A program made the position numbers and the translations under genes. A DNA stretch of 64,000 bases from Escherichia coli (lineage in GTDB: Bacteria > Pseudomonadota > Gammaproteobacteria > Enterobacterales > Enterobacteriaceae): the NCBI RefSeq assembly GCF_030013205.1, contig NZ_CP122648.1; one strand, 5' to 3'. The notes under the pieces are model-generated. The model did no database searches, was not told the DNA's origin, and was given only the letters and a program-made list of their open reading frames with translations. This document shows, in pieces, positions 1 through 64,000 of the stretch. How positions within the stretch are numbered: the stretch's first letter is position 1; the number at the start of each line of letters is the position of its first letter.

Positions 1-313
1 TCCTTAAATGATGAGCAAATAGATTTCTCTATCCACTACAACAAATTCAGCCTGCGTGATCCCATCCTGCACGGGGTAATAGATGTTATCCGTAATGCAT
101 TTTGAAAAAGTATTGTTACAGCCAGATCACAGCGAAGAACGAAAAAATGGCACAATCCAACAACAATTTTACATTTTCGCGACCGCTTTGGCTGCTTTCA
201 GGTCCGTTTCAATGATATACTGCCAGTCGTTAATTCAAAAATAGTTGATAATTACAACAATCTATTGAATTGAAACGCTTTCCTTCGTAATTCGCAACTG
301 GAACACGCACGCT

Positions 314-1279
314 ATGAGTAAACCCATTGTGATGGAACGCGGTGTTAAATACCGCGATGCCGATAAGATGGCCCTTATCCCGGTTAAAAACGTGGCAACA
401 GAGCGCGAAGCCCTGCTGCGCAAGCCGGAATGGATGAAAATCAAGCTTCCAGCGGACTCTACACGTATCCAGGGCATCAAAGCGGCAATGCGCAAAAATG
501 GCCTGCATTCTGTCTGCGAGGAAGCCTCCTGCCCTAACCTGGCGGAATGCTTCAACCACGGCACAGCAACGTTTATGATCCTCGGCGCTATTTGTACCCG
601 CCGTTGTCCGTTCTGTGACGTTGCCCACGGTCGCCCGGTAGCTCCGGATGCCAATGAACCAGTGAAACTGGCGCAGACCATTGCCGATATGGCGCTGCGT
701 TATGTGGTTATCACCTCCGTTGACCGTGATGACCTGCGCGATGGCGGTGCCCAGCACTTTGCGGATTGCATTACTGCCATTCGGGAAAAAAGCCCGCAAA
801 TCAAAATTGAAACTCTGGTGCCGGATTTCCGCGGTCGTATGGATCGTGCTCTGGATATTCTAACCGCCACACCACCAGATGTGTTCAACCATAACCTGGA
901 AAACGTACCGCGTATTTACCGTCAGGTACGGCCTGGTGCAGATTACAACTGGTCGCTGAAGCTGCTGGAACGCTTTAAAGAAGCGCATCCGGAAATCCCG
1001 ACCAAGTCTGGTCTGATGGTGGGTCTGGGTGAAACCAATGAAGAAATTATTGAGGTAATGCGCGACCTGCGCCGTCATGGTGTGACGATGTTAACGCTGG
1101 GGCAATATTTGCAGCCAAGCCGCCATCACCTGCCGGTTCAACGTTACGTTAGCCCGGATGAGTTCGACGAAATGAAAGCCGAAGCGCTGGCGATGGGCTT
1201 TACCCATGCTGCATGCGGTCCGTTTGTCCGCTCGTCTTACCACGCCGATTTGCAGGCGAAAGGGATGGAAGTTAAGTAA
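314..1279 (+). CDS. lipA: lipoyl synthase
   Basis: 321-aa ORF with ATG start; radical-SAM cysteine motifs ([16 protein letters not shown]); matches E. coli LipA from memory. Confidence 0.96.
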
Positions 1280-1309
1280 TCCTGTAATAATTACTTACAT
1301 CTGTCTGAT

Positions 1310-1341
1310 AAAAAACCCGCTTTTTGAAGCGGTTTTTTTTG
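1310..1341. terminator. bidirectional intrinsic terminator between convergent lipA and tatE
   Basis: GC stem flanked by an A-run and a T-run (aaaaaacccgctttttgaagcggtttttttt). Confidence 0.6.
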
Positions 1342-1380
1342 TATCGAACAAGATATTGAGGGAGCGTCCTGCTCGCCACG

Positions 1381-1584
1381 TCACTCTTTATGAGAGAGCT
1401 TTTCAGCCTGAAGATCAACGTCTGCGCCTTTTTTCGCCGCAGCATCGTCATCATTCATCGCCTTCTTGAACCCTTTAATGGCCGCTCCAAGGTCTCCGCC
1501 CAGCGTACGTAACTTCTTAGTCCCAAACAGCAGAACGACCAGCGCCGCAACTACCAGCAGTTTGGTAATACTAATCTCACCCAT
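1381..1584 (-). CDS. tatE: twin-arginine translocase subunit TatE
   Basis: 67-aa [24 protein letters not shown]...; matches TatE from memory. Confidence 0.95.
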
Positions 1585-1712
1585 AGATACCTTCTTGACA
1601 TATAACCGGCAACAGAACGCGCCTTAAAAACCAGAGAATATTAACGGTCATTCGACGCGCGCACACAATAGCAATCTGTAACAAGGTGAATCAAGCGCCG
1701 AGTAAAAAAACA

Positions 1713-2501
1713 TCATAATAATTGCGGCGGCGCAAAGCGACGGTTGTTTAAGACGGGCAGTTGCGCGCGCACCTGACGCACACGTTCGGGCGTCACTTCC
1801 GCCATAATGAGTGCAGGCATTTCTGACGCTGCCGCAATGGTGACGCCAAAGGGATCTATAATCCGGCTTTGCCCGATATTTTTGTTCCCGCACTCCCCCG
1901 CCGCCACCATATAACAGGTGGTATCCAGCGCACGAGCGGCAAGCAACGTTGACCAGTGATGCTCTTTGAGCGGCCCACGAACCCAGGCGGCAGGAAGTAC
2001 CAGGATTTCAGCTCCCTGTAATGCCTGTGCCAGCGCCAGCTCTGGAAAGCGTAAGTCATAACAGGTCATCAGACCGACCTTCATCCCTTCCACCTCCAGT
2101 AACGGAGCTATTTCATTACCAGCATCAACATGGCGTGATTCCTGAATGGCAAATGCATCATAGAGATGCAGTTTGGCATAACGGGCGACGATGTTTCCTG
2201 CCTGTAGCGCCACCAGCATATTCCATGCGCGCCCCGGCGTTGAAGGAACATGAATCGTCAGAATTGTCGTCATCATGTTACGTTTACTTTCTCGCCGTAA
2301 ACGTCCGAGGAATTCGCCTTCCAGCAGCTGTGCTGATTTAACCGATAGATCTGCATCATGATCATCACGCGCCAACAATGCTTCCGGCAGGACAAACAGC
2401 GAAACGTCGTTTTCCGCCGCCTGCGCCATCAACGAGGCACAAATCTCAGCGTTCTTTTCCCACACAGATGTAACAGCAAACTGTCCTGCAGCAACCAGCA
2501 T
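1713..2501 (-). CDS. ybeM: C-N hydrolase (nitrilase-superfamily) amidase, intact
   Basis: 262 aa from the internal ATG, which has a GGAGG Shine-Dalgarno 5 nt upstream; the track ORF begins 2 codons earlier at GTG; uninterrupted frame. Confidence 0.85.
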
Positions 2502-2593
2502 TGCCACCTCCTGTCAGAGTCGTAAAATTCGCCAACGACGATTATTCGGCGTTACACTTATCACTCATACAAATCAAATAGCAGGATTTTGCA

Positions 2594-2977
2594 GTGTTAC
2601 AACTTCTTTTAGCAGTTTTTATTGGCGGTGGTACGGGAAGCGTGGCGAGATGGCTGTTAAGTATGCGATTTAACCCGCTGCATCAGGCGATTCCGTTGGG
2701 GACGCTGGCTGCAAACCTGATTGGGGCATTCATCATAGGAATGGGATTCGCCTGGTTTAGCAGGATGACGAACATTGATCCAGTGTGGAAAGTATTAATC
2801 ACCACCGGATTTTGTGGCGGTCTAACAACCTTCTCAACATTTTCGGCAGAAGTGGTGTTTTTGTTACAAGAGGGCCGCTTAGGCTGGGCGTTACTGAACG
2901 TTTTCGTCAACCTTTTGGGGTCTTTTGCCATGACCGCACTGGCTTTCTGGCTGTTTTCCGCCTCAACCGCACACTAA
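2594..2977 (+). CDS. crcB: fluoride export channel CrcB (Fluc)
   Basis: 127-aa hydrophobic [19 protein letters not shown]..., GTG start; matches CrcB from memory. Confidence 0.93.
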
Positions 2978-2982
2978 AGACC

Positions 2983-3014
2983 AAAAAAAACCCGCTGATT
3001 AAGCGGGTTTTGAA
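2983..3014. terminator. bidirectional intrinsic terminator between convergent crcB and cspE
   Basis: aaaaaaaacccgctgattaagcgggttttg hairpin with A-run and T-run flanks. Confidence 0.6.
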
Positions 3015-3030
3015 TTCTTGCTGACGTATC

Positions 3031-3240
3031 TTACAGAGCGATTACGTTTGCAGCAGAAGGGCCTTTGGCACCGTTAGTGATTTCGAACTCTACGCGCTGA
3101 CCTTCAGCAAGAGTTTTAAAACCATTAGTCTGGATTGCAGAGAAGTGTACAAACACGTCTTTGCTGCCGTCTTCCGGAGTAATGAAACCGAATCCTTTGG
3201 ACTCATTAAACCACTTAACGTTACCTTTAATCTTAGACAT
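3031..3240 (-). CDS. cspE: cold-shock-domain protein CspE
   Basis: 69 aa from internal ATG ([20 protein letters not shown]...); the track ORF is N-terminally extended. Confidence 0.95.
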
Positions 3241-3414
3241 CAAAATTACCTTTACATGAAAAATAGACACAAATGCTGTGTCGGTTACCAGTACACCAAT
3301 TGTGGTACGCTTTGTCCAGTGCAACTTTACTAAAAAGTGATAAAAGTCGCGTTATTTTTGATGTTAATTATTTTACCCATTGATTTTAAAGAGTTTACTA
3401 AAATTTCATTTGTC

Positions 3415-3975
3415 TCAAAACTGAAAGCGCATCCAGGCAAAGTACACATTGCCATTGTTATAGGTACCCGGAATGTAGGTCATCTGAAAAGTCACTGGAC
3501 CATAACCCACAGAGGCCAATGGCAGTAGAACCGGGAGAGGGATGTAATTCCAGTTATCGCGTGCCGTTACGCCAGCGGTGAATCCCAGTCCTAAATGAAA
3601 ATTTTCATCCGCCAGCGGTCGCCAGGTACTTTCCCATCCGTATCCGGCAATCGGTTCCCATTTGTTCCACGAGTCCTTAAATGCCATGGCATACAGGCCA
3701 TGCCAGTTTCCTTTTTCATCCCAACGCGACTGACCAAAACCGCCACCCCACGGTCGCTCGTTATAGCGATCGGTTTTTTCTTTGTCGTAAGCGAAACGAG
3801 CATGCCAGGTGATGGCAGGAATATATAAATCATAATGTTCAGGCTGTTGCCAGGTTTGTGTAATATTTTCTCCAAACGTTGTCATCCACTCATCTGCGTT
3901 AGCAAAAACTTTACCAACGCTGATTAACTGAATAAAAACAAAGGAAAAGATAGCGACATATTTACTCACGTTCAT
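3415..3975 (-). CDS. pagP: lipid A palmitoyltransferase PagP
   Basis: 186 aa from internal ATG ([14 protein letters not shown]...); matches PagP from memory. Confidence 0.94.
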
Positions 3976-4563
3976 TTGTGACCATAAAACATTTATCAAA
4001 AATCTACTACTAGCATAGCAAAGCTACAATTAACATAACCTTAATAGCCCCAACATAAAGAACAATCTGAATAGCTGCTCTATTTATTTCCGCTTGTTTA
4101 AGTTAAATATTTCCGCGCATCGATTAAAGATGATGTATCGTTTTCTGCGATGGGAATAGTCAAAAAAGAAAAACCAAGTATTTTTTGATGACAAAATGCA
4201 ACCAAGGAAAAATTTCTTTATTTTTTAATTGGATACAAAAATCACCTTAACGAAGAATATAATATATATCGTCAACCCATGCTCATGGCAGATTATTTTC
4301 TGAGCACGCAACCGCAGCTAACACCATTGCTATTAACAAATTTGCATCAATCCGCCATCAATTTACACACATTATTATGTGGTAATTGCCAAACGCTAAA
4401 TATGCGTTTTGTTATCTATGTATAAAAACAGCAACTTCAATGTCTTAATGGCAGTTTTTCTTGATTTTAATCAGCATTCATCGCCAATTTATTGGGCATA
4501 TTTTTTCCTTAAGTTTTAGGAATTTTTTATTATTTACTTTGGGGCCTGGAGACAGGAAAAATT

Positions 4564-5949
4564 ATGCTGACATTCATTGAACTCCTTATTGGGGTTGTGG
4601 TTATTGTGGGTGTAGCTCGCTACATCATTAAAGGGTATTCCGCCACTGGCGTGTTATTTGTCGGTGGCCTGTTATTGCTGATTATCAGTGCCATTATGGG
4701 GCACAAAGTGTTACCGTCCAGCCAGGCTTCAACAGGCTACAGCGCCACGGATATCGTTGAATACGTTAAAATATTGCTAATGAGCCGCGGCGGCGACCTC
4801 GGCATGATGATTATGATGCTGTGTGGCTTTGCCGCTTACATGACCCATATCGGCGCGAATGATATGGTGGTCAAGCTGGCGTCAAAACCATTGCAGTATA
4901 TTAACTCCCCTTACCTGCTGATGATTGCCGCCTATTTTGTCGCCTGTCTGATGTCTCTGGCCGTCTCTTCCGCGACCGGTCTGGGTGTTTTGCTGATGGC
5001 AACCCTGTTTCCGGTGATGGTAAACGTTGGTATCAGCCGTGGTGCAGCTGCTGCTATTTGTGCCTCCCCGGCGGCGATTATTCTCGCACCGACTTCAGGG
5101 GATGTGGTGCTGGCGGCGCAGGCTTCCGAAATGTCGCTGATTGACTTCGCCTTCAAAACGACGCTGCCTATCTCAATTGCTGCAATTATCGGCATGGCGA
5201 TCGCCCACTTCTTCTGGCAACGTTATCTGGATAAAAAAGAGCACATCTCTCATGAAATGTTAGATGTCAGTGAAATCACCACCACTGCTCCTGCGTTTTA
5301 TGCCATTTTGCCGTTCACGCCGATCATCGGAGTGCTGATTTTTGACGGCAAATGGGGTCCGCAATTACACATCATCACTATTCTGGTGATTTGTATGCTG
5401 ATTGCCTCCATTCTGGAGTTCATCCGCAGCTTTAATACCCAGAAAGTTTTCTCTGGTCTGGAAGTGGCTTATCGCGGGATGGCAGATGCGTTTGCTAACG
5501 TGGTGATGCTGCTGGTTGCCGCTGGGGTATTCGCTCAGGGGCTTAGCACCATCGGCTTTATTCAAAGTCTGATTTCTATCGCCACCTCGTTTGGTTCGGC
5601 GAGTATCATCCTGATGCTGGTATTAGTGATCCTGACAATGCTGGCGGCAGTCACGACCGGTTCAGGCAATGCGCCGTTTTATGCGTTTGTTGAGATGATC
5701 CCGAAACTGGCGCACTCTTCCGGCATTAACCCGGCGTATTTGACTATCCCAATGCTGCAGGCGTCAAACCTCGGTCGTACCCTGTCACCCGTTTCTGGCG
5801 TAGTCGTTGCGGTTGCCGGGATGGCGAAAATCTCACCATTTGAAGTCGTAAAACGCACCTCGGTGCCGGTGCTTGTTGGTTTGGTGATTGTTATCGTTGC
5901 TACAGAGCTGATGGTGCCAGGAACGGCAGCCGCGGTCACAGGCAAGTAA
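4564..5949 (+). CDS. dcuC: anaerobic C4-dicarboxylate transporter DcuC
   Basis: 461-aa polytopic membrane ORF, ATG start with GGAGACAGG Shine-Dalgarno; matches DcuC. Confidence 0.95.
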   Translation: MLTFIELLIGVVVIVGVARYIIKGYSATGVLFVGGLLLLIISAIMGHKVLPSSQASTGYSATDIVEYVKILLMSRGGDLGMMIMMLCGFAAYMTHIGANDMVVKLASKPLQYINSPYLLMIAAYFVACLMSLAVSSATGLGVLLMATLFPVMVNVGISRGAAAAICASPAAIILAPTSGDVVLAAQASEMSLIDFAFKTTLPISIAAIIGMAIAHFFWQRYLDKKEHISHEMLDVSEITTTAPAFYAILPFTPIIGVLIFDGKWGPQLHIITILVICMLIASILEFIRSFNTQKVFSGLEVAYRGMADAFANVVMLLVAAGVFAQGLSTIGFIQSLISIATSFGSASIILMLVLVILTMLAAVTTGSGNAPFYAFVEMIPKLAHSSGINPAYLTIPMLQASNLGRTLSPVSGVVVAVAGMAKISPFEVVKRTSVPVLVGLVIVIVATELMVPGTAAAVTGK

Positions 5950-5957
5950 ATAGTCAT

Positions 5958-5985
5958 GCCGGAGGCAAGTTTCCTCCGGCTTTAT
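5958..5985. terminator. hairpin terminator between convergent dcuC and dpiA
   Basis: gccggaggcaagtttcctccggc stem-loop followed by a T-rich run. Confidence 0.5.
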
Positions 5986-5989
5986 CATG

Positions 5990-6670
5990 TCACCCACTGT
6001 GGTATATGCGTTGCGGTCTGCCAACTTTGCCGTGAACAATTTCAGCAATAATCAGATGGCGGCTGGCGCAATATTCAAGATAACGTCTGGCAGTGGTGCG
6101 GCTGATAGTCAGTGCCTGCGCCACCGTTTCTGCCGTATGTTGCACACCAGGCTCTTTAAACAGTTTTCGCACTGCGTTTAGCGTCAAGGGGTCAATGCCG
6201 GTCGGCAGTTCGTCTTTGGGTTCACCGCGAGCATAGGCATTAAACATCTCATCAATTTGCTTCTGGCTGGCGCTATCAATACTTTCCAGCATATGTTTAC
6301 GCTGGCGGAAACGGGTTAGCGTTTGCCCCAGACGTTCATAGGCAATTGGCTTAATGAGATAATCAAATACACCACAACGTACGGCTTCAGACACCGTTTC
6401 CATATCACTGGCTGCAGTGGTAAACACCACGTCGCCGGGATAATGCGCCTGCACCAGTTCATGCAGTAAATTAATCCCTCTACCGTCAGGAAGATAGTTA
6501 TCGAGCAAGATTAGCCCCGGCTTAAAACGCTCGATCATCATTCGGGCCTGCGCCAGGTTTCCCGCCAGTAATATCTGACTGAATCCGGGAATGTGACGAA
6601 TATATTCCGCATGCATCTCTGCCAGCGGCGTTTCGTCCTCAACGATCAATAGGGTTAATGGAGCTGTCAT
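5990..6670 (-). CDS. dpiA: response regulator DpiA (CitB)
   Basis: 226-aa ORF with receiver domain (LLIVEDE...) and C-terminal HTH; matches DpiA. Confidence 0.94.
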   Translation of the reverse strand: MTAPLTLLIVEDETPLAEMHAEYIRHIPGFSQILLAGNLAQARMMIERFKPGLILLDNYLPDGRGINLLHELVQAHYPGDVVFTTAASDMETVSEAVRCGVFDYLIKPIAYERLGQTLTRFRQRKHMLESIDSASQKQIDEMFNAYARGEPKDELPTGIDPLTLNAVRKLFKEPGVQHTAETVAQALTISRTTARRYLEYCASRHLIIAEIVHGKVGRPQRIYHSG

Positions 6671-8297
6671 TAGGTTTCACTTTCGGAATATAGATTGAAA
6701 ATAAGGTACCGCAGGGATCATTATCTTCGAGAGTGATAACACCACCGCAGCGCGTTACGTAGCTGGCAATCAAGTACAACCCAATGCCATGTTCACCGGG
6801 CTCGTCAGCACGCGTACTGACACCCTGCTCAAATATTTTGTCTCGTAGAGACTCTGGAACGCCGCAGCCCTGATCGGCGACTTCAATCACCACATCATCG
6901 CCTTCATCGCTGAGGAATAATTCAACGATCTTGTTTCCTTCATCGCTACGTAGGCTGGCTTCGAAGGCGTTATCAAGTAAATTGCCAACAATGGCTGCAA
7001 ACTCGGTGCTGTCCAGTCCTGGCGGCAGTTGCGAAAGCTGACTTCCGGGGACGATGACCATTTTTAGCCCCAGTTCGCGGGCGCGCTGCACTTTACCAAA
7101 AAGCAGCCCCGCCACCTGGCGATCGGCAAACGCCTCGCGCAGGCTATCAATAAGCTGTTGCTGGGCCTGAGACTCCCCCTGCACCATCGCCAACACGCGA
7201 TCATACTCTTTCATCTGCAACAGACCATTGAGCGTCGACATCCAATTGAGATGCTCGTGTCGCAATGTGCGCAGGCTCTCGACGTATTGTTTAATTTGCG
7301 TCAGTTGCGCATTGAGGGTGGATATTTCGTCTTTACTACGAAAGCTGATAATGGCCCCCAGCAAATCATCACCAGAACGAATAGCTTCCCGGTTGGCAAT
7401 AACGCTCAGACCGTTAAAGTTCGCCACCACATCCTGTCGTTTTTCATCAATCTGTTCGGTAAAGAAATCGGCGGGCCTGACCACTTCAGCAATGGGTTTA
7501 CCCAACCATTGCCGTCCGGGGGAGCTCAGCCCCAGCATCTTTCTTGCGTTACGATTGATGGCGGTAATGTAACCGTGCGGATCCACCGCAATGAGCCCTT
7601 CATAAACCGAACTAAACAGCGCCTCTTGCTGACGGACCACGCGTGCGATTTGCTTTGGCTCCATGCCCATCATCTGCCGACGGATATGCGCGGCCAGGAA
7701 CCACGACAGCAACATCAGAATCCCTAACAGCACGACAAACACGCCAGCCATCGGTAATAAAAACTCAGCCCGCCAGCTATCGATTTTACTCACCAGGTAG
7801 CCAATCGACACCACGCCGATGACTTTTCCATCGTCATCAAAGATTGGCGTTTTGGCACGCATCGCCATGCCAATTGACCCTTTCCCGGTGATGAAGTAGC
7901 TCTCCCCTTTCTCCAGCGCGCCCGGTTTGGTGAACTGCATAGGATAACCAATTTTCTCCGGATTAGGATGGTAAAGACGAATCGAGTGCCGATCGCCAAT
8001 CACCACATAATCGAAATCAGTATCTCTTTGTAATTTATCAGCGATGGTCGCCAGCCTCTTGTAGTCACGCGTTTTCACTGCGCTGATGATACTGTCATTA
8101 GAAGCAATAATTTTTGCCTGATTCATTGCCATATCGCGCACATGAAGCGTTAAATAGTCCTCAAAACTGGCCGTAAAATATTGCGCCAGGGCTGCAATGA
8201 CAAATATTGAGAACACCAGAATCAGCAAAAAGATACGCAGCGGAAATGCCAGTCTTTGGAAAAATGCAAACTGTTTATTCTCGTTAAGCTGCAACAT
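6639..8297 (-). CDS. dpiB: sensor histidine kinase DpiB (CitA)
   Basis: 552 aa from internal ATG (MLQLNENKQFAFFQ...); overlaps the dpiA start by 32 nt. Confidence 0.93.
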   Translation of the reverse strand: MLQLNENKQFAFFQRLAFPLRIFLLILVFSIFVIAALAQYFTASFEDYLTLHVRDMAMNQAKIIASNDSIISAVKTRDYKRLATIADKLQRDTDFDYVVIGDRHSIRLYHPNPEKIGYPMQFTKPGALEKGESYFITGKGSIGMAMRAKTPIFDDDGKVIGVVSIGYLVSKIDSWRAEFLLPMAGVFVVLLGILMLLSWFLAAHIRRQMMGMEPKQIARVVRQQEALFSSVYEGLIAVDPHGYITAINRNARKMLGLSSPGRQWLGKPIAEVVRPADFFTEQIDEKRQDVVANFNGLSVIANREAIRSGDDLLGAIISFRSKDEISTLNAQLTQIKQYVESLRTLRHEHLNWMSTLNGLLQMKEYDRVLAMVQGESQAQQQLIDSLREAFADRQVAGLLFGKVQRARELGLKMVIVPGSQLSQLPPGLDSTEFAAIVGNLLDNAFEASLRSDEGNKIVELFLSDEGDDVVIEVADQGCGVPESLRDKIFEQGVSTRADEPGEHGIGLYLIASYVTRCGGVITLEDNDPCGTLFSIYIPKVKPNDSSINPIDR

Positions 8298-8676
8298 TGT
8301 TTTCCTTGCGGGTTGTCCCGAGCCTCTTTGACGAATGTAATTAAAATGTTGAATCAAAATACATAGATATTAAATATAATCGTGGCAAATTTTATTCATT
8401 AAATCAATTAAATCACTTAAACCTGCGGGTCATTTCGTAATTACATTAATTAAAAAACTTAAAACCATTAAATAAATAAAAAACCACTAACTCTATGTGA
8501 AATAAATCAAAATTTCACGCTGCAATACTCCTTAGGATGTATAGCGAAAGGAGAAAAAGATATACCTCGATCGCCCCCCTTTCTCCCAAGTGAAAATAAA
8601 AGGTTATCAGTTTGCAACATCGAACAACATTTGTTGCAAATCGATAACAACATGCACCTTCAGGATACTATTTATT

Positions 8677-9735
8677 ATGTTCGGCAATGATATTTTCACC
8701 CGTGTAAAACGTTCAGAAAATAAAAAAATGGCGGAAATCGCCCAATTCCTGCATGAAAATGATTTGAGCGTTGACACCACAGTCGAAGTATTTATTACCG
8801 TAACCCGCGATGAAAAGCTTATCGCGTGCGGTGGAATTGCCGGAAATATTATTAAATGCGTTGCTATCAGTGAATCCGTTCGCGGTGAAGGACTGGCGCT
8901 GACATTAGCCACCGAGCTAATTAACCTCGCCTATGAGCGGCACAGCACGCATCTGTTTATTTATACCAAAACCGAATACGAGGCGCTGTTCCGCCAGTGC
9001 GGTTTTTCCACGCTGACCAGTGTACCCGGCGTGATGGTGCTGATGGAAAACAGCGCCACGCGACTGAAACGCTATGCCGAATCGCTGAAAAAATTTCGTC
9101 ATCCAGGGAACAAGATTGGCTGCATTGTGATGAACGCCAATCCCTTTACGAATGGTCACCGTTATCTGATTCAACAGGCTGCAGCACAGTGCGACTGGTT
9201 GCATCTGTTTTTAGTTAAAGAAGATTCTTCACGCTTTCCCTATGAAGACCGGCTGGATCTGGTGTTAAAAGGCACCGCCGATATTCCACGCCTGACTGTG
9301 CATCGCGGCTCCGAATACATCATCTCCCGCGCTACGTTCCCTTGCTACTTCATTAAAGAACAGAGCGTCATTAACCATTGTTACACCGAAATTGATCTGA
9401 AGATTTTCCGTCAGTACCTCGCTCCCGCGCTGGGTGTAACTCACCGCTTTGTCGGTACTGAACCCTTTTGTCGCGTTACCGCCCAGTACAACCAGGATAT
9501 GCGCTACTGGCTGGAAACGCCGACTATCTCCGCACCGCCCATCGAACTGGTTGAAATTGAGCGGCTGCGTTACCAGGAGATGCCGATATCCGCTTCCCGG
9601 GTACGTCAACTGCTGGCGAAAAACGATCTCACGGCTATCGCGCCGCTGGTCCCTGCAGTCACGCTGCATTATTTGCAGAACCTGCTTGAGCACTCCCGCC
9701 AGGACGCGGCAGCTCGTCAAAAGACCCCCGCATGA
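8677..9735 (+). CDS. citC: [citrate (pro-3S)-lyase] ligase CitC
   Basis: 352 aa from internal ATG (MFGNDIFTRV...); matches CitC. Confidence 0.93.
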   Translation: MFGNDIFTRVKRSENKKMAEIAQFLHENDLSVDTTVEVFITVTRDEKLIACGGIAGNIIKCVAISESVRGEGLALTLATELINLAYERHSTHLFIYTKTEYEALFRQCGFSTLTSVPGVMVLMENSATRLKRYAESLKKFRHPGNKIGCIVMNANPFTNGHRYLIQQAAAQCDWLHLFLVKEDSSRFPYEDRLDLVLKGTADIPRLTVHRGSEYIISRATFPCYFIKEQSVINHCYTEIDLKIFRQYLAPALGVTHRFVGTEPFCRVTAQYNQDMRYWLETPTISAPPIELVEIERLRYQEMPISASRVRQLLAKNDLTAIAPLVPAVTLHYLQNLLEHSRQDAAARQKTPA

Positions 9736-9749
9736 GAAACAGGTGAAAA

Positions 9750-10046
9750 ATGAAAATAAACCAGCCCGCCGTTGCAGGCACCCTTGAGTCTGGGGATGTG
9801 ATGATACGCATCGCCCCACTCGATACGCAGGATATCGACCTGCAAATCAACAGCAGCGTTGAGAAACAGTTTGGCGATGCAATTCGCACCACCATTCTGG
9901 ACGTTCTCGCCCGCTACAACGTGCGCGGCGTACAGCTGAATGTCGATGATAAAGGCGCACTGGACTGCATTTTACGTGCACGACTGGAAGCCCTGCTGGC
10001 ACGCGCCAGCGGTATCCCGGCTCTGCCATGGGAGGATTGCCAATGA
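9750..10046 (+). CDS. citD: citrate lyase acyl carrier protein (gamma subunit)
   Basis: 98-aa ORF with AGGTGA Shine-Dalgarno upstream; matches CitD. Confidence 0.94.
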
Positions 10047-10951
10047 TTTCCGCTTCGCTGCAACAACGTAAAACTCGCACCCGCCGCAGCATGTTGTTTG
10101 TGCCTGGTGCCAATGCCGCGATGGTCAGCAACTCCTTCATCTACCCGGCTGATGCCCTGATGTTTGACCTCGAAGACTCCGTGGCATTGCGTGAAAAAGA
10201 TACCGCCCGCCGCATGGTTTACCACGCGCTGCAACATCCGCTGTATCGCGATATTGAAACCATTGTGCGTGTAAACGCGCTGGATTCCGAATGGGGTGTT
10301 AACGACCTGGAAGCCGTCGTTCGCGGTGGTGCGGACGTTGTGCGTCTGCCGAAAACCGATACCGCTCAGGATGTTCTGGATATCGAAAAAGAGATCCTGC
10401 GTATCGAAAAAGCCTGTGGTCGTGAACCCGGCAGTACCGGCTTGCTGGCGGCGATTGAATCTCCGCTGGGCATTACCCGCGCAGTGGAAATCGCTCACGC
10501 TTCCGAGCGTTTGATCGGTATCGCCCTCGGTGCAGAAGACTATGTGCGCAACCTGCGTACAGAACGCTCCCCGGAAGGAACTGAACTGCTGTTCGCTCGC
10601 TGCTCCATTTTGCAGGCCGCGCGCTCTGCGGGTATTCAGGCGTTCGATACCGTCTATTCCGACGCTAACAACGAAGCCGGATTCCTGCAAGAAGCCGCCC
10701 ACATCAAACAGCTGGGCTTTGACGGCAAATCGCTGATCAACCCGCGTCAGATTGATCTGCTGCACAACCTCTACGCACCGACCCAGAAAGAAGTGGATCA
10801 CGCCCGCCGCGTCGTAGAAGCCGCTGAAGCCGCCGCTCGCGAAGGCCTCGGCGTAGTTTCCCTGAACGGCAAGATGGTGGACGGTCCGGTTATCGATCGC
10901 GCCCGTCTGGTGCTCTCCCGCGCAGAACTTTCCGGCATCGGCGAAGAATAA
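10043..10951 (+). CDS. citE: citrate lyase beta subunit (citryl-CoA lyase)
   Basis: 302 aa from internal ATG ([10 protein letters not shown]...); 4-nt overlap with the citD stop. Confidence 0.94.
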
Positions 10952-10961
10952 GGCAATCAAA

Positions 10962-12494
10962 ATGACGCAGAAAATTGAACAATCTCAACGACAAGAACGG
11001 GTAGCGGCCTGGAATCGTCGCGCTGAATGCGATCTTGCCACTTTCCAAAACTCACCAAAGCAAACCTACCAGGCTGAAAAAGCGCGCGATCGCAAACTGT
11101 GCGCCAACCTGGAAGAAGCGATTCGTCGCTCGGGTTTACAGGACGGCATGACGGTTTCCTTCCATCACGCTTTCCGTGGCGGTGACCTGACCGTCAATAT
11201 GGTGATGGACGTCATCGCGAAGATGGGCTTTAAAAACCTGACCCTGGCCTCCAGCTCCCTGAGTGATTGCCATGCGCCGCTGGTAGAACACATTCGCCAG
11301 GGCGTGGTTACCCGCATTTATACCTCTGGCCTGCGCGGTCCACTGGCGGAAGAAATCTCCCGTGGTCTGCTGGCGGAACCGGTGCAAATCCACTCTCACG
11401 GCGGACGTGTGCATCTGGTACAGAGCGGCGAACTGAATATAGACGTGGCTTTCCTCGGCGTCCCGTCCTGTGATGAATTCGGTAATGCCAACGGCTACAC
11501 CGGTAAAGCCTGCTGCGGCTCCCTCGGCTATGCAATGGTTGATGCCGACAACGCGAAACAGGTTGTGATGCTCACTGAAGAACTGCTGCCTTATCCTCAT
11601 AATCCGGCAAGCATTGAGCAAGATCAGGTTGATCTGATCGTCAAAGTTGATCGCGTTGGCGATGCCGCGAAAATCGGCGCTGGCGCGACCCGTATGACCA
11701 CTAACCCGCGCGAACTGCTTATTGCCCGTAGCGCTGCGGATGTGATTGTCAACTCAGGCTACTTTAAAGAAGGTTTCTCCATGCAGACCGGCACCGGCGG
11801 CGCATCGCTGGCGGTAACCCGTTTCCTGGAAGACAAAATGCGTAGCCGCGATATTCGCGCCGACTTCGCCCTTGGCGGTATTACTGCAACGATGGTTGAT
11901 CTGCACGAAAAAGGTCTGATCCGCAAACTGCTGGATGTACAGAGCTTTGACAGCCACGCTGCACAATCGCTGGCCCGTAACCCCAATCACATCGAAATCA
12001 GCGCCAACCAGTACGCTAACTGGGGTTCAAAAGGCGCATCGGTTGATCGTCTCGACGTGGTGGTACTGAGCGCGCTGGAAATTGACACCCAGTTCAACGT
12101 TAACGTGCTGACCGGCTCTGACGGCGTACTGCGTGGTGCTTCCGGTGGTCACTGCGATACCGCGATTGCCTCTGCGCTTTCCATCATCGTCGCGCCGCTG
12201 GTACGCGGCCGTATTCCGACTCTGGTGGATAACGTGCTGACCTGCATCACCCCGGGCTCCAGTGTCGATATTCTGGTCACAGACCACGGTATCGCAGTTA
12301 ACCCGGCACGTCCGGAACTGGCAGAACGTCTGCAGGAAGCGGGGATCAAAGTGGTTTCTATTGAGTGGCTGCGTGAACGTGCGCGTCTGCTGACCGGTGA
12401 ACCACAGCCGATTGAATTCACCGACCGCGTCGTTGCTGTTGTGCGTTACCGCGATGGCTCGGTGATCGATGTTGTGCATCAGGTGAAGGAATAA
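10962..12494 (+). CDS. citF: citrate lyase alpha subunit (citrate CoA-transferase)
   Basis: 510-aa ORF; matches CitF. Confidence 0.95.
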   Translation: MTQKIEQSQRQERVAAWNRRAECDLATFQNSPKQTYQAEKARDRKLCANLEEAIRRSGLQDGMTVSFHHAFRGGDLTVNMVMDVIAKMGFKNLTLASSSLSDCHAPLVEHIRQGVVTRIYTSGLRGPLAEEISRGLLAEPVQIHSHGGRVHLVQSGELNIDVAFLGVPSCDEFGNANGYTGKACCGSLGYAMVDADNAKQVVMLTEELLPYPHNPASIEQDQVDLIVKVDRVGDAAKIGAGATRMTTNPRELLIARSAADVIVNSGYFKEGFSMQTGTGGASLAVTRFLEDKMRSRDIRADFALGGITATMVDLHEKGLIRKLLDVQSFDSHAAQSLARNPNHIEISANQYANWGSKGASVDRLDVVVLSALEIDTQFNVNVLTGSDGVLRGASGGHCDTAIASALSIIVAPLVRGRIPTLVDNVLTCITPGSSVDILVTDHGIAVNPARPELAERLQEAGIKVVSIEWLRERARLLTGEPQPIEFTDRVVAVVRYRDGSVIDVVHQVKE

Positions 12495-12497
12495 GCC

Positions 12498-13902
<1,405 letters not shown>

Positions 13903-13951
13903 TAATTTAAGCACTTGATAAAATTGGAATATTAATTGTCGGAGAACCCGT

Positions 13952-15415
13952 ATGTCTTTAGCAAAAGATAATATATGGAAATTATTGGCGCCCTTGGTGG
14001 TGATGGGTGTCATGTTTCTTATCCCTGTACCTGACGGTATGCCGCCGCAGGCGTGGCATTACTTTGCAGTGTTTGTGGCAATGATTGTCGGCATGATCCT
14101 CGAGCCAATTCCGGCAACAGCGATCAGTTTTATTGCGGTTACTATTTGCGTTATTGGCAGTAATTACCTGCTCTTTGATGCCAAAGAATTAGCTGACCCA
14201 GCGTTTAATGCGCAAAAACAGGCGCTGAAATGGGGTCTGGCTGGTTTTTCCAGCACCACGGTATGGCTGGTATTTGGCGCATTTATTTTTGCATTAGGGT
14301 ATGAAGTTTCCGGGTTAGGCCGTCGTATTGCCCTTTTCCTGGTGAAATTCATGGGCAAACGCACGCTGACGTTGGGTTATGCGATTGTCATTATCGACAT
14401 TCTGCTGGCACCGTTTACACCGTCCAACACCGCGCGTACCGGGGGTACGGTTTTTCCGGTCATTAAAAACCTGCCGCCGCTGTTTAAATCATTCCCGAAC
14501 GATCCGTCCGCGCGTCGTATTGGCGGCTATTTGATGTGGATGATGGTCATTAGTACCAGTCTGAGTTCGTCCATGTTTGTCACCGGTGCGGCACCAAACG
14601 TGCTGGGTCTGGAGTTCGTCAGCAAAATTGCCGGTATCCAGATTAGCTGGTTGCAGTGGTTCCTCTGCTTCCTGCCGGTTGGGGTTATCTTGCTTATCAT
14701 TGCGCCGTGGCTTTCCTACGTGCTGTACAAACCGGAAATCACACACAGTGAAGAAGTGGCAACCTGGGCGGGTGATGAACTAAAAACCATGGGTGCGCTG
14801 ACACGCAGAGAGTGGACGCTGATTGGTCTTGTATTGCTCAGCTTAGGTTTGTGGGTATTTGGCAGTGAAGTCATTAATGCTACTGCGGTAGGTCTGCTGG
14901 CAGTTTCGCTAATGCTGGCCCTGCACGTTGTGCCGTGGAAAGACATTACCCGCTATAACAGCGCATGGAACACACTGGTCAACCTGGCAACTCTGGTTGT
15001 GATGGCTAATGGCCTGACTCGTTCTGGTTTTATTGACTGGTTCGCCGGTACCATGAGTACGCACCTGGAAGGATTCTCACCAAACGCAACGGTGATTGTA
15101 CTGGTTCTGGTGTTCTACTTTGCACACTACCTGTTTGCTAGCCTGTCTGCGCACACCGCAACCATGCTGCCGGTTATTCTGGCCGTCGGTAAAGGTATTC
15201 CGGGCGTACCAATGGAACAACTGTGTATTCTGCTGGTGCTGTCTATCGGTATCATGGGCTGTCTGACGCCGTATGCAACCGGTCCTGGGGTGATTATTTA
15301 CGGCTGTGGCTATGTGAAATCAAAAGATTACTGGCGACTTGGTGCAATCTTCGGGGTGATTTACATCTCTATGCTGCTGTTGGTTGGCTGGCCGATTCTC
15401 GCCATGTGGAACTAA
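13952..15415 (+). CDS. citT: citrate:succinate antiporter CitT
   Basis: 487-aa polytopic membrane ORF with Shine-Dalgarno; matches CitT. Confidence 0.95.
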   Translation: MSLAKDNIWKLLAPLVVMGVMFLIPVPDGMPPQAWHYFAVFVAMIVGMILEPIPATAISFIAVTICVIGSNYLLFDAKELADPAFNAQKQALKWGLAGFSSTTVWLVFGAFIFALGYEVSGLGRRIALFLVKFMGKRTLTLGYAIVIIDILLAPFTPSNTARTGGTVFPVIKNLPPLFKSFPNDPSARRIGGYLMWMMVISTSLSSSMFVTGAAPNVLGLEFVSKIAGIQISWLQWFLCFLPVGVILLIIAPWLSYVLYKPEITHSEEVATWAGDELKTMGALTRREWTLIGLVLLSLGLWVFGSEVINATAVGLLAVSLMLALHVVPWKDITRYNSAWNTLVNLATLVVMANGLTRSGFIDWFAGTMSTHLEGFSPNATVIVLVLVFYFAHYLFASLSAHTATMLPVILAVGKGIPGVPMEQLCILLVLSIGIMGCLTPYATGPGVIIYGCGYVKSKDYWRLGAIFGVIYISMLLLVGWPILAMWN

Positions 15416-15445
15416 TACGTTCGCCAAACGCTGAATAAATCATCA

Positions 15446-15482
15446 CGCCCGCCAGGTAAGCCCACCTGGCGGGCTTTTTTAT
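15446..15482 (+). terminator. intrinsic terminator of the cit operon
   Basis: cgcccgccaggtaagcccacctggcgggc hairpin followed by tttttt. Confidence 0.7.
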
Positions 15483-15528
15483 GATTTAATAGATAGTATT
15501 CAGTGTATGTATGAGTTCCACACCCATT

Positions 15529-16335
15529 ATGAAAGCATTCTGGCGTAACGCCGCGTTGCTCGCGGTTTCTCTGCTTCCCTTCTCTTCTGCCAACGCCGTA
15601 GCGTTGCAGGCAAAACAGTATGGCGATTTTGATCGCTATGTCCTGGCCCTCTCATGGCAAACCGGATTTTGCCAGAGTCAACACGATCGAAATCGTAACG
15701 AACGAGATGAATGTCGCCTGCAAACCGAAACGACCAACAAAGCTGATTTTCTGACCGTACATGGTCTGTGGCCAGGATTGCCTAAATCGGTTGCTGCCCG
15801 TGGTGTTGATGAACGCCGCTGGATGCGCTTCGGTTGCGCTACTCGCCCAATCCCGAATCTACCAGAAGCGCGCGCCAGCCGAATGTGTTCATCGCCGGAA
15901 ACCGGGTTATCGCTGGAAACGGCAGCTAAACTAAGTGAAGTCATGCCAGGAGCTGGCGGACGTTCCTGCCTGGAACGCTACGAATATGCCAAACACGGTG
16001 CCTGCTTTGGTTTTGATCCAGACGCATACTTCGGCACGATGGTACGCCTGAATCAAGAAATTAAAGAGAGCGAAGCCGGAAAATTCCTTGCGGATAACTA
16101 CGGTAACACAGTGAGCCGCCGTGACTTTGATGCCGCCTTTGCCAAAAGCTGGGGAAAAGAGAACGTGAAAGCAGTTAAGCTAACGTGCCAGGGTAACCCT
16201 GCGTATTTGACTGAAATTCAGATCTCGATCAAAGCTGACGCCATCAACGCTCCGCTTTCTGCCAACTCATTCTTGCCACAACCACACCCAGGCAACTGTG
16301 GCAAAACCTTTGTGATTGATAAAGCAGGTTATTAA
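15529..16335 (+). CDS. rna: periplasmic ribonuclease I
   Basis: 268 aa from internal ATG (MKAFWRNAALLAVSLL..., signal peptide); matches RNase I. Confidence 0.94.
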   Translation: MKAFWRNAALLAVSLLPFSSANAVALQAKQYGDFDRYVLALSWQTGFCQSQHDRNRNERDECRLQTETTNKADFLTVHGLWPGLPKSVAARGVDERRWMRFGCATRPIPNLPEARASRMCSSPETGLSLETAAKLSEVMPGAGGRSCLERYEYAKHGACFGFDPDAYFGTMVRLNQEIKESEAGKFLADNYGNTVSRRDFDAAFAKSWGKENVKAVKLTCQGNPAYLTEIQISIKADAINAPLSANSFLPQPHPGNCGKTFVIDKAGY

Positions 16336-16564
16336 TCCTCTGATTTACAAAACACGCTAATTCGTCTTCCATAAACCATGACGATTAAGATTTATACATA
16401 ATGCGCTACATTGAGGAATTCCCTGAATGTGACGCAAATCACTTCAAAGAGTGAGCAACAGTCAGTATCATCATGTGAGTTAAACCCTCGCCGCCTGACG
16501 GTGAGGGTTTTCTTTTGGGTATGTTTATCTGCGACACTCGCAGTACCGACGACATGGAGTAAAA

Positions 16565-16975
16565 ATGTCCAGACCAACTATCATCATTAACGACCTGGAT
16601 GCCGAACGCATCGATATTCTGCTGGAGCAACCCGCCTATGCTGGTTTGCCAATCGCCGACGCGTTAAACGCAGAGTTGGATCGCGCCCAAATGTGTTCGC
16701 CAGAAGAGATGCCACACGACGTGGTGACAATGAACAGCCGGGTTAAATTCCGCAATCTTAGCGATGGCGAAGTGCGTGTGCGCACGCTGGTGTATCCGGC
16801 AAAAATGACCGACAGCAATACTCAGCTTTCCGTTATGGCTCCGGTAGGTGCTGCACTGCTGGGGCTGCGCGTTGGCGATTCCATTCACTGGGAACTTCCG
16901 GGCGGCGTTGCAACCCACCTTGAAGTGCTGGAACTCGAATACCAGCCAGAAGCTGCTGGCGACTACCTGCTTTAA
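16565..16975 (+). CDS. rnk: regulator of nucleoside diphosphate kinase (GreA/GreB-like)
   Basis: 136-aa ORF; matches Rnk. Confidence 0.94.
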
Positions 16976-17330
16976 TCCCATCTGCACAAGCGATAACTCG
17001 CTTTGCCCAGAGGATGCACTCGCATCCTCTTTTCGCTCAAATATCAACCAGATTTATCATTTTGCTCTTAAGCGCAGCATTCTAATCTGAACTGGTTATT
17101 CATCTGCGGAACCTCATATGAGCGAAGCTCTCGGTATCACTGCATTTTATATATTCATAGCCGCGATTATTGTTGCTGCAGTGCTATACCTTGAACAACG
17201 CTGGTAGCGCCTGGTTTTATTTATTTTCCAGCTCAATAGCAAATTCAGATCAAATCAGCCTCGCAAATCATAGATTCATAACCAATAATGTGCTGTTATG
17301 TATACATGCAAAAACAAGGAGAGAATGCTT

Positions 17331-17759
17331 ATGTACAAGACAATCATCATGCCAGTGGATGTTTTCGAAATGGAATTGAGCGACAAAGCTGTTCGCCACG
17401 CTGAATTCCTCGCCCAGGATGACGGAGTTATTCATCTACTTCACGTACTACCCGGGTCAGCCAGCCTGAGCCTGCACCGTTTTGCCGCTGATGTGCGTCG
17501 TTTTGAAGAGCATCTGCAACATGAAGCAGAAGAACGTCTGCAAACGATGGTCAGCCACTTCACCATCGATCCTTCCCGCATTAAGCAACATGTCCGTTTT
17601 GGTAGCGTGCGGGATGAAGTCAATGAGTTGGCAGAAGAACTGGGGGCTGATGTTGTAGTTATCGGTTCGCGCAACCCTTCGATTTCGACCCATCTGTTAG
17701 GTTCTAACGCCTCGAGCGTGATCCGCCACGCCAATCTGCCGGTGCTGGTTGTGCGTTAA
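17331..17759 (+). CDS. uspG: universal stress protein G
   Basis: 142 aa from internal ATG ([14 protein letters not shown]...); matches UspG. Confidence 0.94.
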
Positions 17760-17775
17760 TTGCCAGAATAAATAT

Positions 17776-17812
17776 CCCGCCCTGCCCGGAGCCATCCCGG
17801 CGGGGCTTTTTA
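17776..17812 (+). terminator. uspG intrinsic terminator
   Basis: GC-rich hairpin (cccgccctgcccggagccatcccggcggggc) followed by ttttt. Confidence 0.6.
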
Positions 17813-17814
17813 TT

Positions 17815-18525
17815 GCCATAATAAATATCCTCCGGCATAGCCGGAGGTTTTTCAAATGCGCCTATAAGGCTCTCTTACCAGCCGCGCCCTAACAGGCGCA
17901 CACGATCTGACATTTGCATCCAACTTCGTTACTTACGGCCCGTAAACGGGCTGCCCGGATAGGGAATCGATAACTGCTCTCCCATTTTATCCTCTTCAAG
18001 CTGGTGCTTTATGTAATCCTGTATCTTCGCCGTGTTCTTACCCACTGTATCGACGTAGTACCCTCTGCACCAGAACTCCCTGTTCCTGTATTTGAATTTC
18101 AAATCACCAAACTGCTCGTAAAGCATCAGACTGCTTTTCCCTTTCAGATATCCCATAAACCCGGATACGCTCATTTTGGGCGGGATCTCCACAAGCATAT
18201 GGATATGATCTGCACAGCATTCAGCTTCCAGAATCCGTACGCTTTTCCACTCACACAGCTTTCTCAAAATACTGCCTATTGCTCTACGCTTCTCTCTGTA
18301 GAACACCTGTCTTCGGTATTTTGGCGCAAAAACTATGTGATATTTACAGTTCCATCGGGTGTGCGCTAAGCTCTTTTCGTTCCCCATTGGGACCCCCTTT
18401 TGATTTCTTGTTTGACACTTGCAGTTGCCAGACCGCAAGGTGTTTTAACAAATCAAAAGGGGTTTTAATAACTGGCTCAAAGCTGAAAGCTTTCCGGAAC
18501 CCCCAGCCTAGCTGGGGGTTTTCTG
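17815..18525 (-). mobile_element. IS200-like insertion sequence (IS200/IS605 family); boundaries approximate
   Basis: about 710 bp of extra DNA between the uspG and ahpF terminators; it encodes a 152-aa Y1 (HUH) transposase and has the IS200 left-end hairpin (aacccccagcctagctgggggtt) plus an RBS-proximal structured leader. Confidence 0.75.
17929..18387 (-). CDS. tnpA: IS200 transposase TnpA (Y1 HUH transposase)
   Basis: 152 aa from internal ATG (MGNEKSLAHTRWNCKYHIVFAPKYRR... with the HxH motif in ADHIHML); near-identical to Salmonella IS200 TnpA from memory. Confidence 0.93.
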   Translation of the reverse strand: MGNEKSLAHTRWNCKYHIVFAPKYRRQVFYREKRRAIGSILRKLCEWKSVRILEAECCADHIHMLVEIPPKMSVSGFMGYLKGKSSLMLYEQFGDLKFKYRNREFWCRGYYVDTVGKNTAKIQDYIKHQLEEDKMGEQLSIPYPGSPFTGRK

Positions 18526-18532
18526 TGCACAA

Positions 18533-18562
18533 AAAAGCCGCCAGGTTTGACCCCGGCGGCTA
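18533..18562 (-). terminator. ahpF intrinsic terminator
   Basis: on the minus strand, gccgccggggtcaaacctggcggc followed by tttttt. Confidence 0.7.
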
Positions 18563-18590
18563 AGCAATTGCAGGTGAATCTTACTTCTTC

Positions 18591-20156
18591 TTATGCTGTT
18601 TTGGTGCGAATCAGGTAGTCAAAAGCACTCAGAGAGGCTTTGGCACCTTCGCCAGTGGCGATGATGATCTGCTTGTACGGAACCGTTGTACAGTCACCCG
18701 CTGCGAACACGCCTTTCACGTTGGTTTCGCATTTCGCATCAATGATAATCTCGCCCATGCGGTTACGTTCGACTGCGCCTTCGAGCCAGTTGGTGTTCGG
18801 CAGCAGACCAATCTGCACGAAAATACCGGCCAGTTCGATGTTGTGAATATCGCCGCTGACACGATCGCGATATTCCAGACCTACGACTTTGCTACCGTCG
18901 CCTTTCACTTCCGTGGTTTGCGCATTCAGAATAATGTCGACGTTTTTCAGGCTGCGCAGTTTGTCCTGCAGAACCTGGTCGGCTTTCATTTCTGGCGCAA
19001 ATTCCAGCAGCGTTACGTGCTCAACGATACCCGCCAGGTCAATTGCCGCTTCCACGCCGGAGTTACCGCCGCCGATAACCGCTACGCGTTTACCTTTAAA
19101 CAGCGGGCCGTCGCAGTGCGGGCAGTAGGTCACGCCTTTGGTGCGATACTGATCTTCGCCCGGAACGTTCATGTTGCGCCATTTTGCACCGGTCGCCACG
19201 ATAATGCTGCGTGCTTTCAGTACCGCGCCAGAAGCTGTTTCAATCTGATGCAGGCCACCTTCAACCGCTGCCGGGATCAGTTTGCTGGCGCTCTGGCTGT
19301 CGATCACATCAACGTCGTATTCATCAACGTGAACTTTCAGCGCACCTGCCAGTTTCTGGCCTTCGGTCTTCGGTACAGAAATGTAGTTTTCGATATCAAC
19401 GGTATCGAGGATCTGACCACCAAAACGTTCGCCCATCAAACCAGTACGGATACCTTTACGTGCGGAGTAAATTGCTGCCGCTGCACCCGCCGGGCCGGAA
19501 CCGACGATTAATACGTCATAAGCATCACGCTTGTTCAGCTCTTCTGCCGCACGTTTTTCCGCGCCAGTATCAATTTTGGCGACGATTTCAGTCAACGTCA
19601 TGCGACCCTGACCAAACTCTTTCCCGTTTACGAACACTGCCGGAACGCCCATCACGTTGCGATCGGTGATTTCGTTCTGGAAGGTGCCGCCGTCAATTGC
19701 AGTGTGCTTGATGCGCGGGTTCAGTACGCTCATCAGGTTCAGCGCCTGCACCACATCCGGGCAGTTGTGGCAAGAGAGCGAGTAATAGGTTTCGAATTCA
19801 AAATCACCGTCAATATGGCGAATCTGCTCCAGCAGAGACTGCGCTTCTTTCGACGGATGACCACCTGTCCACAGCAACGCCAGTACCAGCGAGGTAAACT
19901 CGTGGCCCAGCGGGGAGCCTGCAAAACGTGGCCCCTGGTTGGAACCTGGCTTGGTGATCAGGAAAGACGGCTTACGCACTGGCAAGCTGTTATCTTCTTT
20001 AAAGGTGACTTTGTCTGACAGTTCTGCGATTTCAGCCAACAGTTCCTTGATTTCTGCCGATTTAGCGCTGTCATCCAGCGTGGCAATTAACTCAACAGGC
20101 TTGGTCAATTTCTCAAGGTAAGCCTTGAGTTGAGTTTTCATATTTGTGTCGAGCAT
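18591..20156 (-). CDS. ahpF: alkyl hydroperoxide reductase subunit F
   Basis: 521 aa from internal ATG ([17 protein letters not shown]...); matches AhpF. Confidence 0.96.
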
Positions 20157-20326
20157 GTTTATCTCCTGGGCTTTAAACATCATCATGCAAGCGGCCTCTG
20201 CGGCTACCTGGATGCAGCTTGCATCATGGTGCGGGGAAGAAAATCGGGTGCCGCAGCACCCGAAGAATTAGGTGAATTTCCGAAGTATTTCGCGCCGGAG
20301 TTGGTAGCGCGAAAGACGAAGGAAAT

Positions 20327-20890
20327 TTAGATTTTACCAACCAGGTCCAGAGACGGAGCCAGAGTTGCTTCACCTTCTTTCCATTTAGCCGGGCAAACTT
20401 CACCTGGGTGAGAAGCTACGTACTGTGCTGCTTTGATTTTACGCAGCAGGTCAGACGCGTCACGGCCAATGCCTTCAGCGGTAACTTCGATTGCCTGGAT
20501 GATACCCTGCGGGTCAACAACGAAGGTCGCACGGTCAGCCAGACCTTCATCTTCACGCATGTTGTCGAAGTTACGGGTCAGGGCGCCAGTCGGGTCGCCG
20601 ATCATCGCATATTTGATTTTAGCGATGGTTTCAGAGCTGCTGTGCCATGCTTTGTGGGTGAAGTGAGTATCGGTAGATACTGCGTATACGTCTACGCCCA
20701 GTTTCTGCAGTTCTTCGTAGTGGTCAGCAACGTCACCCAGTTCGGTCGGGCATACGAAAGTAAAGTCAGCCGGGTAGAAGAAGAAGACGCTCCAGCGGCC
20801 TTCGGTATCTTTTTCGGTGATTTCGATGAATTCGCCGTTTTTGAATGCCTGGTTTTTAAAAGGTTTAATTTTGGTGTTAATCAAGGACAT
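20327..20890 (-). CDS. ahpC: alkyl hydroperoxide reductase subunit C (peroxiredoxin)
   Basis: 187-aa [24 protein letters not shown]...; matches AhpC. Confidence 0.97.
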
Positions 20891-21261
20891 CTATACTTCC
20901 TCCGTGTTTTCGATGAGATGTAAGGTAACCAATTTTTGCCGATTCGGCTAATGCGTTTCCATTATCAAATCGATAAGTTTTACCTTACAACCTTCGTAAG
21001 ACAACTTTGTGAACTTTGCACCGCCAGCGGCGATAAAAAGTAAAATGGCCCCCTTTCCAGGTGACCGTGTAATCTGAACTACCCTTTGGTATCTTCAGCG
21101 CCTGCCTGCAGGCTGAGGTGTTGCCCTTACAAATGCAACAACGACATGGATTACAACACCCTCATAAACAAAGGGCAATCACCTGATCTAAGCTCTTACC
21201 TATGGCAGTGATAGGTTATGCCTTTTACCCGACTTTTGCACTGACTGAAAAGGACAAATTA

Positions 21262-22008
21262 ATGTTAAAAAAGATACTTTTACTGGCTCTGCTTCCTGCA
21301 ATCGCCTTCGCAGAGGAACTTCCTGCCCCAGTAAAAGCGATTGAAAAACAGGGCATTACAATCATCAAAACGTTCGATGCTCCCGGAGGAATGAAAGGTT
21401 ATCTCGGAAAGTATCAGGATATGGGCGTCACCATCTACCTGACTCCAGATGGTAAGCACGCTATCTCCGGTTACATGTACAACGAGAAAGGTGAAAACCT
21501 GAGTAACACACTTATCGAAAAAGAAATTTACGCACCAGCCGGACGCGAAATGTGGCAACGGATGGAACAATCCCACTGGCTCCTCGACGGTAAAAAAGAC
21601 GCGCCGGTCATTGTTTACGTCTTCGCCGATCCGTTCTGCCCATATTGTAAACAGTTCTGGCAGCAGGCGCGCCCGTGGGTAGATTCTGGCAAAGTGCAAT
21701 TAAGAACATTGTTGGTTGGGGTTATCAAGCCAGAAAGCCCGGCGACAGCAGCGGCAATTCTTGCCGCCAAAGATCCCGCAAAAACCTGGCAAGAATATGA
21801 AGCCTCTGGTGGCAAGCTTAAGCTAAACGTGCCTGCAAACGTAAGTACAGAGCAAATGAAAGTGTTAAGCGACAACGAGAAACTCATGGACGATCTGGGG
21901 GCAAATGTCACACCAGCTATCTACTACATGAGTAAGGAAAATACACTGCAACAGGCCGTGGGGTTGCCCGATCAGAAAACGCTTAATATCATTATGGGGA
22001 ATAAATAA
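21262..22008 (+). CDS. dsbG: periplasmic disulfide isomerase DsbG
   Basis: 248 aa from internal ATG ([17 protein letters not shown]..., signal peptide; CPYC active site). Confidence 0.94.
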
Positions 22009-22215
22009 AAGATAATTCATGGATGGTTGAAATATATCCCTGTTTTTCAACCATCCTAAAAAAGCATGAATTGCTCGCTCTGCCCTAAGTGGCTGTGCTA
22101 TTTTAGAAAAACTTAATTCTGAGTTAAGCAAAAAAACATAATACAAATAAATACAACAGCAACATTATTGAACAAATGAATGATTTATAGAAGAGATAAT
22201 ATAACGGAGTATGTT

Positions 22216-23118
22216 ATGGCGAATCTTTATGACCTAAAAAAATTTGATCTGAATTTACTGGTCATATTTGAGTGCATTTATCAACACCTCAGCATTAGCA
22301 AAGCAGCAGAATCATTATATATAACGCCCTCTGCTGTTAGTCAGTCGTTACAACGTTTACGTGCGCAATTTAATGACCCGTTATTCATTCGCTCAGGGAA
22401 AGGTATCGCGCCGACTACGACAGGGTTAAATCTGCATCATCATCTTGAGAAAAATCTCAGAGGCCTTGAACAAACGATCAATATTGTTAATAAGTCTGAG
22501 CTAAAGAAAAATTTTATTATCTACGGTCCTCAGCTTATTTCTTGTACTAATAACAACATGCTAATCCGCTGTCTTAGACAAGATACTTCAATCGATATAG
22601 AATGCCATGACATACTGCTTTCAGCTGAAAATGCCGAAGAACTGTTGGTTCAACGCAAAACTGACCTGGCAATTACACTACAACCAGTAATTAGCCGCTC
22701 TGTCATCTGCATGCCGTTACATACTATTCGCAATTCTCTTATATGTAGCAACAAACATCCTCGTATTACCGATACCAGTAACTATGAACAAATTATCGCC
22801 GAAGAATTCACCTTGTTGATATCTAAATCAGCAGGGATTGACGAAATTCAAATGGACATAGATGAACGTTTTATGAACCGTAAAGTTTCATTTCGCAGTT
22901 CTTCTTTGTTGACGATAATTAATAGTATTTCTGTTACTGACTTATTGGGCATTGTGCCCACCGAACTGTACGATTTACATCGTGATTTTTTGAAGTTACA
23001 AGAGATAAAACTGGAACAACCACTTCCTGCGGTTAAACTTTATATTTCCTATAACAAGGCTTCGTTGAACAACCTTGTCTTCTCACGATTCATAGATCGT
23101 TTAAATGATAGCTTCTGA
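22216..23118 (+). CDS. ybdO: LysR-family transcriptional regulator
   Basis: 300 aa from internal ATG (MANLYDLKKFDLNLLVIFE...); N-terminal HTH; very AT-rich coding sequence. Confidence 0.9.
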   Translation: MANLYDLKKFDLNLLVIFECIYQHLSISKAAESLYITPSAVSQSLQRLRAQFNDPLFIRSGKGIAPTTTGLNLHHHLEKNLRGLEQTINIVNKSELKKNFIIYGPQLISCTNNNMLIRCLRQDTSIDIECHDILLSAENAEELLVQRKTDLAITLQPVISRSVICMPLHTIRNSLICSNKHPRITDTSNYEQIIAEEFTLLISKSAGIDEIQMDIDERFMNRKVSFRSSSLLTIINSISVTDLLGIVPTELYDLHRDFLKLQEIKLEQPLPAVKLYISYNKASLNNLVFSRFIDRLNDSF

Positions 23119-23264
23119 TTTAATACCACTGATAAATGTTATATTACGCATCAATTGATTCATTGTGTGAATATAAAATAATGTGCTCTATCTTGCTTCG
23201 TTTACCCTATAATTAGCGGATTCATCTCACGAGTCACCCCGTAACGTTCAGAGAGCGTTTTCAG

Positions 23265-24485
23265 ATGTCTATTTATAAAATCCCGCTTCCACTGAATATT
23301 CTGGAAGCTGCAAAAGAACGTATTACCTGGACACTTAACACCCTACCCCGCGTCTGCGTTTCTTTTTCGGGTGGTAAAGATTCCGGATTAATGCTGCATC
23401 TGACCGCCGAACTTGCCCGACAAATGGGCAAAAAAATTTGTGTTTTATTTATCGACTGGGAAGCTCAGTTCTCTTGCACCATTAACTATGTTCAGTCCCT
23501 GCGCGAGTTGTACACCGATGTCATCGAAGAGTTTTACTGGGTTGCACTCCCGCTTACAACGCAAAATTCCCTATCACAATACCAACCCGAATGGCAGTGC
23601 TGGGAACCTGATGTCGAATGGGTACGTCAGCCTCCGCAAGATGCGATAACCGATCCTGACTTTTTCTCCTTTTACCAGCCAGGCATGACCTTCGAACAAT
23701 TTGTGCGTGAGTTTGCCGAATGGTTTTCACAAAAACGTCCGGCGGCGATGATGATCGGCATCCGTGCGGATGAGTCCTACAACCGTTTTGTCGCCATCGC
23801 CAGTTTAAATAAACAACGTTTTGCCGATGATAAGCCCTGGACCACTGCCGCACCAGGCGGTCATAGCTGGTACATTTACCCCATCTACGACTGGAAAGTC
23901 GCTGATATCTGGACCTGGTATGCAAATCATCAAAGTCTCTGCAACCCACTGTATAACCTAATGTATCAGGCAGGCGTTCCTCTGCGTCATATGCGAATTT
24001 GCGAACCTTTTGGCCCGGAGCAACGACAAGGATTATGGCTCTATCACGTTATCGAACCGGATCGCTGGGCTGCTATGTGCGCACGAGTCAGCGGGGTAAA
24101 AAGTGGCGGCATTTACGCCGGACATGACAACCATTTTTATGGTCATCGGAAAATCCTCAAGCCCGAACATTTAGACTGGCAGGAGTATGCATTATTGCTA
24201 CTCAACAGCATGCCGGAGAAAACAGCTGAGCATTATCGCAATAAAATCGCCATTTATTTGCACTGGTATCAGAAAAAAGGCATCGAGGTTCCACAAACCC
24301 AGCAAGGGGACATTGGCGCGAAAGATATCCCCTCCTGGCGGCGAATATGCAAAGTTTTACTCAATAACGATTACTGGTGTCGGGCATTATCATTTAGCCC
24401 GACCAAAGCGAAGAACTATCAGCGTTATAACGAACGAATAAAAGGAAAACGTCAGGAATGGGGGATACTATGCAACAACGATTAA
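23265..24485 (+). CDS. ybdN: PAPS-reductase-like PP-loop ATP pyrophosphatase family protein
   Basis: 406-aa ORF with PP-loop motif SGGKDS (CVSFSGGKDSGLMLHL); matches YbdN. Confidence 0.9.
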   Translation: MSIYKIPLPLNILEAAKERITWTLNTLPRVCVSFSGGKDSGLMLHLTAELARQMGKKICVLFIDWEAQFSCTINYVQSLRELYTDVIEEFYWVALPLTTQNSLSQYQPEWQCWEPDVEWVRQPPQDAITDPDFFSFYQPGMTFEQFVREFAEWFSQKRPAAMMIGIRADESYNRFVAIASLNKQRFADDKPWTTAAPGGHSWYIYPIYDWKVADIWTWYANHQSLCNPLYNLMYQAGVPLRHMRICEPFGPEQRQGLWLYHVIEPDRWAAMCARVSGVKSGGIYAGHDNHFYGHRKILKPEHLDWQEYALLLLNSMPEKTAEHYRNKIAIYLHWYQKKGIEVPQTQQGDIGAKDIPSWRRICKVLLNNDYWCRALSFSPTKAKNYQRYNERIKGKRQEWGILCNND

Positions 24486-25087
24486 CGCAGGATTTAACCC
24501 AATTTCTCGCCAGCTTGCCGGAAGACGATCGCATCAAAGCGATTAATGAAATCCGCATGGCGATCCATAAGGTCAGTCCTTTTCGTGAAGAGCCGGTGCA
24601 TTGTGTTTTGTGGGTGAAAAATAGCCAGCTCGTGCCGAATGATTACAATCCCAATAATGTGGCACCACCAGAGAAGAAACTGCTGCAAAAATCCATTGAA
24701 ATAGATGGCTTTACGCAACCCATTGTGGTCACGCATACAGATAAAAATGCTCTGGAAATTGTTGATGGTTTTCACCGCCATGAAATAGGTAAAGGCTTAT
24801 CATCGTTAAAATTACGCTTAAAAGGTTATTTGCCAGTAACCTGTCTGGAAGGTACACGTAATCAACGCATCGCCGCGACTATTCGTCATAACCGCGCCCG
24901 TGGTCGCCATCAAATCACTGCCATGTCCGAAATTGTTCGTGAACTCAGCCAGTTGGGATGGGACGATCATAAAATCGGCAAAGAGCTGGGAATGGACAGC
25001 GACGAGGTGCTGCGCCTGAAACAAATTAACGGCCTGCAAGAACTGTTTGCCGACCGTCAATTTTCCCGCGCATGGACGGTTAAATAA
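24458..25087 (+). CDS. ybdM: ParB/sulfiredoxin-like nuclease-domain protein
   Basis: 209-aa ORF with DGxHR-type motif (VDGFHRHE); 28-nt overlap with ybdN suggests translational coupling. Confidence 0.9.
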   Translation: MGDTMQQRLTQDLTQFLASLPEDDRIKAINEIRMAIHKVSPFREEPVHCVLWVKNSQLVPNDYNPNNVAPPEKKLLQKSIEIDGFTQPIVVTHTDKNALEIVDGFHRHEIGKGLSSLKLRLKGYLPVTCLEGTRNQRIAATIRHNRARGRHQITAMSEIVRELSQLGWDDHKIGKELGMDSDEVLRLKQINGLQELFADRQFSRAWTVK

Positions 25088-26248
25088 CTACAGCTGGCGC
25101 AGGCGTTCAGCGGCTGCCAGCAACGTCGATTCCTTCTTGGCAAAACAGAGACGAATCAGTTTATGGGGGAAGGGATCGGCGCAAAACACCGACAGCGGAA
25201 TCGCCGCTACACCGTGCTCCCGCGTCAGCCACTGGCAAAACTCAACATCATCCAGCGTAGACACGGCGCTGTAATTCACCAGCAAAAAGTATGTACCTTC
25301 GCACGGTAAAATCTCCAGCCGGCTTTCACTTAAGGCATTCACCAGAATATCGCGTTTTTGGCGATAAAAGTCCGGTAACGCAAGATAATGCTCAGGTTCT
25401 GCACGTAGCATATCCGCAAGTGCCAGCTGTGCCGGGGTATTCACCGAAAAGGTCAGATACTGGTGTACCTTGCGAATTTCAGCGCTGATGGGCGCTGGCG
25501 CAACGCAATAACCCACTTTCCAGCCGGTCATATGATAGGTCTTGCCAAATGAAGAAACTGCCACCGCCCGCTCACGCAGCTGCGGATGCGCCAGCACGCT
25601 GGCATGGCCCTGTTGTGAAAAGTTGATGTGCTCGTAAACTTCATCGCTAATGACAAAAATCTCGTGCCCGGCAATTGCCTGCCACAAAGCGGCGAAATCA
25701 GCCTGCTGCCAGACAGTTGCACTGGGGTTATGCGGGGTGTTGAGGATCACCTGTCGGGTGCGCTCGCTTAACAATGCGGCAAATTCCTGCCAGTCCACGC
25801 GAAAATGCGGTGGTTGCAGTGCAATACGTTTCACTATTCCCCCCGAAAGCGCGATGGCGGGCGCGTAACTGTCATAGCTGGGATCAAAGCAGATCACTTC
25901 ATCACCATTGCGCACCAATGCGGTAATCGCTGCATATAACGCTTCCGTCGCCCCTGCCGTTACGGTGATATCACTATCGGCATCCGGTTGATAGCCATAC
26001 AGACGTTCCGTTTTCTGAGCAATCGCCTCGCGCAAGGCCTGCACGCCAGTCATAGGCGCGTATTGGTTTGCCCCCTGGTCAACATGGTACGCCAGCCGCT
26101 CCTGCAAATAGCGCGGACCATCAAAATCAGGAAAGCCTTGCGACAGGTTAATCGCCTGGTGTTGCTGCGCCAACGCGCTCATCTGGGTGAAAATAGTGGT
26201 GCCAAGTTGTGGAAGTTTGCTTTGTGGAATCAGAGGGTTATTTGTCAT
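25088..26248 (-). CDS. ybdL: methionine aminotransferase (PLP-dependent)
   Basis: 386-aa ORF; matches YbdL. Confidence 0.94.
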   Translation of the reverse strand: MTNNPLIPQSKLPQLGTTIFTQMSALAQQHQAINLSQGFPDFDGPRYLQERLAYHVDQGANQYAPMTGVQALREAIAQKTERLYGYQPDADSDITVTAGATEALYAAITALVRNGDEVICFDPSYDSYAPAIALSGGIVKRIALQPPHFRVDWQEFAALLSERTRQVILNTPHNPSATVWQQADFAALWQAIAGHEIFVISDEVYEHINFSQQGHASVLAHPQLRERAVAVSSFGKTYHMTGWKVGYCVAPAPISAEIRKVHQYLTFSVNTPAQLALADMLRAEPEHYLALPDFYRQKRDILVNALSESRLEILPCEGTYFLLVNYSAVSTLDDVEFCQWLTREHGVAAIPLSVFCADPFPHKLIRLCFAKKESTLLAAAERLRQL

Positions 26249-26355
26249 TTTTTATTGTGCCTGACGAAGTTGTGTTGAAGGCACTATAACACGATGCTAG
26301 TATTTGGCAATCAAGACGTTTAGATGTCTAAATAAAACAATAAGGACAACACAAC

Positions 26356-27444
26356 ATGCCTCACAATCCTATCCGCGTGGTCGTAGGCCCGGCTAACTAC
26401 TTTTCACATCCAGGAAGTTTCAATCACCTGCACGATTTTTTCACTGATGAACAACTTTCTCGCGCGGTGTGGATCTACGGCGAACGCGCCATTGCTGCGG
26501 CGCAAACAAAACTTCCGCCAGCGTTTGAACTGCCAGGGGCAAAGCATTTTTTGTTTCGCGGTCATTGCAGCGAAAGCGGTGTACAACAACTGGCGGCTGA
26601 CTCCGGTGACGATCGCAGCGTGGTGATTGGCGTCGGCGGCGGCGCACTGCTCGACACCGCAAAAGCCCTCGCCCGCCGTCTCGGTCTGCCGTTTGTTGCC
26701 GTTCCGACGATAGCCGCTACCTGCGCCGCCTGGACACCGCTCTCCGTCTGGTATAACGATGCCGGACAGGCGCTGCATTTTGAGATTTTCGACGACGCCA
26801 ATTTTATGGTGCTGGTGGAACCAGAGATTATCCTCAATGCGCCGCAACAATATCTGCTGGCGGGGATCGGTGACACGCTGGCGAAATGGTATGAAGCGGT
26901 GGTGCTGGCTCCGCAACCAGAAACGTTGCCGCTAACCGTGCGGCTGGGGATCAATAATGCGCAGGCCATTCGCGACGTCTTGTTAAACAGTAGCGAACAG
27001 GCGCTTGCCGATCAGCAAAATCACCAGTTAACGCAATCATTTTGCGATGTGGTGGATGCCATTATTGCTGGTGGTGGGATGGTCGGTGGTCTGGGCGATC
27101 GTTTTACGCGTGTGGCGGCGGCCCATGCCGTGCATAACGGTCTGACCGTTTTGCCGCAAACCGAGAAGTTTCTCCACGGCACCAAAGTCGCCTACGGAAT
27201 TCTGGTGCAAAGCGCCTTGCTGGGTCAGGATGATGTGCTGGCGCAATTAACTGGAGCGTATCAGCGTTTTCATCTGCCGACTACGCTGGCGGAGCTGGAA
27301 GTGGATATCAATAATCAGGCGGAGATCGACAAAGTGATTGCCCACACCTTGCGTCCGGTGGAATCCATTCATTACCTGCCAGTCACGCTGACACCAGATA
27401 CGTTGCGTGCAGCGTTCGAAAAAGTGGAATCGTTTAAAGCCTGA
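26356..27444 (+). CDS. ybdH: hydroxycarboxylate dehydrogenase (iron-type alcohol dehydrogenase family)
   Basis: 362-aa ORF; matches YbdH/HcxA. Confidence 0.93.
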   Translation: MPHNPIRVVVGPANYFSHPGSFNHLHDFFTDEQLSRAVWIYGERAIAAAQTKLPPAFELPGAKHFLFRGHCSESGVQQLAADSGDDRSVVIGVGGGALLDTAKALARRLGLPFVAVPTIAATCAAWTPLSVWYNDAGQALHFEIFDDANFMVLVEPEIILNAPQQYLLAGIGDTLAKWYEAVVLAPQPETLPLTVRLGINNAQAIRDVLLNSSEQALADQQNHQLTQSFCDVVDAIIAGGGMVGGLGDRFTRVAAAHAVHNGLTVLPQTEKFLHGTKVAYGILVQSALLGQDDVLAQLTGAYQRFHLPTTLAELEVDINNQAEIDKVIAHTLRPVESIHYLPVTLTPDTLRAAFEKVESFKA

Positions 27445-27453
27445 CGTACATAT

Positions 27454-27651
27454 TTAGCAGCAGCGCGCGCCGCCTTTTCCACCGTAGCGCGCGTCCTGCC
27501 GCTCACGGAAAAACTCCTCGTAGGTCATCGGCGTTTGATCGGGATGGTTAACCCGCATATGTTCGACATAGTTGTCGTAATCAGGCATACCAATCATCAG
27601 TTTCGCCGCCTGACCTAAATATTTTCCGGCTTTTGCCAGTGAATCAAACAT
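27454..27651 (-). CDS. ybdD: small DUF466-family protein, CstA partner
   Basis: 65 aa ([21 protein letters not shown]...); C-terminal cysteines; sits downstream of cstA on the same strand. Confidence 0.85.
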
Positions 27652-27715
27652 CAATACCTCCGGTAAACAGGTTGCTGAGAGAGTGCATTAATAGCTATCA
27701 ACGCACTTGGTCAGT

Positions 27716-27790
27716 CCCCTCGCCCCATCGGGGAGAGGGTTAGGGTGAGGGGGAACTCTCGGAGCCATGCCAACATTCCCCCTCACTCTG
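27716..27790. repeat. GC-rich interspersed extragenic repeat (BoxC-like)
   Basis: cccctcgccccatcggggagagggttagggtgagggggaa plus a nearby ccccctcac copy in the cstA-ybdD spacer. Confidence 0.5.
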
Positions 27791-27793
27791 ACT

Positions 27794-29899
27794 TTAGTGC
27801 GCGCCTTTCGCCTGCGCCACGATCTCCTCGACATTTTCCGGCATCGGCTCATATGGCGTTTCTTTCGCCGTTGGCTTCGGCTCTTTCAATGCCGCAAGTG
27901 CCGTCTTAATCGAGAACAGTGCCAGAACCACCACGACCACCATAAAGAAGATGGTTAACCCGGCATCCAGACGGTTGTTGAACACCAGTTGCGCCAGCTG
28001 TGACTCAGTATACTGCGATGGAATATTGCCGCTGTCGATCATTGCCTGGAACTTGTTAGCAATCGCCAGGAAGCCGACTTTCGCATCCGGGCTAAACGCT
28101 TTCTGCCAGCCTGCGGTCAGGGTACAAATCAGCAGCCAGGCCGTTGGTACCAGCGCCACCCAGGCGTAACGTTGACGTTTCATTTTGAACAACACTACGG
28201 CACAGAGCATCAGCGCCATCCCTGCCAGCATCTGGTTGGCAATACCAAACAGCGGCCACAGAGTGTTAATACCGCCCAGCGGATCGACCACTCCCTGATG
28301 GAGGAAGTAGCCCCACGCCAGTACGCACAGCGCCGTTGCCAGCAGGTTAGCAGGCAGTGAATCGGTCCGTTTCAGGCCCGGAGACACCACGCCCAGCAGA
28401 TCCTGCAACATAAAGCGCGCAGCACGCGTACCTGCATCCACCGCCGTCAGAATAAACAGTGCTTCAAACAAAATGGCGAAGTGATACCAGAACGCCACAT
28501 CCATCATGCCGCCCAGCGCGCCGTGCAGAATGTAGGCCATCCCCACCGCCAGCGTCGGCGCACCGCCCGCACGGGAAATGATCGACTGTTCACCCACTTC
28601 GCTGGCAATCTGGTTGAGCGTATCTGGTGTAATGCTAAATCCCCAGCTACTCACCACTTGCGCTGCAGAAGCGACCACATCCGCCGTACCTGCCGGAGCC
28701 AGCACCGCCATCGGGCTGTTCATAGCGAAGTACACACCCGGATCGATGATACAGGCGGAAACCAGCGCCATAATCGCTACGAAGGATTCCATTAACATCC
28801 CGCCGTAGCCGATAAAACACGCCTGCCCTTCGTTCGCCAGCATCTTCGGCGTGGTACCGGAAGAGATCAGCGCATGGAAGCCAGACACCGCGCCACAAGC
28901 GATGGTGATAAACAGGAACGGGAACAGGTTACCGGTCCATACCGGGCCAGTGCCATCGACAAATTTAGTTAGCGCAGGCATGGTCAGCGTCGGGCGCATA
29001 ATCAAAATGCCTACCGCCAGACCGACGATGGTCCCGATTTTCAGGAAGGTTGAGAGGTAGTCGCGCGGGGCCAGCAACAGCCACACCGGCAGCACCGCCG
29101 CCACAAAACCGTAACCCACCAGCATCCAGGTCAGCTGCACGCCGGTAAAGTCAAAGTACGGTGCCCAGGTCGGACTTTCTGCCACCCAGCCGCCAGAGAT
29201 AATGGCGAAAATCAGGAACACCAGGCCGATGACCGACACTTCGCCAATACGCCCCGGACGCAGATAGCGCAGGTAGATCCCCATAAACAGCGCCAGCGGA
29301 ATAGTGAACGCAACGGTATACGTTCCCCACGGGCTATGAGTCAGGGCTTTCACCACGATCATCGCCAGCACGGCAAGGATAATGACCATGATCATAAAGC
29401 AGGCCACCAGCGCTATCACCCCGGCGGTTGGCCCCATCTCTTCTTTGACCAGCTCACCCAGCGAGCGACCATCGCGGCGCGTAGAAACAAACAGCACCAT
29501 GAAATCCTGCACCGCACCGGCGAGAACCACCCCGGCGAGCAGCCAGATCATCCCCGGCAGGTAGCCCATTTGCGCTGCCAGCACCGGCCCAACCAGCGGA
29601 CCTGCTCCGGCAATGGCCGCAAAATGGTGACCGAACAGCACTTTCTTGTCCGTCGGCACATAGTCCAGCCCGTCGTTATGGCGCACCGCTGGCGTCATAC
29701 GCGTCGGGTCAACCGCCAGCACATTTTTGGCGATATACAGACCATAAAAACGGTAAGCGATCAGATAGATACAGACCGACGCCACCACAATCCACAGCGC
29801 GTTGATCTGTTCCCCACGATTTAAAGCAATATATCCCAGAGCAAATGCTCCCATTACAGAGAGCACTGTCCAGACGAGGTATTTCCCTGATTTGTTCAT
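27794..29899 (-). CDS. cstA: carbon starvation protein A (pyruvate/peptide transporter)
   Basis: 701-aa polytopic membrane ORF; matches CstA. Confidence 0.96.
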   Translation of the reverse strand: MNKSGKYLVWTVLSVMGAFALGYIALNRGEQINALWIVVASVCIYLIAYRFYGLYIAKNVLAVDPTRMTPAVRHNDGLDYVPTDKKVLFGHHFAAIAGAGPLVGPVLAAQMGYLPGMIWLLAGVVLAGAVQDFMVLFVSTRRDGRSLGELVKEEMGPTAGVIALVACFMIMVIILAVLAMIVVKALTHSPWGTYTVAFTIPLALFMGIYLRYLRPGRIGEVSVIGLVFLIFAIISGGWVAESPTWAPYFDFTGVQLTWMLVGYGFVAAVLPVWLLLAPRDYLSTFLKIGTIVGLAVGILIMRPTLTMPALTKFVDGTGPVWTGNLFPFLFITIACGAVSGFHALISSGTTPKMLANEGQACFIGYGGMLMESFVAIMALVSACIIDPGVYFAMNSPMAVLAPAGTADVVASAAQVVSSWGFSITPDTLNQIASEVGEQSIISRAGGAPTLAVGMAYILHGALGGMMDVAFWYHFAILFEALFILTAVDAGTRAARFMLQDLLGVVSPGLKRTDSLPANLLATALCVLAWGYFLHQGVVDPLGGINTLWPLFGIANQMLAGMALMLCAVVLFKMKRQRYAWVALVPTAWLLICTLTAGWQKAFSPDAKVGFLAIANKFQAMIDSGNIPSQYTESQLAQLVFNNRLDAGLTIFFMVVVVVLALFSIKTALAALKEPKPTAKETPYEPMPENVEEIVAQAKGAH

Positions 29900-30079
29900 A
29901 GTTGTTATCCGTGTGCGTGTCCATAGAGATGTTACATTTTGTTTCTATAACATCTTTGTGCAATTTAACAACACAGCAACTATGTAAATCCGAGTTGAAA
30001 CCAATATTTAACTTAACAATGTTAACTCGATCACTCCGTTAACCGAGTTTTCCTGCAATCTCATATAATTCTGTCGGGT

Positions 30080-30493
30080 TCATCCCAAAACTGCCGTACC
30101 CAGCCGACAAGTGCAGCAACGCCGCCCCTGTTCATCGAAAACGACGATTTCCCAGCTCTGATTTTGCCGCCCAAGATGCAACGGCTGGCAGACGCCGCGT
30201 ACCTTGCCTTCAGACACCGGGCGATGATGGGTGGCGTTAAGTTCCGTGCCCACCACACACTGTCCGTCGCAGGTCATCATAAATCCGGCCATCGATCCCA
30301 GCGTTTCCGCCAGCGCCGCCGACGCGCCGCCATGCAGCAGGCCAAACGGCTGATGAGTACGGGTATCAACCGGCATTTCGGCTTCCAGCACATCATCGTC
30401 CAGACGGGTGTAAACGATTCCCAGATGCGCCACCATTGTGTTATCGCTGGTGGCGTTCAGCTCGTCGAGCGTTAAATGGCGTTTCCAGATCAT
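30080..30493 (-). CDS. entH: proofreading thioesterase of enterobactin synthesis (hotdog fold)
   Basis: 137-aa ORF; matches EntH/YbdB. Confidence 0.94.
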
Positions 30494-30495
30494 GC

Positions 30496-31242
30496 TTATG
30501 CCCCCAGCGTTGAGCCGCCATCGACCACAATATCCTGTAGGGTGATATGGCTGGCGAGATCAGAGGCGAGGAACAAAATCGTATTGGCGATCTCCTGTGG
30601 ACGGGCGATTTTCCCCAGCGGAATGCCGAGTTTAAACTGCTCGCCAAAGCCGCGAATACGCTGCTCTTCGGCGTCATCGCTCACCCACAGCGTGCGTTGC
30701 ATATCGGTGTCGGTGGAACCCGGCGAAACCACATTACAGCGCACGCCGCTACCCGCCAGTTCCAGCCCAACGCTCAACGCCAGGCTTTTCAGCGCCGCTT
30801 TCGACGCGCCATAAGCACTCATACCAATGCGCGGCGTGTGTGCGGCGTCGGACGCAACAGTAACAATCGCCCCGCCCCGCTGACGGCGAAACTGGTTCAT
30901 GGTCTGCTGGAACAGGTTAAACGCACCACCGACATTGACCGCAAAAGTCTGCTGCCAGTCCTCCTTACTGAGCTGATCGGTCGCGCCCATGCGCAAAATT
31001 CCCGCCGCATTGACCAGCACGTCCAGTCGCTCCGTTTCAGCTAACAGTCGCTGACATACCTGCGCCACCTGCGCAGCATCGGCAACATCCATCACTTCGG
31101 TCGCAAAGGGATATTGCTCCTGAGCGAACGCTTGATCAAAACCAGTGACTTTCGCTCCCGCCTCAACAAACGCCAGCGCCGTGGCGTAGCCGATACCTTT
31201 CCCTGCGCCAGTTACCCAGACATTTTTACCGCTGAAATCCAT
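30496..31242 (-). CDS. entA: 2,3-dihydro-2,3-dihydroxybenzoate dehydrogenase
   Basis: 248 aa from internal ATG ([18 protein letters not shown]..., Rossmann motif). Confidence 0.95.
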
Positions 31243-32099
31243 TATTTCACCTCGCGGGAAAGTAGCTTCCACCAGGCGTCGATGGTCGGGTTTTTCGCCA
31301 GCATGACAAAGTCGATATCGCCATGCACTTTGCGCCAGCGCGCCGCCAGCGCCATCATGCGCACCGAATCCAGACCGTAGTCGATCAGGTTGTCGTCATC
31401 GAACGGTTCATCGGACTCGTCCAGCAACGGCAGGATCACCTCACGCAGCGCCGCTTTGCTGGCGGGGATAGGTGCTGGCAGTAATTCTTCGGTCATCACC
31501 ACCCGGCCAGAACGTCCGGCCACATATTTCAGCGACATCAAATGCTCGTCACGGCTGAAATCGGCCAGCGCATCTGCCACCATAAACGGTTTAATATCGC
31601 GCATAAATGCGTCGGTTGCGGTGGTCATACAGCCAATGTGGGCATATACCCCGGTAATAATCAGCTGGTTACGTCCACTCTCTTTCAGCATTTGCTCCAG
31701 CGGGGAACGATGAAACGCGCTGTAGCGCCACTTCACCAGCACCGTGTCGTCGGCATCTGGCGTCAGGCTATCCACCACCTTTTGCTGTTCCGGCGAACGG
31801 GTCAGGCCAGGCCCCCACATATCATTCAACAGCGCCCGATCTTCATCGCTCTGCTCTTTCGGCTGGGCGGTGTAATAAACCGGGATATTGTGCTGTTTGC
31901 AGTAGTCGCGTAGTGCCGCAATATTCGCGATCACCTGCTCCATCATCGGGCAGTTCTCGCCCCAGAAGCTGACAAAATAGTCCTGCATATCATGGATTAA
32001 CAACGCGGCACGTTGCGGTTCAAAGGCCCAGTCGACTTTATTCTGCGGAATATCGTGAGACTCCGGCAGTGCGTAAGCCTGTAATTTTGGAATAGCCAT
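31242..32099 (-). CDS. entB: isochorismatase / aryl carrier protein
   Basis: 285-aa ORF; matches EntB. Confidence 0.96.
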   Translation of the reverse strand: MAIPKLQAYALPESHDIPQNKVDWAFEPQRAALLIHDMQDYFVSFWGENCPMMEQVIANIAALRDYCKQHNIPVYYTAQPKEQSDEDRALLNDMWGPGLTRSPEQQKVVDSLTPDADDTVLVKWRYSAFHRSPLEQMLKESGRNQLIITGVYAHIGCMTTATDAFMRDIKPFMVADALADFSRDEHLMSLKYVAGRSGRVVMTEELLPAPIPASKAALREVILPLLDESDEPFDDDNLIDYGLDSVRMMALAARWRKVHGDIDFVMLAKNPTIDAWWKLLSREVK

Positions 32100-32112
32100 C
32101 GTGTTCTCTCCT

Positions 32113-33723
32113 TCAGGCTGATGCGCGTGACGCCAGCCACTGACGTAATTGTTTTTTCTCGACTTTCCCGACCGCCGTCAGCGGAAGTGAATCCACACAC
32201 TCCACGCGATCCGGTAATTTAAATTCGGCAATACCCTGTTCACGCAGGAAACGACGCACCTGCACCGCGCGTAGAGGCTCTTTTACCACCAGATAAGCAC
32301 AGCTTTTTTCGCCCATCAGCTCATCTTCCATGCTCACCAGTGCGGCGTAGATCACCGCCGGATGGCGCAGCAGCAGGTTTTCGATCTCTTCGGCAGCGAT
32401 CTTCTCGCCGCCACGGTTGATCTGATCTTTCTCGCGCCCCTGCACGGTGATGTACCCCTCTGGATCAATAGAGATCAGATCACCAGAACAGTAAAAACCG
32501 TTGGCATCAAAGGCGCTGGCATTGTGCTGCGGGCTTTTGTAATAGCCGCGGAAGGTGTACGGACCGCGCGTCATCAGGCGTCCGACTTCCCCTTGCGGCA
32601 GTGGATTTCCTTCGGCATCGGCAACCCACACTTCATCGTCCGGACACATTGGATAGCCCTGGGTATGGATTATTTTCTCCGCGCTATCATCAAGTCGGGT
32701 GTAGTTCACCAGTCCTTCCGCCATGCCGAATACCTGCTGTAACTGGCAGCCAATCTCTGCGGGAATACGCGCCGCAAGCGTGGCAGAAAGACGTGCACCA
32801 CCGACCTGTAACAGTTTCAGCGAGGCAAGCTGCGCCCGGCTTTCGCCTTCGGTCAGCGCCTGTAACCACAGGCTGACTGCGGGTGGCACCAGCGCGGTGA
32901 CGTTCACCTGATGTTTTTCAATCAATGGGAAGCAGAGCGTGGCGCTGGGGTCGGCAGCCAGAACGACAGTGCCGCCAGCGAGAAATACGCCCAGCGATCC
33001 TGGCGAACTCATGGCGTAGTTATGAGCCGCCGGGATCGCGCACAGGTAGCGTGTCTGTTGTGTGAACTGACAAATCTCGACGCTACGACGCACGCTGTAG
33101 TAGTAGTCGTTATGAGTGCGCGGGATCAGTTTCGGTGTGCCGGTGGTGCCGCCGGAAAGCTGGAAATAGGCCACTTCATCAGCAGGTGACGGCGTGGCAG
33201 TAAAATCCTCAGCCGGATGGTTAATCGCATCCTGCAAGTTATGCTCACCGCTGTCGTTGTGCAGTTGCACCACGCGAATGGAGGAATGCTCTGCAACAAA
33301 TGTATTGAGGAAATCATCTCCGCTAAACAGCGCATGCTGGCGATCGGCAATCAGTAACGCCGGTTCAATCTGGCTGGCATAGGCGTTCAGTTCACTACGC
33401 TGATGGCTGAACAGCGCCAGCACCGGCGCAACGCCCAGTTTCAGCAGTGCGAAAAAGGTAATGTAAAGTTCAGCGACGTTACCCAGTTGTACCAGCGCGG
33501 TTTCACCAGGTTTAATGCCCTGACGGCGTAAACTACACGCGAGGTTATCCGCCGCCTGATTCAGCTCTCGGTAACTCAACTGCCGCTCGCCGTCGATAAC
33601 CGCGATGCTGTCACTCGCAGCGTGGCGGGTCAGAATATCGGTCAGTGGCAAATCCTGCCAGTAGCCTTTTTCCCGATAGCGACGGGAAAACTCTTCCGGC
33701 CAGCGGGTGAATGGAATGCTCAT
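32113..33723 (-). CDS. entE: 2,3-dihydroxybenzoate-AMP ligase
   Basis: 536 aa from internal ATG ([12 protein letters not shown]...); adenylation-domain motifs. Confidence 0.95.
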
Positions 33724-33732
33724 CCTCACTCC

Positions 33733-34908
<1,176 letters not shown>

Positions 34909-34935
34909 ATCATCCTCCACAAAATGATAAAGGAT

Positions 34936-34958
34936 TTAATAATGATTATCATTTATAT
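34936..34958. promoter_or_regulatory. Fur box in the entC-fepB divergent promoter region
   Basis: taataatgattatcatttat resembles the Fur consensus GATAATGATAATCATTATC. Confidence 0.6.
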
Positions 34959-35096
34959 TTTCGGTAGCTAACCTAAAAGCAAACGCGCACTATGTCAACT
35001 CTTGAGGTAACGCAATCTGCAACTCGGGGTTGCATCTGGTTGTGGTTACAATGAAAATGAGAAGCATTAACTTCATTAATAACAGGAAGCTGACTT

Positions 35097-36053
35097 GTGA
35101 GACTCGCCCCGCTCTACCGCAACGCCCTTCTATTAACAGGACTTTTGCTTTCAGGAATAGTCGCAGTTCAGGCCGCCGACTGGCCGCGTCAGATTACTGA
35201 CAGCCGGGGCACTCATACCCTGGAAAGCCAGCCGCAGCGTATTGTTTCCACCAGCGTCACCCTGACCGGCTCACTGCTGGCGATTGATGCTCCGGTGATC
35301 GCCAGCGGCGCGACCACGCCAAATAACCGCGTCGCGGATGACCAGGGCTTTTTACGCCAGTGGAGCAAGGTGGCGAAAGAACGCAAACTGCAACGGCTCT
35401 ATATCGGCGAACCGAGTGCAGAAGCCGTTGCCGCGCAAATGCCGGATCTGATTTTAATTAGCGCAACTGGCGGGGATTCGGCGCTGGCGCTGTATGATCA
35501 GCTTTCCACCATAGCCCCGACATTAATCATCAATTACGACGACAAAAGCTGGCAGGCGCTGTTAACGCAACTTGGCGAAATTACCGGGCATGAGAAACAA
35601 GCGGCAGAGCGGATTGCACAGTTTGATAAGCAACTGGCGGCGGCGAAAGAGCAAATCAAATTACCGCCGCAGCCGGTCACTGCCATTGTCTATACCGCCG
35701 CTGCACACAGTGCCAATCTCTGGACGCCGGAATCAGCACAAGGGCAGATGCTGGAACAACTCGGCTTTACGTTGGCGAAATTGCCCGCAGGGTTAAACGC
35801 CAGCCAAAGCCAGGGCAAACGCCATGACATCATTCAGCTTGGTGGAGAAAATCTGGCTGCAGGGTTAAATGGCGAGTCACTATTCCTGTTCGCCGGTGAT
35901 CAGAAAGATGCCGATGCGATTTATGCTAATCCGCTGCTCGCGCACCTGCCTGCAGTACAAAACAAGCAGGTTTATGCGCTGGGAACCGAGACGTTCCGTC
36001 TGGATTACTACAGCGCCATGCAAGTGCTGGAACGGCTTAAGGCGCTGTTTTAA
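35097..36053 (+). CDS. fepB: periplasmic ferric-enterobactin binding protein
   Basis: 318-aa ORF with GTG start ([20 protein letters not shown]...); matches FepB. Confidence 0.93.
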
Positions 36054-36056
36054 GCA

Positions 36057-37307
36057 TTAACTGTCGGACGCTGTCACCTGCGGCGGCGTCTGGCGAAAAC
36101 GCCGCAACTCCACCAGCACCAGCAATAACAACACGCCGATAATCAACAAACCAAAACCGCTCGCGCTTGCGGAAGCAACCGGTGTCATCATCGCGCCCAA
36201 ACCGCCCAGCAGCGCCGCGCCTATGGCATCACCCGTCACGTTTTGTGCCGTCCACAAACCGTTAATCCGCCCTAACATCGCTTCCGGGGTTTGCGTTTGC
36301 AGCATTGTATATTGCAGCAACGAACTAACCGCGCTCAGCCAGCCGAACAGCGCCAGACAAACCACGCCTAAAATCCACATCGGCATCAAGCCAAACAGCC
36401 CAATGGCGAGGAACGATCCCAGCGTGGAGAGCAGCATCAATAACCCTGGTCGCGCGCTATGTGCCAGCTTCCCGCTGGTTAACGCGCCAATAGCCGCGCC
36501 GAGCGGGATCGCCGCATAGAGAAAACCAATCTGTGCCGCCGACATCTGCCAGTTGTCAGCCAGCGCCGGATACAGTACCCGCACCGCGCTCGCCATCGTC
36601 AATAAACCACCCAACAGCGCAATCCCTCCTACCAGCGGGCTGGCGAGCAGAAAACGAAATCCTGCCAGTAATGATTTCAACGGATGCTCACGCGGCTGCG
36701 GTGGCGGTGGCAACGCCGGAAGGCTTAACAACGGTAGCAAGGTAATAAACGTGCCCGCCGCCGCCAGCCCGTAGTTCCAGGCTACGCCGCCAGTCGCCAG
36801 CAGTAAACCACCAATCATAGGCGAAATCACCGATCCCAGGCGCACAGTCAACATGGTGATCGCCCCGGCCTGCATTAAGTTTTCACGCCCTACCAGTGCA
36901 GGTGTCGCCGCCAGTAGCGCCGTAACGCCAAGTGATGCGAAAAAACCATCCCATAAACCAAGTAAATAGATTGCCAACAATGACGGCTCCGGCAGCAGTG
37001 CATTAAGGCACAGTCCAATGAAGCCAATGCCACAGGTGCCGCGCGCCAGCAAAATCACTTTTTTGCGTTCATAGCGATCCGCCAGCACACCGCCGACCAT
37101 CAGGCCAACAAACATCGCGCCGCCGGTCAGCGTCACCGAAAGCCCCACCTGCCAGGTAGAATGCGTCATCATCTGGATCTGCACCGGCACCGCGACGCCG
37201 AGCAAACCCAGAGACACAATTGAGATAAAACGAGCGAGGAATACTGCACGAAACGCCGGGTGCGTTTTCAACAGGCTGAGGTTAAGCAGCCAGGATTGTT
37301 TATTCAT
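36057..37307 (-). CDS. entS: enterobactin exporter (MFS)
   Basis: 416-aa MFS-type membrane ORF; matches EntS. Confidence 0.94.
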
Positions 37308-37380
37308 TACAATGCCTTGCCATCAAATATTTTAAATACCTATTTTTAGGCTGCACATGCTAACATATCCAAATAAGATC

Positions 37381-37407
37381 GATAACGATAATTAATTTCA
37401 TTATCAT
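37381..37407. promoter_or_regulatory. Fur box in the entS-fepD divergent promoter region
   Basis: gataacgataattaatttcattatcat closely matches the Fur consensus. Confidence 0.65.
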
Positions 37408-37417
37408 GGAAGTTCGT

Positions 37418-38422
37418 ATGTCTGGTTCTATTGCCGTGACACGCGCCATTGCCGTGCCCGGATTGCTGTTATTACTGATTATCGCGACGGCATTAAGCCT
37501 GCTCATTGGGGCAAAATCACTCCCCGCTTTCGTAGTGCTGGAGGCCCTCTCCGGCACCTGCCAGAGCGCCGACTGCACCATCGTGCTCGACGCGCGACTG
37601 CCGCGCACCCTTGCCGGTTTACTAGCCGGCGGTGCGCTTGGCCTTGCCGGGGCGTTGATGCAAACCCTCACCCGAAACCCACTTGCCGACCCCGGCTTGC
37701 TTGGTGTGAACGCCGGAGCCAGCTTTGCCATTGTGCTGGGTGCGGCGCTGTTTGGTTACTCATCCGCGCAGGAACAACTGGCGATGGCCTTCGCCGGGGC
37801 GCTGGTGGCCTCATTGATTGTTGCCTTTACCGGCAGCCAGGGCGGCGGGCAGTTAAGTCCGGTGCGTTTAACCCTGGCGGGCGTGGCACTGGCGGCGGTG
37901 CTGGAAGGGCTGACCAGCGGCATCGCCCTGCTTAATCCTGACGTCTACGATCAGTTGCGTTTCTGGCAAGCCGGTTCGCTGGATATTCGCAATCTACATA
38001 CCTTAAAAGTGGTGCTGATCCCGGTGCTGATCGCCGGAGCAACCGCACTATTACTGAGCCGCGCGCTGAACAGTTTAAGCCTCGGCAGTGACACCGCGAC
38101 GGCGCTGGGTAGTCGCGTGGCGCGCACACAGTTGATTGGTCTGCTGGCGATTACCGTGCTTTGTGGTAGTGCGACGGCGGTAGTTGGCCCGATTGCCTTT
38201 ATTGGCCTGATGATGCCGCACATGGCGCGCTGGCTGGTAGGTGCCGATCATCGCTGGTCGCTGCCCGTCACGCTACTCGCCACCCCTGCCCTGCTGCTGT
38301 TTGCCGATATCATCGGGCGGGTGATTGTGCCCGGCGAACTGCGCGTTTCTATAGTCAGTGCCTTTATTGGCGCACCGGTGCTGATCTTCCTCGTGCGACG
38401 TAAAACGCGAGGTGGCGCATGA
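37418..38422 (+). CDS. fepD: ferric-enterobactin ABC permease
   Basis: 334 aa from internal ATG (MSGSIAVTRAIAVPGLL...). Confidence 0.94.
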   Translation: MSGSIAVTRAIAVPGLLLLLIIATALSLLIGAKSLPAFVVLEALSGTCQSADCTIVLDARLPRTLAGLLAGGALGLAGALMQTLTRNPLADPGLLGVNAGASFAIVLGAALFGYSSAQEQLAMAFAGALVASLIVAFTGSQGGGQLSPVRLTLAGVALAAVLEGLTSGIALLNPDVYDQLRFWQAGSLDIRNLHTLKVVLIPVLIAGATALLLSRALNSLSLGSDTATALGSRVARTQLIGLLAITVLCGSATAVVGPIAFIGLMMPHMARWLVGADHRWSLPVTLLATPALLLFADIIGRVIVPGELRVSIVSAFIGAPVLIFLVRRKTRGGA

Positions 38423-39411
38423 TTTACGTCTCTCGCCGATTAATCATCACCTGTTTGCTGCTAATTACCGCCTGTGTGGTTGCAGGTATCTGGGGATTAC
38501 GCAGCGGTACCGTCACGCTGGAAACCTCGCAGGTATTCGCCGCGCTGATGGGCGATGCGCCGCGCAGTATGACGATGGTGGTCACCGAATGGCGTTTACC
38601 ACGCGTGCTGATGGCGCTGTTGATTGGCGCGGCACTGGGCGTCAGCGGCGCGATTTTTCAGTCGCTGATGCGTAACCCGCTCGGTAGCCCTGACGTAATG
38701 GGCTTTAACACCGGGGCGTGGAGCGGCGTGCTGGTGGCGATGGTGCTGTTTGGTCAGGACCTGACGGCTATCGCGCTGGCAGCAATGGCGGGCGGCATTG
38801 TCACCTCGCTGCTGGTCTGGCTGCTCGCCTGGCGTAACGGCATCGACACCTTTCGGTTGATTATTATTGGTATCGGCGTTCGCGCCATGCTGGTGGCCTT
38901 TAATACCTGGCTGTTGCTGAAAGCGTCTTTAGAAACGGCGCTAACAGCGGGTTTGTGGAATGCCGGATCGCTCAACGGCCTGACGTGGGCAAAAACCTCG
39001 CCCTCCGCACCCATCATTATATTGATGCTCATTGCCGCCGCCTTGCTGGTGCGGCGGATGCGCTTGCTGGAGATGGGTGATGATACCGCATGTGCGCTGG
39101 GCGTCAGCGTCGAACGTTCGCGTCTGTTAATGATGCTGGTTGCAGTGGTGCTTACCGCTGCGGCAACGGCGCTTGCCGGGCCGATTTCTTTTATTGCTTT
39201 AGTCGCGCCGCACATTGCCCGACGCATTAGCGGCACCGTTCGCTGGGGGCTGACCCAGGCGGCGCTGTGCGGGGCGCTGTTACTGCTGGCGGCCGATCTC
39301 TGCGCCCAACAACTGTTTATGCCGTATCAACTTCCGGTTGGCGTCGTTACCGTCAGCCTCGGTGGTATTTACCTTATCGTCTTGTTAATTCAGGAGTCTC
39401 GCATAAAATGA
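38419..39411 (+). CDS. fepG: ferric-enterobactin ABC permease
   Basis: 330-aa ORF; 4-nt overlap with fepD. Confidence 0.94.
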   Translation: MIYVSRRLIITCLLLITACVVAGIWGLRSGTVTLETSQVFAALMGDAPRSMTMVVTEWRLPRVLMALLIGAALGVSGAIFQSLMRNPLGSPDVMGFNTGAWSGVLVAMVLFGQDLTAIALAAMAGGIVTSLLVWLLAWRNGIDTFRLIIIGIGVRAMLVAFNTWLLLKASLETALTAGLWNAGSLNGLTWAKTSPSAPIIILMLIAAALLVRRMRLLEMGDDTACALGVSVERSRLLMMLVAVVLTAAATALAGPISFIALVAPHIARRISGTVRWGLTQAALCGALLLLAADLCAQQLFMPYQLPVGVVTVSLGGIYLIVLLIQESRIK

Positions 39412-40223
39412 CCGAATCAGTAGCCCGTTTGCGCGGCGAACAGTTAACCCTCGGATATGGCAAATATACCGTTGCAGAAAATCTGACTGTAGAAATACCT
39501 GATGGTCACTTCACGGCAATTATCGGGCCAAATGGCTGCGGTAAATCCACGTTACTGCGTACCTTAAGCCGCCTGATGACGCCTGCTCACGGGCATGTCT
39601 GGCTGGATGGTGAGCACATTCAACATTACGCCAGTAAAGAAGTTGCCCGGCGGATTGGCCTGTTGGCGCAAAACGCCACCACGCCGGGAGATATCACCGT
39701 GCAGGAGCTGGTGGCGCGTGGGCGTTACCCGCATCAACCGCTGTTTACCCGCTGGCGCAAAGAAGATGAAGAAGCGGTAACGAAAGCGATGCAGGCCACG
39801 GGAATCACTCATCTGGCAGGTCAAAGCGTGGATACCCTTTCTGGCGGACAACGCCAGCGAGCGTGGATCGCGATGGTGCTGGCCCAGGAAACGGCAATTA
39901 TGCTGCTCGATGAACCAACGACCTGGCTGGATATCAGTCATCAGATTGATCTCCTGGAACTGTTAAGCGAACTGAACCGCGAGAAAGGCTATACCCTGGC
40001 GGCGGTGCTGCACGATCTTAATCAGGCCTGTCGTTACGCCAGCCATTTGATTGCATTGCGGGAAGGGAAAATTGTTGCTCAGGGAGCGCCGAAGGAGATT
40101 GTCACTGCTGAATTGATCGAGCGCATTTATGGTCTGCGCTGCATGATTATTGACGTTCCGGTAGCCGGAACTCCGCTCGTGGTGCCGCTCGGACGAACGG
40201 CACCTTCAACTGCCAAGATTTAA
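39408..40223 (+). CDS. fepC: ferric-enterobactin ABC ATPase
   Basis: 271 aa from internal ATG (MTESVARLRGEQL...); Walker A GPNGCGKST. Confidence 0.95.
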   Translation: MTESVARLRGEQLTLGYGKYTVAENLTVEIPDGHFTAIIGPNGCGKSTLLRTLSRLMTPAHGHVWLDGEHIQHYASKEVARRIGLLAQNATTPGDITVQELVARGRYPHQPLFTRWRKEDEEAVTKAMQATGITHLAGQSVDTLSGGQRQRAWIAMVLAQETAIMLLDEPTTWLDISHQIDLLELLSELNREKGYTLAAVLHDLNQACRYASHLIALREGKIVAQGAPKEIVTAELIERIYGLRCMIIDVPVAGTPLVVPLGRTAPSTAKI

Positions 40224-41353
40224 ACTAAGTGCTCTTCCATCACGGCATCCTGTTTTCTGGATGCCATCGCATGGCGCAACAGCACGCCACCACAAGCCAC
40301 CATCCCGCCGATCATCGCAGAAAGGATCACAATAATCGCCTTACCCGGACCGTCTTTTTTCACTGGCAATGACGGGCTTAACTGATATTTAAACGGCGTA
40401 AAATTCACATCGTTGATATTTGCTTTTGTTAGCTGCTCAACAAGATACTGGCGATTACGTAATTCACCGTTCAGTTCCGCAACGTCAGTAACCGCTTTTT
40501 CAATTTCCAGTTTGCGTTCAATACCGTCTGCGCCGAGAGAAATAGAGAAATCGGGGTCGTCTTTAACAGCCTGACCATTACTGTAAACGGGCTTTTTAAT
40601 TCCTGCCGCGTTAGCAATGTCGAGTGAATAATTGAGGCGCTGAATGTTTGCATCAAGTTGATTTTTCATTTTAATGCGGTCCTGAGCCAGTTTTTCTTTT
40701 TCAAACTGGGTTTTAAGCTCCAGTCTATTGCGCTCATTTTCTATCGACTCTTTCACCACCAGAGCAGAGATATAATCGATATACCCGCTCAAAACGGTTT
40801 GCGCCTCTTCATTGGTTGGCGCGGTAAAACTTAGCGTCCAGGAGGTATAAAGTGACGGTTCATCTTTTTTCTTACTGGCATTGTCATCAACCGCTTTCAT
40901 TTTTTCGCTCAATGCGACAATTGCGCGATGCAAATCCAGTTCGTCGATTTTCGCCTCTTTTAATTGGTCCATCACATAAGGTGTTGAGCGCAGGTACTCT
41001 TCCAGCAAGCTAACCGACTGAAACTTCTTGATAAACAGGTTAAATGCTTCTGTACGATCAATTTTGATATCCAGATCCAGCACTCGAAGCTTAGTGAATG
41101 TTTTCTCCAGCTCTTGCCACTGAACAGGTTCTGGAGGCGTGACAACCGCCGCGCTGGTCCATTTTTGCGGCAGGATGAAAGAGATCAGCAAGCCTGCGCA
41201 GGCAAACGCAAAAATGACCGCCATGACCGTTTTTTTGGCCCGCCATAAAACTGCGATTAGATTAAGTAAATCAATTTCATTATTACTGGGCGACGCCAGA
41301 GGATACTCAGGAAAATGAGCGTCACTTCCCTGTTTAATATTCAGTGATGACAT
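40220..41353 (-). CDS. fepE: polysaccharide co-polymerase family protein (O-antigen chain-length regulator-like)
   Basis: 377 aa from internal ATG (MSSLNIKQGSDAHFP...). Confidence 0.92.
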   Translation of the reverse strand: MSSLNIKQGSDAHFPEYPLASPSNNEIDLLNLIAVLWRAKKTVMAVIFAFACAGLLISFILPQKWTSAAVVTPPEPVQWQELEKTFTKLRVLDLDIKIDRTEAFNLFIKKFQSVSLLEEYLRSTPYVMDQLKEAKIDELDLHRAIVALSEKMKAVDDNASKKKDEPSLYTSWTLSFTAPTNEEAQTVLSGYIDYISALVVKESIENERNRLELKTQFEKEKLAQDRIKMKNQLDANIQRLNYSLDIANAAGIKKPVYSNGQAVKDDPDFSISLGADGIERKLEIEKAVTDVAELNGELRNRQYLVEQLTKANINDVNFTPFKYQLSPSLPVKKDGPGKAIIVILSAMIGGMVACGGVLLRHAMASRKQDAVMEEHLV

Positions 41354-41515
41354 GGGGTATAACCTGAAAATGAGTCCAATAGGGGAAATCTCCACGGCGC
41401 TCACTTTACCAGTTGGTGATAATTATCCGAAGCTGAAGTTTGTAAATTCCTTCCACTGAATGCAACATTCACTCTATTTAAGAGAAATATTCATCAAACC
41501 TATAAATCAAACAAA

Positions 41516-41552
41516 TAAAAAACCCATAATTATTTTCTGTAATTATGGGTTT
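41516..41552. terminator. hairpin terminator downstream of entF
   Basis: aaaaaacccataattattttctgtaattatgggttt: perfect AT-rich-loop palindrome with A and T flanks. Confidence 0.6.
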
Positions 41553-41567
41553 ATAGATAATGTTAAT

Positions 41568-44500
41568 TTATCTGTTTAGCGTTGCGCGAATAATCGGCCC
41601 AATTTTTTCAAATGCCCCTGGAGAGATAATATCCACATGCGCACAATCCTGACGATAGATATCCAGCTCGGCTATCCACGGCGACCAGACGCGTTCGGGA
41701 TTCATACCTTCCTGAAGCGTGCGTTCAGCAACAAACAGCGTCGCTTTACCGTCAAACGGTACGCTATGAGCAGTCGTCAGCAGGCGCACAGCATCAGCGT
41801 AGTTGCCTTCAATGGTGGTAAACAACTCCGTTGAAGTACTTCCCTGCTGTGCCGCCAGGAAGGCCTCGCGCTCGCGGTTAATCTCCGCCAGCACTTCCGG
41901 GTCCAGGCCATTAGCCTCTTTTTCCTGCCAGTTTTGCGTTTCTGGCGGCCAGGTATCCAGCAAGCCAAGAAATGCCACCTGTTCGCCACGGGCACGCAGC
42001 CGCGCCGCAATACCCTGCGCCAGCGTACCGCCCAGCGAATAACCCAGCAGGTAATAAGGGCCGTGCGGTTGATGCTCAAGTAACGTTGCCAGATGCGCTT
42101 CGCAGACTTCATCCAGATTTGCCGCGGTCTGCATGGGGCCATTGGGGCGCGGCGACTGAATGCCGATAATCGACCATTGTGGATCGAGATAACGCGAGAG
42201 CACGCTGAACTGCCAGGCAAAACCGGACGCAGGATGGAAACAAAACAGCGTCGGGCCATTACCTTCACGCAACGGCAGAATGGTTTCGAATCCCATGCGC
42301 CGGGAGCTGTCTTCTTCACCATCAATAATCGTTGCCAGTTTGGCGACAGTTGACGCGACCATCACCTGCCCCGGCGTCACCTGGCGGGTAAACTGCCGAC
42401 TTAACTGCGCAGCCAGTTTCATTGCCAGTAGCGAATGACCGCCAAGCGCGAAGAAATCAGCATCGGCATCCTGCACGTCACAACCCAGCAACGACGAGAA
42501 TGCCGCGGCGATAATCGTTTCACTGCCCGCTTTCGGCGCACGCCCCGGCGCTTGTGCCTTCAGTTCAGGCAACGGTAAGGCTTTGCGATCCAGCTTGCCG
42601 TTGGCGCTAAGCGGCAACTGCGGAAGTTGCAGCAGAACCACGGGCACCATATGCGGTGGCAATGTTTCGCGCAACTGCGCCTGCAATGCAGTGGTATCCA
42701 ACGGCAGGCCTGATTGCGACACCAGATACCCAACCAACTGACGCGCATCGCCTCCCGTTGCGGCAGCCTGGTTAATAACGCAGGCGTGGGTCACGGCCTG
42801 TTCAACGTCCGGCAGCGCCTGCATCACGCGATCGATTTCGCCCAGTTCGATACGCTGCCCGCGAATTTTTAGCTGATCGTCACTGCGCCCGAGGTACTCC
42901 ACCGCGCCGTTATCCAGCCAGCGGGCAACGTCTCCGGTACGGTACATCCGTTCGCCAGGGGCAAAAGGATTGGCAATAAAGCGGCTGGCGGTCAGATCGG
43001 GTCGTCCGAGATAGCCCTGCGCCAGTTGTATGCCAGTGAGATAGAGATCTCCCGCCACACCCGGCGGCACCGGATGCATCATCGCATCAAGAATACGCAG
43101 GCCCGTATTCCACACCGGATAACCAATCGGCACACTGCTGCCGCGCACCTGAGCCAGTTCCTCGCCAAAAGCCGGATACCAGCTGACATCTACCGCCGCT
43201 TCCGTCGGGCCATATAGATTATGCAACGGCACGCCGGTTAACTGTTGCCATTCGCGGCATAAATCAGCCGGTAAGGCCTCACCACTACAGAAAACCTGTT
43301 TTAACGTCGCGCAATTCTGGCGAGCGGTTTGCGGAGTCAGCGATGCAACAAATGCCGCCAGCATCGACGGCACAAAGTGCGTGGTCGTTACGCCATATTC
43401 GGCAAAGAATTGCTGCATAGCGAGCGGGTCGCGGTGCGCTTCCGGTTCAGCCATCACCAGTTTAGCCCCGGCAATAAACGGCCAGAAAAACTCCCACACC
43501 GAGACATCAAAACTGCACGGCGTTTTTTGGGCAACGACATCTTCGCCTGTAAGCGGGTAGTGGTTTTGCATCCAAAGCAGGCGGTTAACGATAGCCGTCT
43601 GCCCGACCATTACCCCTTTCGGCCTGCCGGTGGAGCCAGAGGTAAAGATGATATAAGCCGTGTGGTGCGGTTGTGAAAGTTGCAGCGGCGCACTGCCCTG
43701 CGGTGTAAGCGGGGCGTTATAGCAAAGGCTGGTTAAATCTGGAACATCGGCAAAGCGCGGCAGTTGATCGTCGGTGGTGATTAACAGCGACGGACGCGCA
43801 TCTTCCAGCATCATTTTCAGGCGATCGTCCGGATAGCCGGTATCCAGCGGTAACCAGGCCGCACCTGTTTCAACAATCGCATGTAGCGCCAGAGTCAAAA
43901 ATACCGAGCGCGGTAGCGCCACCGCCACGCTGTCGCCTGGTTTAACGCCGCGCTCACGCAGCAGATTCGCCAGCGCCACCACCTGCTCGCGCATTTCCAG
44001 ATAGCTGAACTGGTAACGCGCATCTGCCAGCGCCGGAGCATCCGGTGTTTTTGCCGCTTGTTCTGCCACCAGCGCGCTCAGCGTGGTTTCTGGAATCTCA
44101 ACCTGAGTGGCGTTGATCTGCGCTAACTGCGCATACTCACCTGGCAGCATAATATCGACATCGCCGCACAACAGCGCAGGATCCGCGGCGAACTGGGCAA
44201 TCAGCATTTTCAGGCGTTCAGCGTGGTGAATTAACGTTGGCTCATCGTAACGCTGTTTATTGGCGAGGATCTCAATACTCAAATCACCGTGTTCATCCGG
44301 GAACAGGGCCAGTTCAAGGTCATTAACCGGACCGGTTGCCAGGGTATGGGTTCGCGTCTGAACACCAGGAATATCCAGTTGGTAATCAAATACCTTGATA
44401 TTGAGTACCGGACCGAACAGCGGTTCCTCTCCTGCCGCTCGCCCGCTGTCACGGACAATTTGTTCGGCATCGTAACGTTGATGACGACGCATTTTTTTCA

Positions 44501-45449
44501 GTTGTGCTGCCAGTCGGGTTGCCAGTTCCGGCAGCGTTTCTTGCGCCTCAATATGAATACCCAACGGCAAAACGTTGAGCACGGGTCCGGTAGCCGTCAG
44601 CGCCGCCGAGCCCAGTCGACGCATAAAGATAAATCCGGCAGCGTAGTCCATGCGATTGCACAATCGCCCCAGCCACAAGGCTGCCAACGCAAGGGCTAAA
44701 TCGGTACGCTGCACACCTGAAAGTTGCGTAGCCAGCTGGCGGAATTCCCCGTCAGTAAATTCCAGTTTCAGGCGAAGAATATCTGCCGAAGCGCTGCGCC
44801 CCGGTAAAGGTGCCGGAGAAAGTGACGCGGGCGGTGGCAGTTGACGACGCTGTTCCGCCCAGAATGCCGCATCACGCTGCCAGGCTTCACTTTCGCGGTA
44901 CTGCTGATACTCTTCCACTACATCAGCGAAAGGCGTAAACGGCGAAGCAGGCGTTGGTTCGCCACGCAGCCATGCGCAGTAAATATTGGCGATCTGGCGG
45001 GTAATGGCCGGGAAACTGAAGCCATCGACCAGCAAATGGTGATAACGCTGATACCAGTACCAGCGGTTATCCGCCACCAGTATCAACTGATGAAAGACCA
45101 GTGGTTTACCGCTATCGACGCGCAGATCTTGTTGCAATTCCGCCTGCATTAATGCCCGCGCAGTACCGTGCGGATCAATGTTGGTTCGCAGGTCGATAAT
45201 TTCTGGCAGTTCGAACGTCAGCGCATCATCGACCCACTGCCAGACTTCGCCGTTATCTTCCGTAAAACGCATCCGCAGCGTATCTGCTTGCGCTAATCCG
45301 GCAACCACCGCGCGGGCCAGTAATGGCGCATCAACCTCTCCGGTTAACTCAACGTAATGCGCCACGCTCCAGGCGGAGGGTAAATCCGACAGTTTTTCTG
45401 CCATCCAGATGCCGGGCTGTGCAGCGACCAAAGGTAAATGCTGGCTCAT
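41568..45449 (-). CDS. entF: enterobactin NRPS (serine-activating C-A-PCP-TE)
   Basis: 1293 aa from internal ATG (MSQHLPLVAAQPGIWMAEKL...); the track ORF carries a 46-codon upstream extension. Confidence 0.96.
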   Translation of the reverse strand: MSQHLPLVAAQPGIWMAEKLSDLPSAWSVAHYVELTGEVDAPLLARAVVAGLAQADTLRMRFTEDNGEVWQWVDDALTFELPEIIDLRTNIDPHGTARALMQAELQQDLRVDSGKPLVFHQLILVADNRWYWYQRYHHLLVDGFSFPAITRQIANIYCAWLRGEPTPASPFTPFADVVEEYQQYRESEAWQRDAAFWAEQRRQLPPPASLSPAPLPGRSASADILRLKLEFTDGEFRQLATQLSGVQRTDLALALAALWLGRLCNRMDYAAGFIFMRRLGSAALTATGPVLNVLPLGIHIEAQETLPELATRLAAQLKKMRRHQRYDAEQIVRDSGRAAGEEPLFGPVLNIKVFDYQLDIPGVQTRTHTLATGPVNDLELALFPDEHGDLSIEILANKQRYDEPTLIHHAERLKMLIAQFAADPALLCGDVDIMLPGEYAQLAQINATQVEIPETTLSALVAEQAAKTPDAPALADARYQFSYLEMREQVVALANLLRERGVKPGDSVAVALPRSVFLTLALHAIVETGAAWLPLDTGYPDDRLKMMLEDARPSLLITTDDQLPRFADVPDLTSLCYNAPLTPQGSAPLQLSQPHHTAYIIFTSGSTGRPKGVMVGQTAIVNRLLWMQNHYPLTGEDVVAQKTPCSFDVSVWEFFWPFIAGAKLVMAEPEAHRDPLAMQQFFAEYGVTTTHFVPSMLAAFVASLTPQTARQNCATLKQVFCSGEALPADLCREWQQLTGVPLHNLYGPTEAAVDVSWYPAFGEELAQVRGSSVPIGYPVWNTGLRILDAMMHPVPPGVAGDLYLTGIQLAQGYLGRPDLTASRFIANPFAPGERMYRTGDVARWLDNGAVEYLGRSDDQLKIRGQRIELGEIDRVMQALPDVEQAVTHACVINQAAATGGDARQLVGYLVSQSGLPLDTTALQAQLRETLPPHMVPVVLLQLPQLPLSANGKLDRKALPLPELKAQAPGRAPKAGSETIIAAAFSSLLGCDVQDADADFFALGGHSLLAMKLAAQLSRQFTRQVTPGQVMVASTVAKLATIIDGEEDSSRRMGFETILPLREGNGPTLFCFHPASGFAWQFSVLSRYLDPQWSIIGIQSPRPNGPMQTAANLDEVCEAHLATLLEHQPHGPYYLLGYSLGGTLAQGIAARLRARGEQVAFLGLLDTWPPETQNWQEKEANGLDPEVLAEINREREAFLAAQQGSTSTELFTTIEGNYADAVRLLTTAHSVPFDGKATLFVAERTLQEGMNPERVWSPWIAELDIYRQDCAHVDIISPGAFEKIGPIIRATLNR

Positions 45450-45664
45450 TGCGCCTCCTGCAACTGGGTGAAATTCGACGGTGTCAGAGTACGCCAGTGG
45501 GCTTCCAGCCACTGCTGGCAGGACGCCTGTGACTGCGGCTGACACACAACGTCCCAGCCTGCCGGTAAGGCGCATTGTTGCGGCCACAGACTGAATTGCC
45601 CCTGCGCATTGCGCAAAATGTAAAACGCTCCCTGCGGATCATCGAAGGGATTACTGAATGCCAT
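45446..45664 (-). CDS. ybdZ: MbtH-like protein
   Basis: 72 aa (MAFSNPFDDPQGAFYILRN...); 4-nt overlap with the entF start. Confidence 0.93.
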   Translation of the reverse strand: MAFSNPFDDPQGAFYILRNAQGQFSLWPQQCALPAGWDVVCQPQSQASCQQWLEAHWRTLTPSNFTQLQEAQ

Positions 45665-45666
45665 AT

Positions 45667-46869
45667 TCAACTCCTGTCATGGAAAAGTGGTTGCCAGAGG
45701 TCGATTAGCCCCTGCATCAAGCCACCGCGCCAACAAAGCGCATCATGTCCGCCGTCAACCTGACGCCAGAAAATGGATTCTTTTATGGGGTGTAATTGCG
45801 CATACAGCGCCTGATTGGCCCGCATGATCATCGGCTCGCGAATACCCGCTTCCAGCACAATGCGCAGACCTTCGGCGCTAACTTCACCAGCTTTAAGTTG
45901 CTCAAGTAACACGCCCTCTTGCTGCCCGCCCCGATGCGGCCACCAGTACGATCCTGACTGGCTTAATACACAGCCAAAGCGTTCAGGCCAGTTTAGTCCG
46001 GCATACAGCGCAGAAAGCCCACCAAAACTCTGCCCGGCGACCACGGTGCGATCGGCGCGATCGCTAAAAGGGGCAATAGCTTTCACCAGGGGTAATAACT
46101 CTTGCTGTACTGCCAGCCAGAAATCCGCATTACACGGCAGTTCGTGGGCGCGGTGCGGGGTGTCGATAGCGTCGATCAACACATACACGGCGGGAGGAAG
46201 TTGCTGACGATGGGTCAGCGAAGTTAGCGCAGGCCAGACGGGCATACTCTGCGCCCAAAATTCGCCATCAAGCAAAACTGCCAGCGGGCGTTCTTCTGCT
46301 GTTGCATCGCCGGTGGTAAAAATCCATACACGGCGTGAATTTTTCAGCCGCTCACTTTTCCAGATAATTTCTTTGACAGGCGTTTCTGGCGCTTGCGGAC
46401 AATCCCATCCCGGTTGCAGAGGCGCTTGCGGCATTTCGAGTGCAGAAACAGCGTGCCCTCGCCCGCCTTTCCAGCTTTGTGGATTCAGCGGATCGGCTAT
46501 CGCCTGGGGTAATAGTTTTCGCCAGCCTTCACGTAATTCGAGGCGATCGGGGGATGGTGCAGAAAAAATGTCATCGCGTTCGGTGGGAATAAAACAGTAG
46601 CTGCCGCGCCAGTTGGCATTAAGTTGTGTCGTCCACTGCCAGACGTTGGTACCTGCAATTCGCTGCATCGACTGGGGCTGGCTGTTCTGATGGTGATCGG
46701 TCACACCAGTGATGTAGACCCATACGCGCTTTATCGTCGAGTATTCTTCAGAACCTTGGGGATCACGCCACCAGAAAGTGACCTCAAACATTTCGTCATT
46801 CAGACGCTGCCATTCCGGGCCATGTTTCGACTGCCACCAGCTCTCACTTCCTACTTTTAACGCCGTCAC
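45667..46869 (-). CDS. fes: ferric-enterobactin esterase
   Basis: 400-aa ORF with GTG start (MTALKVGSESWWQSK...); the start could instead be an internal ATG. Confidence 0.9.
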   Translation of the reverse strand: MTALKVGSESWWQSKHGPEWQRLNDEMFEVTFWWRDPQGSEEYSTIKRVWVYITGVTDHHQNSQPQSMQRIAGTNVWQWTTQLNANWRGSYCFIPTERDDIFSAPSPDRLELREGWRKLLPQAIADPLNPQSWKGGRGHAVSALEMPQAPLQPGWDCPQAPETPVKEIIWKSERLKNSRRVWIFTTGDATAEERPLAVLLDGEFWAQSMPVWPALTSLTHRQQLPPAVYVLIDAIDTPHRAHELPCNADFWLAVQQELLPLVKAIAPFSDRADRTVVAGQSFGGLSALYAGLNWPERFGCVLSQSGSYWWPHRGGQQEGVLLEQLKAGEVSAEGLRIVLEAGIREPMIMRANQALYAQLHPIKESIFWRQVDGGHDALCWRGGLMQGLIDLWQPLFHDRS

Positions 46870-46920
46870 ACCATAACCCCATGTTTACTGTGCAATTTTT
46901 CATTGATTGCAGAAATATAT

Positions 46921-46945
46921 TGATAATATTATTGATAACTATTTG
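46921..46945. promoter_or_regulatory. Fur box in the fes-fepA divergent promoter region
   Basis: tgataatattattgataactatttgc resembles the Fur consensus. Confidence 0.6.
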
Positions 46946-47111
46946 CATTTGCAATAGCGTAATGGCGCGCCGTGGGAAGCGCGGACATTAATTAACCAAC
47001 TGCACTACGTGTCTTTCAGGATCAAAGGTTTTCGCGGTAGCGGGATGCGTCGTGTTGATGACGACCATGCCCGACAGTTGCAATTCGTGGCAAAAATGCA
47101 GGAATAAAACA

Positions 47112-49352
47112 ATGAACAAGAAGATTCATTCCCTGGCCTTGTTGGTCAATCTGGGGATTTATGGGGTAGCACAGGCACAAGAGCCAACCGATACTCCTGT
47201 TTCACATGACGATACCATTGTCGTTACCGCCGCCGAGCAGAACTTGCAAGCGCCTGGCGTTTCGACCATCACCGCAGATGAAATCCGCAAAAACCCCGTT
47301 GCCCGCGATGTGTCGGAGATCATCCGTACCATGCCAGGCGTTAACCTGACCGGTAACTCCACCAGTGGTCAGCGTGGGAATAACCGACAGATTGATATTC
47401 GCGGTATGGGTCCGGAAAACACGCTGATTTTGATTGACGGCAAGCCGGTAAGCAGCCGTAACTCGGTGCGCCAGGGCTGGCGTGGCGAGCGCGATACCCG
47501 TGGTGATACCTCCTGGGTGCCACCTGAAATGATTGAACGTATTGAAGTTCTGCGTGGTCCGGCAGCGGCGCGTTATGGCAACGGCGCGGCGGGCGGCGTG
47601 GTTAACATCATCACCAAAAAAGGCAGCGGCGAGTGGCACGGCTCCTGGGACGCATATTTCAATGCGCCAGAACATAAAGAGGAAGGTGCCACCAAACGCA
47701 CTAACTTTAGCCTCACCGGTCCGCTGGGCGACGAATTCAGCTTCCGCTTGTATGGCAACCTCGACAAAACTCAGGCTGACGCGTGGGATATCAACCAGGG
47801 CCATCAGTCCGCGCGTGCCGGAACGTATGCCACGACGTTACCAGCCGGGCGCGAAGGGGTAATTAACAAAGATATTAATGGCGTGGTGCGCTGGGACTTC
47901 GCGCCTCTGCAATCACTCGAACTGGAAGCGGGCTACAGCCGCCAGGGTAACCTGTATGCGGGCGATACCCAGAACACCAACTCTGACTCCTATACCCGCT
48001 CGAAATATGGCGATGAAACCAACCGTCTGTATCGCCAGAACTACTCGCTGACATGGAACGGCGGCTGGGATAACGGCGTGACCACCAGCAACTGGGTGCA
48101 GTACGAACACACCCGTAACTCGCGTATTCCGGAAGGTCTGGCGGGCGGTACCGAAGGGAAATTTAACGAAAAAGCGACACAGGATTTCGTCGATATCGAT
48201 CTCGATGATGTGATGCTGCACAGCGAAGTTAACCTGCCGATTGATTTCCTCGTTAACCAGACGCTGACGCTGGGTACGGAGTGGAATCAGCAACGGATGA
48301 AGGACTTGAGTTCCAATACCCAGGCGCTGACCGGGACGAATACCGGCGGTGCTATTGATGGTGTGAGTGCCACCGACCGTAGCCCGTATTCAAAAGCAGA
48401 AATTTTCTCGCTGTTTGCCGAAAACAACATGGAGCTGACTGACAGCACCATCGTAACGCCGGGGCTGCGTTTCGATCATCACAGCATTGTTGGCAATAAC
48501 TGGAGTCCGGCGCTGAACATCTCGCAAGGTTTAGGCGATGACTTCACTCTGAAAATGGGCATTGCCCGTGCTTATAAAGCGCCGAGTCTGTACCAGACTA
48601 ACCCGAACTACATTCTCTACAGTAAAGGTCAGGGCTGCTATGCCAGCGCGGGCGGCTGCTATCTGCAAGGTAATGATGACCTGAAAGCGGAAACCAGCAT
48701 CAACAAAGAGATTGGTCTGGAGTTCAAACGCGACGGCTGGCTGGCGGGCGTCACCTGGTTCCGTAACGATTATCGCAATAAGATTGAAGCGGGCTATGTG
48801 GCTGTAGGGCAAAACGCAGTCGGCACCGATCTCTATCAGTGGGATAACGTACCGAAAGCGGTGGTTGAAGGTCTGGAAGGATCGTTAAACGTACCGGTTA
48901 GCGAAACGGTGATGTGGACCAATAACATCACTTATATGCTGAAGAGTGAAAACAAAACCACGGGCGACCGTTTGTCGATCATCCCGGAGTATACGTTGAA
49001 CTCAACGCTGAGCTGGCAGGCACGGGAAGATTTGTCGATGCAAACAACCTTCACCTGGTACGGCAAGCAGCAGCCGAAGAAGTACAACTATAAAGGTCAG
49101 CCAGCGGTTGGACCGGAAACCAAAGAAATCAGCCCGTACAGCATTGTTGGCCTGAGCGCGACCTGGGATGTGACGAAGAATGTCAGTCTGACCGGCGGCG
49201 TGGACAACCTGTTCGACAAACGTTTGTGGCGTGCAGGTAATGCCCAGACCACGGGCGATCTGGCAGGAGCCAACTATATCGCCGGTGCCGGGGCGTATAC
49301 CTATAACGAGCCGGGACGTACGTGGTATATGAGCATTAATACTCACTTTTGA
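47112..49352 (+). CDS. fepA: TonB-dependent ferric-enterobactin outer-membrane receptor
   Basis: 746 aa from internal ATG (MNKKIHSLALLVNLGIYGVAQA...); terminal F of the beta-barrel. Confidence 0.96.
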   Translation: MNKKIHSLALLVNLGIYGVAQAQEPTDTPVSHDDTIVVTAAEQNLQAPGVSTITADEIRKNPVARDVSEIIRTMPGVNLTGNSTSGQRGNNRQIDIRGMGPENTLILIDGKPVSSRNSVRQGWRGERDTRGDTSWVPPEMIERIEVLRGPAAARYGNGAAGGVVNIITKKGSGEWHGSWDAYFNAPEHKEEGATKRTNFSLTGPLGDEFSFRLYGNLDKTQADAWDINQGHQSARAGTYATTLPAGREGVINKDINGVVRWDFAPLQSLELEAGYSRQGNLYAGDTQNTNSDSYTRSKYGDETNRLYRQNYSLTWNGGWDNGVTTSNWVQYEHTRNSRIPEGLAGGTEGKFNEKATQDFVDIDLDDVMLHSEVNLPIDFLVNQTLTLGTEWNQQRMKDLSSNTQALTGTNTGGAIDGVSATDRSPYSKAEIFSLFAENNMELTDSTIVTPGLRFDHHSIVGNNWSPALNISQGLGDDFTLKMGIARAYKAPSLYQTNPNYILYSKGQGCYASAGGCYLQGNDDLKAETSINKEIGLEFKRDGWLAGVTWFRNDYRNKIEAGYVAVGQNAVGTDLYQWDNVPKAVVEGLEGSLNVPVSETVMWTNNITYMLKSENKTTGDRLSIIPEYTLNSTLSWQAREDLSMQTTFTWYGKQQPKKYNYKGQPAVGPETKEISPYSIVGLSATWDVTKNVSLTGGVDNLFDKRLWRAGNAQTTGDLAGANYIAGAGAYTYNEPGRTWYMSINTHF

Positions 49353-49391
49353 TGCTAACGTCAGATTGTTGACAAAGTGCGCGTAGTTCAT

Positions 49392-49489
49392 GCCGGATGC
49401 GGCGTGAACGCCTTATCCGGCCTACAAAAATCTTGCCAATTCAATATATTGCAGGACCACGTAGGCCTGATAAGCGTAGCGCATCAGGC
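49392..49489. repeat. REP (palindromic unit) elements, BIME-like pair
   Basis: gccggatgcggcgtgaacgccttatccggcctac and the inverted gtaggcctgataagcgtagcgcatcaggc between fepA and entD. Confidence 0.8.
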
Positions 49490-49526
49490 AGTTTTGCGTT
49501 TGTCATCAGTCTCTAATATGGTCGAC

Positions 49527-50147
49527 ATGAAAACTACGCATACCGCCCTCCCCTTTGCCGGACATACGCTGCATTTTGTTAAGTTCGATCCGGCGAGTTT
49601 TTGTGAGCAGGATTTACTCTGGCTGCCACACTACGCGCAACTGCAACACGCTGGACGTAAACGTAAAACAGAGCATTTAGCCGGACGGATCGCTGCAGTT
49701 TATGCGCTGCGGGAATATGGCTATAAATGTGTGCCCGCAATCGGCGAGCTACGCCAACCTGTGTGGCCTGCGGGGGTATACGGCAGCATTAGTCACTGTG
49801 GGACTACGGCATTAGCCGTGGTATCTCGTCAACCAATTGGCATTGATATCGAAGAGATTTTCTCTGTACAAACCGCAAGAGAATTGACAAACAACATTAT
49901 TACACCAGCAGAACACGAGCGACTCGCAGAATGCGGTTTAACCTTTTCTCTGGCGCTGACACTGGCATTTTCCGCCAAAGAGAGCGCATTTAAGGCATCG
50001 GAGAGACAAACTGATGCAGGATTTCTGGATTATCAGATAATTAGCTTGAATAAACAGCAGATCATCATTCGACTAGAGGATGAGCAGTTTGCTGTGCACT
50101 GGCAGATAAAAGAAAAGATAGTCATAACGCTGTGCCAACACGATTAA
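49527..50147 (+). CDS. entD: enterobactin synthase phosphopantetheinyl transferase
   Basis: 206 aa from internal ATG (MKTTHTALPFAGHTL...); matches EntD. Confidence 0.93.
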   Translation: MKTTHTALPFAGHTLHFVKFDPASFCEQDLLWLPHYAQLQHAGRKRKTEHLAGRIAAVYALREYGYKCVPAIGELRQPVWPAGVYGSISHCGTTALAVVSRQPIGIDIEEIFSVQTARELTNNIITPAEHERLAECGLTFSLALTLAFSAKESAFKASERQTDAGFLDYQIISLNKQQIIIRLEDEQFAVHWQIKEKIVITLCQHD

Positions 50148-50268
50148 TTGACAATACCCGGAGCGATTCGCCCGCAGCCAATGCTGACTGCGGGCGAAAG
50201 TGTAAAGCAGGTGCCTTACTACTCTGACCTGACAACCGGATATGCGGGGATTACTCCCCGCACAACGG

Positions 50269-50421
50269 CTACTTCTTCGGTTCGTAAGCGAGAACAGCCT
50301 TAAACTCAATATTACGTTCCTTCACCGTAAACTCACACAGCGAGTCTCCGACCAGAAGCGTAAATCCCAGCACCGTTAAACACAGCACTATGACTGCCAC
50401 AAGGGCATATTTCGTCAGCAT
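50269..50421 (-). CDS. hokE: Hok-family membrane toxin (HokE-like), copy 1
   Basis: 50 aa [50 protein letters not shown]. Confidence 0.85.
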
Positions 50422-50566
50422 GTTTATATTGCCTCCATGCGAAGAAGGGACTACCATCCGAGTTGTTGAGGTTCGGAGTGGCAGCCCCAGGATTGATAGA
50501 AATATCTCCTGGGGCTTCATCTTTCCAGACCTCAGAGTTAACCTGAAACCGGAAAGCTTCAGGCAC
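50333..50566 (-). CDS. mok-like overlapping reading frame (modulator of hok translation), copy 1
   Basis: 77-codon ORF in a different frame, starting upstream of hok and ending inside it ([16 protein letters not shown]...). Confidence 0.5.
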
Positions 50567-50630
50567 CCGCTGTTATCTTACCCTTCCTTAGCAAAATAAC
50601 TGTTTATTTATACAGCAAGTCCTGTTTCGG
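50560..50630 (+). ncRNA. predicted Sok-like antisense RNA, copy 1 (position inferred)
   Basis: inferred only from hok/sok architecture (antisense to the mok initiation region / hok leader); hairpin agtcctgtttcggact present; no promoter confirmed. Confidence 0.3.
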
Positions 50631-50670
50631 ACTTCTGTTGGCAACACTCGTTATTGCTCGTAAAACGAAA

Positions 50671-51131
50671 TCGCCCGCAGCCATCACTGACCACGGGCGA
50701 AAGTGTAAAGCAGGTGCCTTACCACCCTGACCTGACAACCGGATATGCGGGGATTACTCCCCGCACAACGGCTACTTCTTCGGTTCGTAAGCGAGAACAG
50801 CCTTAAACTCAATATTACGTTCCTTCACCGTAAACTCACACAGCGAGTCTCCGACTAGAAGCGTAAATCCCAGTACCGTCAAACACAGCACTATGACTGC
50901 CACAAGGGCATATTTCGTCAGCATGTTTATATTGCCTCCATGCGAAGAAGGGACTACCATCCAAATTGTCTGGTTTGGAGTGGCAGCCCCAGGGTTGATA
51001 GAAATATCTCCTGGGGCTTCATCTTTCCAGACCTCAGAGTTAACCTGAAACCGGAAAGCTTCAGGCACCCGCCGTTATCTTACCCTTCTTCAGCAAAATA
51101 GCTGTTTATTTATACAGTGAGTCCTGTTTCG
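50671..51131 (-). other. hok/sok-type type I toxin-antitoxin locus, copy 2 (ybdK-proximal)
   Basis: second unit of the tandem repeat; hok coding sequence differs from copy 1 by 3 synonymous substitutions; flanks carry indels. Confidence 0.7.
50772..50924 (-). CDS. hokE: Hok-family membrane toxin (HokE-like), copy 2
   Basis: 50 aa, protein identical to copy 1; the upstream mok-like frame is fused in-frame here (98-codon ORF 50772..51068). Confidence 0.85.
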
Positions 51132-51132
51132 G
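51062..51132 (+). ncRNA. predicted Sok-like antisense RNA, copy 2 (position inferred)
   Basis: inferred from architecture; extended hairpin agtgagtcctgtttcggacttctcact. Confidence 0.3.
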
Positions 51133-51355
51133 ACTTCTCACTCCTCATTTGATCAACTGAAGCTGAACCCGTTTTTTTCTGCATGCCTCAATCGTCAAAA
51201 TTCTTCGCCACCAGTCCGCACTGCCATAACTTGTCATATTGCAAAATGTAGCCAATTTGCTTCAGTCACCATCATCAAAAAAAGAAACATTCCAGAACTT
51301 CCGCATCTCGCCCAGTCGCTCCCACTTCTATACTGAATAGAAAACGCCAACATAA

Positions 51356-52483
<1,128 letters not shown>

Positions 52484-52548
52484 GCCGGGAATTGCCTTAC
52501 AGAAGAATATCCCTGACAATGGTGTTTTAACTTACATTTAACAATGTT

Positions 52549-52797
52549 ATGAAACACCCTTTAGAAACCTTGACCACCGCAGCAGGCATTTTGCTGATGG
52601 CTTTCCTTTCTTGCCTGCTGCTGCCCGCCCCCGCACTGGGGCTGACGCTGGCACAAAAACTGGTGACCATGTTCCATCTGATGGATCTTAGCCAGCTTTA
52701 CACTTTATTGTTTTGTCTGTGGTTTTTAGTGCTGGGCGCTATTGAGTATTTTGTTCTGCGCTTTATCTGGCGACGCTGGTTCTCGCTGGCGGATTAA
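52549..52797 (+). CDS. ybdJ: small inner-membrane protein
   Basis: 82-aa hydrophobic ORF; matches YbdJ. Confidence 0.88.
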
Positions 52798-52861
52798 ACG
52801 TCGATTATCGCCGAACTTCGCGGCATACTTTGCTTATTCTCCTTCGCCTAAAGGAACGTTT

Positions 52862-53230
52862 ATGGATAAGCAATCACTGCACGAAACGGCGAAACGCCTG
52901 GCCCTTGAGTTACCCTTTGTCGAGCTTTGCTGGCCTTTTGGCCCGGAGTTCGATGTTTTTAAAATTGGCGGCAAGATTTTTATGCTGTCGTCGGAGCTGC
53001 GCGGCGTCCCCTTTATCAATCTGAAGTCCGATCCACAAAAATCCCTGTTAAATCAGCAGATATACCCGAGCATTAAACCAGGATATCACATGAATAAAAA
53101 GCACTGGATTTCGGTTTATCCCGGCGAGGAAATCTCCGAAGCGTTACTTAGCGATCTGATCAACGATTCGTGGAATCTGGTGGTTGATGGTCTGGCTAAA
53201 CGCGATCAAAAAAGAGTGCGTCCAGGCTAA
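52862..53230 (+). CDS. ybdF: DUF419-family protein
   Basis: 122 aa from internal ATG ([19 protein letters not shown]...). Confidence 0.9.
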
Positions 53231-53323
53231 AGCGGAAATCTATAGCGCATTTTTCTCGCTTACCATTTCTCGTTGAACCTTGTAATCTGCTGGCACGCAA
53301 AATTACTTTCACATGGAGTCTTT

Positions 53324-53977
53324 ATGGATATCATTTCTGTCGCCTTAAAGCGTCATTCCACTAAGGCATTTGATGCCAGCAAAAAACTTACCCCGGAACA
53401 GGCCGAGCAGATCAAAACGCTACTGCAATACAGCCCATCCAGCACTAACTCCCAGCCGTGGCATTTTATTGTTGCCAGCACGGAAGAAGGTAAAGCGCGT
53501 GTTGCCAAATCCGCTGCCGGTAATTACGTGTTCAACGAGCGTAAAATACTTGATGCCTCGCACGTCGTGGTGTTCTGTGCAAAAACCGCGATGGACGATG
53601 CCTGGCTGAAGCTGGTTGTTGACCAGGAAGATGCCGATGGCCGCTTTGCCACGCCGGAAGCGAAAGCCGCGAACGATAAAGGTCGCAAGTTCTTCGCCGA
53701 TATGCACCGTAAAGATCTGCATGATGATGCGCAGTGGATGGCAAAACAGGTTTATCTCAACGTCGGTAACTTCCTGCTCGGCGTGGCGGCGCTGGGTCTG
53801 GACGCGGTGCCCATCGAAGGTTTTGACGCCGCCATCCTCGATGAAGAATTTGGTCTGAAAGAGAAAGGCTACACCAGTCTGGTGGTTGTTCCGGTAGGTC
53901 ATCACAGCGTTGAAGATTTTAACGCTACGCTGCCGAAATCTCGTCTGCCGCAAAACATCACCTTAACCGAAGTGTAA
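53324..53977 (+). CDS. nfsB: oxygen-insensitive NAD(P)H nitroreductase
   Basis: 217 aa from internal ATG ([17 protein letters not shown]...). Confidence 0.95.
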
Positions 53978-54036
53978 TTCTCTCTTGCCGGGCATCTGCC
54001 CGGCTATTTCCCCTCAGATTCTCCTGATTTGCATAA

Positions 54037-55332
<1,296 letters not shown>

Positions 55333-55335
55333 TTA

Positions 55336-55368
55336 AAAAAACCGCTCTCATCGAATGGATGAGAGCGG
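55336..55368. terminator. hairpin terminator between convergent ybdG and pheP
   Basis: ccgctctcatcgaatggatgagagcgg perfect stem with A/T flanks. Confidence 0.65.
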
Positions 55369-55399
55369 ACATCGTTTTGTCGGATGTAGCGTGAATGCC

Positions 55400-56776
55400 T
55401 TATTTCCGACGCAGCGTTTTAAATGCCACAAACAGGAATACAATCCACACCGGCAGCAGGATCGCTGACAAGCGCATATCATCCATCGTGCACATCAGCA
55501 GCAAAATCATGCCGAGGAAGGCAATACAAAGATAGTTGCCGAACGGATAAAGCAGCGCCTTAAACTGTGTTTCACGTCCCTGACGTCGCATCGCCGCGCG
55601 AAAACGCAGATGCGCCAGGCAGATCATAATCCAGTTCAACAGCAGCGTTGCTACCACCAGCGCCATCAGCAGACCAAACGCTTTTTGCGGCAGCAGATAG
55701 TTGATTAACACCACCAGCGAAGTGATCGCTCCGGAAAGCATCAGCGAGTTAATCGGCACGCCGCGACGGCTGACGCGAGTCAAAAACTTCGGCGCATTAC
55801 CCTGCACAGAAAGGCCAAACAGCATGCGGCTGTTAGAGTAAACCCCGCTGTTATACACTGACAGCGATGCTACCAGAATGACGAAGTTCAGCGCAGAAGC
55901 TACCACGTTGCTGTCGAGATTATGGAAAATCATCACAAACGGGCTACTGTTGGATTTCACTTCCACCCACGGATAGAGCGCCAGTAAAACTACCAGTGAA
56001 CCGATATAAAACAGCAGGATGCGATACACTACCTGATTTACCGCTTTCGGAATGCTTTTTTCCGGATCGCGCGCTTCAGCGGCAGTAATCCCAATCAGCT
56101 CCAGACCGCCGAAGGAGAACATAATCACCGCCAGCGACAAAATCAGCCCATTCCAGCCGGTGGCAAAGAAACCACCGTAGCGCCAGAGGTTGTCGATACT
56201 GGCTTTCTCGCCGCCGTGCCCAGAAAACAGCAGCCACAGGCCAAAGCCGATCATACCGATGATCGCCAGCACTTTAATCAGCGCAAACCAGAATTCGGTT
56301 TCGCCATATAAGCGCACGTTTACCAGGTTAACGGCGTTGATGATAATAAAGAAGGCGGCAGCCCAAATCCACGTTGGAACATCCGGGAACCAGTACTGCA
56401 TATAGATGCCCGCAGCGGTCAGCTCTGCCATTCCCACCAGCACGAACATCACCCAGTAGTTCCAGCCGGAGAGGAACCCGGCGAACGGTCCCCAGTATTT
56501 ATAGGCAAAGTGGGCAAATGAACCGGATACCGGCTCTTCGACCACCATCTCGCCGAGCTGGCGCATAATCAGGAAAGCGATGATCCCGGCGACGCCGTAG
56601 CCCAGTAATACAGCCGGACCCGCCATCTGAATCGCCGGGCCAATGCCAAGAAACAGACCAGTACCAATTGCGCCACCCAGCGCAATCAGTTGAATATGAC
56701 GGTTATGTAATCCGCGATGAAGCGTCGGCTCTTGATTCGACGCAGTATCTTCCGATACGGTTGACGCGTTTTTCAC
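55400..56776 (-). CDS. pheP: phenylalanine-specific permease (APC family)
   Basis: 458 aa from an internal GTG that has an AGGGGAAAGG Shine-Dalgarno (MKNASTVSEDTASNQ...); the track ORF is extended to an upstream GTG. Confidence 0.92.
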   Translation of the reverse strand: MKNASTVSEDTASNQEPTLHRGLHNRHIQLIALGGAIGTGLFLGIGPAIQMAGPAVLLGYGVAGIIAFLIMRQLGEMVVEEPVSGSFAHFAYKYWGPFAGFLSGWNYWVMFVLVGMAELTAAGIYMQYWFPDVPTWIWAAAFFIIINAVNLVNVRLYGETEFWFALIKVLAIIGMIGFGLWLLFSGHGGEKASIDNLWRYGGFFATGWNGLILSLAVIMFSFGGLELIGITAAEARDPEKSIPKAVNQVVYRILLFYIGSLVVLLALYPWVEVKSNSSPFVMIFHNLDSNVVASALNFVILVASLSVYNSGVYSNSRMLFGLSVQGNAPKFLTRVSRRGVPINSLMLSGAITSLVVLINYLLPQKAFGLLMALVVATLLLNWIMICLAHLRFRAAMRRQGRETQFKALLYPFGNYLCIAFLGMILLLMCTMDDMRLSAILLPVWIVFLFVAFKTLRRK

Positions 56777-56877
56777 GCCTTTCCCCTGTGTGTCTTTTTT
56801 GTTGAGGGGCACCTTTTAACATTTAGTGCCCATCGTCGCAAGACACAATCCACACGGTTAAACCGGGTATCCTGCTT

Positions 56878-59800
56878 TTATTTCCGTACCCGATGTCGGT
56901 GTAGCCACATCAGCTTATACGCCGCCGGGATAATAAACAGCGACAGCAAAGGCGCGGTGATCATGCCGCCAATCATCGGCGCGGCAATCCGGCTCATCAC
57001 CTCTGATCCTGCCCCCGTTCCCCACAGAATCGGCAGCAGACCAGCGATAATCACCGCCACCGTCATCGCTTTCGGGCGCACGCGCAGTACCGCGCCGTGA
57101 TACAACGCCTCATCCAGCTTCTGCTCGCTGAATGTTTGCGGATTATTCAACGACGGCTCGGCCTCTATGGCGTGACGTAAATACATCAGCATCACCACGC
57201 CAAATTCGGCGGCAACCCCGGCAAGGGCAATAAAACCGGTGCCCGTCGCCACAGAAAGATGAAAGCCCATCCACCACAGCAACCAGATGCCGCCCACCAG
57301 CGCAAACGGTACGCTGCTGATAATCAGCAACGCTTCGCCCACCCGACGGAACGCCAGATACAACAGCACGAAGATGATCATCAACGTCATCGGCACCATG
57401 AGTTTCAGCTTATGGTTGGCGCGCTCCAGTAGCTCGAACTGCCCGGAGAATGCCACGCTGGTGCCCGGTTTTAACTGCACTTTTTCGGCAATCGCTTTTT
57501 GCAGATCGTGAACCACCGACACCATGTCACGATCGCGGGCATCGATATAAATCCAGCTCGTCGGGCGCGCATTCTCGGTTTTCAGCATCGACGGTCCGGT
57601 AGAGACTTTAACGTCGGCCACGTCTGCTAGGGTGATTTGCTGCTTCATCGGCGTCAGGATCGGCAACTGGCGCAGCGCCTGCGGACTATCGCGCCAGCTT
57701 TGCGGATAACGCAGATTAATTGGATAACGGGCAATCCCTTCCACCGTTTCGCCAACCATCGCCCCGCCCACCGCAGAAGTCACAAACAATTGCACATCCG
57801 CCACCGTCATACCGTAACGCGCGGCTTTTTCACGGTTAATCTCAACGTTGATATAGCGCCCACCTTCCAGACGCTCAGCAAGCGCAGAAGCCACGCCTGG
57901 CACCGTTCGCGCCACTTCTTCAATTTGCTCCGCCATCGCGTCGATATCCGCCAGCACAGTGCCGGAAACTTTAATGCCGATGGGGCTTTTAATGCCGGTT
58001 GAGAGCATATCGATACGGTTACGAATTGGCGGCACCCACAGATTCGCCAGCCCCGGCAGACGCACGGTGTTATCCAGTTCCTCAATGATTTTGTCCATCG
58101 TCATGCCTGGCCGCCACTGATCCTGCGGCTTAAGCTGGATGGTCGTTTCTACCATCTCCAGCGGAGCAGAATCGGTGGCGGTTTCCGCTTTCCCGGTTTT
58201 GCCAAATACCCGCGCCACTTCAGGTACGCTCATAATCAGCTTGTCGGTTTTTTGCAGCATACTCGCCGCCTCTGCTGCGGAAATCCCCGGCAGCGTCGAT
58301 GGCATATACAACAAGTCGCCTTCATTGATCTGCGGTAAAAATTCCCCGCCAACTTTATTGAGCGGCCAGAGAACCGTCAGCACCGAAAGCGCCGCCACCA
58401 GCAGCGTGGTTTTCGGCCAGTGCAGTACTTTCAGCAACAGCGGATGATAAACACGAATCAAAAAGCGATTGAGCGGGTTACTGCTTTCCGGCGGAATTTT
58501 GCCACGGATCCAGTAACCCATCAGGATAGGGATCACTACGATCGCCAGCAGCGCCGCACCCGCCATCGCATACGTTTTGGTGAACGCCAGCGGGCCAAAC
58601 AGACGCCCTTCCTGCCCTTCCAGGGTGAAGATCGGGATAAACGACAACGTGATAATCAGCAGACTGATAAACAGCGCCGGCCCCACTTCAACAGATGCAT
58701 CGGTGATCACCTGCCAGCGCGTTTTATTATCCAGCGTGGCGTCAGGATGCTGGTGCTGCCACTCTTCCAGCCGTTTATGTGCATTCTCGATCATGACGAT
58801 AGCGGCATCGACCATCGCCCCGACGGCAATCGCAATACCGCCCAGCGACATAATATTGGCGTTCAGTCCCTGAAAGTGCATGACAATAAAAGCAATACAC
58901 AACCCCAGCGGCAACGAAATAATCGCCACCAGCGCCGAGCGCACATGCCAGAGAAACAGCGCACAGACTACCGCCACCACAATAAACTCTTCCAGCAACT
59001 TGCCGCTGAGGTTGTCGATGGCGCGGTCAATGAGCTGGCTGCGATCGTATGTTGTAACTATCTCCACGCCTTCCGGCAGACTGCTTTTCAGCGTTTCCAG
59101 TTTGTCTTTCACGGCGGCGATCACTTCTCGGGCGTTTTTGCCGGAGCGCAGGATCACCACCCCGCCCGCCACTTCGCCTTCGCCGTTCAGTTCGGCAATG
59201 CCCCGGCGCATCTCCGGGCCAATCTGGACCTTCGCAACATCGCGCAGATAAACGGGCACGCCATTTTCACTGGCTTTTAAAACGATGTGATTAAAGTCGT
59301 CGAGCGTTTGCAGATAGCCGCTGGCGCGCACCATATATTCCGCTTCCGCCAGTTCGATCGACGAACCGCCCGCTTCCTGGTTTGAAGCATCCAGCGCGCT
59401 TTTTACTTCGGCGAGACTGATGCCATATTGCGCCAGGCGCTGGGGATCGATAACCACCTGATACTCTTTCACCACACCGCCCACCGACGCCACTTCCGCA
59501 ACGTCAGGGATGGTTTTTAGCTCATATTTGAGAAACCAGTCCTGCAATGAGCGTAAATCGGCCAGATCGTGCTTACCGCTGCGATCCACCAGTGCATATT
59601 CATAGATCCAGCCAACACCCGTGGCATCTGGCCCCAGCTCAGCGCTGACTCCCGCAGGCAGCTTACCCTGTACCTGGTTGAGGTACTCCAGCACCCGCGA
59701 GCGCGCCCAGTATGGATCGGTGCCATCTTCGAAAATGACATACACATAAGAGTCGCCAAACTGCGAGAAACCGCGCACAGTCTTCGCGCCAGGCACCGAC

Positions 59801-60021
59801 AACATAGTGGTGGTTAGCGGATAAGTCACCTGATTTTCAACGATTTGCGGTGCCTGACCGGGATAGCTGGTTTTAATAATCACCTGCACATCAGAGAGAT
59901 CCGGCAGTGCATCCACTGGCGTGTTAATGATGGTCCAGGTGCCCCAGATACTCAGAAACAACGCGCCCATCAGCACCAGAAAACGGTTCGCCACCGAGCG
60001 ACGAATAATCCATTCAATCAT
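56878..60021 (-). CDS. cusA: Cu(I)/Ag(I) RND efflux pump
   Basis: 1047-aa ORF; matches CusA. Confidence 0.97.
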
Positions 60022-60032
60022 TGGTTATTCCC

Positions 60033-61256
60033 TCAATGCGCATGGGTAGCACTTTCAGAGCGCATCCGCTCCAGTGCGCCAGAAATATTGGCTTCGGAAT
60101 CAATCAGGAACAGGCCGCTGGAAACCACCTTTTCACCTTCCGCCAGACCAGAGCGTAATGCGGTGACGCCTTGCGATGCCTGGAAAACGGCAACGCGTTT
60201 CGGTACAAAGCGCCCGTCGGCATCAACGGTAATCACCCGCTGTTCGCTGCCGGTATCAATCAGCGCTTGTGACGGAATGAGCAGCATCGGTTCGCTGGCG
60301 GTGTTGAGTTGCAACCAGGCGTTCATTCCCGGCTTTAGCGCCTCGTCGGTGTTGTCGACTTCCAGGCGCAGCTGCAGCGTGCGGGTTGCGGCATCCACGC
60401 CGGGTAGCAGCGTCCATTTGCGGATGGTGAGTGTTTTATCAGGTCGTGCCGGAACGGTGAGCGTAAACTGCGAGGCATCTTTCACCAGCCAGGCGATGGA
60501 CTCCGGGATCGCGGCAGTGATCCACACCGGATCCATACCCTGAATTTTCGCGACCACGTTATCTTTGGCGATATTCATTCCCGCGCGCAGATCAAACGCG
60601 GTGATCACGCCATCAATGGGCGCTTTGAGCGTAAAGCGAGTCTGGATTTTTTGCGTGGCGATCAGGCGGCGAATATCCGCCTCCGGCATTCCCGCCAGTC
60701 TCAGCCGCTCAAGAATGCCTTCAGTCTGGGTCGCCGTACCGCCAGTTTCGCGCAGCAGTAAATACTCACTCTGCGCTTCCACCCAGTCGGGAATGGTCAG
60801 GTCGAGAAGCGGCGCGCCCTTTTGTACTTTATCGCCCACGGTAAGCGGATACACCTTGTCGATAAACCCGGCGGCGCGGGCCTGCACAATGGCATACTGA
60901 TACTCGTTGTAACTGACATTCGCCGGGAAACTTTGGGCAAAAGTCAGCGGCCCGCGCGTGACGGTCGCCGTTTTCACCCCCAGATTCTGCGTCTGAGTCG
61001 GGTCAATGCGCACACCAGACGCAGAACTCTCTTCATCGGCATATTTCGGCACCAGATCCATATCCATAAACGGCGATTTACCTGGTTTATCGAACCGCGT
61101 ATTGGGATACATCGGGTCGTACCAGAATAAGATTTTACGTTCTGCGGTCGACGTTTTTTCTGCGGGCGGTTCCGCCTTTGCAAACCAGGTAAAACCTGCC
61201 GCAGAAATAATACCGCCCGCGATCATGCTGCCGATAATAAGCGCGATTTTTTTCAT
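60033..61256 (-). CDS. cusB: Cu/Ag efflux membrane fusion protein
   Basis: 407-aa ORF; matches CusB. Confidence 0.96.
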   Translation of the reverse strand: MKKIALIIGSMIAGGIISAAGFTWFAKAEPPAEKTSTAERKILFWYDPMYPNTRFDKPGKSPFMDMDLVPKYADEESSASGVRIDPTQTQNLGVKTATVTRGPLTFAQSFPANVSYNEYQYAIVQARAAGFIDKVYPLTVGDKVQKGAPLLDLTIPDWVEAQSEYLLLRETGGTATQTEGILERLRLAGMPEADIRRLIATQKIQTRFTLKAPIDGVITAFDLRAGMNIAKDNVVAKIQGMDPVWITAAIPESIAWLVKDASQFTLTVPARPDKTLTIRKWTLLPGVDAATRTLQLRLEVDNTDEALKPGMNAWLQLNTASEPMLLIPSQALIDTGSEQRVITVDADGRFVPKRVAVFQASQGVTALRSGLAEGEKVVSSGLFLIDSEANISGALERMRSESATHAH

Positions 61257-61271
61257 CTCATTAAACCTGGG

Positions 61272-61604
61272 TTACTGGCTGACTTTAATATCCTGTAATA
61301 AAGAAAGGTTGCCCTGCTGGACAAAATTAAACGCCACTTTGTCGCCGGTTTTTATTTCGCCCATCTTCGTCTGCGGGGTGATGGTAAAGCGCATGGTCAT
61401 CTCCGGCCAGTTCACGGCAGCAATCGGATCGTGATGGATAGTGATTTTTTTGCTTTCCAGATCAATACCTTTTACCACCCCTGTGGCACTAATGACCTGC
61501 GGTTGTGCTTCGCTCATGGTTTCATGATGATGTTCGTTAGCCTGGGCATTAAAGCCAATAACGGTAAACAGACTGAACATTGCGACTTGCAGTGCTTTTT
61601 TCAT
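61272..61604 (-). CDS. cusF: periplasmic Cu(I)/Ag(I) metallochaperone
   Basis: 110-aa ORF with signal peptide; matches CusF. Confidence 0.95.
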   Translation of the reverse strand: MKKALQVAMFSLFTVIGFNAQANEHHHETMSEAQPQVISATGVVKGIDLESKKITIHHDPIAAVNWPEMTMRFTITPQTKMGEIKTGDKVAFNFVQQGNLSLLQDIKVSQ

Positions 61605-61627
61605 TTATTCTCTCCTGGAGTTAAAAA

Positions 61628-63010
61628 TTATTGCTGCCAACCGCCACCAAGTGCGGTATATAAAGAAATTTCGTTAACCTGACGGGCATAATTCAGGTCA
61701 AGTAAAGTTTGTCGGGTTGCAAATAAAGAACGTTCGGCATCCAGCACTTCCAGATAACTGACTGCGCCGTGCTGATATAATGCCCGCGCCCGTTGCAAAG
61801 TAATTTGCAGCGATGCCAGATAACGCTGCTGGGCGCTAATTTGATCGTTCAGGCTTTGACGTAATGCCAGCGCATCTGCCACTTCTTTAAAGGCATTCTG
61901 GATTTTCTGTTCATAATTCACCACCGACTGCTGCTGGCGAATTTCGGCGATATCCAGATTGGCCTGGTTGCGTCCGGCATTAAAAATGGGGATCTCAATT
62001 TTGGGAATAAAATTCCACATCCCGCTGCTGGCGTTAAATAAGGACGACAGATCGCTGCTGGCGGTCGATATTCCGCTGGTCAGACTGATAGACGGGAAAA
62101 ATGCCGCGCGTGCAGCGCCAATATTGGCATTAGCCGCCATCAACGCGTGTTCAGCTTCCATAATATCCGGGCGCTGCAATAAGATTTGCGACGACAAGCC
62201 CGCCGGTAATTTAACGCTTTGCAGGCTGTCGCTGTTTACTGTTTGCGCTTGCGGCAGCTTGCCGTAGCTTCCCAGCAACAGTTGCAATGCATTATTCGCC
62301 TGCGCCAGTTCCCCCTGACGTTTAGCGATGTCGCTGCGGGTACTTTCTATCACCCCGCGAGCCTGTTCCAGCGCCAGAACATTGCTGCTACCGGTCAACA
62401 GTTGTTTTTCGACAAACGCATATGACTGCTGATAATTACGCAGCGTTTCTTCGGCTATTTGCAATTGCGCATACGCCAGTTGCTGATTGAAATAGCTTTG
62501 CGCGACATTAGAAACCAGCAGAATATGCACCGCGCGCTGGGCTTCCTCAGTGGCTAAATAATTTTGGCGCTCGGCTTCGCTCATGTTCTTTAAGCGACCG
62601 AAAAAATCGAGATCAAAGCTGGCGTTAAGGCCGGTCGAAAACTCCCGTGTCGTGGCGGTATTCCCTTTAAGATTACCGCTCCAGCTGCCGCTGCCCTCGC
62701 CATTGAGCTGTGGGTAGCGGTCGGCATCGGTCAGACGATATTGCGCCCGTGCCTCCTGCACTTTCAGCGTCGCCATGCGCAAATCCCGGTTATTCACCAG
62801 CGCCTCGCTAATCAGCGTCTTCACCTGATTATCAATAAAAAAGGTGCGCCAGCCCGCGTTCTGGTAGTTATCTGCTGCGTTAACCAGGCCGTTCTGGCTG
62901 AGTGAGAACTGCTTCGGTACGGGCATTGCCGGACGCTGATAATCCGGTGCCAATGAACAACCGGTTAGCGCAAGGGCCACACAAAATGGCAGAAGTTTAC
63001 AAGGAGACAT
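61628..63010 (-). CDS. cusC: Cu/Ag efflux outer-membrane factor (lipoprotein)
   Basis: 460 aa from internal ATG (MSPCKLLPFCVALALTGCSL..., lipobox); the track ORF starts 2 codons earlier at GTG. Confidence 0.93.
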   Translation of the reverse strand: MSPCKLLPFCVALALTGCSLAPDYQRPAMPVPKQFSLSQNGLVNAADNYQNAGWRTFFIDNQVKTLISEALVNNRDLRMATLKVQEARAQYRLTDADRYPQLNGEGSGSWSGNLKGNTATTREFSTGLNASFDLDFFGRLKNMSEAERQNYLATEEAQRAVHILLVSNVAQSYFNQQLAYAQLQIAEETLRNYQQSYAFVEKQLLTGSSNVLALEQARGVIESTRSDIAKRQGELAQANNALQLLLGSYGKLPQAQTVNSDSLQSVKLPAGLSSQILLQRPDIMEAEHALMAANANIGAARAAFFPSISLTSGISTASSDLSSLFNASSGMWNFIPKIEIPIFNAGRNQANLDIAEIRQQQSVVNYEQKIQNAFKEVADALALRQSLNDQISAQQRYLASLQITLQRARALYQHGAVSYLEVLDAERSLFATRQTLLDLNYARQVNEISLYTALGGGWQQ

Positions 63011-63079
63011 AGGCACATAATTTCTGGTGATTTTATGCCGCCAACTTTACCCGCCAGGCTCTGATTTTCCGGTGACAGG

Positions 63080-63101
63080 AAAATGACAAAATTGTCATTT
63101 T
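63080..63101. promoter_or_regulatory. CusR box in the cusC-cusR divergent promoter
   Basis: perfect inverted repeat AAAATGACAAAATTGTCATTTT. Confidence 0.8.
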
Positions 63102-63166
63102 ACCAATAAGCGATTGCCATCTGATCCCGCTACTCTAGAATTGCCCGGGCAACATGTGGAGGAAAT

Positions 63167-63850
63167 ATGAAACTGTTGATTGTCGAAGATGAAAAGAAAA
63201 CCGGAGAATACTTGACCAAAGGGTTAACCGAAGCCGGTTTTGTGGTCGATTTGGCCGACAACGGGCTGAATGGCTACCATCTGGCGATGACCGGAGATTA
63301 TGATCTGATAATCCTCGATATTATGCTGCCGGACGTGAACGGCTGGGATATCGTGCGCATGTTGCGTTCCGCCAATAAAGGGATGCCGATTCTGTTGCTT
63401 ACCGCGCTTGGTACCATTGAACATCGCGTCAAGGGGCTGGAGTTGGGGGCGGATGACTATCTGGTGAAGCCGTTCGCTTTTGCTGAACTGCTGGCGCGGG
63501 TGCGCACTCTACTGCGGCGCGGGGCGGCGGTAATTATCGAAAGTCAGTTTCAGGTTGCCGATCTGATGGTCGATCTCGTCAGCCGCAAAGTCACCCGCAG
63601 CGGCACGCGCATCACTCTGACCAGTAAAGAATTTACTCTGCTGGAGTTTTTCCTCCGCCATCAAGGCGAAGTGCTGCCCCGCTCGCTTATCGCCTCGCAG
63701 GTGTGGGACATGAATTTCGACAGCGATACCAACGCCATTGATGTGGCAGTGAAGCGGCTGCGCGGCAAAATCGACAACGACTTTGAGCCGAAGCTGATTC
63801 AAACCGTGCGCGGCGTGGGTTACATGCTTGAGGTGCCGGATGGTCAGTAA
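63167..63850 (+). CDS. cusR: copper-responsive response regulator (OmpR family)
   Basis: 227-aa ORF; matches CusR. Confidence 0.96.
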
Positions 63851-64000
63851 GCCATTTCAGCGCCCGTTTTCGCTGGCAACCCGCCTGACCTTTTTTATCA
63901 GCCTGGCCACCATCGCGGCGTTTTTCGCCTTTGCCTGGATCATGATTCACTCGGTAAAAGTGCATTTTGCTGAGCAGGATATTAATGATTTAAAAGAGAT
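63840..64000 (+). CDS. cusS: copper-sensing histidine kinase, 5' partial (runs off the window)
   Basis: ATG overlaps the cusR end; reads [31 protein letters not shown]... Confidence 0.9.

Follow-up and report, generated by a model that had tools for sequence, protein, structure and literature searches.

The GC-rich palindrome between cstA and ybdD in the analysed window, a 64-kb stretch of Escherichia coli DNA, is a member of the BoxC family of interspersed repeats, and we regard it as probably a tolerated passenger of this spacer that exerts a generic hairpin effect at most. Its family membership, its copy number and the absence of promoter and terminator signals were observed here. They bear out the sequence-only reading, which had proposed a BoxC-type interspersed repeat and not a simple terminator: the copy matches the published consensus exactly, belongs to a multi-copy family, shares its flanks with copies of E. 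coli K-12, and none of the hairpins is followed by a T-run. The identification of an unexplained GC-rich palindrome as a catalogued repeat has little weight alone, and because the palindrome is a catalogued BoxC it need not be treated as a new regulatory element. The BoxC family, its properties, and the presence of this locus in other strains are already known.

The two genes lie on the minus strand and are arranged as follows:
27794..29899, minus strand: cstA, pyruvate/proton symporter of 701 aa (open reading frame list and RefSeq annotation of matching genomes)
27794-27796, minus strand: stop codon TAA of cstA
27652..27793, minus strand: cstA-ybdD intercistronic spacer of 142 bp, presumably transcribed with both genes
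27657..27661, minus strand: Shine-Dalgarno sequence GGAGG of ybdD, separated from the ATG by 5 nt and predicted to be mostly free of base pairs
27454..27651, minus strand: ybdD, YbdD/YjiX family, 65 aa, 198 nt (RefSeq annotation and open reading frame list)

The start of ybdD is placed at the ATG at 27651-27649 by RefSeq (65 aa) and at a TTG one codon upstream in the open reading frame list (66 aa, MMFDS...). The spacing of the GGAGG motif suits the RefSeq start, and the motif is conserved in the alignments of the spacers from E. coli and related species. Open reading frames of 54 aa overlap the spacer on both strands and were put down to the GC-rich repeat sequence.

The palindrome quoted by the sequence-only reading was located at 27716-27755 on the plus strand, inside the 142-bp spacer, and the second copy of ccccctcac reported together with it is found at 27778-27786. 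A repeat search returned two inverted-repeat pairs, one with arms of 17 nt each at 27739-27755 and 27776-27792 (88% complementary), and one with arms at 27716-27725 and 27743-27752. The core of 36 nt (27717-27752, plus strand) reads CCCTCGCCCCATCGGGGAGAGGGTTAGGGTGAGGGG. The consensus of BoxC/PIT/TMECO is CCCTCNCCC-N3-6-GGGNGAGGG-N3-GGGNGAGGG (Holder et al. 2015, PMC4666352), and it is matched exactly once in the 64-kb window, at 27717-27751 on the plus strand, so that this is the only BoxC copy there, while none of 100 dinucleotide-preserving shuffles contained a match. According to the types defined in PMC4666352 the window copy is of type A, with TTA as its second loop, and because one mismatch is present between the blocks C1 and G2 it is a "type A mm" copy. 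From several "type A mm" copies of K-12 (Table 1 of PMC4666352) the 36-mer of the window differs in the first loop only. Sequence was also retrieved at the published coordinates of eight other K-12 copies, and in these the core is preceded by GC(A/G)C..CGGTC and followed by GGGG(A/G)A. The corresponding flanks of the window copy are GCACTTGGTCAGTC and GGGGGAA. Given these common flanks the element comprises about 53 bp and is longer than the string first picked out, being built from the 5' extension GCACTTGGTCAGTC (14 nt, 27703-27716), the 36-nt core and a GAA tail. For comparison, lengths of 50 and 56 bp have been quoted for BoxC (PMC2267715). The position is strictly intergenic, between the stop codon of cstA and the start codon of ybdD, and the parts are:
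27703..27755, plus strand: BoxC/PIT/TMECO element of about 53 bp in G-rich orientation (consensus match and shared flanks)
27717..27725, plus strand: block C1, CCCTCGCCC, pyrimidine arm of the Watson-Crick hairpin
27731..27739, plus strand: block G2, GGGAGAGGG, pairing with C1 with one mismatch
27743..27751, plus strand: block G3, GGGTGAGGG, following the TTA loop, putative third strand of the published intrastrand triplex and also pairing with C4
27776..27788, plus strand: C4 arm, TTCCCCCTCACTC, the "second ccccctcac copy" of the sequence-only reading
27683..27706, no strand assigned: AT-rich imperfect palindrome, GTGCATTAATAGCTATCAACGCAC, third hairpin of the RNA fold

The hairpin of G3 and C4 has 11-12 bp and a loop of about 20 nt. 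Hairpins of this kind also occur in E. albertii, E. whittamii, and B2-type E. coli, where the BoxC core is missing. A fourth arm that pairs with the third block is found in some BoxC copies only, and it looks like what is left of an inverted tail-to-tail pair. The AT-rich palindrome of the window is composed of the 7 nt TATTAAT, which occupy the position of a REP element in other strains, and the 5' extension of BoxC.

BoxC (Bergler 1992), "PIT" (Hoyne and Maher 2000, 2002), and "TMECO" (PMC4666352) are names for the same family. With a 44-nt query around the core, members were found in 5424 of 5426 complete E. coli genomes, at a median of 18 places per genome (range 1-33). The genome-wide count suggested by the sequence-only reading was thereby run, and the motif is not unique: it occurs at 22 places in NZ_CP028192.1 (CFSAN018748), a genome that is 100% identical to the window over the tested stretch. 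Only 66 of 90,073 places are located on plasmids, and the others are chromosomal. A survey by Bachellier from 1999 is reportedly also among the sources for BoxC. The 36-mer of the window appears in Table S8 of Holder et al. 2015 (PMC4666352) under O157:H7 Sakai, with the coordinates 713521-713556, a position that we confirmed to be within the cstA-ybdD spacer, and this entry means that the BoxC locus between cstA and ybdD is already part of the published catalogue. The spacer is absent from the list of 23 K-12 elements in the same publication because the third block is degenerate in K-12; it reads GGGTGAGAGGG and fails the consensus. In its consensus, its assignment to type A mm, its intergenic site, its family size of about 20 copies per genome, its flanks, and its variability between strains the window copy is alike to the published elements, and nothing essential is different. 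Another BoxC element within an operon is present in the pstA-pstB spacer of K-12 (L018, 3908330-3908690). There the C-rich complement is also on the mRNA strand and a REP is nearby, the same combination of REP and BoxC as in the cstA-ybdD spacer of K-12.

Several other repeat families share the general appearance of BoxC. The REP/BIME (PU) elements are likewise GC-rich extragenic palindromes in 3' or intercistronic positions, are transcribed into stem-loops, and vary in presence between strains; however, their consensus is different (GCCGGATAAGGCG...CGCCGCATCCGGC), and the window allele has an alignment gap instead of a REP. For REP, roles in stabilising mRNA and in binding proteins are documented, but we know of no demonstrated function of BoxC. 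The ERIC/IRU and MITE-like repeats are likewise short, non-coding, interspersed, palindromic, and transcribed within operons. ERIC comprises about 127 bp and is unrelated to BoxC in sequence, and MITEs are characterised by terminal inverted repeats and target-site duplications.

Within E. coli the spacer is highly variable. The alignment of 11 strains revealed at least eight structural alleles, with the BoxC intact in the window, Q65, E166, PK8217, and also Sakai, degenerate in the K-12 type, PD23, and A29, and the core absent from the 32A22 type and from the B2-type allele of APEC E12053. A core-less spacer of 112 bp is encoded in 1189 of 5426 E. coli genomes (about 22%) and a BoxC-type spacer in about 4,200-4,400. 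The exact window allele was found in only 26 genomes by megablast with the bare 142-bp spacer, a search that misses alleles due to its 28-nt word requirement and was used for this count only, diagnostic queries having been used for the other alleles. A REP is present at this spacer in most strains and absent from the window, where the REP (PU) consensus palindrome was looked for by alignment with K-12, E166, and PK8217; in K-12 (L001:290-330), E166, and PK8217 it reads TAGGCCGGATAAGGCGTTCACGCCGCATCCGGC. In place of the REP the window contains the 7 nt TATTAAT, and PD23 lacks even those. In the loop of the first hairpin (27769-27778) the 10-nt unit AATGTTGGCG is present once in the window and E166 and twice in tandem in K-12, Q65, PK8217, and others, which looks like a slippage-type length polymorphism. 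In E. coli A29 (L006, NZ_CP028746.1), a capybara isolate, cstA is annotated as a frameshifted pseudogene and the BoxC contains a 6-nt deletion. E. albertii, E. whittamii, and one genome of the cryptic clades have the G-arm/C-arm hairpin and a REP but no core. The spacer of the B2 type (APEC E12053, L009:199-310) has neither core nor REP and has kept the hairpin AGCCCTCTTAATTCAGGAGGGCATTTGTA, which aligns with the hairpin next to ybdD in Citrobacter and Salmonella (L056, L035). The spacers of the outgroups and the 32A22-type allele resemble empty sites. In the B2-type allele a portion of the BoxC 5' extension (CCGAGCGTGTTGATAGC) has survived, and this suggests a secondary deletion of the core. 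Given this variety of alleles, the specific BoxC sequence looks dispensable at this position. The spacer offers a natural allelic series, with the BoxC intact, degenerate, or absent, the REP present or absent, and the ancestral hairpin retained, and with this series it could be asked if the proportions of a transporter and its small partner protein depend on such repeats.

The transcript strand carries the C-rich complement of BoxC. Downstream of the UAA the RNA contains first the G arm GAGUGAGGGGGAA, which is separated by a loop of about 20 nt from the C arm UUCCCCCUCAC (complementary to block 3). CCUAA comes next, then CCCUCUCCCC-GAU-GGGGCGAGGGG, which is complementary to blocks 2 and 1, then the counterpart of the 5' extension in complement and the AT-rich palindrome, and finally the exposed GGAGG located 5 nt before the AUG of ybdD. 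In the predicted fold there are three hairpins, two of them stable and adjacent to each other and the third AT-rich, and the first strong GC hairpin begins 10 nt past the stop codon of cstA. The 145-nt RNA of the transcript strand has a predicted folding energy of -63 kcal/mol compared to -45.1 +/- 4.4 kcal/mol in shuffled sequences (z = -4.0; none of 200 shuffles was as low), and the first 83 nt contribute a structure of -43.9 kcal/mol with z = -4.2. A scan of both strands of 27300-28100 found neither sigma-70-like promoters nor intrinsic terminators, and a sigma-70 promoter specific to ybdD within the spacer was rejected on this result. None of the spacer hairpins is followed by a T/U-run, the sequences after them being CCUAACCC and ACUGACCAAG. 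A structured cis-regulatory RNA or an sRNA family was also considered and was rejected because the search of 26500-29000 against Rfam 15 with a permissive E-value returned no significant family. The sole match, Antizyme_FSE, a frameshift element of a eukaryotic family, reached 19.1 bits where the gathering score is 40 (E = 0.95) and was regarded as a chance match.

As a passenger, the BoxC copy would be one of several GC-rich palindromic elements that the spacer accumulates and exchanges, here with an older G-arm/C-arm hairpin as its neighbour just past the cstA stop codon. Transcription probably runs from cstA through the element into ybdD, and the resulting mRNA would carry the C-rich complement of BoxC and fold into the two adjacent stable hairpins and the AT-rich third one. 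Translation of YbdD would then be independent and use the exposed GGAGG of its own gene. If expression is affected at all, the cause would be the generic behaviour of a stable intercistronic stem-loop, which might for example hold up 3'-to-5' exonucleases to the benefit of the upstream cstA segment, and the BoxC sequence as such would be irrelevant. At the DNA level the element may add to the indel-prone character of the spacer. In K-12 the deletion of ybdD lowers pyruvate uptake and 3-fluoropyruvate sensitivity (Hwang 2018, PMC5847655), and this phenotype indicates that ybdD is expressed there. Because K-12 has a degenerate BoxC together with a REP, an intact element is not needed for the expression of ybdD. 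For the same reason, results on the expression of cstA and ybdD in the K-12 reference may not transfer to the window allele. In the literature we found no usable 3'-end mapping or operon data for cstA-ybdD, Term-seq included; Hwang 2018 (PMC5847655) gives no transcript structure for the two genes, and Gasperotti 2020 does not mention ybdD.

The spacers of other species were also compared. YbdD orthologues were collected from species-representative genomes at 80 loci, 74 of which allowed both limits of the spacer to be set. A typical cstA-ybdD spacer comprises 48-63 bp, and the shortest have 14-20 bp. If a stable hairpin is taken to require a helix of 6 bp or more and a minimum free energy of -10 kcal/mol or lower, the spacers of 71 of the 74 Enterobacteriaceae species contain one (median z -3.65), and the three species with 14-20-nt spacers have none. 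The hairpins fall into classes that are unrelated in sequence, namely BoxC, CCCTCNCC/GGNGAGGG hairpins, REP-like palindromes, and terminator-like hairpins. The simple CCCTCNCC/GGNGAGGG hairpins are found in Citrobacter, Salmonella, and Kosakonia, the REP-like palindromes in Enterobacter soli, Lelliottia, Leclercia, and Kluyvera, and the terminator-like hairpins in Atlantibacter. A comparable structure is present in the paralogous gene pair: the btsT-yjiX spacer of K-12 (L100:78-132) comprises 49 bp, and within it a GC hairpin of 8 bp precedes UUUGUUCUU, an arrangement with the appearance of a terminator or attenuator. This hairpin occupies the corresponding site between its two genes and likewise forms a stable GC stem-loop, but it is single-copy and followed by a U-rich tract, whereas the window element is a dispersed repeat without a U-tract. 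The layout of transporter, hairpin, and small gene is common to cstA-ybdD and btsT-yjiX.

The sequence-only reading had suggested that the repeat might influence mRNA stability or the balance of expression between the two genes. As the main rival to the passenger reading it is conceivable, though we hold it to be the less probable case, that the hairpin cluster is a functional intercistronic RNA element, either a barrier against decay or a partial attenuator, which would set how much CstA is made relative to YbdD, and that BoxC is just one interchangeable version of it. Such a role would not be exclusive of BoxC being a passenger. It is suggested by the retention of a spacer hairpin in almost all of the species in spite of the unrelated sequence classes, by the hairpin between btsT and yjiX, and by the B2-type allele of E. 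coli, which has retained the hairpin that is shared with Citrobacter and Salmonella. Taken together, the hairpins across the species and in btsT-yjiX mean that a hairpin may be under selection, and to assign no function at all may be too strong for the structure. However, three species do without any hairpin, the identity, number, and strength of the hairpins vary widely even among E. coli, and GC-rich palindromes are generally common after stop codons. In addition, promoter or terminator activity of PIT elements was not found in the published assays (Hoyne and Maher 2002) as far as they are summarised in PMC4666352, and BoxC-type elements are described there as leaving RNA polymerase unaffected while blocking DNA polymerase in vitro.

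We consider a role of the element at the DNA level unlikely. An intrastrand triplex formed by the C1/G2 duplex and G3, or a G-quadruplex in the single-stranded state, would stall the polymerase and turn the spacer into a hot spot of rearrangements. The blocks G2 and G3 (27731-27753, plus strand) read GGGG-AGA-GGG-TTA-GGG-TGA-GGGGG and fit the pattern of a G-quadruplex with four G-tracts. This G-rich strand is antisense to the mRNA, and it is also the one for which an intrastrand triplex has been reported in vitro. Triplex formation was observed with oligonucleotides nearly identical to the window copy, and CD and NMR data of type A and type B oligonucleotides are available (PMC4666352), and purine-motif triplexes do not form in RNA (Holder et al., PMC4666352). 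According to the same publication, TMECO loci vary between strains more than control intergenic regions, which would be consistent with the hypervariability of the cstA-ybdD spacer (at least eight alleles in 11 strains). The deletions leaving a hairpin that Holder et al. termed the "palindrome effect" (PMC4666352) look similar to the B2-type and E. albertii-type alleles. Against such a role, in vivo DMS footprinting found no triplex (PMC4666352), and in single-stranded DNA the predicted pairing of G3 with C4 competes with the binding of a third strand, as judged from a Watson-Crick fold in which triplexes are outside the model. Moreover, much of the local variation is due to the gain and loss of REP and to the duplication in the loop and not to BoxC, and the association may run in the opposite direction, the repeats surviving where change is tolerated.

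The recurrence of BoxC in this particular spacer is not obviously explained by a random passenger. Strict BoxC motifs, 17 in total, are present in the spacers of 11 non-Escherichia species and absent from the remainder of the 124.5 kb that were fetched, which are mostly coding. The genera are Enterobacter, Lelliottia, Leclercia, Phytobacter, Pluralibacter, Pseudocitrobacter, and Cedecea. The orientation in these species varies, with motifs in both directions, in inverted pairs, or beside a REP. Six species contain head-to-head inverted pairs of one type A motif (TTA-like loop) and one type B motif (CCG/CTG loop), which follows the rule of A + B inverted pairing reported for K-12 (Holder et al., PMC4666352). 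The BoxC-bearing loci outside Escherichia are:
L030, L033, L076, L079, L080, L086, at about 560-690 in each: inverted pairs of types A and B
L050, L053, L059, L072, L085: further loci with BoxC in the spacer

When spacers with and without BoxC are compared in the Enterobacter-like genomes and in Leclercia, the difference is in both cases a clean indel of about 45 bp, located at one and the same position beside a REP, and the motif within this indel is of type B in one and of type A in the other. No target-site duplication was seen there or in the other comparisons of filled and empty sites, within Escherichia and at adk-hemH. Many related species have only a CCCTCTCC-loop-GGAGAGGG hairpin, whose arms are equal to blocks 1 and 2 of BoxC. 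These data would fit a spread of BoxC by homology- or structure-directed copying into existing hairpins, or its origin from such hairpins by duplication of the 12-nt G arm. That the cstA-ybdD spacer is a preferred landing or conversion site for BoxC across the Enterobacteriaceae seems improbable to us at present, and if it were true it would give the BoxC family a mechanism of dissemination. That several genera have BoxC at this one spacer is a minor new finding, and it may provide a modest lead on the spread of the family.

Finally, it is very hard to imagine that the element is a plain intrinsic (Rho-independent) terminator of cstA, since, despite the strong GC hairpin 10 nt after the stop codon and the terminator-like hairpins with U-runs in the spacer of some other genera, there is no T-run after any hairpin, the scan revealed no terminator-like site and no promoter from which ybdD itself could be transcribed, and the family of about 20 copies is also located in non-terminator contexts such as pstA-pstB.

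Two other BoxC loci were inspected for alleles with and without the repeat. At adk-hemH (L103:110-365 compared to L101 and L102) about half of the E. coli genomes have a BoxC-containing segment of about 235 bp, and the remaining genomes (e.g. Nissle and O145 RM13516) have an unrelated segment of 131 bp whose hairpin is not the same. Between the alleles the whole segment is exchanged (about 150 bp against about 50 bp) where a clean insertion would have left the rest intact, and the comparison is uninformative on mobility. A search for a BoxC-free allele at zntA-tusA returned no clear empty allele. The collection of YbdD loci also contained two entries with unexpected labels. A contig of 465 bp labelled Streptomyces sp. 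DH24 (L024, coverage 0.73) encodes a YbdD that is 98% identical to that of E. coli, and a metagenome-assembled genome labelled "Bacillota bacterium" (L050) contains an Enterobacter-like locus with the order cstA, REP, BoxC, and ybdD. Both are probably cases of contamination or mis-binning in public assemblies.

Follow-up and report, generated by a model that had tools for sequence, protein, structure and literature searches.

An intact enterobactin locus of canonical organisation, with conserved putative Fur operators, in the porcine Escherichia coli strain ETEC4079

The region at positions 30080–50147 of the window (the whole 64-kb stretch of DNA analysed) is, judging from its sequence and with little room for doubt, a canonical, intact and Fur-controlled E. 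coli enterobactin locus, already known and with nothing unusual about it. A megablast search of complete E. coli genomes placed the region at 100% identity in the chromosome of the porcine E. coli ETEC4079 (NZ_CP122643.1), and the full 64-kb window corresponds to positions 3606694–3670693 of that record, both flanks being byte-identical too. Few siderophore loci are as well studied as the enterobactin system, which essentially every E. coli genome carries, the same query being recovered at ≥80% coverage in 5411 of the 5426 complete genomes. The value of the present analysis is mostly that of an annotation check: the locus is intact in a porcine ETEC strain and its Fur operators are conserved, the sole structural departure from the K-12 reference being a repeat element in the fepB leader whose presence or absence is a common polymorphism. 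Several porcine relatives, including K_EC180, O139:H1 W13-16 and ETEC1748, were reported at 100.0% identity over the 20,068 bp. K_EC180, the only relative compared at single-nucleotide resolution, has the same short entC-fepB spacer as the window and differs from it by a single nucleotide over the 20 kb, at position 40156 (T in the window, A in K_EC180).

Gene content, integrity, order and family membership were read directly from the window. All 16 CDS agree with those of K-12 MG1655 in length, order and start codon and contain no internal stops, with 1–31 amino acid substitutions per protein across the translated set, and RefSeq, which annotates all of these 16 genes in NZ_CP122643.1, flags none as a pseudogene; the claim of a preliminary description that all synthesis, export, uptake and esterase genes are present and full length is thereby borne out. 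The boundaries given there also proved exact, with the entH stop at 30080 and the entD stop at 50147. Between these, the genes run entH-A-B-E-C (−), fepB (+), entS (−), fepD-G-C (+), fepE (−), entF-ybdZ-fes (−) and fepA-entD (+), which is the expected organisation and collinear with the K-12 MG1655 cluster (entD-fepA-fes-ybdZ-entF-fepE-fepCGD-entS-fepB-entCEBAH, b0583–b0597), having the same genes in the same order and orientation and proteins of equal length. When the 20,068-bp region was aligned globally to the corresponding 20,255 bp of K-12, DNA identity was 96.8%, with only two indels, a 186-bp K-12-only segment in the fepB leader, after window position ~35066, and a fepE-entF spacer that is 1 bp shorter in the window. 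We therefore agree that no extra gene has been inserted into the cluster.

Curated NCBIfam equivalog cutoffs were exceeded by 13 of the proteins (EntH, EntA, EntE, EntC, FepB, EntS, FepD, FepG, FepC, FepE/Wzz, EntF, Fes and EntD), and FepA scored above the threshold set for NF010048, which models the FepA subfamily. EntB and YbdZ had no NCBIfam HMM match at the thresholds used (E ≤ 1e-20 for EntB); both carry the expected Pfam domains, as do EntF and Fes. The biochemical roles below are carried over from the K-12 literature. Genes for the 2,3-dihydroxybenzoate (DHB) pathway are all intact on the minus strand: entC (33733–34908), encoding isochorismate synthase (391 aa; NF011591, 863 bits, cutoff 624); entB (31242–32099), a 285-aa isochorismatase and aryl carrier protein (Pfam Isochorismatase at residues 31–204 and PP-binding at 217–276), also named EntB by RefSeq; entA (30496–31242), 2,3-dihydro-2,3-dihydroxybenzoate dehydrogenase (248 aa; NF006074, 443 bits, cutoff 312); and entE (32113–33723), the 2,3-dihydroxybenzoate-AMP ligase (536 aa; NF008192, 1034 bits, cutoff 783). 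By this route EntC, the N-terminal domain of EntB and EntA would convert chorismate to DHB, which EntE would load onto the EntB carrier domain. The neighbouring entH (30080–30493, −) encodes a proofreading hotdog thioesterase of 137 aa with two amino acid differences from K-12 (NF007607, 310 bits, cutoff 237), expected to proofread misloaded carrier domains.

The assembly line is represented by the nonribosomal peptide synthetase EntF (41568–45449, −; 1293 aa; NF007605, 2802 bits, cutoff 2400), a C-A-T-TE protein with Pfam Condensation, AMP-binding, PP-binding and Thioesterase domains in that order, together with the MbtH-like protein YbdZ (45446–45664, −; 72 aa; Pfam MbtH, 77 bits) and the phosphopantetheinyl transferase EntD (49527–50147, +; 206 aa, 14 amino acid differences from K-12; NF007604, 421 bits, cutoff 169). 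EntF, primed by EntD and helped by YbdZ, would condense DHB with serine and cyclo-trimerise the product to enterobactin.

Transport and release proteins all have K-12 lengths and NCBIfam scores above cutoff. Export would proceed through the MFS enterobactin exporter EntS (36057–37307, −; 416 aa; NF007792, 716 bits, cutoff 324), and ferric enterobactin would be re-imported by the TonB-dependent outer-membrane receptor FepA (47112–49352, +; 746 aa; 1281 bits, cutoff 493), the periplasmic binding protein FepB (35097–36053, +; 318 aa, GTG start; NF008200, 519 bits, cutoff 205) and the ABC transporter FepDGC. The latter comprises the permeases FepD (37418–38422, +; 334 aa; NF007760, 625 bits, cutoff 428) and FepG (38419–39411, +; 330 aa; NF007759, 643 bits, cutoff 422) and the ATPase FepC (39408–40223, +; 271 aa; NF007606, cutoff 497). 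The enterochelin esterase Fes (45667–46869, −; 400 aa, GTG start; NF007758, 707 bits, cutoff 222) would then hydrolyse ferric enterobactin to release iron. The remaining gene, fepE (40220–41353, −), encodes a Wzz-type O-antigen chain-length regulator (377 aa; NF007699, 619 bits, cutoff 300); its presence in the cluster is normal and is shared by K-12, and despite its name it serves chain-length control rather than an enterobactin function.

The T at position 40156 produces a D250V missense change in FepC that leaves the protein untruncated, the codon in the nearest relatives having A (Asp). A 57-mer centred on the SNP matched 1243 genomes, among which the T is private to ETEC4079. A complete locus could in principle still be impaired in ferric-enterobactin uptake if this exchange of a charged for a hydrophobic residue damaged the FepC ATPase, such that enterobactin would be made and its import across the inner membrane blocked. 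We regard this as very improbable: residue 250 lies in a non-conserved C-terminal tail, after the nucleotide-binding core (Walker A, signature, Walker B and H-loop) that extends to about residue 235, FhuC has His at the aligned position, which falls past the region alignable to HmuV, and FepC carrying the substitution still scores 607 bits against its equivalog model. The T could, moreover, have arisen from a sequencing error confined to a single assembly. An effect of D250V on function is therefore unlikely given its position.

Regulation by Fur was assessed by scanning all 64 kb of the window with the 19-bp consensus GATAATGATAATCATTATC and with a second model, a three-hexamer array of GATAAT / ATTATC. 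The proposal in the preliminary description of Fur-box-like sites in the entC-fepB, entS-fepD and fes-fepA spacers held up, the sites being the best matches of the window. The four highest-scoring 19-mers fall at 37387 (16/19) and 37381 (15/19) in the entS-fepD spacer and at 34938 and 35053 (both 15/19) in the entC-fepB spacer, and the top three-hexamer array, at 46922 (16/18), is in the fes-fepA spacer. One match with ≤3 mismatches to the 19-bp consensus was found in the window, compared with 0.01 expected in shuffles. As a control for AT-richness, each spacer was compared with 2000 dinucleotide shuffles of its own sequence, giving p = 0.001 for entC-fepB, p = 0.0005 for entS-fepD and, with the hexamer model, p = 0.001 for fes-fepA. 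With the 19-mer model the latter spacer gave p = 0.07 (best match 13/19), and the putative fes-fepA site is convincing only through the hexamer-array model and its identity to the K-12 footprint. Fur-site scores in the control spacers cstA-entH and fepA-entD were not significant against their own dinucleotide shuffles.

In K-12, DNase footprints have been obtained at fepA-fes, fepB and entC, and a Fur cluster has been reported at fepD-entS (Chen et al. 2007, PMC2189734, Tables 3 and 4). Coordinates from that study were related to NC_000913.3 by an offset of +777, checked by the stated gene distances (fepD-entS −25 and −86; fepA −172). The candidate entC operator (34914–34962), directly upstream of the entC start codon and including the 15/19 match at 34938, is identical at 48 of 49 positions to K-12 footprint 624054–624102 (Table 3), with one SNP. 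A second candidate, that of fepB (35047–35071), contains the 15/19 match at 35053–35071, overlaps a −10-like hexamer (TACAAT) and lies ~26 bp upstream of the fepB GTG. The corresponding K-12 footprint (623939–623969) projects onto 35047–35077, and identity extends to ~35066–35069, beyond which the sequences diverge where the K-12-only element sets in. At fepD-entS, the operator cluster (37375–37411), with both high-scoring 19-mers, is identical to K-12, the K-12 centre at 621437 (Table 4) mapping to 37393. The fepA-fes operator (46914–46961), within which the 16/18 hexamer array lies, matches K-12 footprint 611868–611915 (Table 3) at 48 of 48 positions. The entC-fepB spacer thus holds two separate predicted Fur operators, one per promoter, which brings the locus to four operator regions rather than three.

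Fur-box matches beyond chance, together with equivalence to operators footprinted in K-12, are the sequence features by which the locus is assigned to the Fur regulon; operator presence and conservation are direct observations, and Fur occupancy is taken over from the K-12 literature. Across nine other E. coli strains, ent and fep genes belong to the Fur core regulon defined by ChIP-exo and expression (Gao et al. 2023, PMC10164565), which supports carrying K-12 regulation over to other lineages. As in K-12, where the same three bidirectional Fur-controlled regions occur and the footprinted operators are the conserved ones, transcription would proceed outward from entC<>fepB, entS<>fepD and fes<>fepA. 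Sigma-70-like hexamers overlap the Fur sites, and since the operators overlap the promoters of these regions, Fe2+-Fur would be expected to repress the whole system when iron is sufficient. A sigma-70 and terminator consensus scan of positions 34000–50400 showed no enrichment over shuffles (14 versus 11.7 expected; 26 versus 21.6), so that promoter positions are taken from the K-12 literature rather than from the scan.

The entC-fepB spacer measures 188 bp in the window and 374 bp in K-12. The additional 186 bp of K-12 are a GC-rich imperfect palindrome predicted to form a long hairpin (−95.8 kcal/mol, z = −5.0). A scan of this element against Rfam by E-value gave only sub-threshold miRNA-hairpin matches, i.e. 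a generic hairpin, and a literature search on it returned nothing relevant; it may resemble repeats of the Box C or RSA type, which in E. coli are GC-rich, palindromic and intergenic. The full, long spacer was found in 2755 of the 5426 complete E. coli genomes, while in the remainder the match was confined to sequence that both forms have in common; short-spacer genomes include those of O157:H7 and ST131. Spacer length is accordingly polymorphic, at close to 50:50 across the complete E. coli genomes, and the short form is not special to ETEC4079.

The short spacer could change fepB control relative to K-12, through translation or mRNA stability and through the strength of Fur repression. Removal of the 186-nt hairpin would shorten the fepB mRNA leader from ~230 to ~45 nt and leaves the Fur box close to the start codon, and in K-12 the element starts inside the 3′ end of the footprinted fepB operator, adjoining the Fur box. 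Because the element is absent, the fepB operator departs from the K-12 sequence at its 3′ edge, and Fur affinity there could therefore differ slightly. The 19-mer itself, however, scores 15/19 in short and long alleles alike (counted from the aligned sequences), the short allele is widespread, and fepB belongs to a Fur iModulon, with fepABCD commonly Fur-regulated across strains including Sakai (O157:H7) (PMC10164565). We consider altered fepB control a minority possibility; any such effect would be quantitative and would leave the identity of the locus as a canonical enterobactin cluster unchanged. A further step would be to regard presence or absence of the hairpin as a balanced, functionally meaningful polymorphism that tunes FepB expression or Fur repression, which we think doubtful. 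If true, about half of E. coli lineages would differ from the others in FepB expression or Fur repression, with the window on the short-allele side.

A hairpin resembling an intrinsic terminator, conserved in K-12, lies directly after the entF stop codon (41520–41552, −) and consists of a 13-bp stem followed by a T-run. The adjoining fepE-entF spacer also contains a Fur-like array at 41550–41567 (hexamer 15/18, p = 0.007), which was considered as a further Fur site and rejected: the best 19-mer is 12/19 (p = 0.5), the array coincides in part with the AT-rich terminator stem and with the stop codon of entF, its score falls to 13/18 in K-12, and it has no matching footprint in PMC2189734.

Outside the cluster, K-12 has IS186 beside hokE, where the window instead has a tandem pair of hokE/sokE loci. 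Two copies of hokE were common among genomes in a junction query, in which pieces were joined and which hence gives no carrier count. Within the cluster, the fepA-entD spacer holds a BIME of two inverted REP units (49380–49490), read directly from the sequence and with a strong predicted hairpin (z = −5.3), which accounts for an Rfam ES036 match at 49427–49468, beside a sub-threshold naRNA4 match, and for many of the extra places found by megablast.

The entC-fepB spacer spans 188 bp in the window (34909-35096), compared with 374 bp for its counterpart in Escherichia coli K-12 MG1655 (positions 21512-21885 of the K-12 segment L002). What the window's spacer lacks is a GC-rich hairpin repeat of 186 bp that, in K-12, lies in the fepB leader and begins at the margin of the Fur footprint of fepB. 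Among 5426 complete E. coli genomes, 2755 have the long form of the spacer and the remainder the short form. Elsewhere in the enterobactin locus, a Fur-like hexamer array scoring 15/18 (41550-41567) overlaps a strong intrinsic-terminator hairpin situated just past entF (41520-41552), while its K-12 counterpart scores only 13/18; this array is probably an AT-rich coincidence.

Within fepC, a T in place of A at position 40156 (codon 250) results in the substitution D250V, located in the non-conserved C-terminal tail of the protein. The SNP is strain-private; based on a 57-mer centred on this position, the porcine strain ETEC4079, whose chromosome contains a sequence identical to the window, was the sole carrier among 1243 genomes matched. 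The fepA-entD spacer consists of a BIME with two inverted REP units (49380-49490), which matched Rfam family ES036 (CssrF) above threshold and naRNA4 below threshold.

Directly downstream of entD are two hokE/sokE loci, type I toxin-antitoxin systems arranged in tandem (50168-51138), comprising a 503-bp unit in copies sharing 95-96% identity, with two Rfam sok matches. K-12 has a single hokE with an adjoining IS186. Two hokE copies are also annotated in many other E. coli genomes, including O157:H7. Antisense to and overlapping the second copy, RefSeq places a frameshifted 'hypothetical protein' pseudogene (50825-51092), which is likely an artefact that the hok duplication caused in the annotation. 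Between uspG and ahpF, a minus-strand tnpA gene of the IS200C transposase family (17929-18387) adjoins a match to Rfam STnc490 (18397-18520), and together these (17929-18520) probably represent an IS200 copy with its own 5' structured RNA.

Follow-up and report, generated by a model that had tools for sequence, protein, structure and literature searches.

What is the role of the repeated DNA that separates fepA from entD in Escherichia coli, and does it consist of two palindromes placed between two genes or of a larger element able to act on their expression? The question was addressed in one window, that is, the whole stretch of 64,000 nucleotides of E. coli DNA that was analysed and to which the positions given below refer. 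The annotation was taken from the RefSeq record NZ_CP028192.1 of strain CFSAN018748, which is 100% identical and whose locus is related to the window by an offset of 46199. Positions 49353-49526 are exactly the fepA-entD spacer of 174 bp, bounded by the stop codon of fepA at 49350-49352 and by the ATG of entD (49527). The K-12 spacer has the same length of 174 bp and its alignment with the window is free of indels. The region 49200-49700 displays 100% identity with CFSAN018748 and 95-99% identity with most of the 5,426 complete E. coli genomes.

The preliminary description of this spacer had reported two palindromic units, inverted with respect to each other and interpreted as REP sequences filling the space between both genes. 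The two units were recovered exactly: GCCGGATGCGGCGTGAACGCCTTATCCGGCCTAC is found at 49392-49425 on the + strand with 0 mismatches, where 0 occurrences are expected from 100 shuffles, and GTAGGCCTGATAAGCGTAGCGCATCAGGC at 49461-49489, matched as its reverse complement (+ strand GTAGGCC...), with 0 mismatches and none expected. They are indeed inverted relative to each other (inverted-repeat pair I1) and, as RNA, are predicted to fold into imperfect hairpins of -21.3 kcal/mol (z -5.05) for the first, y-type unit and -12.9 kcal/mol (z -3.2) for the second, z1-type unit. Their comparison with the REP consensus families, proposed in that description as a check, highlighted GTAG/CTAC feet, one y and one z1 unit, and a partial match of the y unit to the Rfam naRNA4 (REP325) family. 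The conserved GTAG/CTAC foot, the imperfect palindromes, the high repetition and the extragenic position between two coding sequences are those of REPs, which measure 30-40 nt, or less in the z1 type. The assertion that the units fill the spacer is wrong for the two units alone, which cover 63 of the 174 bases, and right for the complete repeat to which they belong, which covers about 153 of the 174. The components of the locus are as follows.

47112-49352, + strand: fepA coding sequence, ferric enterobactin outer-membrane receptor, upstream gene (RefSeq annotation).
49353-49360, + strand: eight unique bases (tgctaacg) from the fepA stop codon to the repeat; paralogue homology is lost left of about 49361.
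49361-49391, + strand: left flank of the repeat, TCAGATTGTTGACAAAGTGCGCgTaGTTCAT, with the left terminal inverted repeat at 49363-49376; conserved in seven paralogues.
49392-49425, + strand: y-type REP of 34 nt, CTAC end toward the linker; exact match, RNA hairpin.
49426-49460, + strand: L linker of 35 bp; Rfam match, conserved in seven paralogues.
49439-49451, + strand: putative IHF-consensus-like site ATTCAATATATTG, one mismatch to WATCAANNNNTTR; found by pattern scan.
49461-49489, + strand: z1-type short REP of 29 nt, GTAG end toward the linker, inverted relative to y; exact match.
49490-49513, + strand: right flank of the repeat, AGTTTTGCGTTTGTCATCAGTCTC, with the right terminal inverted repeat at 49499-49512; conserved in the paralogues.
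49514-49526, + strand: 13 unique bases leading up to the entD start and including a weak ribosome-binding region; paralogue homology stops at about 49513.
49527-50147, + strand: entD coding sequence, phosphopantetheinyl transferase for enterobactin synthesis, downstream gene (annotations; the translation begins MKTTHTALPF).

Other starts are available for both genes. The list of open reading frames gives fepA as 47052-49352, from an upstream GTG. The open reading frame 49377-50147, which opens at a GTG (49377) in frame with entD, was rejected as a gene since it begins within the repeat and entD is annotated from 49527; no stop codon interrupts it anywhere along the repeat. From another in-frame ATG, at 49518, an EntD protein would begin with MVDMKTT.

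The surroundings of the locus contain further structured elements. Just downstream of entD, hokE/sokE is tandemly duplicated over about 500 bp per copy (50168-51138), the copies being 95-96% identical, with Rfam sok matches at 50413-50568 and 50916-51070 and two hokE genes annotated in the identical strain; at the place of this duplication, K-12 carries IS186. Elsewhere in the window, Rfam families score above their gathering thresholds at 2983-3341 (cspA-type thermoregulator leader), 16411-16519 (rnk leader), 18397-18520 (STnc490 Hfq-binding sRNA) and 21035-21128 (STnc70).

The genome-wide repeat search, named beforehand as the observation that could overturn the REP assignment, placed the units in a dispersed repeat: a 501-nt query carrying both of them had matches at a median of at least 40 places per genome, and this in 5425 of the 5426 E. 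coli genomes. In 5345/5426 genomes, a single place accounts for at least 80% of the query. In about 80 of the 5,426 complete genomes, no single place reaches this coverage, which may reflect a deletion of the locus or its interruption, for instance by REP-targeting insertion sequences. Within the 64-kb window, no further REP or linker copy was found and the copy in the spacer is the sole REP.

Three REP types, y, z1 and z2, are distinguished in E. coli by Ton-Hoang 2012 (PMC3333891). According to the same source, BIME-1 is made of y and z1 units with a long and well-conserved L linker, a frequent IHF site and a single copy, whereas BIME-2 combines y and z2 units with short linkers in tandem arrays (PMC3333891). 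The z unit of the spacer is assigned to z1 because it has the short form, as opposed to the longer z2 of BIME-2, and because of this definition of BIME-1; in the sucB-sucC element of K-12, called BIME-2 by Sutormin et al., the z units have the longer z2 form GCCTGATGCGACGCTGACGCGTCTTATCAGGCCTAC. The fepA-entD locus contains an inverted y and z1 pair, a conserved L linker, one unit only and conserved outer flanks. On its sequence, the spacer is thus almost wholly one BIME-1 copy of about 153 bp (49361-49513), and the REP/BIME reading of the preliminary description can be kept in a more precise form, as a complete BIME-1 arranged as flank, y REP, L linker, z1 REP and flank.

The extent of the element was delimited by means of its paralogues. 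In a search of a plasmid collection, many records were found to carry fragments of the E. coli chromosome with full-length copies that are 87-93% identical; eight paralogue loci were retrieved and seven of them were aligned, namely ccmH-narP, downstream of ybjO, fbaA-mscS, garK-yhaC, dppA-dppB, downstream of cueO and one unannotated locus. The record that contains the dppA-dppB copy is described as a plasmid fragment of Klebsiella oxytoca, and the presence of the dpp genes suggests that this DNA is chromosomal. The seven full-length paralogues align over about 153 bp, both flanks included (about 31 nt and 24 nt), and the homology runs from TCAGATTGTTGACAAAGTGCGC... (about 49361) to ...TTTGTCATCAGTCTC (about 49513). 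Since they are shared across this alignment, the segments 49363-49376 and 49499-49512 are the terminal inverted repeats that the whole family carries, not something peculiar to this spacer. In the Gilson/Bachellier nomenclature, the left flank would be the 'A' motif of BIME-1 and the right flank its 'B' motif. Taken alone, the left flank (at E<=1) has a median of 5 places per genome, the right flank a median of 6 and the L linker, at a strict threshold, a median of 5; like the 501-nt query, all three are multi-copy in 5425 of the 5426 genomes.

The linker also matches the Rfam family RF02751 (ES036/CssrF) at 49427-49468 on the + strand, with 42.2 bits for a gathering score of 37.6. This match, on the same strand as the genes and above the gathering score, raises the question of a free-standing small RNA gene with its own promoter in the linker region. 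However, the model is 43 nt long and is in effect the repeated L motif followed by GTAGGCCT, L is itself multi-copy, no promoter-like site was found by consensus scan, and the 3' end mapped in vivo (see below) fits a 3'-terminal fragment of fepA. A literature search on ES036 yielded no paper. The RF02751 match should thus be read as a copy of the L motif and not as proof of an independent gene, an alternative that we hold to be extremely unlikely.

By our estimate, a match of the quality of the IHF-like site would arise by chance in 35 bp in about 2-3% of cases. Its core bases are invariant in all 8 copies of the element and the cueO paralogue displays the perfect consensus, AATCAATGGATTG. From these letters, we infer that IHF could bind the fepA-entD copy. 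This would allow a role at the DNA level, in which IHF bends the L linker and the element serves as an architectural or supercoil-insulating site that separates a strongly induced gene from those around it, its effects on RNA being incidental. The invariance of the core among paralogues, the reported binding of IHF to the L linker of BIME-1 (PMC3333891) and the report that one BIME blocks supercoil diffusion are in agreement with such a role. But in relatives devoid of the element and of its IHF site, nothing more than an RNA-type hairpin is kept at this position, and IHF binding is compatible with the role in RNA proposed below and does not exclude it. As the main function of the element, the DNA-level role appears quite unlikely.

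The history of the spacer was analysed in one genome per bacterial species by a scan with the 299 C-terminal residues of FepA, which gave 80 loci; entD lies downstream of fepA in 74 of them and the spacer could be measured in 71. The same element occupies the spacer, of 173-174 bp, in the five Escherichia representatives out of five (E. albertii, E. whittamii, E. coli and two more species), and it is absent from all the non-Escherichia loci with entD downstream. Across Escherichia orthologues, the element is 94.8-98.7% identical, compared with 86-96% for the first 300 nt of entD, and the y unit is identical at 34 positions out of 34 in six orthologue comparisons. For E. albertii, identity is 91% over the final 300 nt of fepA and 86% over the opening 300 nt of entD. 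This high conservation may result from selection or from concerted evolution among repeat copies. E. albertii also shows a paired change, G49465A and C49489T, which turns a G:C into an A:U pair and keeps the pairing in the local z1 stem; the same change would break one pair of the alternative stem formed between the y and z1 units.

In the other genera, the spacer is occupied differently. Short spacers of 36-68 nt are present in 42 species, of genera including Salmonella, Citrobacter, Klebsiella, Kluyvera, Trabulsiella, Pseudocitrobacter, Yokenella and Siccibacter, and each of them contains one strong GC-rich hairpin of -14 to -33 kcal/mol (median z -4.2). These hairpins are of the type CCCTCTCC-loop-GGAGAGGG, the sequence of the stem varying by genus with the pairing kept, and most of them have no U-tract. 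The eight unique bases that follow fepA in the window, tgctaacg, resemble the beginning of the Salmonella and Citrobacter spacers (tgccaac, tgctggc). Longer spacers of 90-493 bp, found in Enterobacter, Lelliottia, Leclercia, Huaxiibacter, Pseudenterobacter and Buttiauxella, contain a different tandem palindromic repeat, ccctctccctgtgggagagggccggggtgagggcatcaggccgcac, sometimes preceded by a terminator-like hairpin (gcaaaacggcaac...gttgccgttttt); this repeat presumably resembles the boxC family of E. coli. Some Enterobacter loci carry a z1-like REP (93% over 30 nt) downstream of entD and none in the fepA-entD spacer. Examples are given below with their positions in the scanned loci (set L010-L084).

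L069 3916-3962; L022 3934-3983: hairpins of short-spacer relatives, just after the fepA stop codon.
L034 3916-4109; L039 3916-4207; L042 3916-4408; also L043, L049, L059 and L084: spacers with the Enterobacter-type repeat.
L059 4755-4784; L045 4643-4672; L063 6233-6312: z1-like sequences downstream of entD in Enterobacter.

The fepA-entD spacer appears as a recurrent landing site for small repeats. As 42 of the 42 short-spacer relatives keep one, selection appears to maintain a stable hairpin after fepA; the conserved feature of the locus is this hairpin placed directly after the gene, a slot whose Escherichia-specific occupant is BIME-1. BIME-1 would have entered the spacer in the ancestor of Escherichia and replaced the single GC-rich hairpin that the other Enterobacteriaceae have kept. 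With different repeat families in one hairpin slot, the locus offers a clear-cut case, found in nature, of repeats replacing one another at a functionally constrained site. The same data bear on the proposal that the element is a neutral or selfish passenger of MITE type, maintained by a REP-associated transposase or by gene conversion and devoid of any local function other than that of an ordinary hairpin. Its terminal inverted repeats, its many near-identical copies, a conservation above that of the neighbouring genes, as in concerted evolution, and the independent colonisation of the same spacer by a different repeat family in Enterobacter-like genera are all expected for a passenger, and REPs are substrates of TnpA-REP (PMC3333891). 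The retention of a strong hairpin at the same position in all 42 short-spacer relatives is not, nor is the formation of an RNA 3' end inside the element in vivo, and we consider this proposal unlikely.

How the element could act depends on the way entD is transcribed. No intrinsic terminator was found between 48800 and 50200 by a terminator scan; the sequence that follows the z1 unit, AGTTTTGCG, contains only four T and does not make a hairpin with a U-tract. No sigma-70 consensus promoter was found in the spacer by a consensus scan, which weak promoters would escape, and no Fur box either, the best match being 9/19 compared with 13/19 in the fes-fepA control region. In published work, fepA-entD is handled as one Fur-repressed operon and entD belongs, in the Fur-1 iModulon, to the same expression module as fepA; one paper mentions that entD additionally has its own promoters. 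Since the spacer displays no consensus promoter and no Fur box, yet entD is co-regulated with fepA by Fur, entD expression is most simply explained by read-through. The opposite case, a full transcription terminator that separates two units and leaves entD solely to its own promoter, would account for the presence of a 3' end in the spacer and agrees with the paper that mentions entD promoters. It is contradicted by the failure to find a U-tract terminator, by the Fur co-regulation of entD with fepA though the spacer has no Fur box, and by the conservation across the family of the fepA-then-entD order with a very short spacer, and it is in our opinion very unlikely. With respect to factor-dependent termination, the LB tables of Adams et al. 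call no Rho region at the locus, fepA being barely expressed in this medium (PMC7815308). The DNA that follows the element has more C than G (49486-49615, C/G up to 1.57), which is weakly compatible with a Rho loading site.

Transcript 3'-end mapping, the other check proposed at the outset, is available for K-12, and the published Term-seq data indeed place an end inside the element. In the M63 sheet of Adams et al. 2021 (PMC7815308, supplementary files 1 and 3), a 3' end is reported at MG1655 610126(-), with an average read count of 31,462, the class 'orphan' and a position 47 nt upstream of the entD start. It was called in M63 minimal medium only, one of three growth conditions, and it is the sole end listed between 607736 and 622152 in this sheet (PMC7815308). 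The printed context of this end is ...GTAGGCCTGATAAGCGTAG[C]. As the K-12 and window spacers are aligned without indels, 610126(-) corresponds to 49480 in the window and lies inside the z1 unit.

49480, + strand: equivalent of the K-12 Term-seq 3' end, mapped via the spacer alignment; the data come from K-12, another strain.

An RNA ending at this position therefore contains no intact z1 hairpin. The fold predicted for the RNA truncated at 49480 has an energy of -44.8 kcal/mol (z -5.4); in it, the 3' half of y pairs with the 5' half of z1, the L linker stands at the tip and the end falls 3-6 nt past the last stem. In this model, such a distance would be the geometry typical of 3'-to-5' exonucleases stalled at the structure; Dar and Sorek documented ends of this kind in Rho-dependent transcripts and found a quarter of these transcripts to finish at REPs. 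The location of the end inside z1 points to a protecting structure that is probably not two separate REP hairpins and that, according to the predicted fold, may be one hairpin formed by pairing of the y and z1 units. Alternatively, the 49480-equivalent end may be a processing or pause site.

For the full-length spacer, the predicted fold (-70.5 kcal/mol, z -4.5) is a single long hairpin that the flanks close, and this exact structure has an ensemble frequency of 0.002. A working structure can be drawn from both folds, in which the inter-REP hairpin would be joined, in full-length transcripts, by an outer stem between the flanks that zips the whole spacer into a hairpin of about 150 nt, with its foot at the fepA stop codon and the weak entD ribosome-binding region; we propose it tentatively and regard it as rather doubtful. 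If it were true, ribosomes ending fepA would have to open the foot of the outer stem, and entD translation would be coupled to that of fepA. The same stem could be invoked for an effect on FepA itself, the element lowering its synthesis by stalling terminating ribosomes: this mechanism is described for a class of REPs located within 15 nt of the stop codon, and the predicted fold of the whole spacer closes a stem starting at the fepA stop codon. The y REP, however, starts 39 nt after the stop (from 49352 to 49392), well beyond the 15-nt limit of this class, and the long outer stem is a prediction of ensemble frequency 0.002, which makes ribosome stalling highly improbable.

These results lead to the following proposal. 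Transcription of fepA and entD would proceed together from the Fur-controlled fepA promoter and, once in RNA, the element would fold into a very stable structure. This structure would halt 3'-to-5' exonucleases and probably promote partial factor-dependent termination nearby. A stable fepA-only message, with its 3' end within the element, would accumulate, and a minority of transcripts would read through and supply the small amount of EntD that is needed. The role assigned to the element in the preliminary description, by which the 3' end of fepA may be made more stable and read-through into entD modulated, finds support in the Term-seq end, in the Fur co-regulation and in the upstream-biased expression of REP-separated gene pairs. 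REPs are reported in general to protect 3' ends and to attenuate transcription, and the study of REP325 described both partial Rho-dependent attenuation and protection of the upstream message. Among 146 tandem gene pairs with a REP, the median log upstream/downstream expression ratio was 0.96, compared with -0.09 in controls; in a genome-wide REP study, the variance was large and mRNA half-life was not affected in a uniform manner. At fepA-entD, no experiment in which the element was removed, nor any relevant paper on the REPs of this locus, was found among the papers searched, and we infer that the element causes the 3' end and sets the fepA:entD ratio. An mRNA 3'-end protector combined with a partial attenuator is its most likely role. 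Taken as a whole, the reading of the spacer as a complete BIME-1, acquired in an ancestor of Escherichia, which gives fepA a stable 3' end and entD partial read-through, is one that we hold with good confidence.

The fepA-entD element is a textbook BIME-1, of an already known kind, and nothing in it is new in kind. The roles of REP and BIME sequences in mRNA 3'-end protection and in attenuation have been known since the 1980s, and the first sequencing of entD reportedly already remarked REP sequences in the fepA-entD spacer. What the analysis adds is the full extent of the repeat, its age at the level of the genus together with the ancestral hairpin that it replaced, and the connection of an existing, uncommented Term-seq end to inter-REP pairing. 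The unit to be annotated is thus the full BIME-1 of 153 bp and not two palindromes of 30 nt. As the repeat covers about 153 of the 174 bases, entD is left with only about 13 unique bases upstream of its start.

BIME-1 elements, also called RIP or RIB elements, are the systems closest to the fepA-entD spacer, which shares with them the inverted y and z1 units, the L linker of about 35 bp, an IHF-type site (putative here), the single copy, the extragenic position at the 3' end of a gene and outer flanks common to the other copies; no structural difference was noted. Among these copies, the BIME-1 of dppA-dppB is a full-length element that likewise follows the first gene of an uptake-system operon; it belongs to a separate locus and is 88% identical to the fepA-entD copy. 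The MITEs and the REPIN/RAYT systems are similar by their long imperfect palindrome, their terminal inverted repeats, their non-coding nature, their multiple copies and the fact that REPs are substrates of Y1 transposases, but the fepA-entD element encodes no transposase and no target-site duplication was identified at this locus.

From the functional point of view, the stabiliser and attenuator REP325, between yjdM and yjdN, also lies between a strongly expressed first gene and a weak downstream gene. Systems of this type share with fepA-entD an RNA 3' end at the element and an expected expression bias in favour of the upstream gene. These models are BIME-2 or atypical multi-REP arrays, whereas the fepA-entD element is a single BIME-1 whose effect is predicted. 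The malE-malF and hisJ-hisQ elements are further stabilisers or attenuators of REP/BIME type located inside operons. Finally, the GC-rich hairpin found after fepA in Salmonella, Citrobacter, Klebsiella, Kluyvera and other genera has a single stem of 9-15 bp, of the CCCTCTCC/GGAGAGGG type, in a spacer of 36-68 nt. It contains neither REP, L linker nor IHF site and is not homologous to the Escherichia element, but it occupies the same position and is, like it, stable and usually devoid of a U-tract.

Follow-up and report, generated by a model that had tools for sequence, protein, structure and literature searches.

The window, a stretch of 64,000 nucleotides of Escherichia coli DNA (contig NZ_CP122648.1), carries two hokE genes in tandem. 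We consider it probable that they form two complete hokE/sokE type I modules, that a 1-nt indel in the Sok-target loop partly insulates one module from the other, and that the 98-codon open reading frame (ORF) over one of the two leaders is incidental.

The initial annotation had read this ORF as a mok-like frame fused to hok. If true, Hok would have gained a new, longer form and mok coupling a natural experiment. The evidence favours a type I toxin-antitoxin locus of the textbook kind that carries a common polymorphism. The value of the case is mainly cautionary: ORFs of 98, 83 and 62 aa over hok leaders are alternative gene calls that are already in the databases.

Neither the locus nor its toxin family, antisense RNA or in-frame Mok arrangement is new. 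Three features may be mildly so: a leader polymorphism with three classes, the lack of a canonical mok start in Escherichia hokE, and the position of the indel hotspot in the recognition tail of Sok. Because of the last two, tandem hokE arrays could be suited to the study of specificity drift in antisense RNAs and of mok-independent activation.

Architecture of the tandem locus

RefSeq annotates fepA, entD, two hokE genes and ybdK. The hokE genes lie on the minus strand in the entD–ybdK interval, and both products are annotated as WP_000956465.1. The two tandem units are 502 and 503 bp long and 95–96% identical in a pairwise alignment. The tandem pair is the common state in E. coli: it is present in 3389 of 5426 complete genomes (at least 80% of a 1.4-kb query present). 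Three-copy arrays also occur among the E. coli genomes that we sampled.

Copy 1 (entD-proximal) contains the following features:
50209..50216, minus strand: fbi element AGGCACCU
50269..50421, minus strand: hokE CDS, 50 aa (ORF listing, RefSeq)
50269..50520, minus strand: ORF from ATG(+49), 83 codons, in frame with hok (ORF listing)
50333..50566, minus strand: GTG ORF, 77 codons, out of frame, stop inside hok (ORF listing)
50422..50568, minus strand: hok mRNA 5' leader, 147 nt, inferred +1 at 50568 (RF01794 match 50413-50568)
50429-50434 and 50452-50457, plus strand: -35 and -10 of the sok promoter (sequence)
50453..50482, minus strand: Sok-target (sokT) hairpin GCCA.UCCGA / UCGGAUGGU, loop ACCUCAACAAC at 50462-50472 (folding)
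50465..50524, plus strand: predicted Sok RNA, 60 nt, 5'-GUUGAGGUUCGGAGUGG... (homology to K-12 sokE)
50600..50615, minus strand: Lex box

Copy 2 (ybdK-proximal) contains:
50671..50700, minus strand: terminator hairpin, followed by a T-run
50712..50719, minus strand: fbi element AGGCACCU, complementary to the mRNA 5' end GGGUGCCU (tac) (MFE fold of the full-length RNA)
50772..50924, minus strand: hokE CDS, 50 aa, Shine-Dalgarno sequence (SD) GGAGG 10 nt upstream (ORF listing, RefSeq)
50772..51068, minus strand: GTG ORF, 98 codons, of which 48 are leader codons and the rest HokE (ORF listing)
50925..51070, minus strand: hok mRNA 5' leader, 146 nt, inferred +1 at 51070 (GGGUGCC) (RF01794 match 50916-51070)
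50932..50960, plus strand: sok promoter TTGCCT, 17-nt spacer, TACCAT, identical in copy 1 and in K-12 (sequence)
50954..51022, minus strand: 22-codon ORF from ATG(+49), SD GAGGU 8 nt upstream, TAG stop 30 nt before hok
50956..50984, minus strand: sokT hairpin GCCA.UCCAAA / UUUGGAUGGU (alignment, folding, covariation)
50958-50960, minus strand: in-frame ATG 12 codons upstream of hok, within the complement of the sok promoter (sequence)
50966-50973, minus strand: 8-nt loop CCAGACAA of the sokT hairpin, carrying the 1-nt deletion (alignment, folding)
50968..51026, plus strand: predicted Sok antisense RNA, 59 nt, 5'-GUCUGGUUUGGAGUGG... (homology to K-12 sokE, b4835)
50985..51018, minus strand: ucb / SD hairpin (mok-equivalent GGGG); on the other strand, the Sok terminator stem-loop
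51102..51117, minus strand: Lex box CTGTATAAATAAACAG, at -32..-47 of the inferred +1

Each copy encodes a small membrane toxin of the Hok/Gef family (about 50 aa) behind a conserved structured leader. The hok-leader model RF01794, which is named 'sok' but describes the hok mRNA 5' leader on the hok strand, matches both copies over its full length (1-157). The scores are 81.9 bits for copy 1 and 81.7 bits for copy 2 (gathering score 59 bits). In the sequence a cis-antisense Sok can be recognized as a predicted RNA: it has a separate promoter, and its 5' tail is single-stranded and followed by a terminator stem-loop.

The elements for pairing the two mRNA ends (tac and fbi, GGGUGCCU and AGGCACCU) are present in both copies. 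The minimum free energy (MFE) fold of copy 2 pairs them; that of copy 1 prefers an adjacent alternative pairing.

Upstream of each leader, the Lex box lies at -32 to -47 of the inferred +1 in both copies, and a TAAGAT hexamer, read by eye, at -12 to -7. HokE has been cited as a Lex-box/SOS gene (PMC2826370). A consensus promoter scan of positions 50100-51250 yielded no sigma-70-like site, hence we assigned the promoters from homology and hand-read hexamers. The hok transcription start is placed by homology to the R1 and K-12 leaders and by the positions of the Lex box and the -10 hexamer; for copy 2, the leader 5' end was set by homology to the K-12 hokB, hokC and hokE matches. The ends of Sok are likewise putative and follow K-12 sokE. 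A literature search on mokE/sokE returned nothing relevant.

From these parts we propose how each module would work. A Lex-box promoter, probably under LexA control, would transcribe a 50-codon hok, equipped with a strong SD of its own, behind a structured leader of some 147 nt; the antisense sok gene would oppose it. The leader would form the pairings of hok mRNAs (tac/ucb, SD/dcb and fbi). The full-length mRNA would be closed by its 5' end GGGUGCCU pairing with AGGCACCU about 75 nt past the stop codon. The Sok 5' tail would then bind the hairpin loop.

The Sok-target hairpin

The leaders of the two copies differ in length by a single alignment gap, GAACCTCAACAACTCGG in copy 1 against AAACC-AGACAATTTGG in copy 2. 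The initial annotation was correct that this 1-nt indel switches the frame. The gap lies in the apical loop of the Sok-target hairpin, and the same DNA encodes the 5' tail of Sok (nt 3-6 of the homology-mapped Sok in copy 2). The 5' end of K-12 sokE maps inside this loop, 8 nt after the -10 hexamer, and the K-12 RNA starts with GUUCGGGUUUGGAGUGG. The predicted Sok RNAs of copy 1, copy 2 and K-12 all fold into a single-stranded tail of about 10-11 nt and a stem-loop. In R1, the 11-nt single-stranded 5' tail of Sok makes the first contact with the loop of the refolded hok mRNA (PMC1635323).

The sequence of the hairpin varies, and its stem is kept. We found nine hairpin variants among 21 copies, with the stem maintained through CCGA/UCGG, CCGAG/CUCGG and CCAAA/UUUGG. 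Three stems (5'-end/ucb, SD/dcb and upper hairpin) are present in the RNAalifold consensus for 61 unique leaders, which come from several genera. In this set, one pair of the upper hairpin covaries (A-U in 28, G-C in 28), as does one pair of the SD/dcb stem (G-C in 22, A-U in 38).

The hairpin is also the most polymorphic 15-nt stretch of the 503-bp unit (π = 0.25), and it is home to 6 of the 10 leader and CDS differences between the window copies (within 31 nt). Diversity in the Sok tail is 0.20, compared to 0.086 at synonymous hok sites and 0.02-0.03 elsewhere in leader and CDS. The tail is therefore about twice as diverse as synonymous sites and about ten times as diverse as the flanking leader. 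The segment that holds the sok promoter and the hok SD has one variable column in 30.

How could such variation be tolerated in a recognition element? Sok is encoded in cis. Hence a loop mutation alters both partners at once: cognate pairing would remain intact, and pairing with the sister copy would become weaker. Predicted duplexes of the 12-nt tail have energies of -21 to -22 kcal/mol for cognate and -8 to -13 kcal/mol for non-cognate pairs. Since cognate pairing is always kept, the loop region would be free to diverge, or may even be selected to. The indel would then belong to a recognition element that drifts or diversifies and gives the two Sok/hok-mRNA pairs partial insulation from each other. 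This effect on specificity is our inference from predicted duplexes.

Alternatively, the loop may be diverse because constraint is relaxed or because recombination has shuffled old alleles, and not because specificity is under selection. None of 14 arrays carries two identical Sok tails, but once related genomes are collapsed to about seven array types this is not significant (P ~0.1, an estimate). Furthermore, about 45 nt of Sok are nearly identical between the copies, and thus cross-repression may still be substantial.

Judged from the predicted RNAs, the likely consequence of the indel is altered recognition between Sok and hok mRNA across the two copies, not a new protein. The general idea that the copies may differ in regulation stands, with the indel in the Sok-target loop; the route through a fused mok is not supported.

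Reading frames and translation starts in the leader

To describe the leader frames we compared 38 hokE copies, drawn from the window and other E. coli genomes (22 in all). Measured between GGGUGCC and the ATG of hok, the leaders fall into three length classes:
146 nt (7 of 38 copies): GTG frame fused to hok, 98 aa; ATG(+49) gives 22 aa
147 nt (16 of 38 copies): GTG frame out of frame, 77 aa; ATG(+49) fused to hok, 83 aa
148 nt (15 of 38 copies): GTG frame stops after 38 codons; ATG(+49) out of frame with an R1-like overlap, 62 aa

Hence all three frame relations occur. They arise from two independent 1-nt indel sites, one in the hairpin loop and one at GGA(C)GAT in the ucb-containing hairpin; the +C allele of the latter occurs exactly in 2383 complete genomes. 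The allele types are found at either array position among the 38 copies, which indicates recombination. PGAP also calls a spurious antisense 'frameshifted' pseudogene at the locus because of the same leader indels.

Hok itself is under purifying selection. Its ORF is intact in all 38 copies, with 12 synonymous and 5 non-synonymous variable sites (pN/pS 0.14). For the overlapping 'mok-like' frame, pN/pS over the hok overlap is 0.85.

In R1, mok starts at nt 116-118, 58 nt upstream of hok and preceded by GAGG. Mutation of this start codon abolishes Hok toxicity, and hok expression needs mok translation at least as far as the hok SD (PMC9841398). In K-12, mokB starts 58 nt and mokC 57 nt upstream of its own hok. 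Their AUGs occupy positions ~96-99 of the leader model, where the 5' arm of the Sok-target hairpin meets the loop. A canonical start of this kind (an SD and a start codon ~57-58 nt upstream of hok, inside the stretch complementary to Sok) was found in none of the 38 E. coli copies and in none of the alleles sampled from other Escherichia species. At that position hokE has CCG or CCA in K-12, in both window copies and in all sampled Escherichia alleles.

Among 50 HokE-type loci of other species, the canonical SD and ATG are absent from 41, in frame with hok in 6 (67 aa) and in frame 2 in 3 (11-18 aa). At the loci of other genera, 1-nt differences in loop length between close relatives flip the frame of the upstream ORF. 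According to a recent survey of Hok, sequence does not allow a reliable assignment of Mok (bioRxiv 10.1101/2025.08.07.668861).

Three candidate routes to activation would be available to an mRNA that has no canonical mok. The strong hok SD may be used directly after refolding. A short upstream ORF (uORF) may be translated from the SD-led ATG(+49). Or translation may begin at an ATG that lies in the hairpin's 3' arm and is complementary to the sok -10 hexamer. Predicted duplexes with the anti-SD favour hok (GGAGG, -9.3 kcal/mol), followed by ATG(+49) (-6.3 kcal/mol) and the ATG at -36 (+0.1 to +0.4 kcal/mol). In a model of the 3'-truncated mRNA, all candidate starts have an unpaired probability of 0.3-0.5, so that accessibility does not separate them. 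The 3'-arm ATG is in frame with hok in Escherichia (62 aa); at 17 loci from other genera, a uORF of 12 codons begins there, ends at the UGA of AUGCUGA and overlaps the hok start.

It is a tentative possibility that Escherichia hokE is gated in a non-R1 way (through the ATG(+49) uORF or the 3'-arm ATG), with the Sok tail and loop under diversifying selection and the two copies mutually orthogonal. According to this idea, the loss of the canonical mok start together with purifying selection on Hok would point to a different translational gate. With such gating, the two common 1-nt indels would switch the outcome of ATG(+49) among the 83-aa fusion, the 22-aa uORF and the 62-aa overlap.

A narrower version is that ATG(+49), with GAGGU 8 nt before it, is the mok equivalent of Escherichia hokE. 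The indel would then matter in the opposite sense to that first proposed: copy 1 would make an 83-aa, MokC-like fusion, and copy 2 a 22-aa uORF that stops 30 nt before hok. Since translation of R1 mok must reach the hok SD at least (PMC9841398), the copy 2 uORF would couple poorly by R1 rules. The 148-nt alleles would give a 62-aa, R1-like out-of-frame mok.

ATG(+49) is the only upstream start with a good SD. None of the 38 E. coli copies lacks it, and other Escherichia species have it too. Annotators often call the 83-aa and 62-aa forms, one of them as 'Regulatory peptide MokC'. However, ATG(+49) and its SD are base-paired in the predicted folds, within the conserved tac/ucb hairpin, and the start lies at the 3' edge of the Sok complementarity. 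Nor is it conserved, as other genera have GACG or GACA in place of GATG. Moreover, E. coli shows its three frame outcomes at roughly equal frequency, so selection on any one of them is disfavoured. We therefore regard this reading as unlikely.

Loss of the canonical mok start could also mean that hokE loci are decaying relics, translationally silent, with indels that are neutral for RNA and protein alike. IS insertions beside hokE are frequent, and a recent preprint, citing Pedersen and Gerdes, relates that chromosomal hok loci did not bring about post-segregational killing and had been suggested to be inactive (bioRxiv 10.1101/2025.08.07.668861). Decay fits poorly with the low pN/pS and unbroken ORF of Hok, with the near-invariant sok promoter and hok SD segment, and with the intact Lex boxes of both copies. 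Compensatory changes preserve the hairpin and the SD/dcb stem, and MG1655 HokE is toxic when overexpressed (bioRxiv 10.1101/2025.08.07.668861). We think it quite improbable that the loci are relics.

The reading of the initial annotation was that the GTG frame (MPEAFRF...) is mok, coupled out of frame in copy 1, and that the product of copy 2 is a Hok extended to 98 aa, or else that the fusion of mok changes the regulation of copy 2. The two ORFs do exist as described. In copy 2 the upstream frame runs into hok as a 98-codon ORF that ends in the full 50-aa HokE. In copy 1 the frame with the same N-terminus comprises 77 codons, is out of frame and ends inside hok. In addition, the copy 1 distance from start to hok ATG has the same remainder (1, modulo 3) as that of R1 mok and mokB (58 nt upstream), and annotation pipelines have called the 98-aa ORF. 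The protein is already deposited from 208 contigs (for example AVS48896.1, with O157:H7/O55:H7 entries).

The position of the GTG speaks strongly against this role. It occupies nt 3-5 of the leader as delimited by RF01794 homology, and in the RF01794 alignments K-12 hokB, hokC and hokE and both window copies all start with GGGUGC at model position 1. In the window copies no SD precedes the GTG. It lies 32 nt downstream of the Lex box, and with TAAGAT and the Lex box just upstream of the nearby inferred +1 there is no room for one. The GTG is placed inside the tac stem and outside the Sok complementarity, which covers +45..+104 only by homology to K-12 sokE.

The frame relation also varies between E. 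coli copies. The GTG ORF reads through the hok SD and start in 146-nt and 147-nt alleles, but in the 15 copies with 148-nt leaders it ends at a TAG 30 nt before hok. Hence we judge it very improbable that the GTG frame is mok, and we infer that the GTG is not used as a start.

As an ORF, the 98-codon frame is not beyond chance expectation. In dinucleotide-preserving shuffles, the 146-nt leader was open throughout and in frame with hok in 10.7% of cases, and some frame was open in 29%. HOK_GEF (PF01848) matches only residues 53-94 of the 98-aa ORF (31.6 bits, cut-off 22). The 48 extra residues match no family, and the 77-aa ORF of copy 1 no Pfam family.

Fusion to hok is moreover not peculiar to copy 2. 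Overlooked at first, copy 1 has its own in-frame fusion from ATG(+49), a start that yields only 22 aa in copy 2, and the ATG at -36 opens a 62-aa ORF in both copies. All of these share frame and stop codon with hok in the manner of MokC (98 aa in copy 2, 83 aa in copy 1, 62 aa in both). The proposed contrast between a mok-coupled copy 1 and an extended toxin from copy 2 therefore does not follow from the evidence; if ATG(+49) matters at all, the in-frame copy would be copy 1. The 98-codon frame is probably a common by-product, with translation improbable, and not a new extended toxin. We consider it incidental because the leader is stop-poor, G+C-rich and structured.

An error of sequencing or assembly, a general risk in tandem repeats, has a negligible chance of explaining the indel and we reject it: the exact 58-nt copy 2 segment recurs in 703 of 5426 complete genomes, positions 50000-51420 are 100% identical in the independent complete genome of E. 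coli CFSAN018748, a second 8-nt loop variant exists (CCCAACAA), and 146-nt leaders also occur in other Escherichia species.

Comparison with known systems

The closest relative of our two proposed modules is K-12 hokE/sokE (b4415/b4835), the orthologous locus by ybdK. It shares the leader (84.4 bits against RF01794), the sok promoter, the hok SD and Hok, with a single amino-acid difference in HokE (V8A). Unlike the window, K-12 has a single copy, which has lost fbi and its 3' end to an IS186 inserted 19 bp beyond the stop codon. Its 147-nt leader carries a third loop variant, CCCGAACAA, and no mokE is annotated.

R1 hok/mok/sok has the same long structured leader with tac/fbi pairing, a ucb hairpin that sequesters the SD, and an SD/dcb stem (PMC9841398). 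It also has a cis-antisense Sok whose single-stranded 5' tail is aimed at a hairpin loop; for hokE, Sok expression is predicted from sequence. In R1, however, the mok AUG (nt 116-118) follows GAGG and is needed for hok translation, whereas hokE has GGGG and no start codon there. Furthermore, hokE is chromosomal and has a Lex box.

An N-terminally extended Hok is an arrangement already annotated in K-12. The upstream ORF is in frame and shares the stop codon with hok in mokC/hokC (16751-16960 and 16751-16903, gef) as well as in mokA/hokA. In contrast to the copy 2 ORF, which starts 144 nt upstream of hok at the transcript 5' end, mokC starts at an SD-preceded AUG 57 nt upstream, in the Sok-target hairpin and under Sok.

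HokE-type loci of Klebsiella, Kluyvera, Enterobacter and Pluralibacter encode Hok proteins that are 74-84% identical, behind the same leader architecture. Here too, whether the upstream ORF is in frame with hok (67 aa, 6 loci) or in frame 2 (11-18 aa, 3 loci) depends on 1-nt differences in the length of the same loop. Unlike Escherichia, which has TCC at this place, these nine loci carry the canonical SD and ATG (GAGGC-N6-7-ATG).

[quoted passage not shown] They belong to another toxin family and use divergent sRNAs of the trans type, and their specificity was established by experiment, whereas that of hokE would follow from predicted pairing. Like hokE, they are type I pairs duplicated in tandem, and the V1 region at the 5' end of the sRNA decides which mRNA is repressed (PMC3919570).

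Probable SOS control and mRNA ends

Both hokE copies carry the same Lex box, CTGTATAAATAAACAG, 32-47 nt 5' of each inferred +1; none is expected by chance.

50600-50615, minus strand: Lex box of copy 1, CTGTATAAATAAACAG
51102-51117, minus strand: Lex box of copy 2, CTGTATAAATAAACAG

Because the boxes lie upstream of the hokE start points, it is probably the two toxin mRNAs, and not the antisense Sok RNAs, that are induced in the SOS response.

The two mRNAs may differ at the other end.

50671-50700, minus strand: 3'-end hairpin of copy 2 followed by a T-run, called terminator-like
50168-50198, minus strand: 3'-end hairpin of copy 1, homologous to that of copy 2

After the copy 1 hairpin the T-run is absent and GAATCGCTCC stands in its place. 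Hence, the two transcripts may have different ends or be processed differently.

Annotated reading frames and a neighboring repeat

The strand opposite the hokE leader has been annotated as protein coding.

50893-51160 in the window, plus strand (2394-2661 in L001): PGAP 'hypothetical protein' pseudogene, antisense across the hokE leader

PGAP flags this pseudogene as 'frameshifted; internal stop', and the frameshift is called because of the same 1-nt indels that alter the length of the hokE leader. Other strains hold an intact 89-aa version (WP_009008364.1). This antisense 'hypothetical protein', read from the Sok strand, seems to be an artefact of annotation. In K-12, the small proteins yncP and ysaE are annotated opposite the 3' parts of hokB (L017) and hokA (L018), respectively. 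Cataloguing of small open reading frames over hok loci is thus under way.

The fepA-entD intergenic region contains a further feature.

49362-49468: Rfam match to ES036 (42.2 bits, over the gathering score)

Sub-threshold matches to naRNA4 and Ysr224 fall on the same interval. Together the three matches probably mark a REP/BIME-type repeat.

hokE in other strains and genera

Two E. coli strains, APEC17 (L075) and 104 (L078), have arrays of three hokE copies, with leaders of 147, 148 and 147 nt and a Sok 5' tail that differs in every copy. In several other E. coli strains (L013-L016, L076) an IS421/IS186-family element or IS150 lies directly 3' of hokE or replaces it. K-12 hokE likewise has an IS element on its 3' side, and this flank appears to be a repeatedly hit IS target.

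Among other Enterobacteriaceae, all 50 listed HokE-type genes encode an N-terminal MLT. Wherever the DNA was checked the gene starts with AUGCUGA, which therefore places a UGA in frame 2 directly over the start. In the region between roughly -32 and +7 of hok, at least 17 of these loci (within L024-L063) have a 12-codon upstream frame whose first codon is the ATG formed by the complement of the sok -10 box and which terminates exactly at this UGA. Such an overlap would be a classic termination-reinitiation layout. In contrast, Escherichia hokE carries a 4-nt insertion that puts the same sok -10-complementary ATG in frame with hok.

Follow-up and report, generated by a model that had tools for sequence, protein, structure and literature searches.

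The cus locus and its intergenic spacer

The window analysed here, a 64,000-nucleotide stretch of Escherichia coli DNA, ends within the cus locus. The cusCFBA efflux operon occupies positions 56878–63010 on the minus strand according to the ORF list and PGAP annotation, with cusC at 61628–63010, cusF at 61272–61604, cusB at 60033–61256 and cusA at 56878–60021 (gene coordinates from PGAP annotation). On the plus strand lie cusR (63167–63850), which encodes an OmpR/PhoB-family response regulator whose phospho-acceptor, read from the translation, is Asp51, and the 5′ part of the sensor kinase gene cusS (63840–64000, PGAP annotation), which leaves the window at its end. The regulator reached 507.9 bits on NF007346, the CusR equivalog model, whose cutoff is 420, and its protein accession, WP_000770953.1, is shared with the K-12 derivative ER2683. 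The first-pass annotation had named cusC and cusR as the flanking genes, and the PGAP annotation of an E. coli genome that is 100% identical over 62900–63300 agreed. PGAP starts cusR at ATG 63167 (plus strand) and cusC at ATG 63010 (minus strand), and with the latter start the cusC–cusR spacer is therefore 156 bp long. The longest-ORF start of cusC is GTG 63016, 6 nt upstream of ATG 63010, and an LTGC lipoprotein signal follows both.

The annotation of CFSAN018748, the best-matching genome, was applied to the last 14 kb of the window only, over which it differed from the window by 8 mismatches in 10,085 bases and 1 in 4,101. This genome was out of register over the window's first 50 kb, and the 4,697 ungapped mismatches there indicate at least one indel or mosaic segment between the two strains. 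The next gene downstream of cusA is pheP (55400–56878 region), which shares its strand and follows after a gap of about 100 bp. A simple scan detected no minus-strand terminator-like site between cusA and pheP, which would explain the reported co-induction of pheP in cusS mutants (PMC10920338) as read-through.

An inverted repeat identical to the published CusR box

Within the spacer, positions 63080–63101 hold the 22-mer AAAATGACAAAATTGTCATTTT, which a sequence search of the window found only once. A repeat finder resolved this element into two arms of 10 nt each, AAAATGACAA and TTGTCATTTT, which are 100% complementary and flank a non-symmetric 2-nt AA spacer; the 10-2-10 repeat has no outward extension beyond 63080–63101. 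The first-pass annotation had reported a perfect 22-bp palindrome at 63017–63166. The inverted repeat is real, but its perfection is not: the reverse strand differs from the 22-bp box at two positions because the central AA is not self-complementary, and the element as a whole is thus not a fully self-complementary palindrome. The interval given covers the entire intergenic region between longest-ORF bounds, whereas the repeat itself is confined to 63080–63101. The same annotation was right to place the element midway between the divergent operons, as the box centre (63090.5) lies 1–2 bp from the spacer centre with either cusC start (63088.5 with ATG 63010, 63091.5 with GTG 63016). Nested in the repeat, at 63083–63098, is a 16-bp core with a 6-4-6 layout, ATGACA-AAAT-TGTCAT, which fits the family consensus ATKACANNNNTGTMAT.

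The strict core match occurred in the 64-kb window at 63083–63098 only (0.012 expected), and 100 shuffles yielded no chance match to the box within three mismatches. First-order Markov simulations predicted 0.23 perfect inverted repeats with 10-nt arms and a spacer of up to 6 nt, and the window contains five. The remaining four all have a high GC content and resemble terminators or an IS hairpin; in a related genome's annotation, they follow crcB/cspE (2987–3011) and citT (15448–15473), adjoin an IS200 transposase (18498–18520) and lie close to pheP (55343–55367). A copy of the core with one mismatch, ATGACGGTTATGTAAT, is present at 56696–56711 inside the 5′ part of pheP. Since about 0.4 one-mismatch core matches are expected by chance in 64 kb, this copy is probably meaningless.

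Published work assigns the repeat to CusR. PMC11195947, citing Yamamoto and Ishihama 2005, gives the CusR box between cusRS and cusC(F)BA as AAAATGACAAnnTTGTCATTTT. The 22-mer in the window is identical to it, occupies the same location and has a CusR equivalog adjacent, which bears out the earlier assertion that it matches the known CusR operator. By ChIP-chip, the sole chromosomal CusR peak was the cusC–cusR spacer (bioRxiv 10.1101/2020.08.17.251918), and genomic SELEX found that CusR and its paralogue HprR both bind this spacer (PMC8249747). Reg-Seq found copper-dependent activation of the cusC promoter, and cusCFBA and cusRS have both been reported as CusR-activated. A PDB sequence search found no CusR–DNA complex; the nearest entries were the PcoR DNA-binding domain (2jzy) and other OmpR-family proteins.

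Conservation within E. coli was examined in nine strains using a 401-bp alignment query (62900–63300; 97.3–100% identity). The 22-bp box was invariant in 9/9, and polymorphisms abutted it on both sides, at 63079 (G/A) and at 63102 (A here, G in 8/8 other strains), the two common E. coli SNPs of the spacer. On a larger scale, the locus is present in 5,335 genomes, and about 5,302 of them matched a 36-mer across the box with no more than one mismatch: the K-12-type 36-mer in 5,244 (1,769 exact and 3,476 with one mismatch) and the window-type 36-mer, exactly, in 57. Because megablast requires an exact 28-mer, the inner 20 bp of the box, at the least, are intact in each genome with at most one mismatch. 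The A at 63102, directly beside the box, is a rare allele, carried by those 57 genomes against 5,244 of the K-12 type. The pattern of an invariant box flanked by SNPs is what purifying selection within E. coli would be expected to leave, and we count it as support. K-12 itself has the same 22 bp, AAAATGACAAAATTGTCATTTT, the same cusC–cusR location and the same regulator protein accession as the window, but its flanks differ, with A at 63079 (G here) and, like most E. coli, G at 63102 (A here).

Beyond E. coli, we compared at least 79 CusR homologue loci whose regulators are 45–98% identical to CusR. Enterobacterial relatives were sparse among the loci listed, with Citrobacter werkmanii (98%) the sole representative, and a sil plasmid was added. 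Among these loci, the motif ATKACA-N4-TGTMAT occurred within 200 bp upstream of the regulator in 11/79 as a strict match and in 22/79 with at most one mismatch. These 11 strict and 22 one-mismatch-or-better matches fell in 15.8 kb of upstream sequence, compared with 0 and 4 in 268 kb elsewhere in the loci listed.

We considered whether the repeat might be a nucleic-acid structure, such as an RNA hairpin, a terminator or a cruciform, or a chance AT-rich repeat, instead of a protein-binding site; such an origin is extremely improbable. The element does fold as single-stranded DNA (−7.4 kcal/mol, z = −3.4), as any inverted repeat would, but the stem, being AT-rich and situated upstream of the two candidate promoters described below, is probably not transcribed. 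The RNA or terminator reading was rejected because there was no terminator-like site in 62950–63250 and no Rfam match at E ≤ 1, and the stem is AT-rich. What is conserved across species is the sequence of the half-sites, around a spacer that varies, and not compensatory pairing, and the shuffles rule out a chance repeat. By contrast with these structural readings, we hold it nearly certain that the repeat at 63080–63101 serves the CusS/CusR two-component system as its operator. The evidence supports the CusR reading, and the feature is an ordinary one that was known before. For K-12, which has an identical box, EMSA and induction tests are in substance already in print. Confirmation adds nothing new, and it anchors the annotation of the window.

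CusR is a textbook example of a response regulator that has, in essence, a single target on the chromosome. The kinase CusS, once activated by periplasmic Cu(I) or Ag(I), phosphorylates CusR on Asp51. CusR would then bind ATGACA-N4-TGTCAT (6-4-6) within the 22-bp box, as published for K-12 with an identical box, probably as a symmetric dimer over both half-sites by analogy with AgrR. Bound CusR would activate two divergent promoters, those of cusCFBA, which encodes the efflux pump, and of cusRS, by autoregulation, and HprR acting on the same box would provide a second, oxidative-stress input. The site is thus the control point of copper and silver efflux in E. coli.

Candidate promoters and a putative third half-site

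The spacer contains a candidate promoter on each side of the box. For cusC, a candidate −10 element, TAAAGT, lies at 63044–63049 on the minus strand, and its plus-strand form, ACTTTA, shows no variation among E. coli, Citrobacter werkmanii and the sil plasmid. No −35 consensus was found for cusC at the expected position, around 63067–63072. A GACAG-like element near 63061–63065 was rejected as the cusC −35, being only 12 bp from TAAAGT and so too close. For cusR, the candidate promoter TTGCCA-16 nt-TAGAAT lies at 63114–63141 on the plus strand and has 10/12 consensus matches; its TAGAAT (63136–63141) was invariant in the alignment across E. coli, Citrobacter and sil. With a conserved −10 and no recognisable −35, the cusC promoter should depend on an activator, whereas the near-consensus −35 and −10 of the cusR promoter may permit basal expression. 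On the assumption that transcription starts about 7 nt beyond each −10, the box would be centred at about −53 for cusC and −57 for cusR, and an in-phase TGACAG (see below) would lie near −38 of the cusC promoter. This geometry, any class-I or class-II label and the starts themselves are predictions drawn from consensus hexamers only.

The promoter layout bears on the possibility that the site is mainly a repressor operator, at which unphosphorylated CusR keeps cusCFBA off until metal arrives. In the genomic SELEX study, unphosphorylated CusR bound only this spacer, and the authors call CusR a repressor of cusCFBA in the absence of inducer (PMC8249747). Such binding means that the site may not be purely an activator site. 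Against a mainly repressive role, the box is located upstream of the two candidate promoters and overlaps neither, CusR-dependent activation of cusCFBA and cusRS is reported in other papers, and a cusC promoter that lacks a −35 is typical of activator-dependent promoters. We regard the repressor reading as unlikely, and favour a site from which CusR activates both operons.

On the cusC side of the box, the plus-strand hexamer TGACAG (63073–63078) forms a direct repeat of TGACAA at 63084–63089 and is a putative third half-site. The two repeat at a distance of 11 bp, measured T to T, and would form a tandem operator of the OmpR/PhoB type, with head-to-tail half-sites at a period of 10–11 bp, if protein contacts the outer copy. 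TGACAG was invariant in the alignment of E. coli, Citrobacter and sil, and the silE and pcoE-like promoters have the same half-site layout, facing the regulated gene. Among 22 distant loci of those listed, TGAC occurred at the exact 11-bp offset on the divergent-gene side in 13 and on the regulator side in 3, and no other offset had it in more than one. These counts are not fully independent because the 22 include related Pseudomonas species. The half-site was also present in 12 of the 19 listed loci that have a divergent ORF. For AgrR, mutation has shown that in-phase direct repeats in the flanks play a part in both binding and activation (PMC7380067), and by analogy we infer that TGACAG may function as a half-site for the regulator.

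These observations raise the possibility of a larger, asymmetric operator composed of TGACAG, TGACAA and TTGTCA, in which full activation of the efflux operon would require the cusC-side repeat, and this repeat would also make the site directional. We rate this proposal as evenly balanced between right and wrong; it extends the explanation of the box as a CusR operator and does not exclude it. Several points temper it. In E. coli, TGACAG is recognised as a putative half-site from its sequence; it may already fall within the footprint of Yamamoto and Ishihama 2005; and a promoter element belonging to the divergent gene, instead of contact with the regulator, could account for the conservation of TGAC.

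Left of TGACAG there is a further conserved, CTGTC-like element at 63061–63065 (CTGAT in E. coli). Counted from the core start, it has C at −18 in 19/22 and G at −20 in 14/22 of the loci listed. It may be a fourth, inverted half-site, judging from its sequence.

Tentatively, and with slightly less than even confidence, we propose that the operator is an asymmetric array of three half-sites, possibly four, that TGACAG faces the efflux operon, and that this layout is conserved across beta- and gamma-proteobacterial loci of the CusR/CopR type. If this is true, the asymmetric array could explain the unequal drive of the two operons, namely the strict activator dependence of cusCFBA and the mild autoregulation of cusRS. 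A functional third half-site would add detail to the way in which a shared site is read directionally by regulators of the CusR family, and such directional reading would be relevant to the sil/pco silver and copper resistance cassettes, which have the same layout. We consider the conserved third half-site a modest, testable lead.

Relationship to other copper boxes

The core fits the 6-4-6 'copper box' of CopR/CusR/AgrR-type regulators, in which imperfect inverted hexamers lie upstream of the regulator or its targets. On the sil/pco plasmid p027_SK3a, the strict motif occurred exactly four times: in the silC–silR spacer, upstream of silE and twice upstream of pcoA. A copy of the core with one mismatch was present upstream of a pcoE-like gene on the same plasmid. 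These sil/pco boxes (silC–silR, silE, pcoA and pcoE-like) have the core motif in common with the CusR box, and the pcoE box has been reported to be under CusR control. They differ in being plasmid-borne and controlled by SilR, which is 87% identical to CusR, or by PcoR, and they keep the outer AAAA/TTTT extensions only in part.

A second chromosomal comparison is the HprR/CusR box of the hiuH–hprR locus, CATTACAAAATTGTAATG, which lies outside the window. It has the same 6-4-6 layout and the same AAAT spacer and is recognised by both regulators (PMC9302797 and PMC8249747), but its half-sites read ATTACA, compared with ATGACA in the CusR box.

The consensus ATKACANNNNTGTMAT of the homologous regulator AgrR of Cupriavidus metallidurans, derived from footprinting and interference assays (PMC7380067), is the same one that the CusR core fits. 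The AgrR box has extra in-phase direct repeats, and its target promoters have a poor −35 (PMC7380067). However, AgrR is a different regulator that is reported to be active unphosphorylated, and its core is centred at about −43.5, as against the −53 to −57 predicted here. More distant is the CusR palindrome of Pseudomonas paraeruginosa, ATTCATnnATGTAAT, which also lies in a divergent spacer beside cusR and is shared by several response regulators. Its half-site sequence and spacing are different from those of the E. coli box, and the P. paraeruginosa CusR is 70.7% identical to E. coli CusR.
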